Shown here: piece after piece, positions 1 through 64,000 of the stretch
How the letters are laid out: each line of letters starts with the position of its first letter
How positions within the stretch are numbered: position 1 is the stretch's first letter
Origin: an uncultured Prevotella sp.
Lineage (GTDB): Bacteria > Bacteroidota > Bacteroidia > Bacteroidales > Bacteroidaceae
Direction: 5' to 3'
Assembly: GCA_900315775.1 (NCBI GenBank)
Contig: ONAJ01000007.1
Span: 15,606 to 79,605, forward strand
DNA: 64,000 bases
The notes under the pieces: generated by a model
Databases searched by the model: none
The model's input: only the letters and a program-made list of their open reading frames with translations
What the model was told of the DNA's origin: nothing
Made by a program: the position numbers and the translations under genes

Positions 1-1322
1 GGCTTCTCGGCGGGCTCAAGAGTAACGGGGAAGTCGCGACGACTTTCCCTCTGTCCGTCGTTGAGCGACAGATATATCTTGTCGTCACCGCAACGTCCTA
101 TGGTAAGGGTGACGGGAATACGGCGGTCGGCAGTGTTGCCCGCCATAAGACGGTCGAAGGCTACGTCATTATTGCGATAGAGCGCCATTCCCGGTCTCAG
201 GTTGCGCGGCATAGTAAGCGGGAAGAGGCGGTTGCCCTCGGCGCGGTTTACACGGAACCCTTCGAGTTCGCGGTCGCCGTTGAGGAAACACAGTCCGTCG
301 CCGTTGGTGAAGGTGGCGGTGCCTGCCACATTGAACGAGTTTCCGCGGATTTCCTTCACCTTGCCGACATATTCGCCGATAGCCTTGGGGGTGTCGGGCG
401 AGAAGATGTCGCGGGTGCGTCCGTGCAGGAAATACTCGGTGTAACCTCTGTTGAAGGTCTTGTCGAGGTTGGGAGTGAAGGTGTACTCCACCCTACCCGA
501 CGAGGCGCGCTGGTAGCGGTCAGGGTGACGGGCTATTATGGCATTGAGACGCTGCGAGTAGGCAGCGGTGACGTTCTTGACGTAGGAGAGGTCCTTCAGA
601 CGACCTTCTATCTTAAAGGAGACGACGCCTGCGGAGAGAAGCTCTTCGAGACTGTCTATGCGACACATATCACGAAGGGAGAGGAAGTGGCGTCCGCGCT
701 CGATGACGTTGCCGTCGGCATCTTCGAGGTCGAACTTAAGACGACAGAACTGGGCGCACTCGCCACGATTGGCGCTGCGTCCAAAGCAGTACTCGGAGGC
801 GTAACACTGTCCGCTGTAGCTGACGCAGAGGGCTCCGTGAACGAAGACCTCGAGTTCCATATCGGGAACGGCTTTGTGGATAGCACGGATGTCGTCGATG
901 GACAGCTCGCGGGCAAGGACAGCACGCGAGAAGCCTGCATCCTGGAGCCAGCGCACCTTCTCGGCGGTGCGGTTGTCGGCCTGGGTGCTGGCATGAAGCG
1001 CCATACGGAAGTGGTAGTCAGGGAGGAAACGCATGTCCTGAAGAAGTACGGCATCGACGCCGACAGCGTCGAGGTCGGAGAGCAGCTGAAGGGCGTCGGC
1101 GTACTCGTCGTCGCGGACGAGGGTGTTCACCGTAGCATAGACCTTAGCGCCATACTGATGAGCGAAACGTGTGAGGGCGGCGATGTCGTCGATGCTGTTG
1201 CCTGCCTGGGAACGGGCGCCGTAGCGACTCGGTCCTATATAGACGGCATCGGCACCGTGAAGGATGGCTGCCTTGCCTGTCTCCAGATTCTTTGCTGGTG
1301 CAAGTAGCTCAACGTATCTCAT
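1..1322 (-). CDS. Peptidase U32 family protein (PrtC-like), N-terminal ~440 aa; gene runs off the left window edge
   Basis: Own translation of the minus strand from ATG 1322-1320 gives MRYVELLAPAKNLETGKAAILHGADAVYIGPSRYGARSQAGN..., later GALCVSYSGQCYASEYCFGRSANRGECAQFCR. The frame is open to base 1, so it is absent from the ORF track. It overlaps the metA stop by 14 nt. Confidence 0.8.
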   Translation of the reverse strand, partial: MRYVELLAPAKNLETGKAAILHGADAVYIGPSRYGARSQAGNSIDDIAALTRFAHQYGAKVYATVNTLVRDDEYADALQLLSDLDAVGVDAVLLQDMRFLPDYHFRMALHASTQADNRTAEKVRWLQDAGFSRAVLARELSIDDIRAIHKAVPDMELEVFVHGALCVSYSGQCYASEYCFGRSANRGECAQFCRLKFDLEDADGNVIERGRHFLSLRDMCRIDSLEELLSAGVVSFKIEGRLKDLSYVKNVTAAYSQRLNAIIARHPDRYQRASSGRVEYTFTPNLDKTFNRGYTEYFLHGRTRDIFSPDTPKAIGEYVGKVKEIRGNSFNVAGTATFTNGDGLCFLNGDRELEGFRVNRAEGNRLFPLTMPRNLRPGMALYRNNDVAFDRLMAGNTADRRIPVTLTIGRCGDDKIYLSLNDGQRESRRDFPVTLEPAEK

Positions 1323-2226
1323 TAATATCGTATGGTGTTTCCTGATATACGTAGTAGTTTATCCAGTTGGCAAACAGCAGGTTAGCGTGGGCACGCCACG
1401 TTACGAGGGGTCCTTCGGCGGGGTTGTCGTTGCGGTAGTAGTTCACGGGCTGCTCGACGTCGGAACGCTGACCGAGGTCACGACGGTACTCCTTGTCGAG
1501 GGTGTCGGGAGCATACTCCAGATGACCTGTGACGAAGAACTCACGACCTCCACGAGCCATAACCATGCTGACGCCACTCTCGGGAGAGTCGCAGATGACG
1601 GTGAGGGCGGGGTTGCGGAGGATGTCCTCACGACGCACCTCGGAATGACGGCTGTGGGGCATGAAGAAGACGTCGTCGAAGCCGCGGAAGATGGGTAGCG
1701 ACGCGTCGAGGGTGTATTGACGGAAGATGCCGAACATCTTCTTGGGGAGGGTGTATTTGGGGATGCCGTAGTGGTGGTACAGTCCTGCCTGTGCCGCCCA
1801 ACAGATGTAGAGGGTGGACATGACGTGGGTCTGCGCCCAGTTGAATATCTGTGTTATCTCGTCCCAATATTCTACTTTCTCGAAGTCGAGCATCTCCACA
1901 GGAGCACCGGTGATTATCATGCCGTCGAAACGCTCGTCGCACAGTGTGGCGAAGTCTTTGTAGAACATCATCATGTGTTCTATGGGGGTGTTCTTCGGCG
2001 TATGACTCTTCAGTTTCATAAACGTCACCTCTATCTGCAACGGGGTGTTGGAGAGAAGACGTATGAGGTCGGTCTCGGTGGTGATCTTCAGCGGCATGAG
2101 GTTAAGGATGACGATGCGCAGAGGACGGATGTCCTGGGTGTGCGCACGGGTGTCGTCCATAACGAAGATGTTCTCCTGCTTGAGAAGATCTATTGCGGGT
2201 AGTTTATCAGGAAGTCTTAACGGCAT
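1309..2226 (-). CDS. metA: Homoserine O-acyltransferase (MetA family)
   Basis: 305 aa. MPLRLPDKLPAIDLLKQENIFVMD...RPLRIVILNLMP...ICWAAQAGLYHHYGI is typical MetA. Confidence 0.9.
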   Translation of the reverse strand: MPLRLPDKLPAIDLLKQENIFVMDDTRAHTQDIRPLRIVILNLMPLKITTETDLIRLLSNTPLQIEVTFMKLKSHTPKNTPIEHMMMFYKDFATLCDERFDGMIITGAPVEMLDFEKVEYWDEITQIFNWAQTHVMSTLYICWAAQAGLYHHYGIPKYTLPKKMFGIFRQYTLDASLPIFRGFDDVFFMPHSRHSEVRREDILRNPALTVICDSPESGVSMVMARGGREFFVTGHLEYAPDTLDKEYRRDLGQRSDVEQPVNYYRNDNPAEGPLVTWRAHANLLFANWINYYVYQETPYDINEIR

Positions 2227-2242
2227 TCTGTTGTTACTTTTT

Positions 2243-2995
2243 TTATTTGTTTGTTTCTTCGAAGACTACCTTGCTACGGCACACTTCGTGATCGGTATCC
2301 TTGCAGATGCGTACGCAGTACTCGTCGGGAGCGGTCTGTTCGCAGTAGAACGACAGCTTGTCGCCAGCATGACTCTCGGCAACGTAGGCTATCTCGAAAC
2401 GCTTGATACGGTGCGACTTATACCAGTTGAGGTCCCACAGGTCGAGGACGTGTTCGATGTACTTCACGGAGTTGATGTGTCCGTTGATATCTACATCATT
2501 ATAATAGGTGTCGATGGTGCGTACCAGCTGTGCGTTATCGTCCATCTTGACGCGTCCGCCCTTGTCGATGGGACAGGTTTTGTCTTTGTCAATCCACTGA
2601 TTTATGGCACCGTCGTTGATGGCGAGGATGTCGGTGGGCTGACGACTCTCGGTGTCTATCATTGCCCACACGCTGCGTCCGTAGCCATAGAGGTGTCCGT
2701 CGTCGCCGACAACGGAGAAGTTACGCTGTGTGAAGTAGCGCATAGCGTTCTCCACCCACGTCTCTACGGAGAAACGGGTATATTGAAGGGGCATCTCGTC
2801 CATCTCGATGGCGAGGCGCGACAGCACCCACGAGCGGTTGATGCTCATGAGGTAACGCATTCCGAAACCGCGGTCGGTACTGTGGAAGTCGGCAGCGTTG
2901 AGCATGTGGTTGCCTAAGTGTCCCATGAAGAGTCTTCCGGAGAAGTCGCAGTGGAAGGGCTCTGCCATAAACTGGTACTTTCCTACCTTATCCAT
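2243..2995 (-). CDS. Acyl-ACP thioesterase family protein
   Basis: 250 aa with a double hotdog-like layout (FHCDFSGRLFMGHLGNHMLNAADFHS..., second half NDVDINGHINSVKYIEHVLD). Overlaps ilvN by 8 nt. Confidence 0.75.
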   Translation of the reverse strand: MDKVGKYQFMAEPFHCDFSGRLFMGHLGNHMLNAADFHSTDRGFGMRYLMSINRSWVLSRLAIEMDEMPLQYTRFSVETWVENAMRYFTQRNFSVVGDDGHLYGYGRSVWAMIDTESRQPTDILAINDGAINQWIDKDKTCPIDKGGRVKMDDNAQLVRTIDTYYNDVDINGHINSVKYIEHVLDLWDLNWYKSHRIKRFEIAYVAESHAGDKLSFYCEQTAPDEYCVRICKDTDHEVCRSKVVFEETNK

Positions 2996-3530
2996 TCTGG
3001 CGCTCCTCCAAGAATTTACTTACCTCCTCCTGCATGCCTCGGGTGACGGCAATACGTCCGGAACGGGTGTATTGAAGCACACAACCGAAGCTCTCGAGGG
3101 AACGGTAGAGGTCGATGATCTGTTCCGTCATTCCGTGTTTCATCACGATGACATAGGTGGGATTGACCTCGGTGATACTTGCCTCGTGACGACGGATGAC
3201 ACGTGAAATCTCTGAGTTCTCGAGAACCTTCTCGGTAGAGAGTTTATAGAGTGCCGTCTCGCGTATAAACAGCTGGTCGTCAGTGAAATAGTTCGCCTTA
3301 ATGACGTCTATCTTCTTCTCTATCTGACGGGTAATCTTTATTATCTGGTCCTCGTCGCTCCACGCCGTGATGGTGTATTTGTGAACACCCTCGATGCTCG
3401 ACGCCGACACGTTAAGACTCTCGATGTTTACCTGACGACGAGTGAACACCGCCGTTATCTGGTTCAAAATACCTGCGATATTCTCAGAATATACCAGCAG
3501 GGTATATAATGTTTTCTTCTCTTTATGCAT
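2988..3530 (-). CDS. ilvN: Acetolactate synthase small (regulatory) subunit
   Basis: 180 aa. ACT-domain N-terminus LLVYSENIAGILNQITAVFTRRQVNIESLNVS, immediately downstream of ilvB. Confidence 0.9.
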   Translation of the reverse strand: MHKEKKTLYTLLVYSENIAGILNQITAVFTRRQVNIESLNVSASSIEGVHKYTITAWSDEDQIIKITRQIEKKIDVIKANYFTDDQLFIRETALYKLSTEKVLENSEISRVIRRHEASITEVNPTYVIVMKHGMTEQIIDLYRSLESFGCVLQYTRSGRIAVTRGMQEEVSKFLEERQNG

Positions 3531-3542
3531 TTCTACTTATAA

Positions 3543-5246
3543 TTAAATCTCGAGCATCATATCGTTGACATTCATTCCGGGAGGGGTCATAGGCAGGACG
3601 TCGTCGTCCTCCTTGATAGCACATTCAAGGATGAAAGGACCGGGGGTGGTGAGCATTTTCTGCACAGCGGAAGCAAGGTGCTCACGGGAGGTAACCACCT
3701 CATAGCCAATACCGTAGCCGCGGGCGATATGTTCGTACTGCGGATTCATCATCTTGGTAAACGACTTACGGCGCATCCAGAACATATCCTGCCACTGACG
3801 CACGTTACCGAGGTAGTTGTTGTTGAGAAGAACCATCTTCACCGGTGCCTGCTGCTCCATGATGGTACCGAGTTCTTCGATACACATCTGGAAACCACCG
3901 TCGCCCATGAAACATACTACGGTGCGGTCGGTGGCGAAGGTGGCACCGATAGCTGCCGGCATTCCGTAACCCATCGTTCCCAAACCACCACTGGTACAGA
4001 TACTGCGGTTCTCGGGATATTTGAAATAGCGGGTTGCAAAGAGCTGGTTCTGACCAACATCGGTGACGAGGACGGTACCGCGAGGTGCTTTCTCGGCAAC
4101 GGTATTCACTACCTCGCCCATAAGCAGAGGACCCTCGGTGGGATGGATGGCGGGTTCGATGACCTTTGTGCGCTCCTTATCGTCGAGTTCCTTGAAAGAA
4201 TCGCGCCACTCCTTGTGGTCCGCCTTGTTGAGAAGGGCGGTGATGGCGGGCAGCGACTCCTTACAGTCGGCAACGACGGCAACGTCGGTCTTCACACATT
4301 TGTCTATCTCGCTGCGGTCGATGTCGAGGTGAATAATCTTTGCCTGTTTTGCGTAGGTCTTAGTATTACCCGTAACACGGTCGCTGAAACGCATTCCTAT
4401 AGCGATGAGCACGTCGCACTCCTGCTCCTTGAGGTTTACGGCGTAGTTGCCGTGCATGCCGAGCATTCCTACGTTAAGAGGATGTTCCGACGACAGGGCT
4501 GACAGTCCAAGCATAGTACGTCCTGCGGGGATGTCGGCTTTCTCGAGGAAGGCTACGAGCTCCTTCTGTGCACCACCAAGTTCTACACCCTGTCCTACAA
4601 GTGCTAAGGGACGCTTGGCATTGTTGATGAGGTCGGCAGCCTGACGCACAAGACTCTCGTCGAGCTTGGGGTAAGGAACGTAGGAACGTACGAAGTCAAC
4701 CTTTACGGGCTCCCACTCCACCTCTTCTACCTGTGCGTTGCGGGCGAAGTCGAGGACCACAGGACCAGGACGTCCGCTGCGTGCTATGTAGAAGGCGCGA
4801 CTTACTGCCCACGCCACATCCTCGGCGTGACGTATCTGGTAGCTCCACTTTGATATTGGCTGTGCAACGCCTACGAGGTCCACCTCCTGGAAGGCATCGG
4901 TGCCGAGAGCTCCGATAGCTACCTGACCGGCGATGACAACCATAGGCGTGGAGTCGAGCATAGCGTCGGCAACACCAGTAAGGGTGTTGGTAGCTCCAGG
5001 ACCGCTGGTGACGAGGGCTACACCTACTTCGCCAGACACACGTGCATAACCTTCGGCAGCGTGGGTTGCTGCCTGTTCGTGACGTACGAGGATGTGGTCG
5101 AAACACTTCTTCTCGCCTCGTGTGTAGTCGAAAAGGGCATCATAAACTGGCATTATGGAGCCGCCAGGATAACCGAAGATGGTCTTTACACCTTCTGCCT
5201 GCAGCGCTCTCATAAGTGCTTTTGCTCCTGTTATTTTTTCTTTCAT
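3543..5246 (-). CDS. ilvB: Acetolactate synthase large subunit (ThDP-dependent)
   Basis: 567 aa. GAKALMRALQAEGVKTIFGYPGGSIMPVYDAL...GLGTMGYGMPAAIGA...GDGGFQM. Confidence 0.95.
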   Translation of the reverse strand: MKEKITGAKALMRALQAEGVKTIFGYPGGSIMPVYDALFDYTRGEKKCFDHILVRHEQAATHAAEGYARVSGEVGVALVTSGPGATNTLTGVADAMLDSTPMVVIAGQVAIGALGTDAFQEVDLVGVAQPISKWSYQIRHAEDVAWAVSRAFYIARSGRPGPVVLDFARNAQVEEVEWEPVKVDFVRSYVPYPKLDESLVRQAADLINNAKRPLALVGQGVELGGAQKELVAFLEKADIPAGRTMLGLSALSSEHPLNVGMLGMHGNYAVNLKEQECDVLIAIGMRFSDRVTGNTKTYAKQAKIIHLDIDRSEIDKCVKTDVAVVADCKESLPAITALLNKADHKEWRDSFKELDDKERTKVIEPAIHPTEGPLLMGEVVNTVAEKAPRGTVLVTDVGQNQLFATRYFKYPENRSICTSGGLGTMGYGMPAAIGATFATDRTVVCFMGDGGFQMCIEELGTIMEQQAPVKMVLLNNNYLGNVRQWQDMFWMRRKSFTKMMNPQYEHIARGYGIGYEVVTSREHLASAVQKMLTTPGPFILECAIKEDDDVLPMTPPGMNVNDMMLEI

Positions 5247-5260
5247 TTTTTTTCTTTTTT

Positions 5261-5340
5261 TTTTCTAGGGTTTCCTAGGGGTTCCTAGGCGTTCCTAGGC
5301 GTTCCTAGGATTTCCTAGGCGTTCCTAGGCTTTCCTAGGC
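5261..5340. repeat. 10-bp tandem array (GTTCCTAGGC)n: 7 perfect CCTAGG palindromes plus 1 degenerate TCTAGG
   Basis: CCTAGG lies at 5274, 5284, 5294, 5304, 5314, 5324 and 5334, exactly 10 bp apart. The ilvD stop TAG (5337-5335) is inside the last unit. A T10-C-T8 tract (A-rich on the coding strand) links the array to the ilvB ATG. Confidence 0.95.
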
Positions 5341-7137
5341 TATTACTCTTACTCCTCCTTTATCTGCTGACGACACGCTCTGTGCATAGGCGCGTAAAGC
5401 CTTGCTAACCTGACGGTTACGCTTCAGCGGCTGCTGAGGACGTGCTGCCAGCTCTTCGTCAGAGAGTTTAACATTAATGCTACGACTTGGTATGTCGATG
5501 ACGATGATGTCACCATCTTTTATCTTTCCGATGTTTCCGCCTGATGCCGCCTCGGGTGAGATATGTCCTATGCTGAGACCACTCGTGCCGCCAGAGAAAC
5601 GTCCGTCGGTGATGAGGGCGCACTCCTTACCGAGGTGCATAGACTTGATGTAGCTCGTAGGATAGAGCATCTCCTGCATACCGGGACCGCCCTTAGGACC
5701 TTCGTGGGTGATGACAACACAGTCGCCGCTCTTTACCTTACCGCCAAGGATGCCCTCGCAGGCGTCCTCCTGAGAGTCGAAGACTACAGCGGGTCCTTCG
5801 AAGTGCCACAGCTGCTCATCGACGCCGGCAGTCTTTACCACACAGCCGTCCTGGGCGATGTTGCCAAAGAGAACTGCCAGACCGCCATCCTTTGTGTAGG
5901 CGTGCTCAATGTCGCGGATACAACCGTTGGTACGGTCTTTGTCGAGTTCACCCCACTGGGCACTCTGACTGCCCATCTTCGTAGAGAAGCGGTTACCTGG
6001 TGCCGACTGATATATGCGATTTGCTTCTGCGTCAATATCTGTCTTTGTAATATCGTATTTCTTGAGTTGCTCACCAATTGTCTTGCCGTCAACACGCTTA
6101 CAACTGCCGTCGATAAGACCTCCCTTGGAGAGTTCGTTCATGATACCAAGGATTCCACCAGCACGGTTACACTCCTGCACGCTGTATTTCTGGGTGTTCG
6201 GAGCGAGTTTACAGAGACAAGGTGTCTTACGACTAAGCTTGTCGATGTCGCTCATTGTGAAGTTTACTCCTGCCTCCTGAGCTACTGCCAACAGGTGGAG
6301 TACGGTATTTGTGGAACCGCCCATAGCGATGTCGAGAGTCATAGCGTTGAGGAATGCCTCGCGGGTAGCTATAGAGCGCGGCAGAACACTCTCGTCGCCA
6401 TCCTCGTAGTAGGCAAAGGCGTTCTTTACAACTTGACGTGCTGCCTGTTTGAAGAGCTCTACACGATTGGTGTGGGTAGCAAGAATTGTTCCGTTGCCGG
6501 GAAGCGACAAACCGATAGCCTCAGTGAGTGAGTTCATTGAGTTGGCGGTGAACATTCCCGAGCAGGAACCGCAACCGGGACAAGAGCACTGCTCTATCTC
6601 GCGCATCTCGTCGTCGGTAACTGTGGGGTCGGCACCTTTCACCATAGCTGTGATGAGGTCGGCATTCTCTCCGCGCCAGCGTCCTGCCTCCATAGGTCCT
6701 CCCGAGCAGAACACCGTAGGGATGTTGAGACGCATTGACGCCATAAGCATTCCTGGTGTCACCTTGTCGCAGTTGGAGATGCAAATCATAGCATCTGCCT
6801 TATGCGCATTAACCATATACTCTACGGAGTCGGCAATGATGTCGCGTGAGGGCAGAGAGTAAAGCATACCGTCGTGACCCATAGCGATACCGTCGTCGAT
6901 AGCTATAGTGTTAAACTCGGCAGCGTAACAGCCCATCTTCTCTATCTCTTCGCGGACAATCTGTCCTATCTCGTGAAGATGGGTATGTCCCGGAACAAAC
7001 TGAGTAAAGGAATTTACTACTGCGATTATAGGCTTTCCGAACTGTTCGGGTTTCATACCTGTGGCTACCCAAAGAGCTCTTGAGCCAGCCATTCTCCTAC
7101 CTTCCGTACAAACAGAACTTCTCAACTGATGTTTCAT
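5335..7137 (-). CDS. ilvD: Dihydroxy-acid dehydratase
   Basis: 600 aa. [24 protein letters not shown]...[11 protein letters not shown]...[11 protein letters not shown]. Confidence 0.95.
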
Positions 7138-7165
7138 CTTGTTACCTTATTTATATAATACGTTG

Positions 7166-7173
7166 CAAAGTTA
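7166..7173 (-). promoter_or_regulatory. Bacteroidota -7 promoter box TAACTTTG upstream of ilvD
   Basis: Matches TAnnTTTG on the minus strand, 28 nt upstream of the ilvD ATG. Confidence 0.45.
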
Positions 7174-7224
7174 CTAAGTTTTCACAAGAACACCAACTAT
7201 TTATCGCTAAATTTGCATAAATGC

Positions 7225-7260
7225 AAAAAAAGAGGATGTACCCTAAGGCACATCCCCTCT
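7225..7260 (-). terminator. Putative rho-independent terminator after the OmpA-like gene
   Basis: The minus strand reads GAGGGGATGTGCCTTAGGGTACATCCTC followed by TTTTTTT. The stem has a bulge. Confidence 0.5.
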
Positions 7261-7286
7261 TATTGTTTTAAAATTAGTCTTGCTAA

Positions 7287-8489
7287 TTATTTAGCGTTGT
7301 CGTTGAATGTAGCAACGCGGTTGAACTCAACCTGCTCGAAGAGCTTGTCTGTTGCACCCATACCCTTTGTAGAAAGGCGGTCAGCAGCAATCTTGTACTT
7401 CTTAACGAGAGCGTTCTTTACAGCCTCTGCACGTGCTGCAGAAAGCTTCTGGTTGAACTCTGCCTTACCCTCTGGAGAAGCGTAACCCTTGATCTCGATC
7501 TTAGCATCTGGGTGGTTCTTCATGTAGTGAGCAATGAGCTCGATTGGAGCGTACTGAGCTGCGTCGATAGTGCTCTTACCCTGACGGAAGAGAACTGTTG
7601 GCTGCAGGTTAGTAGCTGTCTCTGGCTTAACGTACTTTGGCTTAGCGTTGCACTCGTCGAGAGCCTTCTGGAGGTCAGCAATCTGACGATCCTTAGCTGC
7701 GAGAGCTGCGTCCTTACCATCGAGTTCACCACGGAGACCGTTGATGCGTGCGTTCAGACCGTCGATTTCAGCCTGGTCACGGAGCTGCTCAACTGCGAAG
7801 TTGTGAGTACCGTTGCTGCAAGCGAACTTGTAGTTAACACCAGCCTTCAGACCGAACATACCGTTGAGCTTCTTCTCGTTCTCAAATGCAGGCTGTGACT
7901 TTCTGAATGGGTTAGCCCAACCGTTAGCCAGCATTGCGTATGGCTCGAGGTAAACCTGCCACTCCTTGTCTGCGCCGAGGTTCATAGCGAAGTCGATAGC
8001 AGCCTTAGCGTTGATACCACCTTCTTTTCTAGCCCAGTCACGTGTGTAACCACCACCAACGAGAGCGATAACCTCGAATGTACGTGGCTGACCCTGGTAA
8101 CCGCAGAATGCGTTCATAAGGTTCCAAGTTGACATCAGGTCGAAAGATGTAGCGTTGATGAAAGTCTTGCTACCTACCATAGACTTGCCTTTGCCGTACA
8201 TACCCTTCTGCTTGTTAGCGAAGTATGCGTCAACGTCCAAAGCAAGACCGAATACTGTAGTAAGGTTCTTACCTACGCGGATACCGAACTCAGGAGTGAT
8301 ACCCTTGAAGAAACCTGCCTTCTTGTCACCAGCAGCGTCGAAGCTGTACTTTGACATAGGAGTAGCAACACCAGCGTTGATACCTACGTACCAGTTGTCC
8401 TGTGCCTTATTGGCAGTAACTGTTGTTCTCTGTGCAGAAACAGAGGCTGTCAGCATAGCTGCAGCAAAAACTAAGAATAATTTTTTCAT
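7287..8489 (-). CDS. OmpA-family outer membrane protein (beta-barrel, coiled-coil linker, OmpA_C peptidoglycan-binding domain)
   Basis: 400 aa. Signal peptide MKKLFLVFAAAMLTASVSAQ. C-terminus LFRQGKSTID...IKGYASPEGKAEFNQKLSAARAEAV. Confidence 0.85.
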   Translation of the reverse strand: MKKLFLVFAAAMLTASVSAQRTTVTANKAQDNWYVGINAGVATPMSKYSFDAAGDKKAGFFKGITPEFGIRVGKNLTTVFGLALDVDAYFANKQKGMYGKGKSMVGSKTFINATSFDLMSTWNLMNAFCGYQGQPRTFEVIALVGGGYTRDWARKEGGINAKAAIDFAMNLGADKEWQVYLEPYAMLANGWANPFRKSQPAFENEKKLNGMFGLKAGVNYKFACSNGTHNFAVEQLRDQAEIDGLNARINGLRGELDGKDAALAAKDRQIADLQKALDECNAKPKYVKPETATNLQPTVLFRQGKSTIDAAQYAPIELIAHYMKNHPDAKIEIKGYASPEGKAEFNQKLSAARAEAVKNALVKKYKIAADRLSTKGMGATDKLFEQVEFNRVATFNDNAK

Positions 8490-8734
8490 TGTTTCTCTAA
8501 ATTTAATTAATTAAATTGAATAAATACTCTCTTATTTTTTTAATTTGGGTGCAAAATAAGGAAAAATTCTTGAAACTTCCAAATATTTTTGAAAAAAAAA
8601 CATGTTTTAAGACTAAATTTCTGTGTTGTCGTGCACACAAACACAATAAACGATAATTTTTTGAACATTTTTACAACTCATATAAAAAATGATAAAATAT
8701 ATGTTATTTCATGTTCCCACTATATTAAAAGATG

Positions 8735-8742
8735 TAACTTTG
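8735..8742 (+). promoter_or_regulatory. -7 box TAACTTTG only 5 nt before the cobU ATG
   Basis: TAnnTTTG match. The spacing implies a leaderless or near-leaderless mRNA. Confidence 0.4.
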
Positions 8743-8747
8743 TGCCC

Positions 8748-9272
8748 ATGAAAAGAATTATCCTTATTACTGGGGGGCAGCGCTCGGGAAAGAGTGAGTA
8801 TGCAGAGAAGATGGCGCTAAAGCTGAGTGAGCACCCCGTATATATGGCTACAGCCCACATCTGGGACGAGGACTTCAAACAGCGAGTGAAGAGACACCAG
8901 GAGAGGAGGGGCGACAACTGGACTACCATAGAGGAAGAACAGCACCTTAGTCGTCACGACGTCAGCGGACAGGTGGTCGTCATAGACTGTATCACCCTTT
9001 GGCTTACGAATTTCTTCTATATATATAATAAGGTGGAAACGACACTCGAGAAGATAAAGGAAGAATTTGATAAGTTTACAGAACAGGATGCCACCTTCAT
9101 ATTCGTGACAAACGAGATAGGACTTGGTGGAATAGCCAGCGACCCGCTACAGCGACAGTTTACTGATTTGCAGGGCTGGATGAACCAATATGTTGCAGAG
9201 AAGGCTGACGAGGTGGTGCTGATGGTTAGTGGGATAGCGGTGGATATAAAGAGGTTAGAGGTTAGAGGTTAG
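8748..9272 (+). CDS. cobU: Adenosylcobinamide kinase / adenosylcobinamide-phosphate guanylyltransferase
   Basis: Start re-set to internal Met 54 of ORF 8589..9272: MKRIILITGGQRSGKSEYAE (P-loop). The upstream part of the ORF is AT-rich promoter DNA. Confidence 0.9.
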   Translation: MKRIILITGGQRSGKSEYAEKMALKLSEHPVYMATAHIWDEDFKQRVKRHQERRGDNWTTIEEEQHLSRHDVSGQVVVIDCITLWLTNFFYIYNKVETTLEKIKEEFDKFTEQDATFIFVTNEIGLGGIASDPLQRQFTDLQGWMNQYVAEKADEVVLMVSGIAVDIKRLEVRG

Positions 9273-9320
9273 AGGTTAGGGGATAGAATTATGAATTATG
9301 CATTATGAATTATGAATTAC
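9253..9320. repeat. Two abutting heptamer arrays: (GGTTAGA)x5 then (GAATTAT)x5
   Basis: The cobU stop TAG (9270-9272) lies inside the first array and the cobT ATG (9312) lies inside the second. Confidence 0.95.
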
Positions 9321-10349
9321 AAAATAGTCGCTACTGACAAGAGTTTACTGGACGAAATAAGAAAGAAGATAGACAACCTTAACAAACCCAAGGGTTCGTT
9401 AGGACGTTTGGAGACGCTGGCGGAGCAGATTTGTCTTATACAACAGACGCTCGCACCAAAGCTCTGTAATCCGTGTCACCTGCTCTTCGGAAGCGATCAC
9501 GGAATAGAGCGCGAAGGGGTGAGTGTATCGCCTCGCGAGGTTACGTGGCAGCAGATGAAGAACTTCACACGTGGCGGAGGAGGCGTAAATATGTTTTGCA
9601 GACAACACGGCTTTCACCTATATATAATAGATGTGGGAGTTGACTACGACCTCACCGACGTGGAGGGTATCATTAACAGAAAGATAGCACGAGGCACGAA
9701 GAACTTCCTCTACGAGGCGGCGATGAGCGAGGAGGAGTACGAAAGGGCTCTCGCCGTAGGCAAGGAGATGGTGGACAACTGTCACAAGGAGGGATGTAAC
9801 ATAATCTGCATGGGAGAGATGGGTATAGGCAACACGTCGCCAAGCAGTATATGGATGCATCTGCTGGGGAATATTCCGTTGAAGGACTGCATCAGCGCTG
9901 GTGCAGGACTCAACGACGAGGGGGTGCGCCATAAATACGAGGTGCTGAAGAAGGCGGTAGAGAACTTCACGAAGTCGCCGTATAACACACACGACATGAT
10001 ACGCTACTTCGGCGGTTTCGAGATGGTGGCAGCGATAGGTGCTATGCTTCGTGCCGCAGAGTTGAAGATGGTGGTGATGATTGACGGATTTATCATGAGT
10101 GCCTGCGCTCTGGCTGCCTCATCGTTATATCCCGAGATGCTGGAATACTGCATCTTCGGACATTGTGGCGACGAGAACTACCACAAGCACATGCTACAGC
10201 TTATGAATGCGGAGCCGCTGCTCAGTCTGGGTTTCAGACTCGGTGAGGGAACGGGGGCGCTCTGCTCCTACCCCATCATTCAGAGTGCGGTAAATATGAT
10301 TAACGAAATGAATAATTTTGACAATGCAAATATCACTCGATACTTCTAA
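9312..10349 (+). CDS. cobT: Nicotinate-nucleotide--dimethylbenzimidazole phosphoribosyltransferase
   Basis: 345 aa. KPKGSLGRLETLAEQI...GEMGIGNTSPSS...GEGTGA. Confidence 0.9.
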   Translation: MNYKIVATDKSLLDEIRKKIDNLNKPKGSLGRLETLAEQICLIQQTLAPKLCNPCHLLFGSDHGIEREGVSVSPREVTWQQMKNFTRGGGGVNMFCRQHGFHLYIIDVGVDYDLTDVEGIINRKIARGTKNFLYEAAMSEEEYERALAVGKEMVDNCHKEGCNIICMGEMGIGNTSPSSIWMHLLGNIPLKDCISAGAGLNDEGVRHKYEVLKKAVENFTKSPYNTHDMIRYFGGFEMVAAIGAMLRAAELKMVVMIDGFIMSACALAASSLYPEMLEYCIFGHCGDENYHKHMLQLMNAEPLLSLGFRLGEGTGALCSYPIIQSAVNMINEMNNFDNANITRYF

Positions 10350-11124
10350 ATGGTGGCAGCGCATCTGGGCAGCACTGATATTCTTCACACGTCTGCCCTT
10401 CTGGCGAATATACCAACCGCCTCAGCAGTGCTACTCCACAGTAGTGGAACACTGGCCGCTGACAGGCTGGCTGACAGGTGGTGTTATGGCGCTGATAATA
10501 TGGTTCGGAAGTAGCATACTGCCCCACTCGCTGGTAATCCTTTGTGCTATACTGTCGCGAGTGCTCATCACGGGGGCTCTCCACGAAGACGGTCTTGCCG
10601 ACTTCTTCGACGGATTCGGCGGCGGAGGCAACGACAAGCAGCGTATCCTCGACATAATGAAGGACTCACGCATAGGAACCTATGGTGTCATAGCATTGAT
10701 ATTCTACTTCGCCCTGTTGTACGCTACACTATTTACGTTATCGTCACCAGGTCTTGCGGCTATAATCGTTCTGGGTGGCGACGCATACAGCAAGATGGTT
10801 GCCGGACAGATAATATCGTTCCTTCCCTATGCACGTACTGAAGAGACGAGCAAGGCACACACCATATACAGGAAATTCAGTGTCAAGACAGGCATCAGCT
10901 ACTTCCTTCAGGGAGTTATTCCCCTATTACCTTTATTATATATAAGCATAGTAGAGTACGATATTCAGTGGACCTACATCATCTTCGTACCTTGTCTGGT
11001 AATGTATCTCTTCTACCTGTTCCTCAACAGACGTATTCAGGGATATACTGGCGACTGCTGCGGAGCGCTGTTCCTGCTTGTGGAACTGAGTTTCTATATT
11101 ACCGTTAGTTGTCTGTTACGATAA
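10318..11124 (+). CDS. cobS: Adenosylcobinamide-GDP ribazoletransferase (cobalamin synthase)
   Basis: 268 aa polytopic protein. FFTRLPFW...GALHEDGLADFFDGFGGG. Overlaps the cobT end. Confidence 0.9.
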   Translation: MTMQISLDTSKWWQRIWAALIFFTRLPFWRIYQPPQQCYSTVVEHWPLTGWLTGGVMALIIWFGSSILPHSLVILCAILSRVLITGALHEDGLADFFDGFGGGGNDKQRILDIMKDSRIGTYGVIALIFYFALLYATLFTLSSPGLAAIIVLGGDAYSKMVAGQIISFLPYARTEETSKAHTIYRKFSVKTGISYFLQGVIPLLPLLYISIVEYDIQWTYIIFVPCLVMYLFYLFLNRRIQGYTGDCCGALFLLVELSFYITVSCLLR

Positions 11125-11139
11125 AGAGGAGTAAGGGCG

Positions 11140-11787
11140 ATGATAAGATATACGAAAAAAGAAGAGATAATAAACACGCTGTCGCACAGCGCAGGAATAC
11201 TGTTAGGCATCGTCGTCGGAATAATCTTTCTGGTGTGGTGTTTCAAGAGCGACAGCGACTGGGCACGTGTGGGTGTTATACTATATCTCTTCGGTATGCT
11301 TGCCAGCTATATCACCTCGACGGTCTATCACGCTCTGCCGCTAAGGACGAAGGCTAAGGAAATGTTGCGACGTTTCGACCACGCAGCAATATACTGGCAC
11401 ATAGCGGGCAGCTACTCGCCTATCACTCTCATTGCACTTCGCGAACAATGTTATTGGGGCTGGTCACTATTCTCCTTCGTGTGGCTCTGTGCCATCGTCG
11501 GCACCATAATAAGTTTCAAGCATCTTGAGGAGCACAGCAACGTAGAAACATTCTGTTTCATCGGTATGGGACTATCCATACTCATTGCCTTCAAGCCACT
11601 TGTTGACAGCGTCAGCACAGCAGCCTTTATATGGATTATTGCTGAGGGTGTGAGCTACATCACCGGTGCAGCCTTCTACACTATGAACAAGCGACGCTAT
11701 ATGCACTCCGTATTCCACTTCTTCGTGCTTGCTGGCTCCATATGCCACATCGTTGCCGTGTGGGACATTCTTATGGAGTACATATAG
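11140..11787 (+). CDS. Hemolysin III / PAQR family membrane protein
   Basis: 215 aa with 7 predicted TM segments. NTLSHSAG...YHAL...FDHAAIYWHIAGSYSP...HSVFHFFVLAGSICH. Confidence 0.8.
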   Translation: MIRYTKKEEIINTLSHSAGILLGIVVGIIFLVWCFKSDSDWARVGVILYLFGMLASYITSTVYHALPLRTKAKEMLRRFDHAAIYWHIAGSYSPITLIALREQCYWGWSLFSFVWLCAIVGTIISFKHLEEHSNVETFCFIGMGLSILIAFKPLVDSVSTAAFIWIIAEGVSYITGAAFYTMNKRRYMHSVFHFFVLAGSICHIVAVWDILMEYI

Positions 11788-11796
11788 ACGACCTGT

Positions 11797-12339
11797 TTAC
11801 TGCTTCTGGATAATCTTCTTTCCTTCAGCTATAGCCTGCATGTTCAGCGGGATGAGTGCATGATGGCGCTCTGGGAGAGTCTTGAACAACGCCTTCTCCA
11901 CACCGTTCTCGCTTACCACAGGAGCCACTTGGAGCAGTCCGCCGAGGATAATCATATTGAACACCTTAGCATTCTTCATTGCTGCCGCCTTGTCCATAGC
12001 GTCGATACGATAAATCTCGATGTCGGTGCGCTTAGGAGGATTGATAATGCCGAAGCCGTCATATATCAATATTCCGCCGGGCTTTATCTTCGACTCGAAC
12101 TTATCCAGTGAAGGCTGGTTAAGCACAACAGCGATGTCGTACTTGCTAAGTATTGGCGACGAGATACGAGTGTCGCTGACGATGACTGTTACGTTGGCTG
12201 TTCCACCACGCTGTTCCGGACCATATGCAGGCATCCACGTCACCTCTTTGTCTTCCATAAGACCGCTATAGGCGAGAATCTTTCCCATAGAGAGGACTCC
12301 TTGTCCGCCAAATCCAGATATTATTATTTCCTTTTTCAT
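11797..12339 (-). CDS. 2-oxoacid:ferredoxin oxidoreductase, gamma subunit
   Basis: 180 aa. IIISGFGGQGVLSMGKILA...PAYGPEQRGGTA. Confidence 0.85.
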   Translation of the reverse strand: MKKEIIISGFGGQGVLSMGKILAYSGLMEDKEVTWMPAYGPEQRGGTANVTVIVSDTRISSPILSKYDIAVVLNQPSLDKFESKIKPGGILIYDGFGIINPPKRTDIEIYRIDAMDKAAAMKNAKVFNMIILGGLLQVAPVVSENGVEKALFKTLPERHHALIPLNMQAIAEGKKIIQKQ

Positions 12340-12350
12340 CTTACTTATTG

Positions 12351-12369
12351 GTTGCAGCGGAGCTGCAAC
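12351..12369 (-). other. Intercistronic perfect 8-bp stem hairpin (GTTGCAGC-GGA-GCTGCAAC)
   Basis: Seen between the beta and gamma subunit genes. Possible mRNA processing or stability element. Confidence 0.5.
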
Positions 12370-12375
12370 GTACTT

Positions 12376-12417
12376 CTAAACACTAACTCTTAACTCTAAA
12401 CTCTAAACTCTAAACTA
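12376..12417. repeat. Heptamer array (TAAACTC-like)x6; GAGTTTA on the coding strand
   Basis: The stop TAG of the beta subunit gene (12417-12415) lies inside the last unit. Confidence 0.9.
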
Positions 12418-13179
12418 AAGGCTCGTAGTATCCTTTAAATCTCCCTGAGGGTAGAACGGGAACATATTCTCGTTCATCCACTTGTTAGCCTCCTGCGGTG
12501 TTAGTTTCCAGCCGCTATTACATGTTGAGGTAATCTCCACGAGAGAGCTACCCTTTCCAGCCATAGAAGCCTCGAAAGCTTTACGCAGCGCCTTCTTCGC
12601 CTTGTTGATGTGGGCAACGGTGTCAACACTCTGACGAGTTACATAGCATGTACCCTCCAGCTGTGCTGCTATCTCGGGCATCTTCAGCGGATATCCGTGA
12701 AGTTCAGGCACACGTCCGTAGGGACACGTAGCAGTCTTCTGACCCAAAAGTGTTGTAGGCGCCATCTGACCACCCGTCATACCGTATATAGCATTGTTCA
12801 CAAAGACGATGACGATGTTCTCACCACGATTCAAAGCGTGGATTGTCTCACAAGTACCGATACAAGCGAGGTCGCCGTCACCCTGATAGGTGAACACCAT
12901 ACGGTCCGGCCACAGACGCTTTATCGCTGTAGCTACTGCTGGAGCACGTCCGTGAGCAGCCTCCTGCCAGTCTATGTCGAGATATCTGTATGCGAAGACG
13001 GCACATCCCACAGGAGAAACGCCAACGGTCTTGTCCTCCATACCCATTTCCTCTATAACCTCAGCAATGAGTTTATGTACTACACCATGCGAACAACCTG
13101 GACAGTAGTGCATGGGCACGTCGTTCATAAGGGTTGGTTTCTTATAAACCAAATTCTCTGGACTCTTTATATTGCTCAT
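12415..13179 (-). CDS. 2-oxoacid:ferredoxin oxidoreductase, beta (ThDP-binding) subunit
   Basis: 254 aa. HYCPGCSHG...YQGDGDLACIG... Confidence 0.9.
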   Translation of the reverse strand: MSNIKSPENLVYKKPTLMNDVPMHYCPGCSHGVVHKLIAEVIEEMGMEDKTVGVSPVGCAVFAYRYLDIDWQEAAHGRAPAVATAIKRLWPDRMVFTYQGDGDLACIGTCETIHALNRGENIVIVFVNNAIYGMTGGQMAPTTLLGQKTATCPYGRVPELHGYPLKMPEIAAQLEGTCYVTRQSVDTVAHINKAKKALRKAFEASMAGKGSSLVEITSTCNSGWKLTPQEANKWMNENMFPFYPQGDLKDTTSL

Positions 13180-14258
13180 AGTAGTTTCTCCTTTAATGCG
13201 TTTACAATTTCTTCTGGTTCCGGAACAATACCTCCGAGACGTCCGAAGTACTCTACCGGCAGGGCTCCGTTGATAGCCAGTCTGACGTCCTCGACCATCT
13301 GTCCTGCATTTATCTCTGCCACGAGGATGCCCTTCTTTCCGCGAGCCATCTCGGCAATCTGCTTTGACGGGAACGGCCAGAGTGTTATAGGACGGAAGAG
13401 TCCCACCTTAAGACCTTCCTCGCGAGCAAGTTCTATAGCCTTTTCCGAGATACGTGCTGCCGATCCGAAGCTTACTATTATGTAGTCTGCGTCGTCACAC
13501 TGCTGTGTCTCGTAGCGCACCTCGTTATCACGAATCTGCTGGTATTTCTCCTGCAGGTGAATATTGCGCTGTTCCATAATCTCAGGTTTCAGTTCCAAAG
13601 ATGTTATGACGTTAGGCTGACGGTCCTTTGTCCTTCCGAAAGAAGCCCAAGGACACTGCTGACGTATCTCCTCTTCGGTGCGACGGGGTTTGTATGGAGG
13701 CAGAACAATCTTCTCCATCATCTGTCCTATCACTCCGTCGGAAAGAATCATTGCAGGGTTTCTGTATTTGAAAGCCAGTTCGAAGGCGAGGTCAACGAAG
13801 TCAGCCATCTCCTGCACCGAAGCTGGTGCCAACGTGATGACGTAGTAGTCGCCATTACCTCCACCTCGTGTTGCCTGGAAGTAGTCCGCCTGTGAGGGTT
13901 GTATTGTTCCCAGTCCGGGACCTCCGCGCTGTACGTTGACGAAGACTCCAGGCAGCTCGGCGCCAGCGAGGTATGCTATACCCTCCTGCATCAGTGCCAC
14001 ACCAGGACTCGACGATGATGTCATCACCTTCTTTCCTGCTCCTGCTCCGCCATAAACCATATTTATTGACGCAACCTCACTCTCTGCCTGCAGGACCACC
14101 ATTCCTGTGGTCTCCCAGGGTTTCAGTTCGGCAAGTGTTTCTATTACCTCACTTTGTGGAGTAATAGGATAACCGAAATAGCCATCACATCCGCAACGTA
14201 TTGCTGCGTGTGCAATAGCCTCGTTACCTTTCATAAGGGTTACTTCTCTTTCTGCCAT
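13176..14258 (-). CDS. 2-oxoacid:ferredoxin oxidoreductase, alpha subunit
   Basis: 360 aa. MKGNEAIAHAAIRCGCDGYFGYPITPQSE. 4-nt ATGA overlap with the beta subunit gene. Confidence 0.9.
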   Translation of the reverse strand: MAEREVTLMKGNEAIAHAAIRCGCDGYFGYPITPQSEVIETLAELKPWETTGMVVLQAESEVASINMVYGGAGAGKKVMTSSSSPGVALMQEGIAYLAGAELPGVFVNVQRGGPGLGTIQPSQADYFQATRGGGNGDYYVITLAPASVQEMADFVDLAFELAFKYRNPAMILSDGVIGQMMEKIVLPPYKPRRTEEEIRQQCPWASFGRTKDRQPNVITSLELKPEIMEQRNIHLQEKYQQIRDNEVRYETQQCDDADYIIVSFGSAARISEKAIELAREEGLKVGLFRPITLWPFPSKQIAEMARGKKGILVAEINAGQMVEDVRLAINGALPVEYFGRLGGIVPEPEEIVNALKEKLL

Positions 14259-14263
14259 AATTA

Positions 14264-14491
14264 TTACTCCTTCATTCTATAAACCGTTATACACCCGTCA
14301 GGACATACTATAGCACATGAAGCGCAGCCGATACAGTCCTCTTCTCTTACCGGCTCCACGTACGGATATCCGTGAACATTAACTTTCTTAGCAGCCAATT
14401 CTATCACCTGTTTAGGACAGGCGATGGCACAGAGGGAACAGCCCTTGCATCGTTCTGTGTTTACCTCTATAGCACCTTTGATTTTCGCCAT
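14264..14491 (-). CDS. 4Fe-4S dicluster ferredoxin-type delta subunit
   Basis: 75 aa with two CxxCxxCxxxCP motifs (CKGCSLCAIACP, CIGCASCAIVCP). Confidence 0.9.
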   Translation of the reverse strand: MAKIKGAIEVNTERCKGCSLCAIACPKQVIELAAKKVNVHGYPYVEPVREEDCIGCASCAIVCPDGCITVYRMKE

Positions 14492-14518
14492 ATTTTTTTG
14501 TTTTTTGTATGTTTCGTT

Positions 14519-14722
14519 TCAAGGATTATACATATCCTTACAATAGAAGTTCATTATGTCGTCGAGCATCTTCTTTGCCTCTACAGCAGGACTTTCGGGG
14601 TCGAGGGCTATCGCTTCGAGGTAGCAGTTCATTGCCTGTTGGAAGTCACCCTGTCGTCTGTATTCGTTGCCCTGTTTGTAATACTCTTCGCTATTCATAA
14701 TATTCCTTTTTGCCCGCTGCAA
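14519..14722 (-). CDS. Small TPR-like protein
   Basis: 67 aa. [29 protein letters not shown] is a single TPR motif. The start could instead be the Met at 14698. Confidence 0.6.
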
Positions 14723-15569
14723 GAGTATTCTTCATCAGCGAGCATATTGTCATTGGTCCCACACCTCCTGGAACGGGAGTTATGAAGGAGCACTTCGGTG
14801 CCACCTCTTCAAACTTCACGTCGCCGTTGAGTCGGAACCCGCTCTTGCGTGCCAGATCGGGCACTCTTGTAGTACCCACATCAACAATCACGGCGCCTTC
14901 TTTCACCATATCGGCAGTTACGAAGTCGGGCTGTCCTATGGCAGCTATTATGATGTCTGCCTCGCGACATTCCTCTTTCAGCGTTTTCGAGCGACTGTGA
15001 CACACCGTCACCGTTGCGTCTCCATATTGTTTCTGCATCATCAGCTGTGCCATAGGCTTACCGACGATATTGCTTCGTCCTAAGATGACACACTTCTTTC
15101 CGCTTGTCTCTATGCCGTAGCGTTTCAGAAGAGTTATGATGCCTAAGGGAGTTGCAGATATAAAACAAGGCAATCCTATCGCCATTCTTCCTACGTTTAT
15201 CGGGTGGAACCCGTCAACGTCCTTACGATAATCAATTGCCTCTATCACTTTCTGTTCGTTGATATGTTTCGGTAGCGGCAGCTGCACTATGAATCCGTCA
15301 ACATCATCGTCGTCGTTAAGTTTCGCTACGCACTCCAGCAGTTCTTTCTCCGTAATGTCGTCCTCATAGCGTATCAGCGTTGACTTAAAGCCACAGGCCT
15401 CGCATGCCAGCACCTTGTTGCGTACGTAGGTCTCGCTACCTCCGTCGTGACCCACGAGAATTGCTGCCAGATGAGGGCGTTTTCCTCCGCTCTCGACAAT
15501 CTTCTTCACTTCTTCTGCGATTTCAGCCTTTATCGCTGTCGCCGTCGCCTTTCCGTCTATCAGTGTCAT
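14691..15569 (-). CDS. folD: Bifunctional methylenetetrahydrofolate dehydrogenase/cyclohydrolase
   Basis: 292 aa. LIDGKATA...ILVG...YVRNK...GRSNIVGKP...[10 protein letters not shown]. Confidence 0.95.
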
Positions 15570-15591
15570 CTTAACAAGAAACTATTAACTA

Positions 15592-16929
15592 TCAACCCAT
15601 TTTGGGCATTCCTTTCATCATGCCCATCATATTCTTCATACCGCCGCTGGTAACCATCTTCATCATCTTTCGGGTCTGGTCGAACTGCTTTATCAGTCGG
15701 TTCACCTCCTGGATGTTCGTTCCGCTACCCTTTGCTATGCGTTGTCTGCGACTTGTATTCAGTATTTCGGGGTTCGAGCGCTCTTTTGGAGTCATACTCT
15801 GTATTATTGCTTCTATACCCTTGAAGGCATTGTCGTCGATATCCACATCTTTCAGCGCCTTGCCTACTCCAGGAATCATTGCTGCCAAGTCCTTCAGGTT
15901 ACCCATTTTCTTTATTTGGTTTATCTGTCCGAGGAAGTCATTGAAGTCGAACTTGTTCTTCATGATCTTCTTCTGCAGGCGTCGTGCCTCCTCTTCGTCG
16001 TACTGTTCCTGGGCGCGTTCTACAAGACTTACAACGTCACCCATTCCGAGGATACGGTCAGCCATTCGTGATGGGTGGAACACGTCGATTGCCTCCATCT
16101 TCTCGCCTGTACCTATAAACTTGATAGGCTTTGTAACCACAGTGCGTATTGAGAGTGCGGCACCACCGCGTGTATCACCGTCGAGTTTTGTCAGCACCAC
16201 TCCGTCGAAGTCCAGTCTGTCGTTAAACTCCTTTGCGGTGTTTACTGCGTCCTGACCAGTCATTGAGTCCACAACGAAGAGTGTCTCGTCGGGGTTGACA
16301 GCGTTTTTCAGCGTCTCTATCTCGTTCATCATCTGCTCATCGACAGCCAATCGACCAGCGGTATCGATGATGACTACATCGTGGCTCTTTGCCCTTGCCT
16401 CGCGGATAGCGTTGTTAGCTATCTCCACGACGTTCATATTGCCTTCTTCGCTATATACTGGCACACCGATTTGCTCTGCCACAACCTTCAGCTGTTGTAT
16501 AGCAGCAGGACGATAGACGTCGCACGCTACCAGCAGCGGGTTCTTGTGCTGTTTATTTTTCAGCATGTTAGCCAGCTTTCCTGAGAACGTCGTCTTACCA
16601 GAACCTTGGAGTCCCGACATAAGTATTATGGCGGGTTTGTTCTCCATCTTTATTGGCACAGCATCGCCGCCCATGAGTGTTGCCAGTTCGTCGTGAACCA
16701 GTTTCACCATCAGCTGTCCAGGTTTTATGGCTGTGAGCACGTTCATACCCATAGCCTTCTCCTTCACTGTGTCTGTAAATGTTTTGGCTACCTTATAGTT
16801 TACGTCGGCATCAAGCAGCGCCCTGCGCACATCTTTCAGTGTTTCTGCGACGTTGATTTCGGTTATCTTACCTTCTCCTTTTAGTATCTTGAACGACCGT
16901 TCAAGTCTGTCACTTAAATTCTCAAACAT
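15592..16929 (-). CDS. ffh: Signal recognition particle protein
   Basis: 445 aa. GLQGSGKTT, DTAGR, TKLDGD and a Met-rich C-terminus. Confidence 0.95.
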   Translation of the reverse strand: MFENLSDRLERSFKILKGEGKITEINVAETLKDVRRALLDADVNYKVAKTFTDTVKEKAMGMNVLTAIKPGQLMVKLVHDELATLMGGDAVPIKMENKPAIILMSGLQGSGKTTFSGKLANMLKNKQHKNPLLVACDVYRPAAIQQLKVVAEQIGVPVYSEEGNMNVVEIANNAIREARAKSHDVVIIDTAGRLAVDEQMMNEIETLKNAVNPDETLFVVDSMTGQDAVNTAKEFNDRLDFDGVVLTKLDGDTRGGAALSIRTVVTKPIKFIGTGEKMEAIDVFHPSRMADRILGMGDVVSLVERAQEQYDEEEARRLQKKIMKNKFDFNDFLGQINQIKKMGNLKDLAAMIPGVGKALKDVDIDDNAFKGIEAIIQSMTPKERSNPEILNTSRRQRIAKGSGTNIQEVNRLIKQFDQTRKMMKMVTSGGMKNMMGMMKGMPKMG

Positions 16930-16964
16930 ATATCTTATTTACTGCAATAAATTCTTTTGTGCTG

Positions 16965-16972
16965 CAAAGGTA
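16965..16972 (-). promoter_or_regulatory. -7 box TACCTTTG upstream of ffh
   Basis: TAnnTTTG match 35 nt upstream of the ATG. Confidence 0.45.
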
Positions 16973-17051
16973 CAAATAAATGAATGAAAAGCAAAAAAGA
17001 TTTTGATTTTTTTCAAGCGGAAGTGTCTTATTTCATTACTGATTACACCCA

Positions 17052-17537
17052 TTAATAATTCTCCAGTGCCTCCCTCGCTTTCTTCCCCATTTTCTTGCGC
17101 TTTCTATCTTTGGGACGCAGCAGGGAAATGAAGTCGCGACCAGAAGGTTTCACACCCGTAGCTATAGCTTCTTTTTGGATGGACCTTCCTACCTGGGAAT
17201 TTATTTTGGGAGCCTCTGCTGTTACAACGACTTCGCTGAGAGTGTGACAGGTGGGGATAAGGAAAATAGTATCTACGTTCATTTCGCTGCCATACATCAC
17301 TCGCGTCAGATAGTCAGGATGGGAAAAGGTAGCACGTTTGAACTTGTTGTGGTAGAGCACAAACTTTCCGTGCCAGTCGATTCTCACGTTGTTGCCGTTG
17401 TCAAGACAAACCAGTACGTCACGAATGGGACGGTGAGTTTCCATATCGGCAACAACTATCACCTTCCCTTTTGACTGTGCCGACACCCGAAACGTTGCCA
17501 ACAACAATACTGTCAGAAACAAAAAACGCTTACACAT
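17052..17537 (-). CDS. Hypothetical exported protein with a lysine-rich tail
   Basis: Start re-set to MCKRFLFLTVLLLATFRVSAQ (signal peptide). A -7 box sits 7 nt upstream. No confident family assignment. Confidence 0.6.
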   Translation of the reverse strand: MCKRFLFLTVLLLATFRVSAQSKGKVIVVADMETHRPIRDVLVCLDNGNNVRIDWHGKFVLYHNKFKRATFSHPDYLTRVMYGSEMNVDTIFLIPTCHTLSEVVVTAEAPKINSQVGRSIQKEAIATGVKPSGRDFISLLRPKDRKRKKMGKKAREALENY

Positions 17538-17544
17538 TCGCAGG

Positions 17545-17552
17545 CAAAGATA
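17545..17552 (-). promoter_or_regulatory. -7 box TATCTTTG
   Basis: TAnnTTTG match 7 nt upstream of ATG 17537. Confidence 0.4.
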
Positions 17553-17621
17553 CAAGGTTTCGCATTCCCTTGTATCATTTGCCTGCATACTTTAGTTTAA
17601 GTTTATCTATTTTTGATAATT

Positions 17622-18491
17622 TTAGAGGTCGCTCTCTCTTACGTTGAACGTCGTCACACTCATGTCGCCAGTTTCGAGTCCCTTCTTGAGCCACTTCATA
17701 CGTTGTTTCGACGTTCCGTGGGTGAATGTCTCCGGCTGTGAATATCCGCGGGCTTTCTCTTGCAAGTAGTTGTCACCGATAACCTGTGCGCAACGTATTG
17801 CCTCCTCAATGTCACCCTCTTCTAACGAGCCGAACATAGCGTTGTCGTGGTGTGCCCATACGCCAGCATAGTAGTCGGCGAGCAACTCCAGTCGTACGCT
17901 AATCTTGTTTGCCTCCGTCTGGTTGGTGCGTCCCATAGCCTCGTGAGCTTGGTCAAGTATTCCGAGAAGGTATTCCACGTGGTGTCCCACCTCGTGGGCT
18001 ATGACGTAGGCATAGGCGAAGTCACCATCGGCACCTAACTGTTTCTTCATCGTTGTGAAGAACGACAGGTCGATGTACAGCGACTGGTCTGCCGAGCAGT
18101 AGAACGGTCCTACCTGTGCACTTCCCTGTCCGCAGCCTGTCTGTACGCTACCGGTGTAGAGCACCATCTTCGGTGGACGGTATGTGCGTCCCATTTCCTG
18201 GAATACCTTTGTCCATACGTCCTCCGTTCCTGCCAGTATCTGACTTGAGAATTTCGCCAGTTCCTGTTCCTCCTGAGTAAATTCTCTGTCGCCCTGTTCT
18301 GTGACGTTCTGACTTTGGTTCATCATCTGCGAACCAACGTTCTGTACTACGTCGCCCAGATTTCCTCCTGTCATGAAGGTAATAAGTGCTATGATGACAA
18401 TACCGCCCAGTCCGAGTCCTGCTTTCGCTCCACCCGTCATGCGTCTGCGATCGTCAACATTATTGCTCTCTCTTCTTCCGTCTAACCTCAT
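17622..18491 (-). CDS. YpfJ-like neutral zinc metallopeptidase (membrane-anchored)
   Basis: 289 aa. N-terminal TM segment, HEVGHH zinc motif, GPFYCSADQSLYIDLSFF. Confidence 0.8.
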   Translation of the reverse strand: MRLDGRRESNNVDDRRRMTGGAKAGLGLGGIVIIALITFMTGGNLGDVVQNVGSQMMNQSQNVTEQGDREFTQEEQELAKFSSQILAGTEDVWTKVFQEMGRTYRPPKMVLYTGSVQTGCGQGSAQVGPFYCSADQSLYIDLSFFTTMKKQLGADGDFAYAYVIAHEVGHHVEYLLGILDQAHEAMGRTNQTEANKISVRLELLADYYAGVWAHHDNAMFGSLEEGDIEEAIRCAQVIGDNYLQEKARGYSQPETFTHGTSKQRMKWLKKGLETGDMSVTTFNVRESDL

Positions 18492-18497
18492 AGCTGT

Positions 18498-19490
18498 TTA
18501 TTTTTTTATTACTTTCTTTCCGTTAACCACTACAATGCCTTTGTAGTCAGCACCAACCTTCTGACCAGCGAGATTATAGTAATCAGAATTATCAATTCTC
18601 AACTCTCCATTCTCAATTGAAAGTATTCCATCCACAATTTCTCCTTCATCGTAGTGGTCGTAGCTGAAGGCTTGGTCTTTCTTTGTACCCCAGATATACT
18701 GTTCCAGTCCTGGGTAGTCAACGAAGGGGTTGCGGTTGCCTTGATGATTATAAACAGCAATGTTGCGTGCAGTCTCTATCGCATCGACAGGGTCTTCCTC
18801 AGCCCAACGCAGGAACATATTAAGGGTCCACGTTGTAAGTCCCGGATATTTATTACCAGCAAAGACGTGTGAAGCCTCTGCGTTAGACGACCACGAACTT
18901 ATCTGGTTCTCGTAACATGTTGTCATATAAAAGTATATTCGTGCCAGGTCGCCCTTGATGTCGTCACCTGGTTCAAACACTGTTCCTCCGTAGCCTTCTG
19001 TCTTACACTGTCCCAGTTTACAGTAGTCACTGTTTGATGTGTATGTAGGATTTTTTACCTCGCCGAAAGGATAATTACCACGTCGGTTATTAACGTATGA
19101 ATCAGTAGGCACCACATGGTGTCCGTCGCTCTTCATCGGACTCGACTTGCTGAACCAGCTCTGTGGTATAGTATGTTCACGATTGTAGCTGTCACCTTCT
19201 TTTTTATAGGAATGATTTTCTGCTGGACCGTGTATTACATAGTTTGTGGTCTTTGAATACCAGTCACGCAACTTTCCGTCCTCACGTCTGTCCGATGTTT
19301 CATACATTGCCATTAGGGCATCGTAACCAGGATTTGAACTCTTATAAATTATTCCACAGAGAGCAGTCTTCAGTGCCTGTCCTTTCTTTCCGTCTGCATT
19401 TTTGTAGTACGTTCCGCTGTTGTTAGGTCCTTGTGCTTGGATTGTTGTCACAGCTATCACAGCCATAACTGTTGTTAGTAGTTTTTTCAT
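18498..19490 (-). CDS. Endonuclease I family extracellular nuclease with T9SS C-terminal sorting domain
   Basis: 330 aa with a signal peptide. NREHTIPQSWF, HHVVPTDSYVNNRRGNYPFGEV, GDLARIYFYM, NRNPFVDYPGLEQYIW. C-terminus YYNLAGQKVGADYKGIVVVNGKKVIKK. Confidence 0.85.
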   Translation of the reverse strand: MKKLLTTVMAVIAVTTIQAQGPNNSGTYYKNADGKKGQALKTALCGIIYKSSNPGYDALMAMYETSDRREDGKLRDWYSKTTNYVIHGPAENHSYKKEGDSYNREHTIPQSWFSKSSPMKSDGHHVVPTDSYVNNRRGNYPFGEVKNPTYTSNSDYCKLGQCKTEGYGGTVFEPGDDIKGDLARIYFYMTTCYENQISSWSSNAEASHVFAGNKYPGLTTWTLNMFLRWAEEDPVDAIETARNIAVYNHQGNRNPFVDYPGLEQYIWGTKKDQAFSYDHYDEGEIVDGILSIENGELRIDNSDYYNLAGQKVGADYKGIVVVNGKKVIKK

Positions 19491-19500
19491 GATTTAGGTT

Positions 19501-20970
19501 TTATTTTTGTACATATTTCTTTCCGTTCTTAATTACTATACCCTTATAGCTACTGTCAACCTTCTGACCAGCGAGGTTATAGTAATCATAATTCTCAATT
19601 CTCAACTCCGAATTCTCAATTGAGTGGATTCCCGTAGCATCAGTCTCCACATAAAGTGCCGGCATAGCACCACGATTGTTCGGATAGCTGCCGTAGGTGT
19701 AGTACGACGTGCTATACTGCACGTAGCAGTTAGCGTCCTTATTCAATATCTTACAGGTGCCGTCAGCGTTAGGTGTTACTGTCCATACGCCAGCCTTCTC
19801 GGGCATCGTAGCGCTGGTGCTGAAGCTGTAGTAATACGAACCGTTATCGCGTGTCGTCATACACAGGTACTTTCCGTCTTCCTGCTGGATGGTGTAACCT
19901 CCATTGACAGCGGTAAAGGTAAAGGTATTCTTGTCGGTCCAGTAGTTTATAATGTCGAACTCTTCCGTCACAGGACGTTTCTGCATATATCCGTAGCCTT
20001 TCAGCGGCAACATCATCAGCAGCGTGTCTGTCTGTGTCGCCTTGTCTGTGTTCTTAGCTACTATGAGGTATCGCTTTCCGCTTTCTATGGTCTGTGTCTT
20101 CTTAAACTGGAAGTCCCAGGTGCCGCTGCCTCCAACATCGTAGTTGAAGGGCTGTCCTACCTTGTCGCCCCAGATGTAGTCCTCCAGTCCGGGGTAGTCG
20201 ATGAAAGGATTTCTGTTTCCCTGTACACGATAGCATCCGTGATTTCTCTCTACCTCTTTATCGCTTACCGCGTCCTCTTTTGCCCATCGCATTAACATCT
20301 GCATGTGCCAGTTCACGTAGGGCTTGTAGCTGTTGTTCGTCAGTATGTCTGTCTGTCCTAACTGGTACCAGTCGGTAATGACGTCCTCGTAACACGTTGC
20401 CATGTAGAAGTATATTCGTGCCAAGTCGCCCTTGTACTCGTCGTTAGGTTCAAAGACTTTCTTAGTATAGCCTATCTCAGCGCAGGGACCCAGCTTGCTG
20501 AAGCTGTTGTGCGACACGTACGAAGGCGAATACACCTCTCCGTAGGGGTAGTTGCTACGTTGCATATTAACATATCCGTCGGTAGGAATGACGTGCTGCA
20601 CGTCGCTATACATCAGCGTCTTGTCGCTACCACCGAACCAACTCTTCGGGAACGAGTGTTCCCTGTTCAGTCCGTCGCCTTCCTTGCTGTATGAGTGCGA
20701 ACACGTTACGGGGTCTGTAAAGTTCGTCAAGTCGCTATACATATCCCACACCTTACCGTCAGGTGTCATATCGGTCAGTCTGTAGGCTTCCCACAATCCG
20801 TTATACGACGTCACCTCGGGTTCCTTAATAATATTATGTAGGGCAGTCTTCAACTCCTGTCCACTCTTTCCGTCAGCCGCTTTATAGTATGTTCCGCTGG
20901 CATTGGGTCCTTGTGCGTACGATGCTATCACCGCAGTCGCCGCACATAAAGTGAGTAGCGTTCTCTTCAT
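19501..20970 (-). CDS. Endonuclease I family nuclease with an extra ~170-aa domain and T9SS CTD
   Basis: Start re-set to MKRTLLTLCAATAVIASYAQ (Met 46 of the ORF). The Endonuclease I motifs are the same as in the downstream paralog. C-terminus YYNLAGQKVDSSYKGIVIKNGKKYVQK. Confidence 0.85.
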   Translation of the reverse strand: MKRTLLTLCAATAVIASYAQGPNASGTYYKAADGKSGQELKTALHNIIKEPEVTSYNGLWEAYRLTDMTPDGKVWDMYSDLTNFTDPVTCSHSYSKEGDGLNREHSFPKSWFGGSDKTLMYSDVQHVIPTDGYVNMQRSNYPYGEVYSPSYVSHNSFSKLGPCAEIGYTKKVFEPNDEYKGDLARIYFYMATCYEDVITDWYQLGQTDILTNNSYKPYVNWHMQMLMRWAKEDAVSDKEVERNHGCYRVQGNRNPFIDYPGLEDYIWGDKVGQPFNYDVGGSGTWDFQFKKTQTIESGKRYLIVAKNTDKATQTDTLLMMLPLKGYGYMQKRPVTEEFDIINYWTDKNTFTFTAVNGGYTIQQEDGKYLCMTTRDNGSYYYSFSTSATMPEKAGVWTVTPNADGTCKILNKDANCYVQYSTSYYTYGSYPNNRGAMPALYVETDATGIHSIENSELRIENYDYYNLAGQKVDSSYKGIVIKNGKKYVQK

Positions 20971-20988
20971 AATAGTTAGATTTTGGGG

Positions 20989-20996
20989 CAAAGATA
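20989..20996 (-). promoter_or_regulatory. -7 box TATCTTTG upstream of the nuclease operon
   Basis: TAnnTTTG match 18 nt upstream of ATG 20970. Confidence 0.45.
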
Positions 20997-21035
20997 CAAA
21001 GAAGAGAATAGAAAACAAAATAAATGACGACTTTT

Positions 21036-22352
21036 TTACTTTTTCGAGTTGCGATAATAACTCATTATCACTATCGTCATCACGAAAGCGCAGACGTCGG
21101 CACACGCTTGTGTCACTATGAGTCCGAAGAGTCCGAAGAATGTCGGCAACACAAGAATAAAGGGAATGAAGAAGAGTCCTCTACGTGCTGCTGCCAGAAT
21201 ATTGGCTTCTATGGGGCGGTTTATGGTCTGCATCATAGTGTTCGAGAGCATCATGATAGCTCCGAGGGGATAGGTGATAGCCTGCCAACGAAGTGCCTGA
21301 CCGCCGATGCTAATGACTGCAGGGTCGTCGCGGAACAGTGATATTATCTCTGCGGTGAACACAAAACAGAGTATCGCCACAACGGTAAGAAATATTGTTC
21401 CTACACGTACACTATACCAAAAGCCTTTGATAACACGATCGTAGAGCTTCGCACCATAGCAGTATCCACAGAAGGGCTGGAATCCGTGACCAAGACCTAT
21501 CACTATGGAATAAACGAGGAAGGTAATGCGTGTGACGATGCTCATAGCAGCGACGGCAGCATCGCCGAAACCTGCCGCCGTAAGGTTAAGGAACAGCGTT
21601 GCAAGGGTGCCCAGTCCCTGACGGGTAATCGACGGCGTTCCACCTTTTACTATCAAAGCTATGTAATCCTTATTTTTACCTCCTATCTGCCATGATTTCA
21701 TTCTTAGCGTTATCGTCAGCAACACACTGAAACTCACAGCCTGACTTATCAACGTTGCCAGTCCTGCACCGCTGATGCCCATATCCAAGTAGAAGATGAA
21801 TAGCGGGTCAAGACTGATGTTCAGTATTGCTCCACTTAGTATGCCCAACATAGAATAGAAGGGGTCGCCCCTGAAACGCAACTGCAGGTTAAGGGTTAGC
21901 GAACCGATAACAAAAGGACACGCAAGGAGGATGAAACTGAGATACTCCAAAGTGTAAGGATAGATGGTCTCCGTACTGCCAAGCCATCGTGCCAGATTGG
22001 GCAGGATTAGGAATCCCACAACAGTCAGCACCACTCCGGTTATTATGGCATAAACGAAACTCAGGAAACCCATTCGCGACGCCTCGGAAGCGTTCTTCGC
22101 ACCAAGACTCATTGCTATGTAGTTGCCCGACCCTGTGCCGTAGAAATAACCCATAGCCTGGAAGATGCTCATAACGGTGAATACTATACCTACAGCTGCC
22201 GTAGCCTGCGTGTTTAGCTGACTGACGAAATAGGTGTCAGCAAGACTATATATGCTCGTAACCATCATGCTGATGATGGTCGGAACGGCAAGTGTTCCAA
22301 TGACTTTTGGCACAGGTGCTGTAGTTAGAAAATCGTAATTACTGCGTCGCAT
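21036..22352 (-). CDS. MATE family efflux transporter
   Basis: Start re-set to MRRSNYDFLTTAPVPKVIGTLAVPTIISMMV. 12-TM-like sequence. The upstream 135 codons of ORF 21036..22757 overlap the aguA promoter and CDS. Confidence 0.85.
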   Translation of the reverse strand: MRRSNYDFLTTAPVPKVIGTLAVPTIISMMVTSIYSLADTYFVSQLNTQATAAVGIVFTVMSIFQAMGYFYGTGSGNYIAMSLGAKNASEASRMGFLSFVYAIITGVVLTVVGFLILPNLARWLGSTETIYPYTLEYLSFILLACPFVIGSLTLNLQLRFRGDPFYSMLGILSGAILNISLDPLFIFYLDMGISGAGLATLISQAVSFSVLLTITLRMKSWQIGGKNKDYIALIVKGGTPSITRQGLGTLATLFLNLTAAGFGDAAVAAMSIVTRITFLVYSIVIGLGHGFQPFCGYCYGAKLYDRVIKGFWYSVRVGTIFLTVVAILCFVFTAEIISLFRDDPAVISIGGQALRWQAITYPLGAIMMLSNTMMQTINRPIEANILAAARRGLFFIPFILVLPTFFGLFGLIVTQACADVCAFVMTIVIMSYYRNSKK

Positions 22353-22359
22353 CAGCGGA

Positions 22360-22367
22360 CAAAGGTA
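22360..22367 (-). promoter_or_regulatory. -7 box TACCTTTG 7 nt before the MATE ATG
   Basis: TAnnTTTG match on the minus strand. Confidence 0.4.
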
Positions 22368-22443
22368 CAAAAAGTCGGGAGAAATACAAAGGGTAAGGTT
22401 ACGTTTTTTTTGGATAATCATTACGTAATTTGAAATAAATTTG

Positions 22444-22451
22444 TATCTTTG
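22444..22451 (+). promoter_or_regulatory. -7 box TATCTTTG upstream of aguA
   Basis: TAnnTTTG match 15 nt upstream of ATG 22467. Confidence 0.45.
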
Positions 22452-22466
22452 CCCCCGAATAACACT

Positions 22467-23420
22467 ATGAAACAAGAAGTTACGAAAAGAATAACGCTTT
22501 CTGCAGAGTGGGAAGAACAGGAAATGGTGCAGCTGACGTGGCCTCACGAGAAGACCGACTGGGCACCTATGCTTCCTGAGATTACCGCCACATACATAGA
22601 GATGGCGCAGGCTATCAGCAAGTACGAGAAACTCCTCATTGTGGCTCCCGACGTAGAGAAAGTGAAGCGACTGCTCGCAGAGCACCTCACCACACAACAA
22701 ATGAGTAACGTGGTGTATCACCAGTGTCCTACCAACGACACGTGGGCACGCGACCACGCCTTCCTGACACTCTCCGACGGCACCCTACTCGACTTCTGTT
22801 TCAACGGATGGGGCGAGAAGTTCGAGGCATCACTCGACAACGCCATCAACCGCTCGTTGTATGAATCGGTTCACTCTCCTCTATCCTCTCTCCTCTCTTC
22901 TCTATCATACGAAAACCACCTCGACTTTGTCCTCGAGGGCGGATCTATAGAGAGCGACGGCAAGGGAACTATCTACACTACACGTTGCTGTCTCCTTGCG
23001 CCTCATCGCAACCAACCACTTACGGAGCAACAGATAGAGCAGGAGCTGAAGCGCCGACTACGTGCCGACCGCATAGTGTGGCTCGACGACGAGCCGCTGC
23101 CTGGCGACGATACCGACGGTCACATTGACACCTTAGCACGAATACTGCCCGACGGCACTCTGCTGCGGATGCCGCTCCCCGACCCTATCTACGACGAAGA
23201 CGGCACACAGCTGCCTGCGACATACGCCAACTACCTCATCATCAACGGTGCCGTACTGGTTCCCACCTACGGACAACCTGCCAACGACGAGAGGGCGATA
23301 CAGCGCATACAGGAGGCATTCCCCGACAGAGAGATGATACCTATTGACTCGCGGTCTATCATTCGTCAACATGGTTCTATACATTGTTGCACGATGCAGT
23401 ACCCGAGGGTTAGAGGTTAG
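22467..23420 (+). CDS. aguA: Agmatine deiminase (PAD_porph family)
   Basis: Start re-set to MKQEV because the promoter box overlaps the earlier ATG. AEWEEQEMVQLTWP, WARDHAF, GDDTDGHIDTLAR, HGSIHCCTMQYP. Confidence 0.85.
   Translation: MKQEVTKRITLSAEWEEQEMVQLTWPHEKTDWAPMLPEITATYIEMAQAISKYEKLLIVAPDVEKVKRLLAEHLTTQQMSNVVYHQCPTNDTWARDHAFLTLSDGTLLDFCFNGWGEKFEASLDNAINRSLYESVHSPLSSLLSSLSYENHLDFVLEGGSIESDGKGTIYTTRCCLLAPHRNQPLTEQQIEQELKRRLRADRIVWLDDEPLPGDDTDGHIDTLARILPDGTLLRMPLPDPIYDEDGTQLPATYANYLIINGAVLVPTYGQPANDERAIQRIQEAFPDREMIPIDSRSIIRQHGSIHCCTMQYPRVRG
22872..22906 (+). repeat. In-frame CT-rich heptamer array (CTCTNTC)x5 inside aguA
   Basis: The units are CACTCTC CTCTATC CTCTCTC CTCTCTT CTCTATC. 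They encode HSPLSSLLSSLS. Confidence 0.85.
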
Positions 23421-23449
23421 AGGTTAGAGGTTAGAGTTTAAAGATTAAA
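23408..23449. repeat. Heptamer array (GGTTAGA)x4 plus 2 degenerate units
   Basis: The aguA stop TAG (23418-23420) lies inside the array. The next ATG is at 23455. Confidence 0.95.
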
Positions 23450-23454
23450 GAAAT

Positions 23455-25140
23455 ATGAGAAAAACAAATCTATTACTACTACTCATTGGCTTCCTGCTAA
23501 TCGGTAGCCTTACTGCTAAAGCAGCGGAGTATGAGTATACGTTCACGGCAACGACGTTTCACAACTCAGAGACGTTGGCGCTTAACGACGTTGAGTGGAC
23601 ACTTGTCAACAACGGCAATTATTACGGATATGACGGCACTAAGGGTCAGCAGATAGGTTCCGGCGCCAATCCTGCTACTTCTGCCATCCTCTCCACGTCA
23701 GGCATTACGGGCTACATCACCTCGATTACCATTAACGTATCCGGAGCAAACGGCACCAACGCCACATTCGCTGTAAGTGTCAACGACAAACCGTTTACAT
23801 GCAGCGGAGAGACCTCCGTATCGCTTACTAACAGCGCTACCGCGTACACCTTCACGGGTGGACAGCAGGGAGAGATAAAACTGTCGTTTGCACAGACTTC
23901 GTCGGTGGCTCTCTATATCAAGAGCATCAACGTTACCTACTTCCCTTTGGTGACAAGCATAGCAGCCTTCAAGTCGCTGACTGCCGAAACTGAGGCGGCG
24001 CTAAGTTTCAGCGATGCAGCCAATGCTCGCATCACCTTTGTAAACGACAAAGAGGTGTTCCTGCGCGACAATACCGGCGCCATCTGCCTATATAATAATA
24101 ATGTGTTCACCCCGTCACGCCCTTGGGCTTACAATCAACACGTGGCAGGTAGCATCATCGGCAAGAACACCGTCGATAACGGTATGCCGGAAATGGTGGC
24201 TACAGCAAACACCAACACCGATAATCTCGTCATTGCGGACCGTGTGAGCGAGGATATGGTGATGCCGAAGGAGATTGACGCCAGCGCCTACGACGCTAAC
24301 CTCGCCGACTGGGTAAAGGTAGAAAACCTTGTAAAGGGAACAAGTAACATTGAGGCTTACGACAAATACTCTTCTGCCTGCTTCCAGATGCCACACAACG
24401 GAGCACGCTACGACCTCTCGGGAATAGCCGTTCCTAACAATAGCACAAAACAGATTGCACCAATCTATCAGAACAGCGTTCGTCCTCTCGTTTATGTCAT
24501 CGACGAAAACGAGACCTTCGTATCGCCTGCAAGCGACATCCAGAACGCTACCGTCCGACTGGTGCGCACACTAAGCAGCGAATACTGGAACACCTTTGCC
24601 GTACCTTTCAACTTCAGCTTCGACGAGACGGAGGCTCTCATCCGCGAATACGACAACATCAGCGGCACTACAATGCTCTTCAAAGAGGCTGAAAGCATCG
24701 AGGCAGGAAAGCCCTACCTCATCATTCCTGACGAGACTATTGCCAACCCCGTATTCTACGACGTAACACTCAGCGCAACCCCAGCACAGACGGTGACTCA
24801 CGGCGCATACAGTTTCGTTGCTATCTACTCGCCTTACGCTATGGCTACCGACCAAACCGAGCTGTATCTTGGCGACGGCGATCTGCTCTACTACCCTGTT
24901 GACAATACTTCAAACACCATGAGGGGCATGCGTGCCTTCTATCGTGTTCCTATCGGTGGTGCTAAGGTTGCTATCTACGGCGAAGACTACGAAGAGGAAG
25001 AGACTGACGGAATCCGCTCAATTGAGAATTCGGAGTTGAGAATTGATAATTATGATTACTATAACCTCGCTGGTCAGCGCGTAGGCAAGGACTATAAGGG
25101 CATAGTAATTAAGAATGGTAAGAAGTACATCATAAAATAA
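23455..25140 (+). CDS. Hypothetical secreted protein with T9SS CTD
   Basis: 561 aa. Signal peptide ...LTAKA/AEY. C-terminus GIRSIENSELRIDNYDYYNLAGQRVGKDYKGIVIKNGKKYIIK. The body has no family I recognise. Confidence 0.75.
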   Translation: MRKTNLLLLLIGFLLIGSLTAKAAEYEYTFTATTFHNSETLALNDVEWTLVNNGNYYGYDGTKGQQIGSGANPATSAILSTSGITGYITSITINVSGANGTNATFAVSVNDKPFTCSGETSVSLTNSATAYTFTGGQQGEIKLSFAQTSSVALYIKSINVTYFPLVTSIAAFKSLTAETEAALSFSDAANARITFVNDKEVFLRDNTGAICLYNNNVFTPSRPWAYNQHVAGSIIGKNTVDNGMPEMVATANTNTDNLVIADRVSEDMVMPKEIDASAYDANLADWVKVENLVKGTSNIEAYDKYSSACFQMPHNGARYDLSGIAVPNNSTKQIAPIYQNSVRPLVYVIDENETFVSPASDIQNATVRLVRTLSSEYWNTFAVPFNFSFDETEALIREYDNISGTTMLFKEAESIEAGKPYLIIPDETIANPVFYDVTLSATPAQTVTHGAYSFVAIYSPYAMATDQTELYLGDGDLLYYPVDNTSNTMRGMRAFYRVPIGGAKVAIYGEDYEEEETDGIRSIENSELRIDNYDYYNLAGQRVGKDYKGIVIKNGKKYIIK

Positions 25141-25147
25141 AAATCTC

Positions 25148-25369
25148 ATGACAATGGAAAAGAACAGAACTATCTACACGGCTCCTTCAATTGAGATTTT
25201 CATGATGGACCTTACAGGCGCGCTGAACGCAGGAGTCAGCGGCGGCGGAAACCAGGTAGAAACCAGCGGTGCACAGAAAGGTAGCGGTGCTGGCGCTGGC
25301 GGAGCACACACCAAAGAGTACGTCCTTGAGGATGTAGATTTATGGTCTAACGAAGAAGAAGAAGAATAA
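25148..25369 (+). CDS. Small acidic Gly-rich hypothetical protein (73 aa)
   Basis: Fills the gap between two genes exactly (7 nt and 13 nt spacers). No signal peptide. Net charge about -9. The tail is EDVDLWSNEEEEE. Confidence 0.55.
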   Translation: MTMEKNRTIYTAPSIEIFMMDLTGALNAGVSGGGNQVETSGAQKGSGAGAGGAHTKEYVLEDVDLWSNEEEEE

Positions 25370-25382
25370 GGAGGGCACGACA

Positions 25383-26501
25383 ATGAAGAAAATAATATCG
25401 ACACTTATCATCGGGCTCTTCGCACTGAATGCTAATGCACAGGTAATATACCCTGACAACATTAAGACCGACAAAATCTATAATATGAACATCACCCTGA
25501 AGGACGGACGCAAAGTCAGCTACCAGAAGAGTGAAATAGACCACATCACCTTCGTCACTAACGTGGGTATGAAAATCTATCTTAAGGCATCTTCTACCAC
25601 CGACGACTACCTCTACTCGCAGATGTCGTCGATAGAGTATCCCGAGAGCGCTCCGGACCTTTCCAACGCTAATGCCAACTGGAACAACTTCGAACTCACG
25701 GGGCGCTACGCCTATGCGTGGGGACTGGAATATCCGCACCTTAACAGCAACACCACCGACAACCAGGTTGTTGTTAAGAAGACCGACGACTATGGTGTGA
25801 CCTTCTCGTTGGAGTGGGACAACTCAAAGATTGCTAATCGCTGGACGTGCTACACTATGCACAGCAAAAATAACATGAAGGATACTGACCGCAACGACGA
25901 CTTCAAGGCTGACCCTGACGTCACAACCAGTTCACAGCTCAACGATTACAAGAATAGCGGTTTCTCGCGTGGACACCTCTGTCCGTCACAAGACCGTCAA
26001 TGTTCTGTTGAACAGAACAAACAGACCTTCTTCCTCACCAACATGCAACCCCAGTGGCAGACGCATAATGGAGGACTGTGGAAAAATCTTGAAGACAAAA
26101 TTAATACGTGGAGCACCAGCACCACCGACAAACTCTGCGACACCCTCTACATCGTCAAGGCAGCCACCATCAGCGACGTCAATCTTGGCGGTGAGGTGAG
26201 CAGCGGAGTCTATGCCGAGAAGTGCAACAACCGCCTCCTCGTGCCGAAGTACTTCTATATGGCGATACTCGGGTACAACAAGTCTTCAGACACCTACCAC
26301 GCCCTCGGACTTTGGACTATCCACCAGGATGCCAGCGACACCAACAAGAACTATGGTGACTACGCCATAACTATCGACGAGTTGGAGCAGCGCACGGGCA
26401 TCGACTTCTTCTGTAATCTCCCCGACGAGATAGAGAACGAAGTGGAGGCATCCATCAGCGACCTCACCACATACTGGGGACTAACAAAAACGAATCCGTA
26501 G
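25383..26501 (+). CDS. DNA/RNA non-specific endonuclease (beta-beta-alpha-Me, Endonuclease_NS family), exported
   Basis: 372 aa. Signal peptide MKKIISTLIIGLFALNANAQ. Active-site-like FSRGHLCPSQDR and FFLTNMQPQ. Confidence 0.85.
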   Translation: MKKIISTLIIGLFALNANAQVIYPDNIKTDKIYNMNITLKDGRKVSYQKSEIDHITFVTNVGMKIYLKASSTTDDYLYSQMSSIEYPESAPDLSNANANWNNFELTGRYAYAWGLEYPHLNSNTTDNQVVVKKTDDYGVTFSLEWDNSKIANRWTCYTMHSKNNMKDTDRNDDFKADPDVTTSSQLNDYKNSGFSRGHLCPSQDRQCSVEQNKQTFFLTNMQPQWQTHNGGLWKNLEDKINTWSTSTTDKLCDTLYIVKAATISDVNLGGEVSSGVYAEKCNNRLLVPKYFYMAILGYNKSSDTYHALGLWTIHQDASDTNKNYGDYAITIDELEQRTGIDFFCNLPDEIENEVEASISDLTTYWGLTKTNP

Positions 26502-26513
26502 CACAGTGGTTTG

Positions 26514-41926: not shown

Positions 41927-42883
41927 ATGGAAGCGAAAAACGAAAAGATAATTGTCGCAATAACTCAAGGCGACACAAACGGAATAGGTTACGAGCTTAT
42001 TATAAAGACTTTTAGCGACCCGACGATGTTGGAGTTGTGTACACCTATAATATACGGTAACCCAAAGATTGCAGAACGCCACATGGCGACACTCGAACAA
42101 CAGATTGGCTTTAACGTCATTAAACAGGCAGGAGAGGCTAAAGAGGGAAAAGTGAACCTGTTGGCAACGTCGAACAACGAAACAAAGGTGGAGTTCGGGA
42201 AACGAACAGAGGAGTCGAAGAAGAATGCTCTCGAGGCTCACGAAAGAGCGAAGCAGGATATGGTAAAACGACTCTTCGACGTGCTGGTAACCTGTCCTGC
42301 TGAAGGACTGCCACGACGAAATCCGAAACAACTGACGATGCTCGTAAACGACAAAACCAGAGTGGTACAGTATAATAAAGGTGGAGAAAATACATTGGAA
42401 CAACAGTTGCAGACGCTGACAGCAACATTGAAACGCGACTTCTCCATACTGAACCCACGAATTGCCCTGCTCGACAACAACAGCGAGAGCAAGAAACTTA
42501 CGGAGGAAAGTACTGTGGTAATGGGACCTTACGAGTCAAAAGCATTTGTTGAGGAAGGAAAGGCTGACGCGTTTGACGCACTGATGGTAGTAGGTAATAT
42601 TCCAATGGAACTCGGTCAGGAAACAGTAAAGGTGACTTGCGGACTGCCCATAATTCACACTACTGCCTCTTGCGACGAGATGTTCAGCATAGCAGGTAAG
42701 AACGAAGCTAACGAGGAGGCTTTCAGAAATGCTATCTATACAGCCATCGACATAGCTCGCAACAGATATAACTACGACGAAGCAATAAAGAACCCGCTGC
42801 CGAAACTATATCACGAACGTAAAGAGGACGGCGAAAAGGTTCGTTTCAGCATTCCTAAGAAAGCGGAGACAAAGGGTGAGTAA
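41927..42883 (+). CDS. PdxA-like protein lacking the canonical metal-binding/catalytic motifs
   Basis: 318 aa. The N-terminus [18 protein letters not shown] resembles the PdxA ITxGDPAGIGPE. The positions expected for GPVHK, NPHAGE, YHDQG and DHGTA read TCPAE, DNNSES, VVGNIP and SCDEM. Confidence 0.6.
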
Positions 42884-43859
42884 GAAATACCAAAATGCAT
42901 TTTTCTTCTTCGGTCTGGCGGTACTTGTCATTATGGTGTCGCAGATGGATTTCGAAGAGGTGTGGCAAGGACTTCAGCGTGCTGGATATTGGTTCTTTGC
43001 CGTCGTAGCATTGTGGGCTTTCCTTTACATATTTAATACTGCTGCGTGGTGGCTGATAATAAAATCACCTAAAATATCCTTTTGGTGGCTCTACAAGGTG
43101 ACGATAGCAGGATTTGCACTAAACTACGCCACACCAGGAGGACTGATGGGAGGAGAACCCTACAGAATAATGTCGCTGTCGCCATACATAGGTACTGAAC
43201 GAGCCACTTCGTCAGTAATACTTTATGTTATGACACACATATTCTCACACTTCTGGTTCTGGCTATTGTCGGCTGTACTCTATGTGCTGACACAGCCTAT
43301 GACCGTCTTTATGGCGATAATACTTAGTCTGGTAGTACTCTTCTGCGCCCTCGGAATATGGTTCTTTGTGGTAGGTTATACGAAAGGACTGGCGGTGAGG
43401 ATGCTCAACATCCTGAAACATATTCCTATGGTGAAACGTTGGGCAATACCTTTCATTGAAGAACACAGAAAACAACTTGACGAGATTGACACACAGATAG
43501 CTGCACTCCATAAACAGGAAACAAAAACTTTTGTAGCGGCAGTACTTTTAGAGCTGTCGTGTCGTGTAGTGTCAGCTCTTGAGATAATGTTCGTACTGCT
43601 GGTGATAATGCCTTCCGTGAACTACCTGCAATGCATCCTTATTCTGGCTTTCACTTCTTTGTTCGCTAATCTACTCTTCTTCATCCCGCTGCAACTGGGT
43701 GGCAGAGAGGGAGGATTCCTTATGTCGGTAGGCGGCTTGGGAATGACTGCCAGCGCCGGTATCTTCGTAGCGCTGATAGTACGCATTCGAGAACTTATAT
43801 GGACGGCAATAGGACTCCTTTTCATAAAACTTACAGATAGAAAAAGAATAAAAGAATAA
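42876..43859 (+). CDS. Lysylphosphatidylglycerol-synthase-TM-region (flippase-like, UPF0104) family membrane protein
   Basis: 327 aa, polytopic. [22 protein letters not shown]... Confidence 0.65.
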
Positions 43860-43903
43860 AAATAAAATGTTCCTTTTTATTTTGTATTCTCTTCGCTTAT
43901 TCG

Positions 43904-43911
43904 TACCTTTG
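43904..43911 (+). promoter_or_regulatory. -7 box TACCTTTG
   Basis: TAnnTTTG match 17 nt upstream of ATG 43929. Confidence 0.45.
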
Positions 43912-43928
43912 CCCCCAAATTTGCGAAA

Positions 43929-45134
43929 ATGAACACTTCGGAACTCCAAAAAATAAAACAACGCTACAACATAGTAGGCAACTGCGACGCACTGAACCAC
44001 GCTCTCGACGTTGCACTACAGGTAGCCCCTACCGACCTCTCAGTACTCATTGTGGGCGAGAGCGGTGTGGGTAAGGAGATTATACCGCGTGTCATTCACG
44101 ACAACTCACCAAGAAAACGTGAGAAATACTTCGCCATAAACTGTGGAGCAATTCCTGAAGGTACCATAGACTCGGAACTCTTCGGACACGAAAAGGGCTC
44201 GTTCACAGGAGCTATCGGTGAAAGTCAAGGATACTTCGGAGAAGCTAACAAAGGAACAATATTCCTTGACGAAGTGGGAGAACTACCCTTAGCGACACAG
44301 GCCCGACTGCTCCGTGTACTCGAAACGGGAGAGTATATCCGCGTGGGAGGTACAAAGGTTATGAAAACCGATGTGCGCATAGTGGCTGCTACAAATGTAA
44401 ATATGCAGAAAGCCATCAGCGAAGGACGATTCCGCGAAGACCTGTACTACAGACTTAACACGATACCTATACAGATGCCTCCGCTGCGCGACAGAGGACA
44501 GGATATTATTCTGCTCTTCAGACTCTTCGCTATGCAGATGGCTGAAAAATATAAACTGCCGAAGATAACACTCACAGAGGAAGCCAAAGAGCTAATCCTG
44601 AAGTACAAATGGCCTGGAAACGTACGACAGCTGAAGAATATCACAGAACAGATGTCGATACTCAGTCAGGACAGAGAGATAACGGCAGAGGCGCTGTTGA
44701 AATTCATACCACAGAGCACGGAGAGTACTATGCTCGCGACAATACAACCCGCAGGAGGAAGTCACTCCTACGAGAACGAACGCGAACTGCTCTATAAGAT
44801 TCTCTATGAGCTGAAAGGTAATGTGGGCGACTTGAGACGCGAGATGAACTCACTAAGAGAACAACTACAATCTCCCGTCACTCAACAGCAGACCACCATC
44901 ACCCAACATCCGGCACCCATCGCACAACACCCTTCACCAATTACCCAACCGATGGAAGCTGAGGCTGAGGAGATACAGGAAATGGAGTCGTTGAACCTTG
45001 ACGATATAAGCAGACAAATGCTTATAAAAGCACTCGACAAGAATGGTGGCAATCGCAAAAAGGCAGCACAAGAGTTAGGAATAAGTGACAGAACACTTTA
45101 CAGAAGAATAAAACAATATGGACTGGACGAGTAA
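43929..45134 (+). CDS. Sigma-54-dependent transcriptional activator (AAA+ plus Fis-type HTH, no receiver domain)
   Basis: 401 aa. GESGVGKE, ELFGHEKGSFTGA, C-terminal ELGISDRTLYRRIKQYGL. Confidence 0.9.
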   Translation: MNTSELQKIKQRYNIVGNCDALNHALDVALQVAPTDLSVLIVGESGVGKEIIPRVIHDNSPRKREKYFAINCGAIPEGTIDSELFGHEKGSFTGAIGESQGYFGEANKGTIFLDEVGELPLATQARLLRVLETGEYIRVGGTKVMKTDVRIVAATNVNMQKAISEGRFREDLYYRLNTIPIQMPPLRDRGQDIILLFRLFAMQMAEKYKLPKITLTEEAKELILKYKWPGNVRQLKNITEQMSILSQDREITAEALLKFIPQSTESTMLATIQPAGGSHSYENERELLYKILYELKGNVGDLRREMNSLREQLQSPVTQQQTTITQHPAPIAQHPSPITQPMEAEAEEIQEMESLNLDDISRQMLIKALDKNGGNRKKAAQELGISDRTLYRRIKQYGLDE

Positions 45135-45627
45135 AACTGTTATAATAGCACTCACACTGATGCTCAGCGCATGTTCCGTTAGCTACAAGTTCAACGGAGC
45201 AAGCATTGATTATAACAAGACAAAGACCATACAGATAGCCGACTTCCCAATACGTTCGAGCTATGTGTGGGGTCCAATGTCGGCTATCTTCAACAACCAG
45301 TTGAAAGACCAGTTTGCCACACAGACACGACTCATACAGGTAAGACGAAACGGCGACCTCAAAATAGAGGGCGAGATAACACAATATCAACAGCGTAACA
45401 GGGCAGTAACAAGCGAAGGATTCTCCGCGATGACAGAGCTCTCGATGACTGTTAACGTAAGATTCACTAATAATACTAACCACGAGCAGGACTTCGAACA
45501 GCAGTTCACAGCAACAGCATCGTACGAAAGTACACGAAGCCTTAACTCCGTACAGGAAGAATATGTGACACAGATGTCGAAAGACATTACAGAACAGATA
45601 TTCAATGCAACAGTAGCTAACTGGTAA
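45118..45627 (+). CDS. lptE: LptE-like LPS-assembly lipoprotein
   Basis: 169 aa. Lipobox LMLSAC. Conserved pairing with the sigma-54 activator in Bacteroidota (recollection). Confidence 0.6.
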   Translation: MDWTSKTVIIALTLMLSACSVSYKFNGASIDYNKTKTIQIADFPIRSSYVWGPMSAIFNNQLKDQFATQTRLIQVRRNGDLKIEGEITQYQQRNRAVTSEGFSAMTELSMTVNVRFTNNTNHEQDFEQQFTATASYESTRSLNSVQEEYVTQMSKDITEQIFNATVANW

Positions 45628-45628
45628 T

Positions 45629-46399
45629 ATGGACCTGATAAATCTCATAAGACATCCGGAACTGATGGATAGGGAGACGCTGTACGACCTGCGTTCTCTG
45701 ATAGCTCAGTACCCATACTACCAGACTGCACGACTGCTGATGCTGAAAAACCTGTATATACTGCACGACCCAACCTTTGACGAGGAACTGCGACGAGCAG
45801 CAATATACATAACCGACAGAAAGGTTATCTTCAATCTTGTAGAGTCGGCACACTACCAACTTAAGACAACAGAGAAAACTGCTGACGAAAAGAAACAGAC
45901 GGATGGAGCAGAACAACGTCCGTCAACAAACGAGCTAATAGACAAATTCCTCGAGACTATTCCTGTTGAGGAGGAAAAGGATAAGAGTAAAAAACGAAAA
46001 CCAACAGCCGCCGACGCTGCAATAGACTACGTTGCATACCTCCTGGAAACAGAAGAAAAAGAGGATGTAAAGAGCGAAGAAACGGAGTCGTCACCGACAT
46101 TAGACCTTATTGACACCTTCATAAGCAACAACGAACAAGGAAGGATAGAACTCAAAGAAAACATAGAGTATGTTCCAGAGATTGCCGACGAGGGTGACAA
46201 AAATGGTGAAAACGAAGACGAAGAAGGCTATTTTACCGAGACATTAGCCCGAATTTACATAAAACAAGGCAGATATTCGCAGGCTTTGGAAATTATTAAG
46301 CGTTTAAATTTGGCATATCCAAAAAAAAATGCTTACTTTGCAGACCAAATTCGATTTTTAGAGAAATTGATAATAAATAATAACAATAAAAATAAGTAA
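45629..46399 (+). CDS. Hypothetical protein with acidic centre and TPR-like C-terminus
   Basis: 256 aa. ...LARIYIKQGRYSQALEIIKRLNLAYPKKNAYFADQIRFLE. Confidence 0.6.
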   Translation: MDLINLIRHPELMDRETLYDLRSLIAQYPYYQTARLLMLKNLYILHDPTFDEELRRAAIYITDRKVIFNLVESAHYQLKTTEKTADEKKQTDGAEQRPSTNELIDKFLETIPVEEEKDKSKKRKPTAADAAIDYVAYLLETEEKEDVKSEETESSPTLDLIDTFISNNEQGRIELKENIEYVPEIADEGDKNGENEDEEGYFTETLARIYIKQGRYSQALEIIKRLNLAYPKKNAYFADQIRFLEKLIINNNNKNK

Positions 46400-46403
46400 A
46401 AGA

Positions 46404-46772
46404 ATGTACACATTATTCGTAATTCTAATCGTACTCGTAGCACTGCTGATGATTGGTATCGTGCTCATTCAGGAATCTAAAGGCGGAGGCCTTTCTTCAA
46501 ACTTTGCTGGCTCAAACCAGATTATGGGTGTACGCAAGACCACAGACTTCATAGAGAAAGCCACATGGACACTTGCTGCAGCTATGGTAGCACTCAGCGT
46601 AATATGCGCTTGGGTAGCACCTACTGCTACTACAGAGAGAAGCGTTATGGAGAACATCGCCACAGAACAGCAACAGACAAATCCAAAGAACCTGCCTGGT
46701 TTCGGAGCTTCTCAGGATGCAAAACAGGCTCCTGCAGCTAACGATGCTAAGCCTGCAACTCCTGCAAAATAA
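46404..46772 (+). CDS. secG: Preprotein translocase subunit SecG
   Basis: 122 aa. LIVLVALLMIGIVLIQESKGGGLSS. Confidence 0.85.
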   Translation: MYTLFVILIVLVALLMIGIVLIQESKGGGLSSNFAGSNQIMGVRKTTDFIEKATWTLAAAMVALSVICAWVAPTATTERSVMENIATEQQQTNPKNLPGFGASQDAKQAPAANDAKPATPAK

Positions 46773-49195
46773 TGAAAATTCTCTTCCAGAGAGCCATAAC
46801 GACTTTATGGAAAGCGATAAAAGAATTCTTTTCTTGGTATAAGTCGCTTTACAAAGATACTAATTGGTACAAAAAAGCGAGCGTAATACTATGCTCGCTT
46901 GTTGTTCTGTTCATCGTCTATCTCGGACTGGTGGACATGAATTTTTTATGGCTCTTCGGTAAGTCTCCAGGATACTTCTCGGGAATCAGAGCACCACAGA
47001 CAAGTACTGCATCGGAAATATACAGTGCTGACGGAGTTCTCATAGGAAAATATTTCAATGAGAATCGTACCCCTGTGAAGTACGAAGATGTCAACCCCGT
47101 CTTCTGGAAGGTACTCATAGATACTGAGGACGAGCGCTTCTACAAACACTGGGGAATAGACCCCATAGGTCTCTTCGGAGCCGCTAAGGATGCTCTGCTA
47201 CACCACGATGCTCGTGGTGCATCAACGATAACACAGCAGCTGGCAAAGAACATGTTCCGAGTGCGTACCCAGTACTCCACAGGACTATTGGGGATGATTC
47301 CTGGCATAAAAATGCTTATCCTGAAAACTAAGGAGTGGATTATAGCTACAAAGCTGGAAAGCATATATACAAAGGAGGAAATCCTTACGATGTATGCTAA
47401 CACCGTCGATTTCGGCTCCAACGCATACGGAATAAAGACGGCTTGTAAGACCTATTTCAATACTACACCTAAGGAACTTACCATAGAACAGGCGGCAGTA
47501 TTGGTGGGAATGCTTAAGGCGACAACAACTTACAACCCTATCTCCCACCCCGAGAATTCACTTAAAAGACGTAATGTGGTCCTCGCAAATATGATTGGCA
47601 AGGGCGACATCACAAAACACCAGTACGACTCGTTGTCAAGAATCCCTATACAACTGAGCTACAGCGTGGAGTCAAACTACGACGGACAGGCACAGTACTT
47701 CCGTGAGGCAGTAGCAGACTATCTTGAGGATTGGTGTAAAGAAAACGGATACGACCTCTACAATAGCGGACTAAAGATCTACACCACTATAGACACCCGC
47801 ATGCAGAAGTATGCTGAGGAGGCCGCAACGAAACAGATGAAGTTGGTACAGAACAATTTTAGAAATCACTGGGGAAGTACGGAACCTTGGCAGGATGAGC
47901 ATCATCAGCCCATACAGGGATTCATAGAGGGCATAGCAAAACGTCTGCCCGTCTATAAGTATCTCACAAGAAAATTCCCAAATAGTCCCGACTCTGTGGA
48001 CTACTATCTCAACAAACCACACAATGTAAAAGTTTTTGACTACGAAAACGGATTCGTTGAGAAGGAACTTTCTACTATGGACTCCATACGTTATATGGTT
48101 AGTTTCATGCATTGCGGATTCGTTGCTATGGAACCCCATACAGGACACGTGAAGGCGTGGGTTGGTGACGTTGATTTCAACTCGTGGAAATACGACAAAG
48201 TAACAGCAATGCGACAGCCTGGTTCTACCTTTAAACTCTTTGTATATACGGAGGCGATGAACCAAGGACTAACACCTGTTGACAAACGTCGTGATGAATA
48301 TATCCGCATGGAGGTTTACGACGCAAAGAAGAAGGAAAACAGCATATGGGCACCAACAAATGCTAACGGCTACTTCACGGGTGACTCTATACCTTTGAAG
48401 GCGGCATTCGCACAGAGTATAAACTCCGTTGCCGTAAGACTTGGTCAGGAGATGGGAATACGTAATATCGCTGCTACAGCACACGATATGGGTATAAAGA
48501 GTCATCTTGACGAGACCCCGTCGCTGGCACTCGGTTCAAGCGACGTAAACCTTCTGGAAATGGTGGATGCATACTGCTGCGTTGCTGACAACGGCAGACA
48601 CATAGACCCGGTACTCGTGACAAGAGTGGTGGACCAGAACGGCAACGAGGTATATCTGGCTCCGACGGAGACAAAGCAGGTGATACCGCAGAAGAGTGCC
48701 TTCTACATGCAACAGCTGATGATGGGCGGACTTCGTGAACCAGGAGCTACGTCGATGAGTCTTAACCACTGGGTGGGCAATAAGGCTGCTCTTGATACAG
48801 AGTTCGGAGGAAAGACGGGAACGTCGAACAACCACTCTGACGCCTGGTTTATATGCATCAGTCCTAACTTGGTCTGTGGCGCTTGGGTTGGTGGAGAATA
48901 TCGTTGTATCCACTTCCGCACAGGAGCCTTAGGACAAGGCAGCAAGACGGCTCTTCCTATCTGCGGATACTTCCTGGAGTCAGTAATGAACGACCCCGCT
49001 TTCAAGAGTTATCACGGAAAGTTCACTCCTCCTGATGAACCGATAGACCGTAATACATATATTGGTGGAAGCTATTATCATAAACCTGATACTGCTGCTG
49101 TGGACAGCACCTTGGAGGATGAGAATGGCGAAGCAATAAAGAGTGAAGAAACGAAGCCGGTTGCCGAAGGAGAACCCGTAATCACAGTAGAGTGA
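46772..49195 (+). CDS. mrcA: Penicillin-binding protein 1A (glycosyltransferase 51 plus transpeptidase)
   Basis: 807 aa. EDERFYKHWGID, GASTITQQLAKN, SGSTFK-type STFK, KTGTSN. Confidence 0.9.
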   Translation: MKILFQRAITTLWKAIKEFFSWYKSLYKDTNWYKKASVILCSLVVLFIVYLGLVDMNFLWLFGKSPGYFSGIRAPQTSTASEIYSADGVLIGKYFNENRTPVKYEDVNPVFWKVLIDTEDERFYKHWGIDPIGLFGAAKDALLHHDARGASTITQQLAKNMFRVRTQYSTGLLGMIPGIKMLILKTKEWIIATKLESIYTKEEILTMYANTVDFGSNAYGIKTACKTYFNTTPKELTIEQAAVLVGMLKATTTYNPISHPENSLKRRNVVLANMIGKGDITKHQYDSLSRIPIQLSYSVESNYDGQAQYFREAVADYLEDWCKENGYDLYNSGLKIYTTIDTRMQKYAEEAATKQMKLVQNNFRNHWGSTEPWQDEHHQPIQGFIEGIAKRLPVYKYLTRKFPNSPDSVDYYLNKPHNVKVFDYENGFVEKELSTMDSIRYMVSFMHCGFVAMEPHTGHVKAWVGDVDFNSWKYDKVTAMRQPGSTFKLFVYTEAMNQGLTPVDKRRDEYIRMEVYDAKKKENSIWAPTNANGYFTGDSIPLKAAFAQSINSVAVRLGQEMGIRNIAATAHDMGIKSHLDETPSLALGSSDVNLLEMVDAYCCVADNGRHIDPVLVTRVVDQNGNEVYLAPTETKQVIPQKSAFYMQQLMMGGLREPGATSMSLNHWVGNKAALDTEFGGKTGTSNNHSDAWFICISPNLVCGAWVGGEYRCIHFRTGALGQGSKTALPICGYFLESVMNDPAFKSYHGKFTPPDEPIDRNTYIGGSYYHKPDTAAVDSTLEDENGEAIKSEETKPVAEGEPVITVE

Positions 49196-50531
49196 CACGT
49201 AGTACGTGCTGAGTGTTATCAGTCACCTTGTATCTGTTATCAGTACGTTCTCCGACAACCCACAGAATATTATCGTTAGCGTCCGTCAACACCAGTTGAC
49301 GGCGCTTTTCGTATATATTCATTTTCCTGTCTGTCATATAGTCGCTGAGTAGTCTGCTGCCCTCCATTCCAAACGGATGGAATCTGTCGCCAGCAGTAAT
49401 ATTACGAAGAATCAAGGGGAATGAGATGTTCTCAGCATCGAGAGTTGCTATATTCTTATCGCGACTGACTACTCCGTCAGCATTATCTATTTTCTCAATA
49501 CGCAACTTACTTTCTTGGGTGTCAATACGATAGAGCCCTTCTTCAGGAATTTTCATCATCGTACTTTTCTCTTCCTGACGATTGGAAACGATGAGTCTTT
49601 CTCTATCTACGAGTACGCACGATGTTGCAGAGAGAAACTCCCTACCCGACTCCCCATAACGATTTTCGTAAATCTGTTCTACCTGAGTCGAGGAGAAACC
49701 ATAATCCTTCAGTATCTCGTAAAGCAGATATTTTGGTGCTTTCTGACTGTCAAGTTTCTTAATATCAATACTCCCTGCACCCTCGTTGAACACTATTTCT
49801 TTCTGTTTCCTTATACTCTCGTCAACAATTTTCTCCACATCGCAAAGTACTCCCGCCGTATGAGCTATATTCTCGCAAGCAGCAGGATTCAGCTCTTTAA
49901 GAAGAGGTATTAACTCCAGTCGCACCTTGTTACGCATGAAGTCTGTTTCTTTGTTGGTGCTATCAGTAACATAGTCTTGCCCTTCCGCACGAAGAAACTC
50001 TTCTATTTCAGCCCTTGTTACTACTAGCAGAGGACGTATAATGCCGTCATGTACAGGCTGTATGCCTCGCAATCCTCGCAGTCCTGTACCTCGCACAAGA
50101 TTTAGAAGTACCGTTTCCACTGAGTCGTCACGATGGTGTGCCACACACACTCCACAAGCTCCGATGTCGTTCCTCAGCTGTGCGAAGTAGTTATAGCGCA
50201 ACTCTCGTGCTGCCATCTCTATGCTTATCTTGTGCAACGAGGCATACTCCAGCGTGTCGAAGTGTATTCTATGAAGCGGAACAGAGAGTTTTTCGCAGAA
50301 ACTGACGCAGAACTTCTCATCTCTATCCGACTCCTCACCACGAAGGTGGAAGTTACAATGAGCAGCCTCAACATCATATCCTAACTGCTTCAGTGAAAGC
50401 AGAAGAGCTACGCTGTCGGCACCACCGGAAAGAGCTACGATATACTTGTTGCCCTTGTCGAGCAGATTATTGTCAGCTATATATTTCGCTACCCTATTCA
50501 ACATACAGCACGAGTCCTTTAAGATACTCAC
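49182..50531 (-). CDS. tilS: tRNA(Ile)-lysidine synthase
   Basis: 449 aa. PP-loop ALSGGADSVALL. Confidence 0.9.
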   Translation of the reverse strand: MSILKDSCCMLNRVAKYIADNNLLDKGNKYIVALSGGADSVALLLSLKQLGYDVEAAHCNFHLRGEESDRDEKFCVSFCEKLSVPLHRIHFDTLEYASLHKISIEMAARELRYNYFAQLRNDIGACGVCVAHHRDDSVETVLLNLVRGTGLRGLRGIQPVHDGIIRPLLVVTRAEIEEFLRAEGQDYVTDSTNKETDFMRNKVRLELIPLLKELNPAACENIAHTAGVLCDVEKIVDESIRKQKEIVFNEGAGSIDIKKLDSQKAPKYLLYEILKDYGFSSTQVEQIYENRYGESGREFLSATSCVLVDRERLIVSNRQEEKSTMMKIPEEGLYRIDTQESKLRIEKIDNADGVVSRDKNIATLDAENISFPLILRNITAGDRFHPFGMEGSRLLSDYMTDRKMNIYEKRRQLVLTDANDNILWVVGERTDNRYKVTDNTQHVLRVTLL

Positions 50532-51684
50532 CTTCAGGATGATAGATATTTATCGGATGGTCTGCCGGCTGATGTAGCTGGTGGAGTATTCTCACCTTTC
50601 TACCGCTTATGGCGGCTGCCGTAAACACAGCATTACGGAAATTCTCCTTTGTTACTACCTGCGAGCAACTGAAAGTGAACAGCACACCACCCTTCTTAAT
50701 GCGTTGGAAAGCCTTTACGTTAAGGCGCGTATAGCCCTTCAGCGCATTTCTCAGAGCAGCCCTATGTTTCGCAAATGCCGGCGGATCAAGTATTATGAGG
50801 TCGTATTTGTCGTCAGCATCGTCAAGAAACTTAAAAGCATCTTCGCAGAATGCCTCATGACGTTTGTCGCCTTTGAAGTTCAGCTCCACATTAGCATTAG
50901 TGAGTTCTATAGCCTTTGCACTACTATCTACAGAGTGTACCATACTTGCTCCGCCTCGCATAGCATAGACGGAGAAGCCTCCTGTGTAGCAGAACATATT
51001 GAGTACGGTACGTCCTTTTGCATATTTCTCGAGCAGACTTCTGTTTTCGCGCTGGTCAACAAAGAATCCTGTCTTTTGTCCTCTCAGCCAGTCAACATAG
51101 AATTTCAGTCCGTTCTCGACAGCAACATTCTCTGGTGATCCACCATAAATAAAGCCGTTTTCCTGTCCCAGTTCTGCCTTATACGGAAGGGTTGTCTCAC
51201 TCTTGTAGTATATGTTTTCTATTCGCGAACCCATAACTTTTACGAGTTCGTTGGCAATCTCCTGCCGACAGATGTGCATTCCCACGCTATGTGCCTGCAT
51301 CACAGCCGTTTTCCCGTAGCAGTCTATAACAAGTCCAGGCAGGTTGTCGCCCTCTCCGTGAACCAGTCTGTAGGTATTGTTCTCCGCCGTGTCAGCAACA
51401 CCAATGTTTATGCGTACCTGCAGGGCTGCCTCAAGACGACTGTGCCAAAAGTTTTCATCAATAGTAATATCTCTGAACGATAGTACTCTGACGGCAATAC
51501 TGCCTATCTGTGCGTGTCCCACAGCAATGAAGTCGCCTTTCTCTGTAAGCACCCTCACGGTGTCACCCTCCTCCACGCCGTTGTCAGCACGCAGTATAGC
51601 TCCCGAGAACACCCACGGATGGAAACGTTTCAGACTCTCCTCTTTACCCTTCTTCAGGTATATATTCTTGTAACTCATAGTCAT
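50494..51684 (-). CDS. Class I SAM-dependent rRNA methyltransferase (RlmI/RlmK-like, PUA N-terminus)
   Basis: 396 aa. FHPWVFSGAI..., VLNMFCYTGGFSVYA, DPPAFAK. Confidence 0.8.
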   Translation of the reverse strand: MTMSYKNIYLKKGKEESLKRFHPWVFSGAILRADNGVEEGDTVRVLTEKGDFIAVGHAQIGSIAVRVLSFRDITIDENFWHSRLEAALQVRINIGVADTAENNTYRLVHGEGDNLPGLVIDCYGKTAVMQAHSVGMHICRQEIANELVKVMGSRIENIYYKSETTLPYKAELGQENGFIYGGSPENVAVENGLKFYVDWLRGQKTGFFVDQRENRSLLEKYAKGRTVLNMFCYTGGFSVYAMRGGASMVHSVDSSAKAIELTNANVELNFKGDKRHEAFCEDAFKFLDDADDKYDLIILDPPAFAKHRAALRNALKGYTRLNVKAFQRIKKGGVLFTFSCSQVVTKENFRNAVFTAAAISGRKVRILHQLHQPADHPINIYHPEGEYLKGLVLYVE

Positions 51685-52273
51685 TAGTATCTCTTAGTCG
51701 TTTAAACTCCTCATATAATTTGATACATGCCCACGCATCGGTAGCAGCGTACGACTTCTGTTTGTCGTTAAGCACGTCGGCATCCCAATTGCTAAGTTGC
51801 TGACGCTTACTTATTTTCTTGCCAAAAAAGTTTGCATAAAGTTTCTGCAGACTCTTGTCTTCAATACCGATTGTTGGCATCAACTGTTGCAACTCCACGA
51901 AGGTGCCCGGATTGAAGTCGCCTCGTTTGTGGAGCGAAAGAATGTCATCGTGCCACGCCAGCGCTACCTTCTTTACATTTTTATCCTCTAACAGTTTTTT
52001 TATTGCTGGTGTCAGGCCCGTATAATTAAGTCTGAAGAGGAAACACGTATCGTATGTTGCGACCTGTAGTAGTGCCACCTTGTGTGAAACACCTTTCTTG
52101 AAGGCTGGTTTCGTCTCTGTATCAAAGCCAAGGATGGGTTGTTTCAGCAAGTATTCTACAGCCTTTTCCGTTTCTCCTTTGCTGACAATCGTTATTATCC
52201 TTCCAGAGAATTTCTCTATTGGAAGGGCAGCAATTTTCGTCTTGTCGAAGAGGTTGTAGAGAACTTTTTTCAT
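51644..52273 (-). CDS. 3'-5' exonuclease domain protein (DnaQ/RNase D-like)
   Basis: 209 aa. LGFDTETKPAF..., AATDAWACIKLYEEF. Confidence 0.8.
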   Translation of the reverse strand: MKKVLYNLFDKTKIAALPIEKFSGRIITIVSKGETEKAVEYLLKQPILGFDTETKPAFKKGVSHKVALLQVATYDTCFLFRLNYTGLTPAIKKLLEDKNVKKVALAWHDDILSLHKRGDFNPGTFVELQQLMPTIGIEDKSLQKLYANFFGKKISKRQQLSNWDADVLNDKQKSYAATDAWACIKLYEEFKRLRDTNDYELQEYIPEEG

Positions 52274-52346
52274 TTACTTTATTTAAAACAATGTGCAAAA
52301 ATAGAAAAAAATTACGATTTTATATCATTTTCTTGTAAAAATAGTG

Positions 52347-52354
52347 TACTTTTG
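52347..52354 (+). promoter_or_regulatory. -7 box TACTTTTG upstream of ftsK
   Basis: TAnnTTTG match 25 nt upstream of ATG 52380. Confidence 0.45.
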
Positions 52355-52379
52355 CACATAAAATAAGGTAAAAGAACTC

Positions 52380-54824
52380 ATGGCAAAGAAAAAACAACCC
52401 AAAGTAGCCAAATCTTTCAACGAGGCTATAGGTGTAAAAAATATATTCCAGAACGACATTTTCAATGCTATTTTTGGTATAGCATTGATATTTTTCTCTG
52501 TATATCTCATCATTGCATTCGTCTCGTATTTCAGTACTGGCGCCATAGACCAGAGTCATGTTTTGGACCAGCGTCCTGGCGAGTGGGCAAATACGGAACG
52601 CGAGTATCAGAATATCTGTGGCAGTATGGGAGCAATGCTGAGCAACTTCTTCATTGCCCGCTGTTTCGGACTCTCTGCTTTCGCTGTTCCTCTGCTTATA
52701 AGCATCATCGGAGTACGTATTCTTAAGGCATTCAAGAAGGTGAACCTCTTAAAGTGGTTCCTCTCATTGACGATAATAATGATATGGACCTCTGTAGCCT
52801 TTGCCAAGTTCCTCACACCGTTTATGGGTGACGAGGTTTACAATCCTGGAGGAGGTCACGGAGAGTATGTCAGCACATTCCTCGAGAACGTCATAGGAAC
52901 ACCAGGTCTTGTGGCTGTATTAGCCCTCATAGCTATAATGTTCCTGACATACACCACCTCGGAAACTATTATCATCATCCGCAAGATGTTCAACCCCATC
53001 GGAGCCATCACTAACAAGGTGAAGTTCCGCATAAAGAATATTTCCGAAGGCGACGGTGAGGAGTCGTCAGACACCATAAGTACCCTCCCCGATCCTGACA
53101 CCTTCGACGACCCAGAGCCGCAGACTGTAGATTTCGGCAACATCACCAACGATGCTGATAACAATGCAACGGAAGTAGTGGAAGAGACGGAAACGACAGA
53201 AGAAACAGAGGAGACAGAGGAGACAGGAATGACTATAAGCACAGGTAGCGAAGAAGAGAAAGCCGACGGCAAGACTGTCGGCGAGGTAGATCTCTCTACA
53301 CCTATCAACCCCAAGGAGCCTTGGACGAAATATAAGTATCCTACTCTCGACCTCCTGAAGAAATACGAGAACGACGGAAAGCCTTACATCGATATGAAGG
53401 AGCAGAACGAGAACAAGGACCGCATCATCAAGGTTCTTGGCAACTTCGGTGTTCAGATAAGCTCTATCACAGCTACCGTCGGTCCTACCATCACCCTCTA
53501 CGAGATTACCCCTGCTCCGGGTGTTAAGATTGCAAAGATCCGTAACCTCGAGGACGACATCGCCCTGTCGCTTGCAGCCCTCGGAATACGTATCATCGCT
53601 CCTATTCCTGGCAAGGGAACAATAGGTATCGAGGTGCCTAATGCGAAGTCTAACATCGTATCTATGGAGAGCATCCTCAACAGTCGTAAGTTCCAGGAAA
53701 CGGATATGGCGCTGCCTATAGCACTCGGAAAGACTATCACCAATGAAGTGTTTATGGTCGATTTGGCAAAGATTCCTCACCTGCTCGTTGCTGGTGCTAC
53801 CGGTCAGGGTAAGTCTGTCGGTCTTAACGCCATCATCACCTCGTTGCTCTACAAGAAACATCCTAACGAGTTGAAGTTCGTACTCATCGACCCGAAGAAG
53901 GTGGAGTTCAGCGTCTATGCTCCTATAGTAAACCACTTTATGGCAAAGGTGCCTGACGAGACTGGCGAAGAGGAAGCTATCATCACCGACGTCACGAAGG
54001 TTATCCGCACCCTGAACAGTCTCTGTAAACTTATGGATACCCGCTACGACCTCCTGAAGAAGGCTGGTGCGAAGAACATCAAGGAATATAACGCTAAGTT
54101 TGTGAACCACAGACTGCGTATTACCGATGGTCACGAGTATATGCCTTACGTCGTTGTTATCATCGACGAGTTTGGCGACCTCATCATGACAGCCGGCAAG
54201 GAGATAGAGCTTCCTATAGCACGTATTGCCCAGCTGGCACGTGCTGTGGGCATCCATATGGTTATCGCCACACAGCGTCCTACAACGTCTATCATCACAG
54301 GTAACATCAAGGCGAACTTCCCAGGTCGTATGGCGTTCCGTGTAAGTGCTATGATAGACTCACGAACCATCCTCGACCGTCCTGGTGCCAACCAGCTTAT
54401 CGGTCGCGGTGATATGCTCTTCCTCAACGGCAACGAACCTGTCCGCGTACAGTGTGCCTTCGTTGATACTCCTGAGGTGGAGGACATCAACCAGTTCATC
54501 TCAAGTCAGGCAGGACCTACAGAACCTATGGAACTTCCCGAGCCGAATACCGACGAGGAAGGCGGAGGCGGCGGTGGTGTCCTCGACTCTCACAGTCTTG
54601 ACCCGCTCTTCGAGGAGGCTGCTCACGCTATCGTTGTTTCCCAGCAGGGCTCAACGAGTATGATACAACGTCGTTTCTCTATCGGTTACAACCGTGCCGG
54701 ACGACTTATGGACCAGATGGAACAGGCTGGTGTCGTTGGTGCCGCTCAGGGTAGCAAGCCTCGTGAGGTGCTTATCACCGACATCGCTTCGCTCGATAAT
54801 CTTATTGCGCAGCTGAGGGGTTAG
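52380..54824 (+). CDS. ftsK: DNA translocase FtsK/SpoIIIE
   Basis: 814 aa. N-terminal TM segments, acidic TEETEETEET linker, GATGQGKS, VVIIDEFGDL, C-terminal gamma domain MIQRRFSIGYNRAGRLMDQME. Confidence 0.95.
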   Translation: MAKKKQPKVAKSFNEAIGVKNIFQNDIFNAIFGIALIFFSVYLIIAFVSYFSTGAIDQSHVLDQRPGEWANTEREYQNICGSMGAMLSNFFIARCFGLSAFAVPLLISIIGVRILKAFKKVNLLKWFLSLTIIMIWTSVAFAKFLTPFMGDEVYNPGGGHGEYVSTFLENVIGTPGLVAVLALIAIMFLTYTTSETIIIIRKMFNPIGAITNKVKFRIKNISEGDGEESSDTISTLPDPDTFDDPEPQTVDFGNITNDADNNATEVVEETETTEETEETEETGMTISTGSEEEKADGKTVGEVDLSTPINPKEPWTKYKYPTLDLLKKYENDGKPYIDMKEQNENKDRIIKVLGNFGVQISSITATVGPTITLYEITPAPGVKIAKIRNLEDDIALSLAALGIRIIAPIPGKGTIGIEVPNAKSNIVSMESILNSRKFQETDMALPIALGKTITNEVFMVDLAKIPHLLVAGATGQGKSVGLNAIITSLLYKKHPNELKFVLIDPKKVEFSVYAPIVNHFMAKVPDETGEEEAIITDVTKVIRTLNSLCKLMDTRYDLLKKAGAKNIKEYNAKFVNHRLRITDGHEYMPYVVVIIDEFGDLIMTAGKEIELPIARIAQLARAVGIHMVIATQRPTTSIITGNIKANFPGRMAFRVSAMIDSRTILDRPGANQLIGRGDMLFLNGNEPVRVQCAFVDTPEVEDINQFISSQAGPTEPMELPEPNTDEEGGGGGGVLDSHSLDPLFEEAAHAIVVSQQGSTSMIQRRFSIGYNRAGRLMDQMEQAGVVGAAQGSKPREVLITDIASLDNLIAQLRG

Positions 54825-54867
54825 TGGTTAGTGGTTAGAGGTTAGAGGTTAGTGGTTAGAGGTTAGA
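54819..54867. repeat. Heptamer array (GGTTAGW)x7
   Basis: The ftsK stop TAG (54822-54824) lies in the first unit. The array ends just before the lolA-like start region. Confidence 0.95.
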
Positions 54868-54872
54868 AATTT

Positions 54873-55475
54873 GTGATTATGATGAAATTAAGAAATAAGA
54901 TATTTATGCTGCTTCTGTTGCTGTTGCCCTTGATGGCGCAGGCTCAGAATGCACGTCAGATTCTCGACAAGACGGCGGCCCTCATAAGCAACAAGGGAGG
55001 TGCTACCGCCAACTTCTCCATGAGTGGGAAATATGGCAGCGCCAGCGGAACACTCTCTATCAAGGGTAAGAAGTTCTGTGCCCACACCGCCCAGGCTACT
55101 ACGTGGTACGACGGCAAGACACAATGGACATACATGAAACGCAACGACGAGGTGAACATCAGCAACCCCTCTGCCTCACAGCAGCAGTCGCTGAACCCCT
55201 ATAACTTCATCTACCTGTATAAGTCGGGCTACGACATGACGGCAAAGAAGAACGCAACGGGCTATGAGGTGCACCTTAAAGCACAGAAGAAGAACATCCG
55301 TGAGGTGTATATCACCGTCAACAAGAAATACCAACCCACGCAGATAAAGGTGCTCAACGACAAAGGCTGGAGCACTATAACGATAACAAATTTCAAAACT
55401 GCCAAACTCAGCGACAACATCTTCCGCTTCAACGACAAGGACTACCCTCAGGCGGAAGTGATAGACCTAAGATAG
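54873..55475 (+). CDS. LolA-like outer-membrane lipoprotein carrier protein
   Basis: 200 aa with a signal peptide. ARQILDKTAA...F... Conserved position after ftsK. The start could be 54879 or 54882. Confidence 0.7.
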   Translation: MIMMKLRNKIFMLLLLLLPLMAQAQNARQILDKTAALISNKGGATANFSMSGKYGSASGTLSIKGKKFCAHTAQATTWYDGKTQWTYMKRNDEVNISNPSASQQQSLNPYNFIYLYKSGYDMTAKKNATGYEVHLKAQKKNIREVYITVNKKYQPTQIKVLNDKGWSTITITNFKTAKLSDNIFRFNDKDYPQAEVIDLR

Positions 55476-55481
55476 CACATC

Positions 55482-56972
55482 ATGCGACGAATAGAGATTT
55501 ATAGAGCACTACGCAAACACGTAAAACTCTCTGAAAAGAGAAGCCTCTCCTACGAACAAAATCGCACAGCGATGATCTTAGGATACATCATGGTGGGCTT
55601 CCTTGTAATGTACATGATGTTTATCGCCGTAATGCTGGCACTTATCGCCAACAGCTCCGACACAGAGTTCTCTTACGAGCTGTTCTACGCTTTGGCACCT
55701 ATCTTCATCACCCTCGACTTCTACAGCAGATTTATCGGACAGCAGACGCCCTCACAACTCACCAAACCCTATCTGCTCCTCCCCCTGCCCCGCTATGCAT
55801 GTGTGGAGAGTTTTATCCTTTCCAGTATCATCACGCCAAACAACCTCCTGTGGATGTTTCTCACGGTGCCCTATGCTATTATGAGCATCGTCTTCTCCTA
55901 CGGACTGTGGACCGCTGTGGCGTTTGTTGTCAGCTTCCAGCTCTTGGTAGTCATCAACTCACAGAACTATATGTTCTGGCGCACGTTGGCAACGAGGAGC
56001 ATCCTGTGGCACATACCGCCGATACTCATCTACGGTTCTCTTTTCCTGCCCTGGATTCTCAACGAAGACTTCGACTTCTTCGGTTCGCTGGGTCGTTGGC
56101 TCTCTACAGGAAATCCCTTAGCGTGGCTCGTCGCCCTGCTGGTATTAGTATGCTTCTTCCTTCTCAACAGACGCATGCAGTACCACTTCACATACGCCGA
56201 CACCACAGGAACGGCAGAGAAGAACCTCCGCTCTGTCAGCGAGTTCAGACAACTGGACCGCTTCGGACAGATTGGCGAATATATCAAGTTAGAGATAAAG
56301 AGCATCATGCGCAACAAAAATATGCGCAACTCTTTCCTCTACTCCACAATCTTCACCACCATACTGAGCTTAATAATTGCCTATACCGACATCTACGACG
56401 GAGCCTACATGAGCCGCTTCTGGATAGTCTATGTTTTCATAATCAACGGTGCTATGCTCCTTTCGAAGATTATGGGTGCCGAGGGCAACTACATAGACTG
56501 TCTTATGGTTCACCACGAGAACATCTTGCAGCTGCTCCACGCAAAATACTATTTCTACTGCTCGCTGCTCCTGCTGCCGCTACTGCTTATGATACCTACT
56601 GTCTTCATGGGGAAATATACCATTCTCATGCTCATCTCTATGGCTATCTTCGCAGCGGGTCCCATCTACTGCTCTATGATGCAGATGGCAGTATGGAACA
56701 AACAAACTATCCCTCTCAACTCCAAACTTATCAGTCGCGGTAACGTAGAGACCAACTGGTTTGCAGTAATTATGGAATTGGCAGTAATGTTCCTGCCGGT
56801 AATCCTGCTTAGTCTGCTCCCACTGCTATTCAGCGAAACGGTGACTTACATCATCATGCTCGTTATTGGAGTAGTATTCATTGCCACCAGAAATCTGTGG
56901 ATACGCAACATCTACAACCGCTTTATGGCTCGTCGCTATAGCAATATGGAGAGCTTCAGGGCTACACGATAG
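55482..56972 (+). CDS. Polytopic integral membrane protein of unknown function (ABC-2-permease-like topology)
   Basis: 496 aa with about 10-12 hydrophobic segments. No catalytic motif recognised. Confidence 0.65.
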   Translation: MRRIEIYRALRKHVKLSEKRSLSYEQNRTAMILGYIMVGFLVMYMMFIAVMLALIANSSDTEFSYELFYALAPIFITLDFYSRFIGQQTPSQLTKPYLLLPLPRYACVESFILSSIITPNNLLWMFLTVPYAIMSIVFSYGLWTAVAFVVSFQLLVVINSQNYMFWRTLATRSILWHIPPILIYGSLFLPWILNEDFDFFGSLGRWLSTGNPLAWLVALLVLVCFFLLNRRMQYHFTYADTTGTAEKNLRSVSEFRQLDRFGQIGEYIKLEIKSIMRNKNMRNSFLYSTIFTTILSLIIAYTDIYDGAYMSRFWIVYVFIINGAMLLSKIMGAEGNYIDCLMVHHENILQLLHAKYYFYCSLLLLPLLLMIPTVFMGKYTILMLISMAIFAAGPIYCSMMQMAVWNKQTIPLNSKLISRGNVETNWFAVIMELAVMFLPVILLSLLPLLFSETVTYIIMLVIGVVFIATRNLWIRNIYNRFMARRYSNMESFRATR

Positions 56973-57012
56973 AAAATCAAAAACATATTATACAAATCTA
57001 ACTAAATGAATC

Positions 57013-57456
57013 ATGAAAAAAATCGTAACATTACTCTTATCATTGTTTCTGACTGTGGGAACAGCCTTTGCTGACAACTCCCAGATAGTCATTATCAATG
57101 GTCAGAAAGTCGAGAAGGTAGCAACGAAGATTACCTTCAATGGCGACAATGCTGTCGTTTCGTTCTCTGACGGCTCTTCACAGTCTGCCGACATGTCGCA
57201 GGTGGTTATCTACCTCAACGTTTCTACCGACATCCGCAAGGTGGAGACCTTCAGTTTCAACGGACTCATCGGCGACGAGCTCCATCTGTCAAACATCGCA
57301 GAAGGTACAGCTGTCACCATCTATGACGCAACAGGAAAAGTTCTGCAGCAGGTAAAAGCTACAGACACTACCCTCTCTCTCAACACCGCTTCGCTGAAGA
57401 ACGGCGTTTACGTGCTTAAGGCAGGAAATCAGATAGTTAAATTCTTGAAAAAATAA
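57013..57456 (+). CDS. Small secreted protein consisting of a short N-domain plus a T9SS-type C-terminal sorting domain
   Basis: 147 aa with a signal peptide. C-terminus VTIYDATGKVLQQV...LKNGVYVLKAGNQIVKFLKK. Confidence 0.65.
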   Translation: MKKIVTLLLSLFLTVGTAFADNSQIVIINGQKVEKVATKITFNGDNAVVSFSDGSSQSADMSQVVIYLNVSTDIRKVETFSFNGLIGDELHLSNIAEGTAVTIYDATGKVLQQVKATDTTLSLNTASLKNGVYVLKAGNQIVKFLKK

Positions 57457-57459
57457 GCT

Positions 57460-59751
57460 ATGAGAAATATCATTTTAAAGGGCGCACTCGTTGCGCTGGT
57501 AGCCTTCTGCGGAGTAGAAGCTAATGCACAGAACGACGTTCCAGCCGACCAGACAAAGAATCAGCTCAGCCTGGAACTTACAAGCGGCGAGAACAAATAC
57601 TATAATACTGAGGCTATCACCAGCGTTGATATCAACGACGGCAATGTCAAGGTGAACAGCGACCAGTATAACGGCAACGTTAAGACAATATCTTTCAACA
57701 AGGCCAATATTATCAACGAGGACGGCAAGGTAGAGATTATCGAGGCTAAAGGATGGTTGGAGTCAGCCTATATCAAGTTCAAGCTCCTTCAGGGTGCCGT
57801 TACCTATAATGTCTATGTCAAGGGCGGACAGTATGCCGACTGGACAAAGATAGACTACCAGCTGGTACGCAACTACGGCACCTACGGACGTGCTGACGTA
57901 GTAGGCCTTAAGGCTGGTTCCTACGCTTTGAAGGTTGTTCCAGTTGACGGAACAAAGGCAGAAAAGGCTTCCGCCGCCAACGAGGTGTCAGGACTCACCG
58001 TTACCAACTACGACCGCTCCGGTTTCGCACACTTCAACTATAGCGGCATAGGTGCTTACAACGACGACGGTACGCTGAAGTCTAACGCTAAGGTTCTCTA
58101 CGTCACTAAGAACACCGCAAAGACTATATCTACCACCGTTGCTGGTGCTCAGACAAATCCTTGTGTTGGTCTGCAGAACATCATCACCGCCTACGAGAAG
58201 GGACAGGACCAGACTCCTATCGCCTTCCGTTTCATCGGACTCGTAACAAAGGATGACCTCGATGCTATAGGCAGCTCTACTCACGGTATTCAGGTGAAGG
58301 GCAAGAAGTCTTACTCGGTAATGAATATGACCTTCGAGGGTATCGGCGACGATGCTACAATACGCGGCTTCGGCTTCATGACTCGTAACAGCACGAGTGT
58401 AGAATACAGAAACCTGGCTATCATGCGTTGTATGGACGACGACGTCGAGCTGAACACAGAGAACTCTCATATCTGGATTCACCACAACGACATCTTCTAC
58501 GGTGAACACGGAGGCGGCGACCACGCTAAGGGCGACGGATGCGTAGATATCAAGGACAACTCACAGTATATCACCGTAAGCTACAACCACTACTGGGATA
58601 CCGGTAAGACAAATATGTTCGGTATGAAGAGCGAGAGCGGTCCTAACTACCTTAGCTATCACCACAACTGGTTCGACCACTCCGACTCTCGTCACCCACG
58701 TGTTCGTACTATGTCTGTTCACGTATGGAACAACTTCTTCGACAACATAGCGAAGTATGGTGTTGGTGCCACCTCTGGCGCAAGCGTATTCGTTGAGAAT
58801 AACTACTTCCTCAAGACAAAGAAACCTATCCTCTCTTCAGGTCAGGGTACCGACGCTCTCGGCTCAGGAACATTCTCTGGCGAGGAAGGCGGTATGATAA
58901 AGGCTTACGGCAACTACTTCGACCGCAATGCAGTAAACTTCAAGTACTTCACCCAGAGCAACCCTGCCTCAACAGGCTACGACGCTTACGAGACAGCATC
59001 ACGTGACGAGAAGGTGCCCGCTTCTGAGGTAACACGCTCAGGAGGTCACAAGTACGACAACTTCGATACCGACGCATCACTGATGTACGCCTATAATCCT
59101 GATGCAGCCGAGGACGTTCCCGGCATCGTAAAGAGCTACTACGGAGCAGGTCGTCTTAATCATGGTGACTTCACCTACACCTTCAAGGACAATGTTGGTA
59201 ACGACGATACCGACTCTGCCTACGACTCTGCACTCGGTTCACTCCTCGACAACTACAAGTCATCACTCGTAGGAATCTTCGACGGAGAGAGCTCTGGCGG
59301 TGGTGAACAAGGCGGTGGCGAACAAGGCGGCGGCGAACAAGGCGGCGGCGAACAAGGCGGCGGCGTGACACCAGCACCAGAAGGCACTATCCTCTGCTCT
59401 TTCGACGGAGAACCTTCACAGAGTATGTTTACTGCTGCCAACAACTACGGCGACGGCAAGATTACCTACAACGGCGTTTACTACAAGAAGGGTGAGAAGA
59501 TGGACTCTAAGGGTTCTATCAGCTTCACTCCTACAAAGAACTACAACATGACAATAGTTCTCGGAACAGCAAAATCAGGCACCAACGTTAATATCAACGG
59601 TGTTACTACAACCGTCGGCGGTACAACAAACACCGAAGGTAAGTACTACGAACTCGACCCTATCGAGGTGACGGCAAACACACAGTACACCATCACCAAA
59701 GGTTCTGCCGAAGGACTGGTAATGCTCATCATTCTTGAGCCTAAAGAATAA
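57460..59751 (+). CDS. Pectate lyase (PL1-like parallel beta-helix) with GGGEQ-repeat linker and a C-terminal beta-rich module
   Basis: 763 aa with a signal peptide. IWIHHNDIF, DGCVDIKDNSQYITVSYNH, SRHPRVR. Confidence 0.8.
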   Translation: MRNIILKGALVALVAFCGVEANAQNDVPADQTKNQLSLELTSGENKYYNTEAITSVDINDGNVKVNSDQYNGNVKTISFNKANIINEDGKVEIIEAKGWLESAYIKFKLLQGAVTYNVYVKGGQYADWTKIDYQLVRNYGTYGRADVVGLKAGSYALKVVPVDGTKAEKASAANEVSGLTVTNYDRSGFAHFNYSGIGAYNDDGTLKSNAKVLYVTKNTAKTISTTVAGAQTNPCVGLQNIITAYEKGQDQTPIAFRFIGLVTKDDLDAIGSSTHGIQVKGKKSYSVMNMTFEGIGDDATIRGFGFMTRNSTSVEYRNLAIMRCMDDDVELNTENSHIWIHHNDIFYGEHGGGDHAKGDGCVDIKDNSQYITVSYNHYWDTGKTNMFGMKSESGPNYLSYHHNWFDHSDSRHPRVRTMSVHVWNNFFDNIAKYGVGATSGASVFVENNYFLKTKKPILSSGQGTDALGSGTFSGEEGGMIKAYGNYFDRNAVNFKYFTQSNPASTGYDAYETASRDEKVPASEVTRSGGHKYDNFDTDASLMYAYNPDAAEDVPGIVKSYYGAGRLNHGDFTYTFKDNVGNDDTDSAYDSALGSLLDNYKSSLVGIFDGESSGGGEQGGGEQGGGEQGGGEQGGGVTPAPEGTILCSFDGEPSQSMFTAANNYGDGKITYNGVYYKKGEKMDSKGSISFTPTKNYNMTIVLGTAKSGTNVNINGVTTTVGGTTNTEGKYYELDPIEVTANTQYTITKGSAEGLVMLIILEPKE
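59296..59365 (+). repeat. 15-bp tandem repeat x4.7 (GGCGGYGGYGAACAA) encoding (GGGEQ)4GGG
   Basis: Direct inspection. The last two units are identical. Confidence 0.95.
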
Positions 59752-59780
59752 CCCTCACGCGAACATCTATAATAATAGTA

Positions 59781-59815
59781 AGGGCACTTCCTTTTGGGAG
59801 GTGCTCTTCTTTTTT
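59781..59815 (+). terminator. Rho-independent terminator after the pectate lyase gene
   Basis: AGGGCACTTCC-TTTT-GGGAGGTGCTCT stem (one bulge) followed by CTTTTTT. Confidence 0.55.
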
Positions 59816-59869
59816 AAAAATAATTTCAAAAAAGTAGTCGAAATATTTGGCGGTTCCAATAAAAGTACG

Positions 59870-59877
59870 TACCTTTG
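59870..59877 (+). promoter_or_regulatory. -7 box TACCTTTG upstream of tRNA-Lys
   Basis: TAnnTTTG match 23 nt upstream of tRNA position 1. Confidence 0.5.
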
Positions 59878-59900
59878 CACCCGCAAAACCAAAAAAACAT

Positions 59901-59973
59901 GCGCTTGTAGCTCAGTTGGTAGAGCACCTGACTCTTAATCAGGGTGTCCAGGGTTCGAACCCCTGCAGGCGTA
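59901..59973 (+). tRNA. tRNA-Lys (anticodon CUU)
   Basis: Hand-folded cloverleaf: acceptor GCGCTTG/CAGGCGT (two G-U pairs), D arm GCTC-AGTTGGTA-GAGC, anticodon arm CCTGA-CTCTTAA-TCAGG, T arm CAGGG-TTCGAAC-CCCTG, discriminator A. No encoded CCA. Confidence 0.9.
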
Positions 59974-59986
59974 CGAGGGTGAGTGA

Positions 59987-60023
59987 GGAATCGTCGATGG
60001 AAACTGAGACGGTTCCTTTTTTT
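59987..60023 (+). terminator. Rho-independent terminator after tRNA-Lys
   Basis: GGAATCGTC...GACGGTTCC stem followed by TTTTTTT. Confidence 0.7.
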
Positions 60024-60051
60024 GTGTCTTTACATTATTTTAACTTATTGT

Positions 60052-60063
60052 CTTTACGTAAAG
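60052..60063. promoter_or_regulatory. Perfect 12-bp palindrome CTTTACGTAAAG just upstream of the uxaB promoter box
   Basis: Ends 14 nt before the -7 box. A half-site-like copy, TGTCTTTAC, lies 23 nt upstream. Confidence 0.3.
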
Positions 60064-60077
60064 TCCTTGGAAATAAC

Positions 60078-60085
60078 TACCTTTG
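60078..60085 (+). promoter_or_regulatory. -7 box TACCTTTG upstream of uxaB
   Basis: TAnnTTTG match 64 nt upstream of ATG 60150. Confidence 0.45.
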
Positions 60086-60149
60086 CAGGGCATTGATGAT
60101 GCTATCGAAAAACAAGTATAAAAACAAATATAAAAACATCTATTAAATC

Positions 60150-61637
60150 ATGGCAAATTTAAAATCACTAAGCAAGCAGACCGCTCCTAAGAGTGTTATG
60201 CCTGAAAGAATTATCCAGTTCGGTGAGGGTAACTTCCTCCGCGCATTCGTTGACTGGATTATCTGGAACATGGACGCAAAGACCAACTTCAACGGTAGCG
60301 TTGTCGTTGTTCAGCCTATCGAGCGTGGTATGGTTGACTGGCTCAACGGTCAGGACTGTCTCTATCACGTAAACCTGCAGGGTCGCCTCAACGGTGAGGC
60401 TGTAAACTCACTGGAACGTATCGACGTCATCAGTCGCGCCCTCAACCCCTACTCTCAGAACTGGGCATTCATGTCATTGGCAGAGCAGCCAGAGATTCGT
60501 TTCGTAATCTCTAACACCACAGAGGCTGGTATTGCTTTCGACGACACCTGTAAGTTCACCGACGCTCCTGCTTCTTCTTACCCAGGTAAGCTCGTGCAGC
60601 TGCTCTATCGTCGTTTCAAGACCTTCAACGGCGATCCTACAAAGGGTCTTATCATCATGCCTTGCGAGCTCATCTTCCTCAACGGTCACCACCTGAAGGA
60701 CTGCATCGAGAAGTACATCGAGCTGTGGAAGGCTGACCTCGGTGCTGACTACGCTGCTTTCAAGGAGTGGTTCGAGAAGTACAACTACGTTTGCGCTACC
60801 CTCGTTGACCGCATCGTTCCTGGCTTCCCACGCAAGGAGATTGCCGACATCCAGCAGAAGATTGGCTACAAGGACAACCTCGTTGTTCAGGCAGAAATCT
60901 TCCACCTCTGGGTTATCGAGAAACCAACAAATATGTCTATCGAGCAGCTCCGCGAGGAGTTCCCTGCAGAGAAGGCAGGTCTCCACGTTCTCATCGCCGA
61001 GAGCGAGGCTCCTTACCACGAGCGTAAGGTTACGCTGCTCAACGGTCCTCACACCGTTCTCTCTCCTGTTGCTTACCTCTCTGGCGTTGACATCGTCCGC
61101 GATGCTTGCAACCACGAGGTTATCGGTAAGTACATCCACAAGGTACAGTTCGAGGAGCTCATGCAGACCCTGAACCTCCCTATGGAAGAGCTGCAGCAGT
61201 TCGGTGCCGACGTTCTGGAGCGTTTCAACAACCCGTACGTTGACCACCAGGTAACAAGCATCATGCTCAACTCATTCCCCAAGTTCCAGACCCGCGACCT
61301 TCCTGGTCTGAAGGTATATCTGGAGCGCAAGGGCGAGCTGCCTAAGGGCTTGGTACTCGGTCTCGCTGCTATCATCACCTACTACAAGGGTGGCAAGCGT
61401 GCCGACGGCGCAGAGATTGTTCCTAACGATGCTCAGGAGATTATGGACCTGCTGAAGAACCTCTGGGCAACAGGCGACACACGCAAGGTTGCTGAGGGTG
61501 TCCTCGCTGCTAAGGACCTCATCTGGGGCGAGCACGGCGACCTGAACCAGATTCCTGGTCTCACCGATATGGTAGTAAGCTTCCTCGACAGCATCCAGCA
61601 GAAGGGTATGCTCGAAACCGTCAAAACTATTTTGTAA
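60150..61637 (+). CDS. uxaB: Tagaturonate reductase (altronate oxidoreductase), mannitol dehydrogenase family
   Basis: 495 aa. PERIIQFGEGNFLRAFVDWII... Confidence 0.85.
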   Translation: MANLKSLSKQTAPKSVMPERIIQFGEGNFLRAFVDWIIWNMDAKTNFNGSVVVVQPIERGMVDWLNGQDCLYHVNLQGRLNGEAVNSLERIDVISRALNPYSQNWAFMSLAEQPEIRFVISNTTEAGIAFDDTCKFTDAPASSYPGKLVQLLYRRFKTFNGDPTKGLIIMPCELIFLNGHHLKDCIEKYIELWKADLGADYAAFKEWFEKYNYVCATLVDRIVPGFPRKEIADIQQKIGYKDNLVVQAEIFHLWVIEKPTNMSIEQLREEFPAEKAGLHVLIAESEAPYHERKVTLLNGPHTVLSPVAYLSGVDIVRDACNHEVIGKYIHKVQFEELMQTLNLPMEELQQFGADVLERFNNPYVDHQVTSIMLNSFPKFQTRDLPGLKVYLERKGELPKGLVLGLAAIITYYKGGKRADGAEIVPNDAQEIMDLLKNLWATGDTRKVAEGVLAAKDLIWGEHGDLNQIPGLTDMVVSFLDSIQQKGMLETVKTIL

Positions 61638-61640
61638 CCA

Positions 61641-61685
61641 ATAGTAAAATAGTAAATTGTAAATAGTAAAATAGTAAATAATAAA
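61641..61685. repeat. 7-8-bp tandem array (ATAGTAAA-like)x6 between convergent genes
   Basis: Flanked by the inverted 8-mers GTAACCAA (61635-61642) and TTGGTTAC (61688-61695). These contain the two convergent stop codons. Confidence 0.9.
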
Positions 61686-61691
61686 GGTTGG

Positions 61692-64000: not shown

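Follow-up and report, generated by a model that had tools for sequence, protein, structure and literature searches.

Why does the ftsK gene of an uncultured rumen bacterium end inside seven tandem copies of a 7-nt unit, GGTTAGW, that run almost to the start of the next gene? The same question arises along the whole window, the 64-kb stretch of DNA analysed here, which is a contig of a cattle-rumen Prevotella MAG and carries many 7-base tandem arrays between its genes (Table 1). The sequence-only reading saw in these arrays a systematic feature of gene junctions that places stop codons in all three frames. A purposeful device of this kind is not supported, and the analysis below indicates that they are probably hypermutable heptanucleotide simple sequence repeats (SSRs) of the long class, much enriched in this rumen Prevotella lineage and dispensable by-products of the way in which they arise.

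Heptanucleotide arrays in the window

Array positions were taken from TRF and a separate periodicity scan of the window, which together bear out the tandem 7-nt arrays listed in the sequence-only reading. The gene identities that it gave are supported by Pfam, and a translation check returns the C-terminal tails RLEVRG, PRVRG and AQLRG that it read directly before stop codons. It had overlooked five period-7 arrays inside open reading frames (ORFs), at 18587, 19590, 22870, 25020 and 35708.

TRF reports 11 period-7 arrays in the window, as against 0 in 100 dinucleotide-preserving shuffles, and a single array of period 8. Arrays of periods 4–6 number 0 in the window and 0 in two array-rich Prevotella clades, and the other 1.2 Mb of Prevotella loci, outside those clades, holds only 2. 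Across 80 Prevotella loci, there are 42 arrays of period 7, 19 of period 8 and 2 of periods 4–6. Density reaches 172 arrays per Mb in the window, 210 per Mb in its five closest relatives and 133 per Mb in a second clade, compared with 10.7 per Mb in 70 other Prevotella loci. Period-7 arrays are restricted to particular Prevotella lineages and are strongly enriched there.

Table 1. Tandem arrays of the window and genes that border the arrays (window positions)
Feature	Position	Strand	Remarks
(GAGGTTA)×5.4 (TRF AGAGGTT)	9250..9287	+	Holds cobU stop TAG 9270-9272; tail RLEVRG before stop
(GAATTAT)×4.9	9286..9319	+	Holds cobT start codon ATG 9312
2-oxoacid:ferredoxin oxidoreductase (POR) gamma	11797..12339	-	
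(GAGTTTA)×6 (TRF TCTAAAC ×6.1)	12375..12416	-	Between POR beta and gamma genes
POR beta	12415..13179	-	Stop TAG 12415-12417 in first unit
Degenerate (GAGAATT)×4.6	18587..18618	-	Encodes SIENGELRIDN near C-terminus of Endonuclease_1 protein
Paralogous copy of 18587 array	19590-19621	-	
In-frame (TCCTCTC)-type array	22870..22906	+	Within aguA; divides PAD_porph Pfam match in two stretches
(GGTTAGA)×4.7 + degenerate units	23408..23451	+	Holds aguA stop 23418-23420; next ATG (23455) 3 nt on
Paralogous copy of 18587 array	25020-25051	+	
(GCATCTC)×4.9 (TRF CGAGATG)	28628..28665	-	Directly abuts CotH stop 28666-28668; hairpin follows; unit without stop
In-frame GAGAGGA + GAGTGAA units	35708..35776	-	Encode central loop ...RGEERVKSEELRVKSEERKEER... 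of MFS transporter
(TAGTTGA)×5.3	41888..41925	+	First 3 nt are DUF4837 stop 41888-41890; pdxA ATG (41927) 1 nt after end
ftsK	52380..54824	+	Stop TAG 54822-54824 in first array unit
(GGTTAGW)×7, focal array	54812/54819-54867	+	Between ftsK and LolA_2 gene; from TRF, sequence, Pfam
LolA_2 gene start, alternatives	54873, 54879 or 54906	+	Downstream of focal array
(AATAGTA/AATAGTAA)×6, mixed period 7/8	61640..61685	+	Convergent junction, between mannitol dehydrogenase stop and strong terminator hairpin

Placement of the arrays is far from random. Among the 8 junction arrays, 7 separate genes that run in the same direction, 1 lies at a convergent junction and none at a divergent one, and 3 of the 12 arrays of period 7 or 8 fall inside ORFs when random placement would put 11 there. 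A gene's stop codon is contained in 6 of these 12 arrays, as against 0.4 expected, a count reached in 0 of 1,000 random placements; the concentration at gene junctions and on stop codons that had been read from the sequence is confirmed, the junctions being mostly co-directional. The accompanying statement that six of seven junction arrays include the upstream stop holds strictly for five (cobU, POR-beta, aguA, DUF4837 and ftsK): the CotH stop abuts its array and the mannitol dehydrogenase stop (61635-61637) lies 2 nt from the 61640 array, so that a loose count gives 6–7. Most junction arrays end 1–5 nt from the start codon that follows; for cobT, lolA, pdxA and the gene downstream of aguA the distance is 0–5 nt.

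The units form no hairpins, as had been claimed: RNA folding of the heptamer arrays gives z values from -0.8 to +1.5, that is, unstructured RNA. We rejected a reading as REP/BIME hairpin elements or as intrinsic terminators, as the arrays fold no better than shuffles and overlap no Rfam family, the sole match in the window at the gathering threshold being a tRNA (59901-59973). A G-quadruplex reading was likewise rejected; no G3-N(1-7) ×4 motif occurs on either strand of the window, and the units contain at most GG.

Arrays differ by whole units among strains

A comparison of copy number among strains, which the sequence-only reading had put forward as a check, was made on around 25 conspecific contigs; the two sets for which divergence was measured differ by about 1% in their flanks. 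The arrays vary by whole 7-nt steps, from 2 to around 17 units, or are missing with gene order unchanged, which counts against a required function under the refuting condition that the sequence-only reading had itself set.

At ftsK/lolA, all 12 contigs of the species that were recovered, namely the window, L001 and L210-L219, have some array; as L215 is the window's own contig, 11 of them are independent. The alleles measure 40, 47, 61 or 68 nt between fixed anchors, equivalent to 3–7 units, and L001 is exactly 21 nt shorter than the window. Two other species also have an array at this junction, with different units. The unit tracks the ftsK stop codon, GAGTGAA accompanying TGA and GGTTAGA accompanying TAG; in array-free species, FtsK ends in QLRG or QLRK directly before its stop.

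Other junctions behave similarly. Allele lengths among strains are 40, 54 or 75 nt at the POR junction and 43, 50 or 99 nt at the 41888 array. The array at the 3′ end of aguA measures 68 nt in the window and 96 nt in L232-234, and its units drift from GGTTAGA through GATTAGA to GTTTAGA. At cobU/cobT, the spacer is 33 nt at its shortest and 152 nt at its longest: L207 has no more than two copies of a GAAGTAA proto-repeat in place of the cobU array, L201 has 15.4 units by TRF or around 17 by eye, and GAATTAT is present in 1 to 7 copies among strains that share a 100% identical CobT protein. The 61640 array is wholly missing in the sister genome L001. The CotH array is identical in the few strains recovered, and look-ups with pdxA and Fic returned, beyond the window's contig, one 3.9-kb contig with the same array allele.

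In some strains, the arrays at cobU/cobT, ilvB/ilvD or 61640 are missing or cut to 1–2 units with nothing else changed. In the array-free alleles, the genes are separated by a mere 5 nt or overlap by 4 nt, and a two-copy proto-repeat spans the stop codon. In L207, the cobU/cobT junction consists only of AAGAAGTAAGAAGTATG: stop TAA, a 5-nt spacer and ATG. In the window, the RlmN gene shares its last 4 nt with the DUF4837 gene (GAG TGA A), where L218 and L219 have (GAGTGAA)4-8. A stepwise series of units, GAAGTAA to GAGGTAA to GAGGTTA, is visible at cobU/cobT. Since the array-free alleles hold a stop-containing proto-repeat, the array appears to grow out of the stop or start codon. Unit-step polymorphism, presence and absence, proto-repeat alleles and stop-codon enrichment are all direct observations.

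A metagenome scan for (GGTTAGW)4 gave very mixed matches, with GC contents of 28–68% and many at contig ends, and arrays of this unit are widespread. ORFs of at least 100 aa that end in the array were found around 31 times in the sense and around 10 times in the antisense orientation, in a scan run without a control unit.

A proposed origin by slippage and a reading-frame filter

These observations suggest a simple course of events. A single duplication of a 7-nt stretch would occur in a very short spacer between co-directional genes; with an ancestral spacer of around 0–12 nt, the duplicated stretch would necessarily take in the upstream stop or the downstream start. Replication slippage would then make the array grow and shrink by whole units, and point mutations of single units would spread through it. 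Arrays would survive only where neither reading frame is disturbed. In this way slippage would drive the changes and purifying selection would filter them, and the effect of an array would at most extend to the last few residues of the upstream protein and to the spacing and sequence before the next start.

The intact-frame filter would account for four features at once: the crowding of arrays at 3′ ends and at junctions within operons; the position of the stop in the first unit; the stops, or ATGs, in all three frames, with 7 mod 3 = 1; and the confinement of gene-internal arrays to tolerant loops with a total length that is a multiple of 3. The inclusion of the stop in the unit would follow from the shortness of the ancestral spacer, in which a tolerated 7-nt duplication often spans the stop. 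We computed the probability that such a duplication contains the whole stop codon as 0.83 when the spacer is 5 nt long and 0.38 when it is 12 nt long, 12 nt being the median at co-directional junctions; stop-including arrays make up 5–6 of the 8 junction arrays, compared with the 38–83% of tolerated seeds expected. Because 7 mod 3 = 1 and the native stop sits in the repeated unit, stops appear in all three frames. The all-frame stops are a consequence of where the repeats arise and not a designed signal.

Arrays inside genes keep the frame

The array alleles of the MFS transporter loop measure 60, 81 or 126 nt, every one a multiple of 3. The array inside aguA is 57 nt in the window and 42 nt, as (TCTTCAC)×4, in L232-234. 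At the 18587 site, other strains carry GGAGAGA units (L201) or CGAGATA units (L206 and L207). A gene resembling RlmI also has an in-frame heptamer array in a loop, and three related species have unrelated arrays at the same loop. An apparently broken MFS gene in L224 was considered as an array-caused frameshift and rejected, the break being a scaffold gap of Ns. A T9SS C-terminal domain was also rejected for three proteins of the form ...YYNLAGQ.V...KGIV..., for which there is no such NCBIfam match.

Units recur at unrelated loci

Several units are found at loci that have nothing to do with one another: GAGTGAA has 5 sites, while GAGGTTA and GAGAGGA have 3 each. The units are mostly of the type GAG-NNNN, with one strand free of C. 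Plain local slippage does not predict this recurrence, and the unrelated arrays at one loop of the RlmI-like gene also speak against it. The recurrence, together with an identical 32-mer, CTCTTCACTCTTCACTCTTAACTCTTCACTCT, contradicts a purely local origin of every unit. The window has this 32-mer, the same variant unit included, in its MFS loop, and other strains have it at the aguA-internal site.

One account of this recurrence, to which we give a modest chance of being right, is a dispersed and homogenised family in which array sequence is copied between loci, by ectopic template switching, gene conversion or a templated or mobile mechanism, with local slippage on top; each genome would thereby acquire its own heptamer vocabulary. 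Identical units at 3–5 unrelated sites and the 32-nt segment shared by two loci in different strains favour it, as do the TTGAMCR units of the L054/L056/L057 clade, which occupy at least six sites and run in either direction, inverted pairs among them. Sister strains or species can also differ at a single site by having unrelated units there, a small hairpin element is inserted within the arrays at two loci, and one heptamer dominates each genome in Xanthomonas, Nostoc and Beggiatoaceae (PMC4692102, PMC4679880). On the other side stands the local, stepwise birth seen at cobU/cobT and at the RlmN stop codon. Moreover, short units may converge under a common filter (C-free, stop-containing and unstructured), and there was no sign of a transposase, a target-site duplication or a donor locus.

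Possible functions of the arrays

An unlikely alternative to slippage repeats without a required role is a functional cis-element, in which a C-free, unstructured stretch of mRNA before the next start would recruit ribosomes or an RNA-binding protein in a phylum without Shine-Dalgarno sites, and a change of copy number would tune expression of the downstream cistron. The binding protein is a hypothetical candidate: S1, a Csp-like or RRM protein, or a ring-shaped protein that reads NAG-N4 repeats. The nearness of array ends to start codons, the lack of structure and the presence of an ftsK/lolA array in every conspecific contig recovered and in two other species all fit this proposal. So does the composition of the units, with a C-free strand in 19 of 24 site and unit combinations (p = 2.5e-7) and GAG, in the form GAG-NNNN, in 17 of 24 (p = 4e-7); the same role was put forward for TAACTGA repeats (MacGregor 2015, PMC4679880). 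However, some strains have no array or 1–2 units at cobU/cobT, ilvB/ilvD and 61640, the unit sequence differs among loci and among strains at one locus, and arrays also follow terminal genes (CotH and mannitol dehydrogenase) and sit inside ORFs. In Xanthomonas, no regulatory effect of the heptamers was found (Rehm 2015, PMC4692102).

Elements of copying and function could be combined in a genome-wide, sequence-specific GAG-NNNN vocabulary that is copied or homogenised between loci, through array-to-array template switching or a templating activity, and is kept as tunable, Shine-Dalgarno-independent initiation platforms and as insertable hydrophilic loop linkers. We regard this combination as quite unlikely.

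The proposal that prompted this study, selected all-frame stop barriers against read-through or frameshifted ribosomes at cistron boundaries, is very improbable. Most junction units do contain TAG, TAA or TGA, giving a stop in every frame, and arrays are enriched on stop codons, but any repeated 7-mer with a native stop gives all-frame stops arithmetically. Junction arrays without stops exist (GCATCTC after CotH and AATGGTC in L056), arrays are polymorphic or missing among strains, 1–2 units would suffice where up to around 17 occur, and arrays of the same kind lie in frame within genes.

An assembly or sequencing artefact carries practically no weight as an explanation. The window does come from a metagenome, as a scaffold identical to ERZ28614891 scaffold_286, repeats can mislead assemblers, and a stretch of Ns adjoins the array of L204. 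Against this, more than 20 assemblies, made independently in different studies, have these arrays at matching sites and differ by coherent unit steps, and most arrays are shorter than a sequencing read.

Relation to known heptamer repeats

The arrays belong to a kind that is already described, the fast-changing slippage repeats of other bacteria. Long SSRs are marked by head-to-tail copies (at least around four of a 7-nt unit, far above chance), by a period of 7 commoner than its neighbours, by mostly intergenic positions between co-directional ORFs and by whole-unit copy-number variation among close relatives; the window arrays show each of these. According to later papers that summarize it (PMC4692102, PMC4679880), the survey of Mrázek, Guo & Shah (2007) found heptanucleotides to be the most abundant long SSR class of prokaryotes and proposed polymerase slippage; as summarized, its repeats have period 7 above 4–6 and 8–11, a sporadic distribution across lineages and mostly intergenic positions, as here. 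The STRR heptamers of Calothrix (Mazel 1990) are cited in the same two papers.

The sequence-only reading knew of no description of all-frame stop arrays; MacGregor (2015, PMC4679880) and Rehm (2015, PMC4692102) precede it. The former reports TAACTGA heptamers in marine Beggiatoaceae, Cyanobacteria and five Bacteroidetes: 7-nt tandem repeats, mostly intergenic and directly before start codons, some overlapping the upstream stop, with the all-frame stops explicitly noted, no predicted RNA structure and occasional copies in ORFs. Relatives without these repeats have shorter spacers, and other heptamers occupy the same spacers in Bacteroidetes (PMC4679880). The window arrays share this placement, lying forward, just before starts, overlapping upstream stops and with stops in all frames. 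Unlike the TAACTGA repeats, those of the window use several units (GAGGTTA, GAGTGAA, GAATTAT, TAGTTGA and others) in a gut or rumen Prevotella host, and membership of the TAACTGA family by unit was rejected, as the window has 0 tandem copies and one single copy. The strain polymorphism in copy number and the proto-repeat alleles are documented for the Prevotella arrays and argue for dispensability.

Rehm (2015, PMC4692102) describes GGGAATC in Xanthomonas and GGGGA(T/C)T in Nostoc, heptamers that overlap stop codons or lie within 50 bp of them. Like the Prevotella arrays, they have a genome-specific unit at many loci, are enriched between co-directional ORFs and depleted between divergent ORFs and in coding DNA, include inverted pairs and differ in length and sequence among close relatives. 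Unlike the Prevotella units, with their GG at most, they carry G3-4 tracts and form G-quadruplexes in vitro. In the literature searched, in which the 2007 survey is represented by summaries of it, no record of heptamer long SSRs in Prevotella or rumen Bacteroidales was found.

Contingency SSRs of Haemophilus, Neisseria and Helicobacter are also hypermutable and change by whole units between strains. They lie in the promoter or the 5′ coding part of genes for surface proteins or restriction-modification systems and switch expression on and off. The Prevotella arrays follow or join housekeeping genes, at 3′ ends and operon junctions, or encode loops in which the frame is kept, and so provide no on/off switch. 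We therefore rejected a phase-variation locus, as arrays sit at 3′ ends and junctions with all-frame stops and the coding arrays vary by 3s.

HutP-type sites in Bacillus hut mRNA consist of three UAG triplets with 4-nt spacers. With NAG every 7 nt on unstructured RNA, (GAGGUUA)n and (UAGUUGA)n may resemble such sites by motif regularity alone, and several Prevotella units have no NAG (GAATTAT).

For annotation, the arrays matter in that they extend protein C-termini, add peptides to enzyme loops and confuse gene-start calling; they are also ready strain-typing markers. The dominance of 7-nt units among bacterial long SSRs, with the preference of each genome for particular units, has been a question since 2007. 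The species studied here is abundant in public metagenomes (its SecG occurs in 520 collection blocks), giving hundreds of natural alleles per locus. Such alleles would let proto-repeat birth, unit-step dynamics, unit turnover and possible cross-locus exchange be measured.

Heptamer arrays at gene junctions

The heptamer arrays at gene junctions are a real and strongly non-random feature of the window. Tandem repeat finder (TRF) recovers every period-7 array located by the sequence-only reading and five more inside ORFs (table). It calls no array of period 4–6 in the same 64 kb and, at the same threshold, none of period 7 in 100 dinucleotide-preserving shuffles. Among the 12 period-7/8 arrays of the window, 6 contain a stop codon versus 0.4 expected under random placement, and 3 are ORF-internal versus 11 expected. 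The upstream stop lies inside the array, as claimed, for cobU, POR (2-oxoacid:ferredoxin oxidoreductase) beta, aguA, DUF4837 and ftsK, whereas the CotH stop abuts its array and that of mannitol dehydrogenase lies 2 nt off. The C-terminal tails RLEVRG*, PRVRG* and AQLRG* had been read correctly, and the arrays are unstructured as RNA, in agreement with the claim that no unit forms a hairpin.

Repeats in the window (or in the named contig), junction genes per Pfam, and array lengths between fixed anchors among conspecific contigs
Repeat	Site	Position	TRF	Strain lengths (nt)
AGAGGTT	cobU/cobT	9250–9287	period 7	33, 68, 82, 89, 124, 152 (spacer; CobT 100% identical)
GAATTAT	cobU/cobT	9286–9319	period 7	
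TCTAAAC	POR beta/gamma	12375–12416	period 7	40, 54, 75
GGTTAGA	aguA 3′	23408–23451 (+)	period 7	68, 96
CGAGATG	CotH	28628–28665	period 7	
TAGTTGA	DUF4837/pdxA	41888–41925	period 7	43, 50, 99
GGTTAGW ×7 (focal)	ftsK/LolA_2	54819–54867	period 7	40, 47, 61, 68 (3–7 units)
AATAGTA(A)	mannitol dehydrogenase	61640–61685	called	
Heptamer	aguA, internal	22870–22906 (+)	period 7	42, 57
Heptamer	MFS loop	35708–35776 (−)	period 7	60, 81, 126
Heptamers	inside ORFs	18587, 19590, 25020	period 7	
TTCAACG	RlmI-like	L054 5854–5889		
AATGGTC	RlmI-like	L056 3614–3644		
CTCACCT	RlmI-like	L077 5881–5912		
(CATTGAC)n...(GTCAATG)n	inverted pairs	L056 15538–15617, 17509–17540, 17902–17933		
TTCCTAGGCG ×8	ilvD/acetolactate synthase large subunit	5261–5341		
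AGTAAACCTATGGTTTGGTCGG ×5.8	Fic/PAD_porph	31650–31776		
AACGAGAGCCGGCCTCGTT ×3, hairpin-like	Fic/PAD_porph	31846–31909		
Small hairpin element	strain contigs	L201 165–182, L202 327–344, L205 209–226, L207 383–400, L225 2904–2921		

Repeats of other kinds also occur. The 10-nt TTCCTAGGCG units, each with a palindromic CCTAGG, give a very strongly folded RNA (−39.8 kcal/mol, z −7.7). Of 7 conspecific strains, 3 lack this array and have 5 nt of spacer in its place; the rest have 4–8 copies. The two 22-nt-unit arrays lie within 663 nt that hold no gene, bounded by the Fic gene and a large PAD_porph gene, and period-22 rows are frequent in other Prevotella loci too (33 rows).

Lineage and habitat

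Exact-protein look-ups show the window to be identical to ENA ERZ28614891 scaffold_286, from a sample named "STEW18"; sample names, and relatives that include MAGs from rumen, omasum and abomasum, indicate the cattle rumen as habitat. The species is a common one: 520 blocks of the collection index its SecG protein. Relatives were gathered by a LolA-based scan, one genome per species, which places the window in an uncultured Prevotella; one of them, L001 (CAMUVE010000004.1), is 95.8% identical to the window over 17 kb. Period-7 arrays reach 172 per Mb in the window, 210 in its five closest relatives (L001–L004, L017) and 133 in a second clade (L054, L056, L057, L066, L077), versus 10.7 in the remaining 70 Prevotella loci, and periods 4–6 are essentially absent from all these sets; the phenomenon is therefore lineage-restricted and period-specific.

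More than 120 listed metagenome contigs (L081–L200; GC 28% to 68%) carry (GGTTAGW)4 arrays, many at contig ends and some with 10–25 copies; ORFs of at least 100 aa end inside them in about 31 sense versus about 10 antisense cases. Separately, a tRNA gene at 59901–59973 (Rfam, 70 bits) is the only window stretch 85–99% identical in distant Prevotella loci (most matches 96–99%).

Variation among strains

The copy-number comparison suggested by the sequence-only reading, made among about 25 conspecific contigs, found lengths varying at five junction loci (table), with flanks diverging by ~1–3% in the two sets measured and ~8% in strain contig L219. The focal array is shorter in L001 by exactly 21 nt, and the 61640 array is absent there. 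Units change as well: the focal junction reads stop TGA then (GAGTGAA)8 in strain contig L212, and stop TAA then (AGTGAAT)3(GAATTAC)4 in L219. In other species it holds an 8-mer array (L002) or different heptamers (L017), and in most of those inspected no array, FtsK ending QLRK* or QLRG*.

The LPG_synthase_TM/sigma-54 activator junction (43839–43867), with only a short A-rich repeat in the window, is also variable across L210–L219, some alleles having (GAGAAAAT/GAGAGATT) 8-mer arrays and others (TCTTCAC)x4.6. Strain variation extends to coding repeats whose period is divisible by three (53181–53226, 59296–59365): in ftsK, the 9-nt GAAGAGACA-type repeat differs by 9-nt indels in L001, L218 and L219, and the 15-nt GGCGGCGGCGAACAA repeat (×4.7) is strongly diverged in L001.

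Probable birth of arrays at stop and start codons

Array-free and minimal alleles show how arrays start. At cobU/cobT, strain contig L207 reads ...AAG AAG TAA GAAGT ATG..., a stop-containing two-copy AAGAAGT proto-repeat and a 5-nt spacer, with the later GAATTAT unit present once, around the ATG; other strains interleave GAAGTAA, GAGGTAA and GAGGTTA units here. At RlmN/DUF4837, the heptamer of the window's 4-nt overlap (GAG TGA A, GTG start) has expanded to (GAGTGAA)4–8 in L218 and L219.

Co-directional spacers in the window have a median of 12 nt (crude ORF calls), and arrays fill 32–97% of those that hold them. In our seeding model, a spacer of S nt offers S+1 insertion points sparing both ORFs, 5 of which duplicate a unit with the whole stop codon, giving a chance of 0.83 at S=5 and 0.38 at S=12. 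A stop codon in 5–6 of 8 junction arrays is thus expected without selection for stops. Moreover, because 7 mod 3 = 1, repeating a 7-mer that holds a stop or ATG automatically places one in all three frames. The proposal that the arrays act as all-frame stop devices is unsupported.

Arrays inside genes

The MFS and aguA arrays inside genes also differ in length among strains (table). In the window, the RlmI-like 23S rRNA methyltransferase (50494..51684) is free of insertions; its orthologues in three related species carry in-frame arrays of three unrelated units in one common loop, immediately before the YDLIILDPP motif. The reading frame is kept in every coding heptamer array compared (MFS, aguA, RlmI-like), which points to one mutational process everywhere, with selection purging disruptive products.

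Unit vocabulary

Simple slippage does not explain the small unit vocabulary at unrelated sites. In this species GAGTGAA recurs at 5 sites, GAGGTTA and GAGAGGA at 3 each, and GAATTAT and TAGTTGA at 2 each. GAG is present in 17 of 24 site/unit combinations (background 0.22, p = 4e-7; combinations not fully independent), and one strand is C-free in 19 of 24 (p = 2.5e-7, assuming an independence that is not fully true). An identical 32-mer including the variant unit TCTTAAC occurs in the MFS loop of the window (35725–35756) and at the aguA-internal site of strain contigs L232–L234 (7666–7697), and the L054/L056/L057 clade has TTGAMCR units in both orientations, inverted pairs included. Arrays may exchange sequence with one another, some units may be preferentially expanded, or a shared filter may favour unstructured, C-free leaders; to our knowledge, the phylum of Prevotella lacks Shine-Dalgarno sites.

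In L056, one inverted pair lies 17 nt apart within an ORF and another brackets a 123-aa gene. A small hairpin element, ...CCTCCCCC[A/G][G/A]CCCCTCCAAAGGGAGGGGAG..., present or absent by strain and lacking in the window, sits within heptamer arrays of two loci that are unrelated: the MFS loop, where it is in frame, and an intergenic site that lies shortly beyond the window. It is reminiscent of the very small mobile repeats reported within Nostoc heptamer arrays.

Relation to known repeats

Among long simple sequence repeats (LSSRs), heptamers are over-represented in many bacteria, and polymerase slippage has been proposed to account for this (Mrázek 2007, as summarised in PMC4692102). GGGAATC and GGGGA(T/C)T arrays lie between co-directional ORFs, at most 50 bp from or overlapping stop codons, and vary among closely related bacteria; no effect on regulation was detected (Rehm et al. 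2015, PMC4692102). TAACTGA repeats, described in Beggiatoaceae, Cyanobacteria and five Bacteroidetes, are located directly 5′ of start codons, 13 sets overlapping upstream stops (MacGregor 2015, PMC4679880). The window arrays share the defining features of heptamer LSSRs, but by unit belong to neither the TAACTGA nor the G4 (Rehm) family. They fit neither a phase-variation locus nor a REP or terminator element. Our literature search turned up no account of such arrays in Prevotella.

The arrays are best read as a lineage-amplified, hypermutable heptamer SSR family whose members are seeded at the stop and start codons that flank very short spacers. They add one more case to a kind of repeat already known in bacteria; their interest lies in the unexplained unit vocabulary and the wealth of natural alleles.
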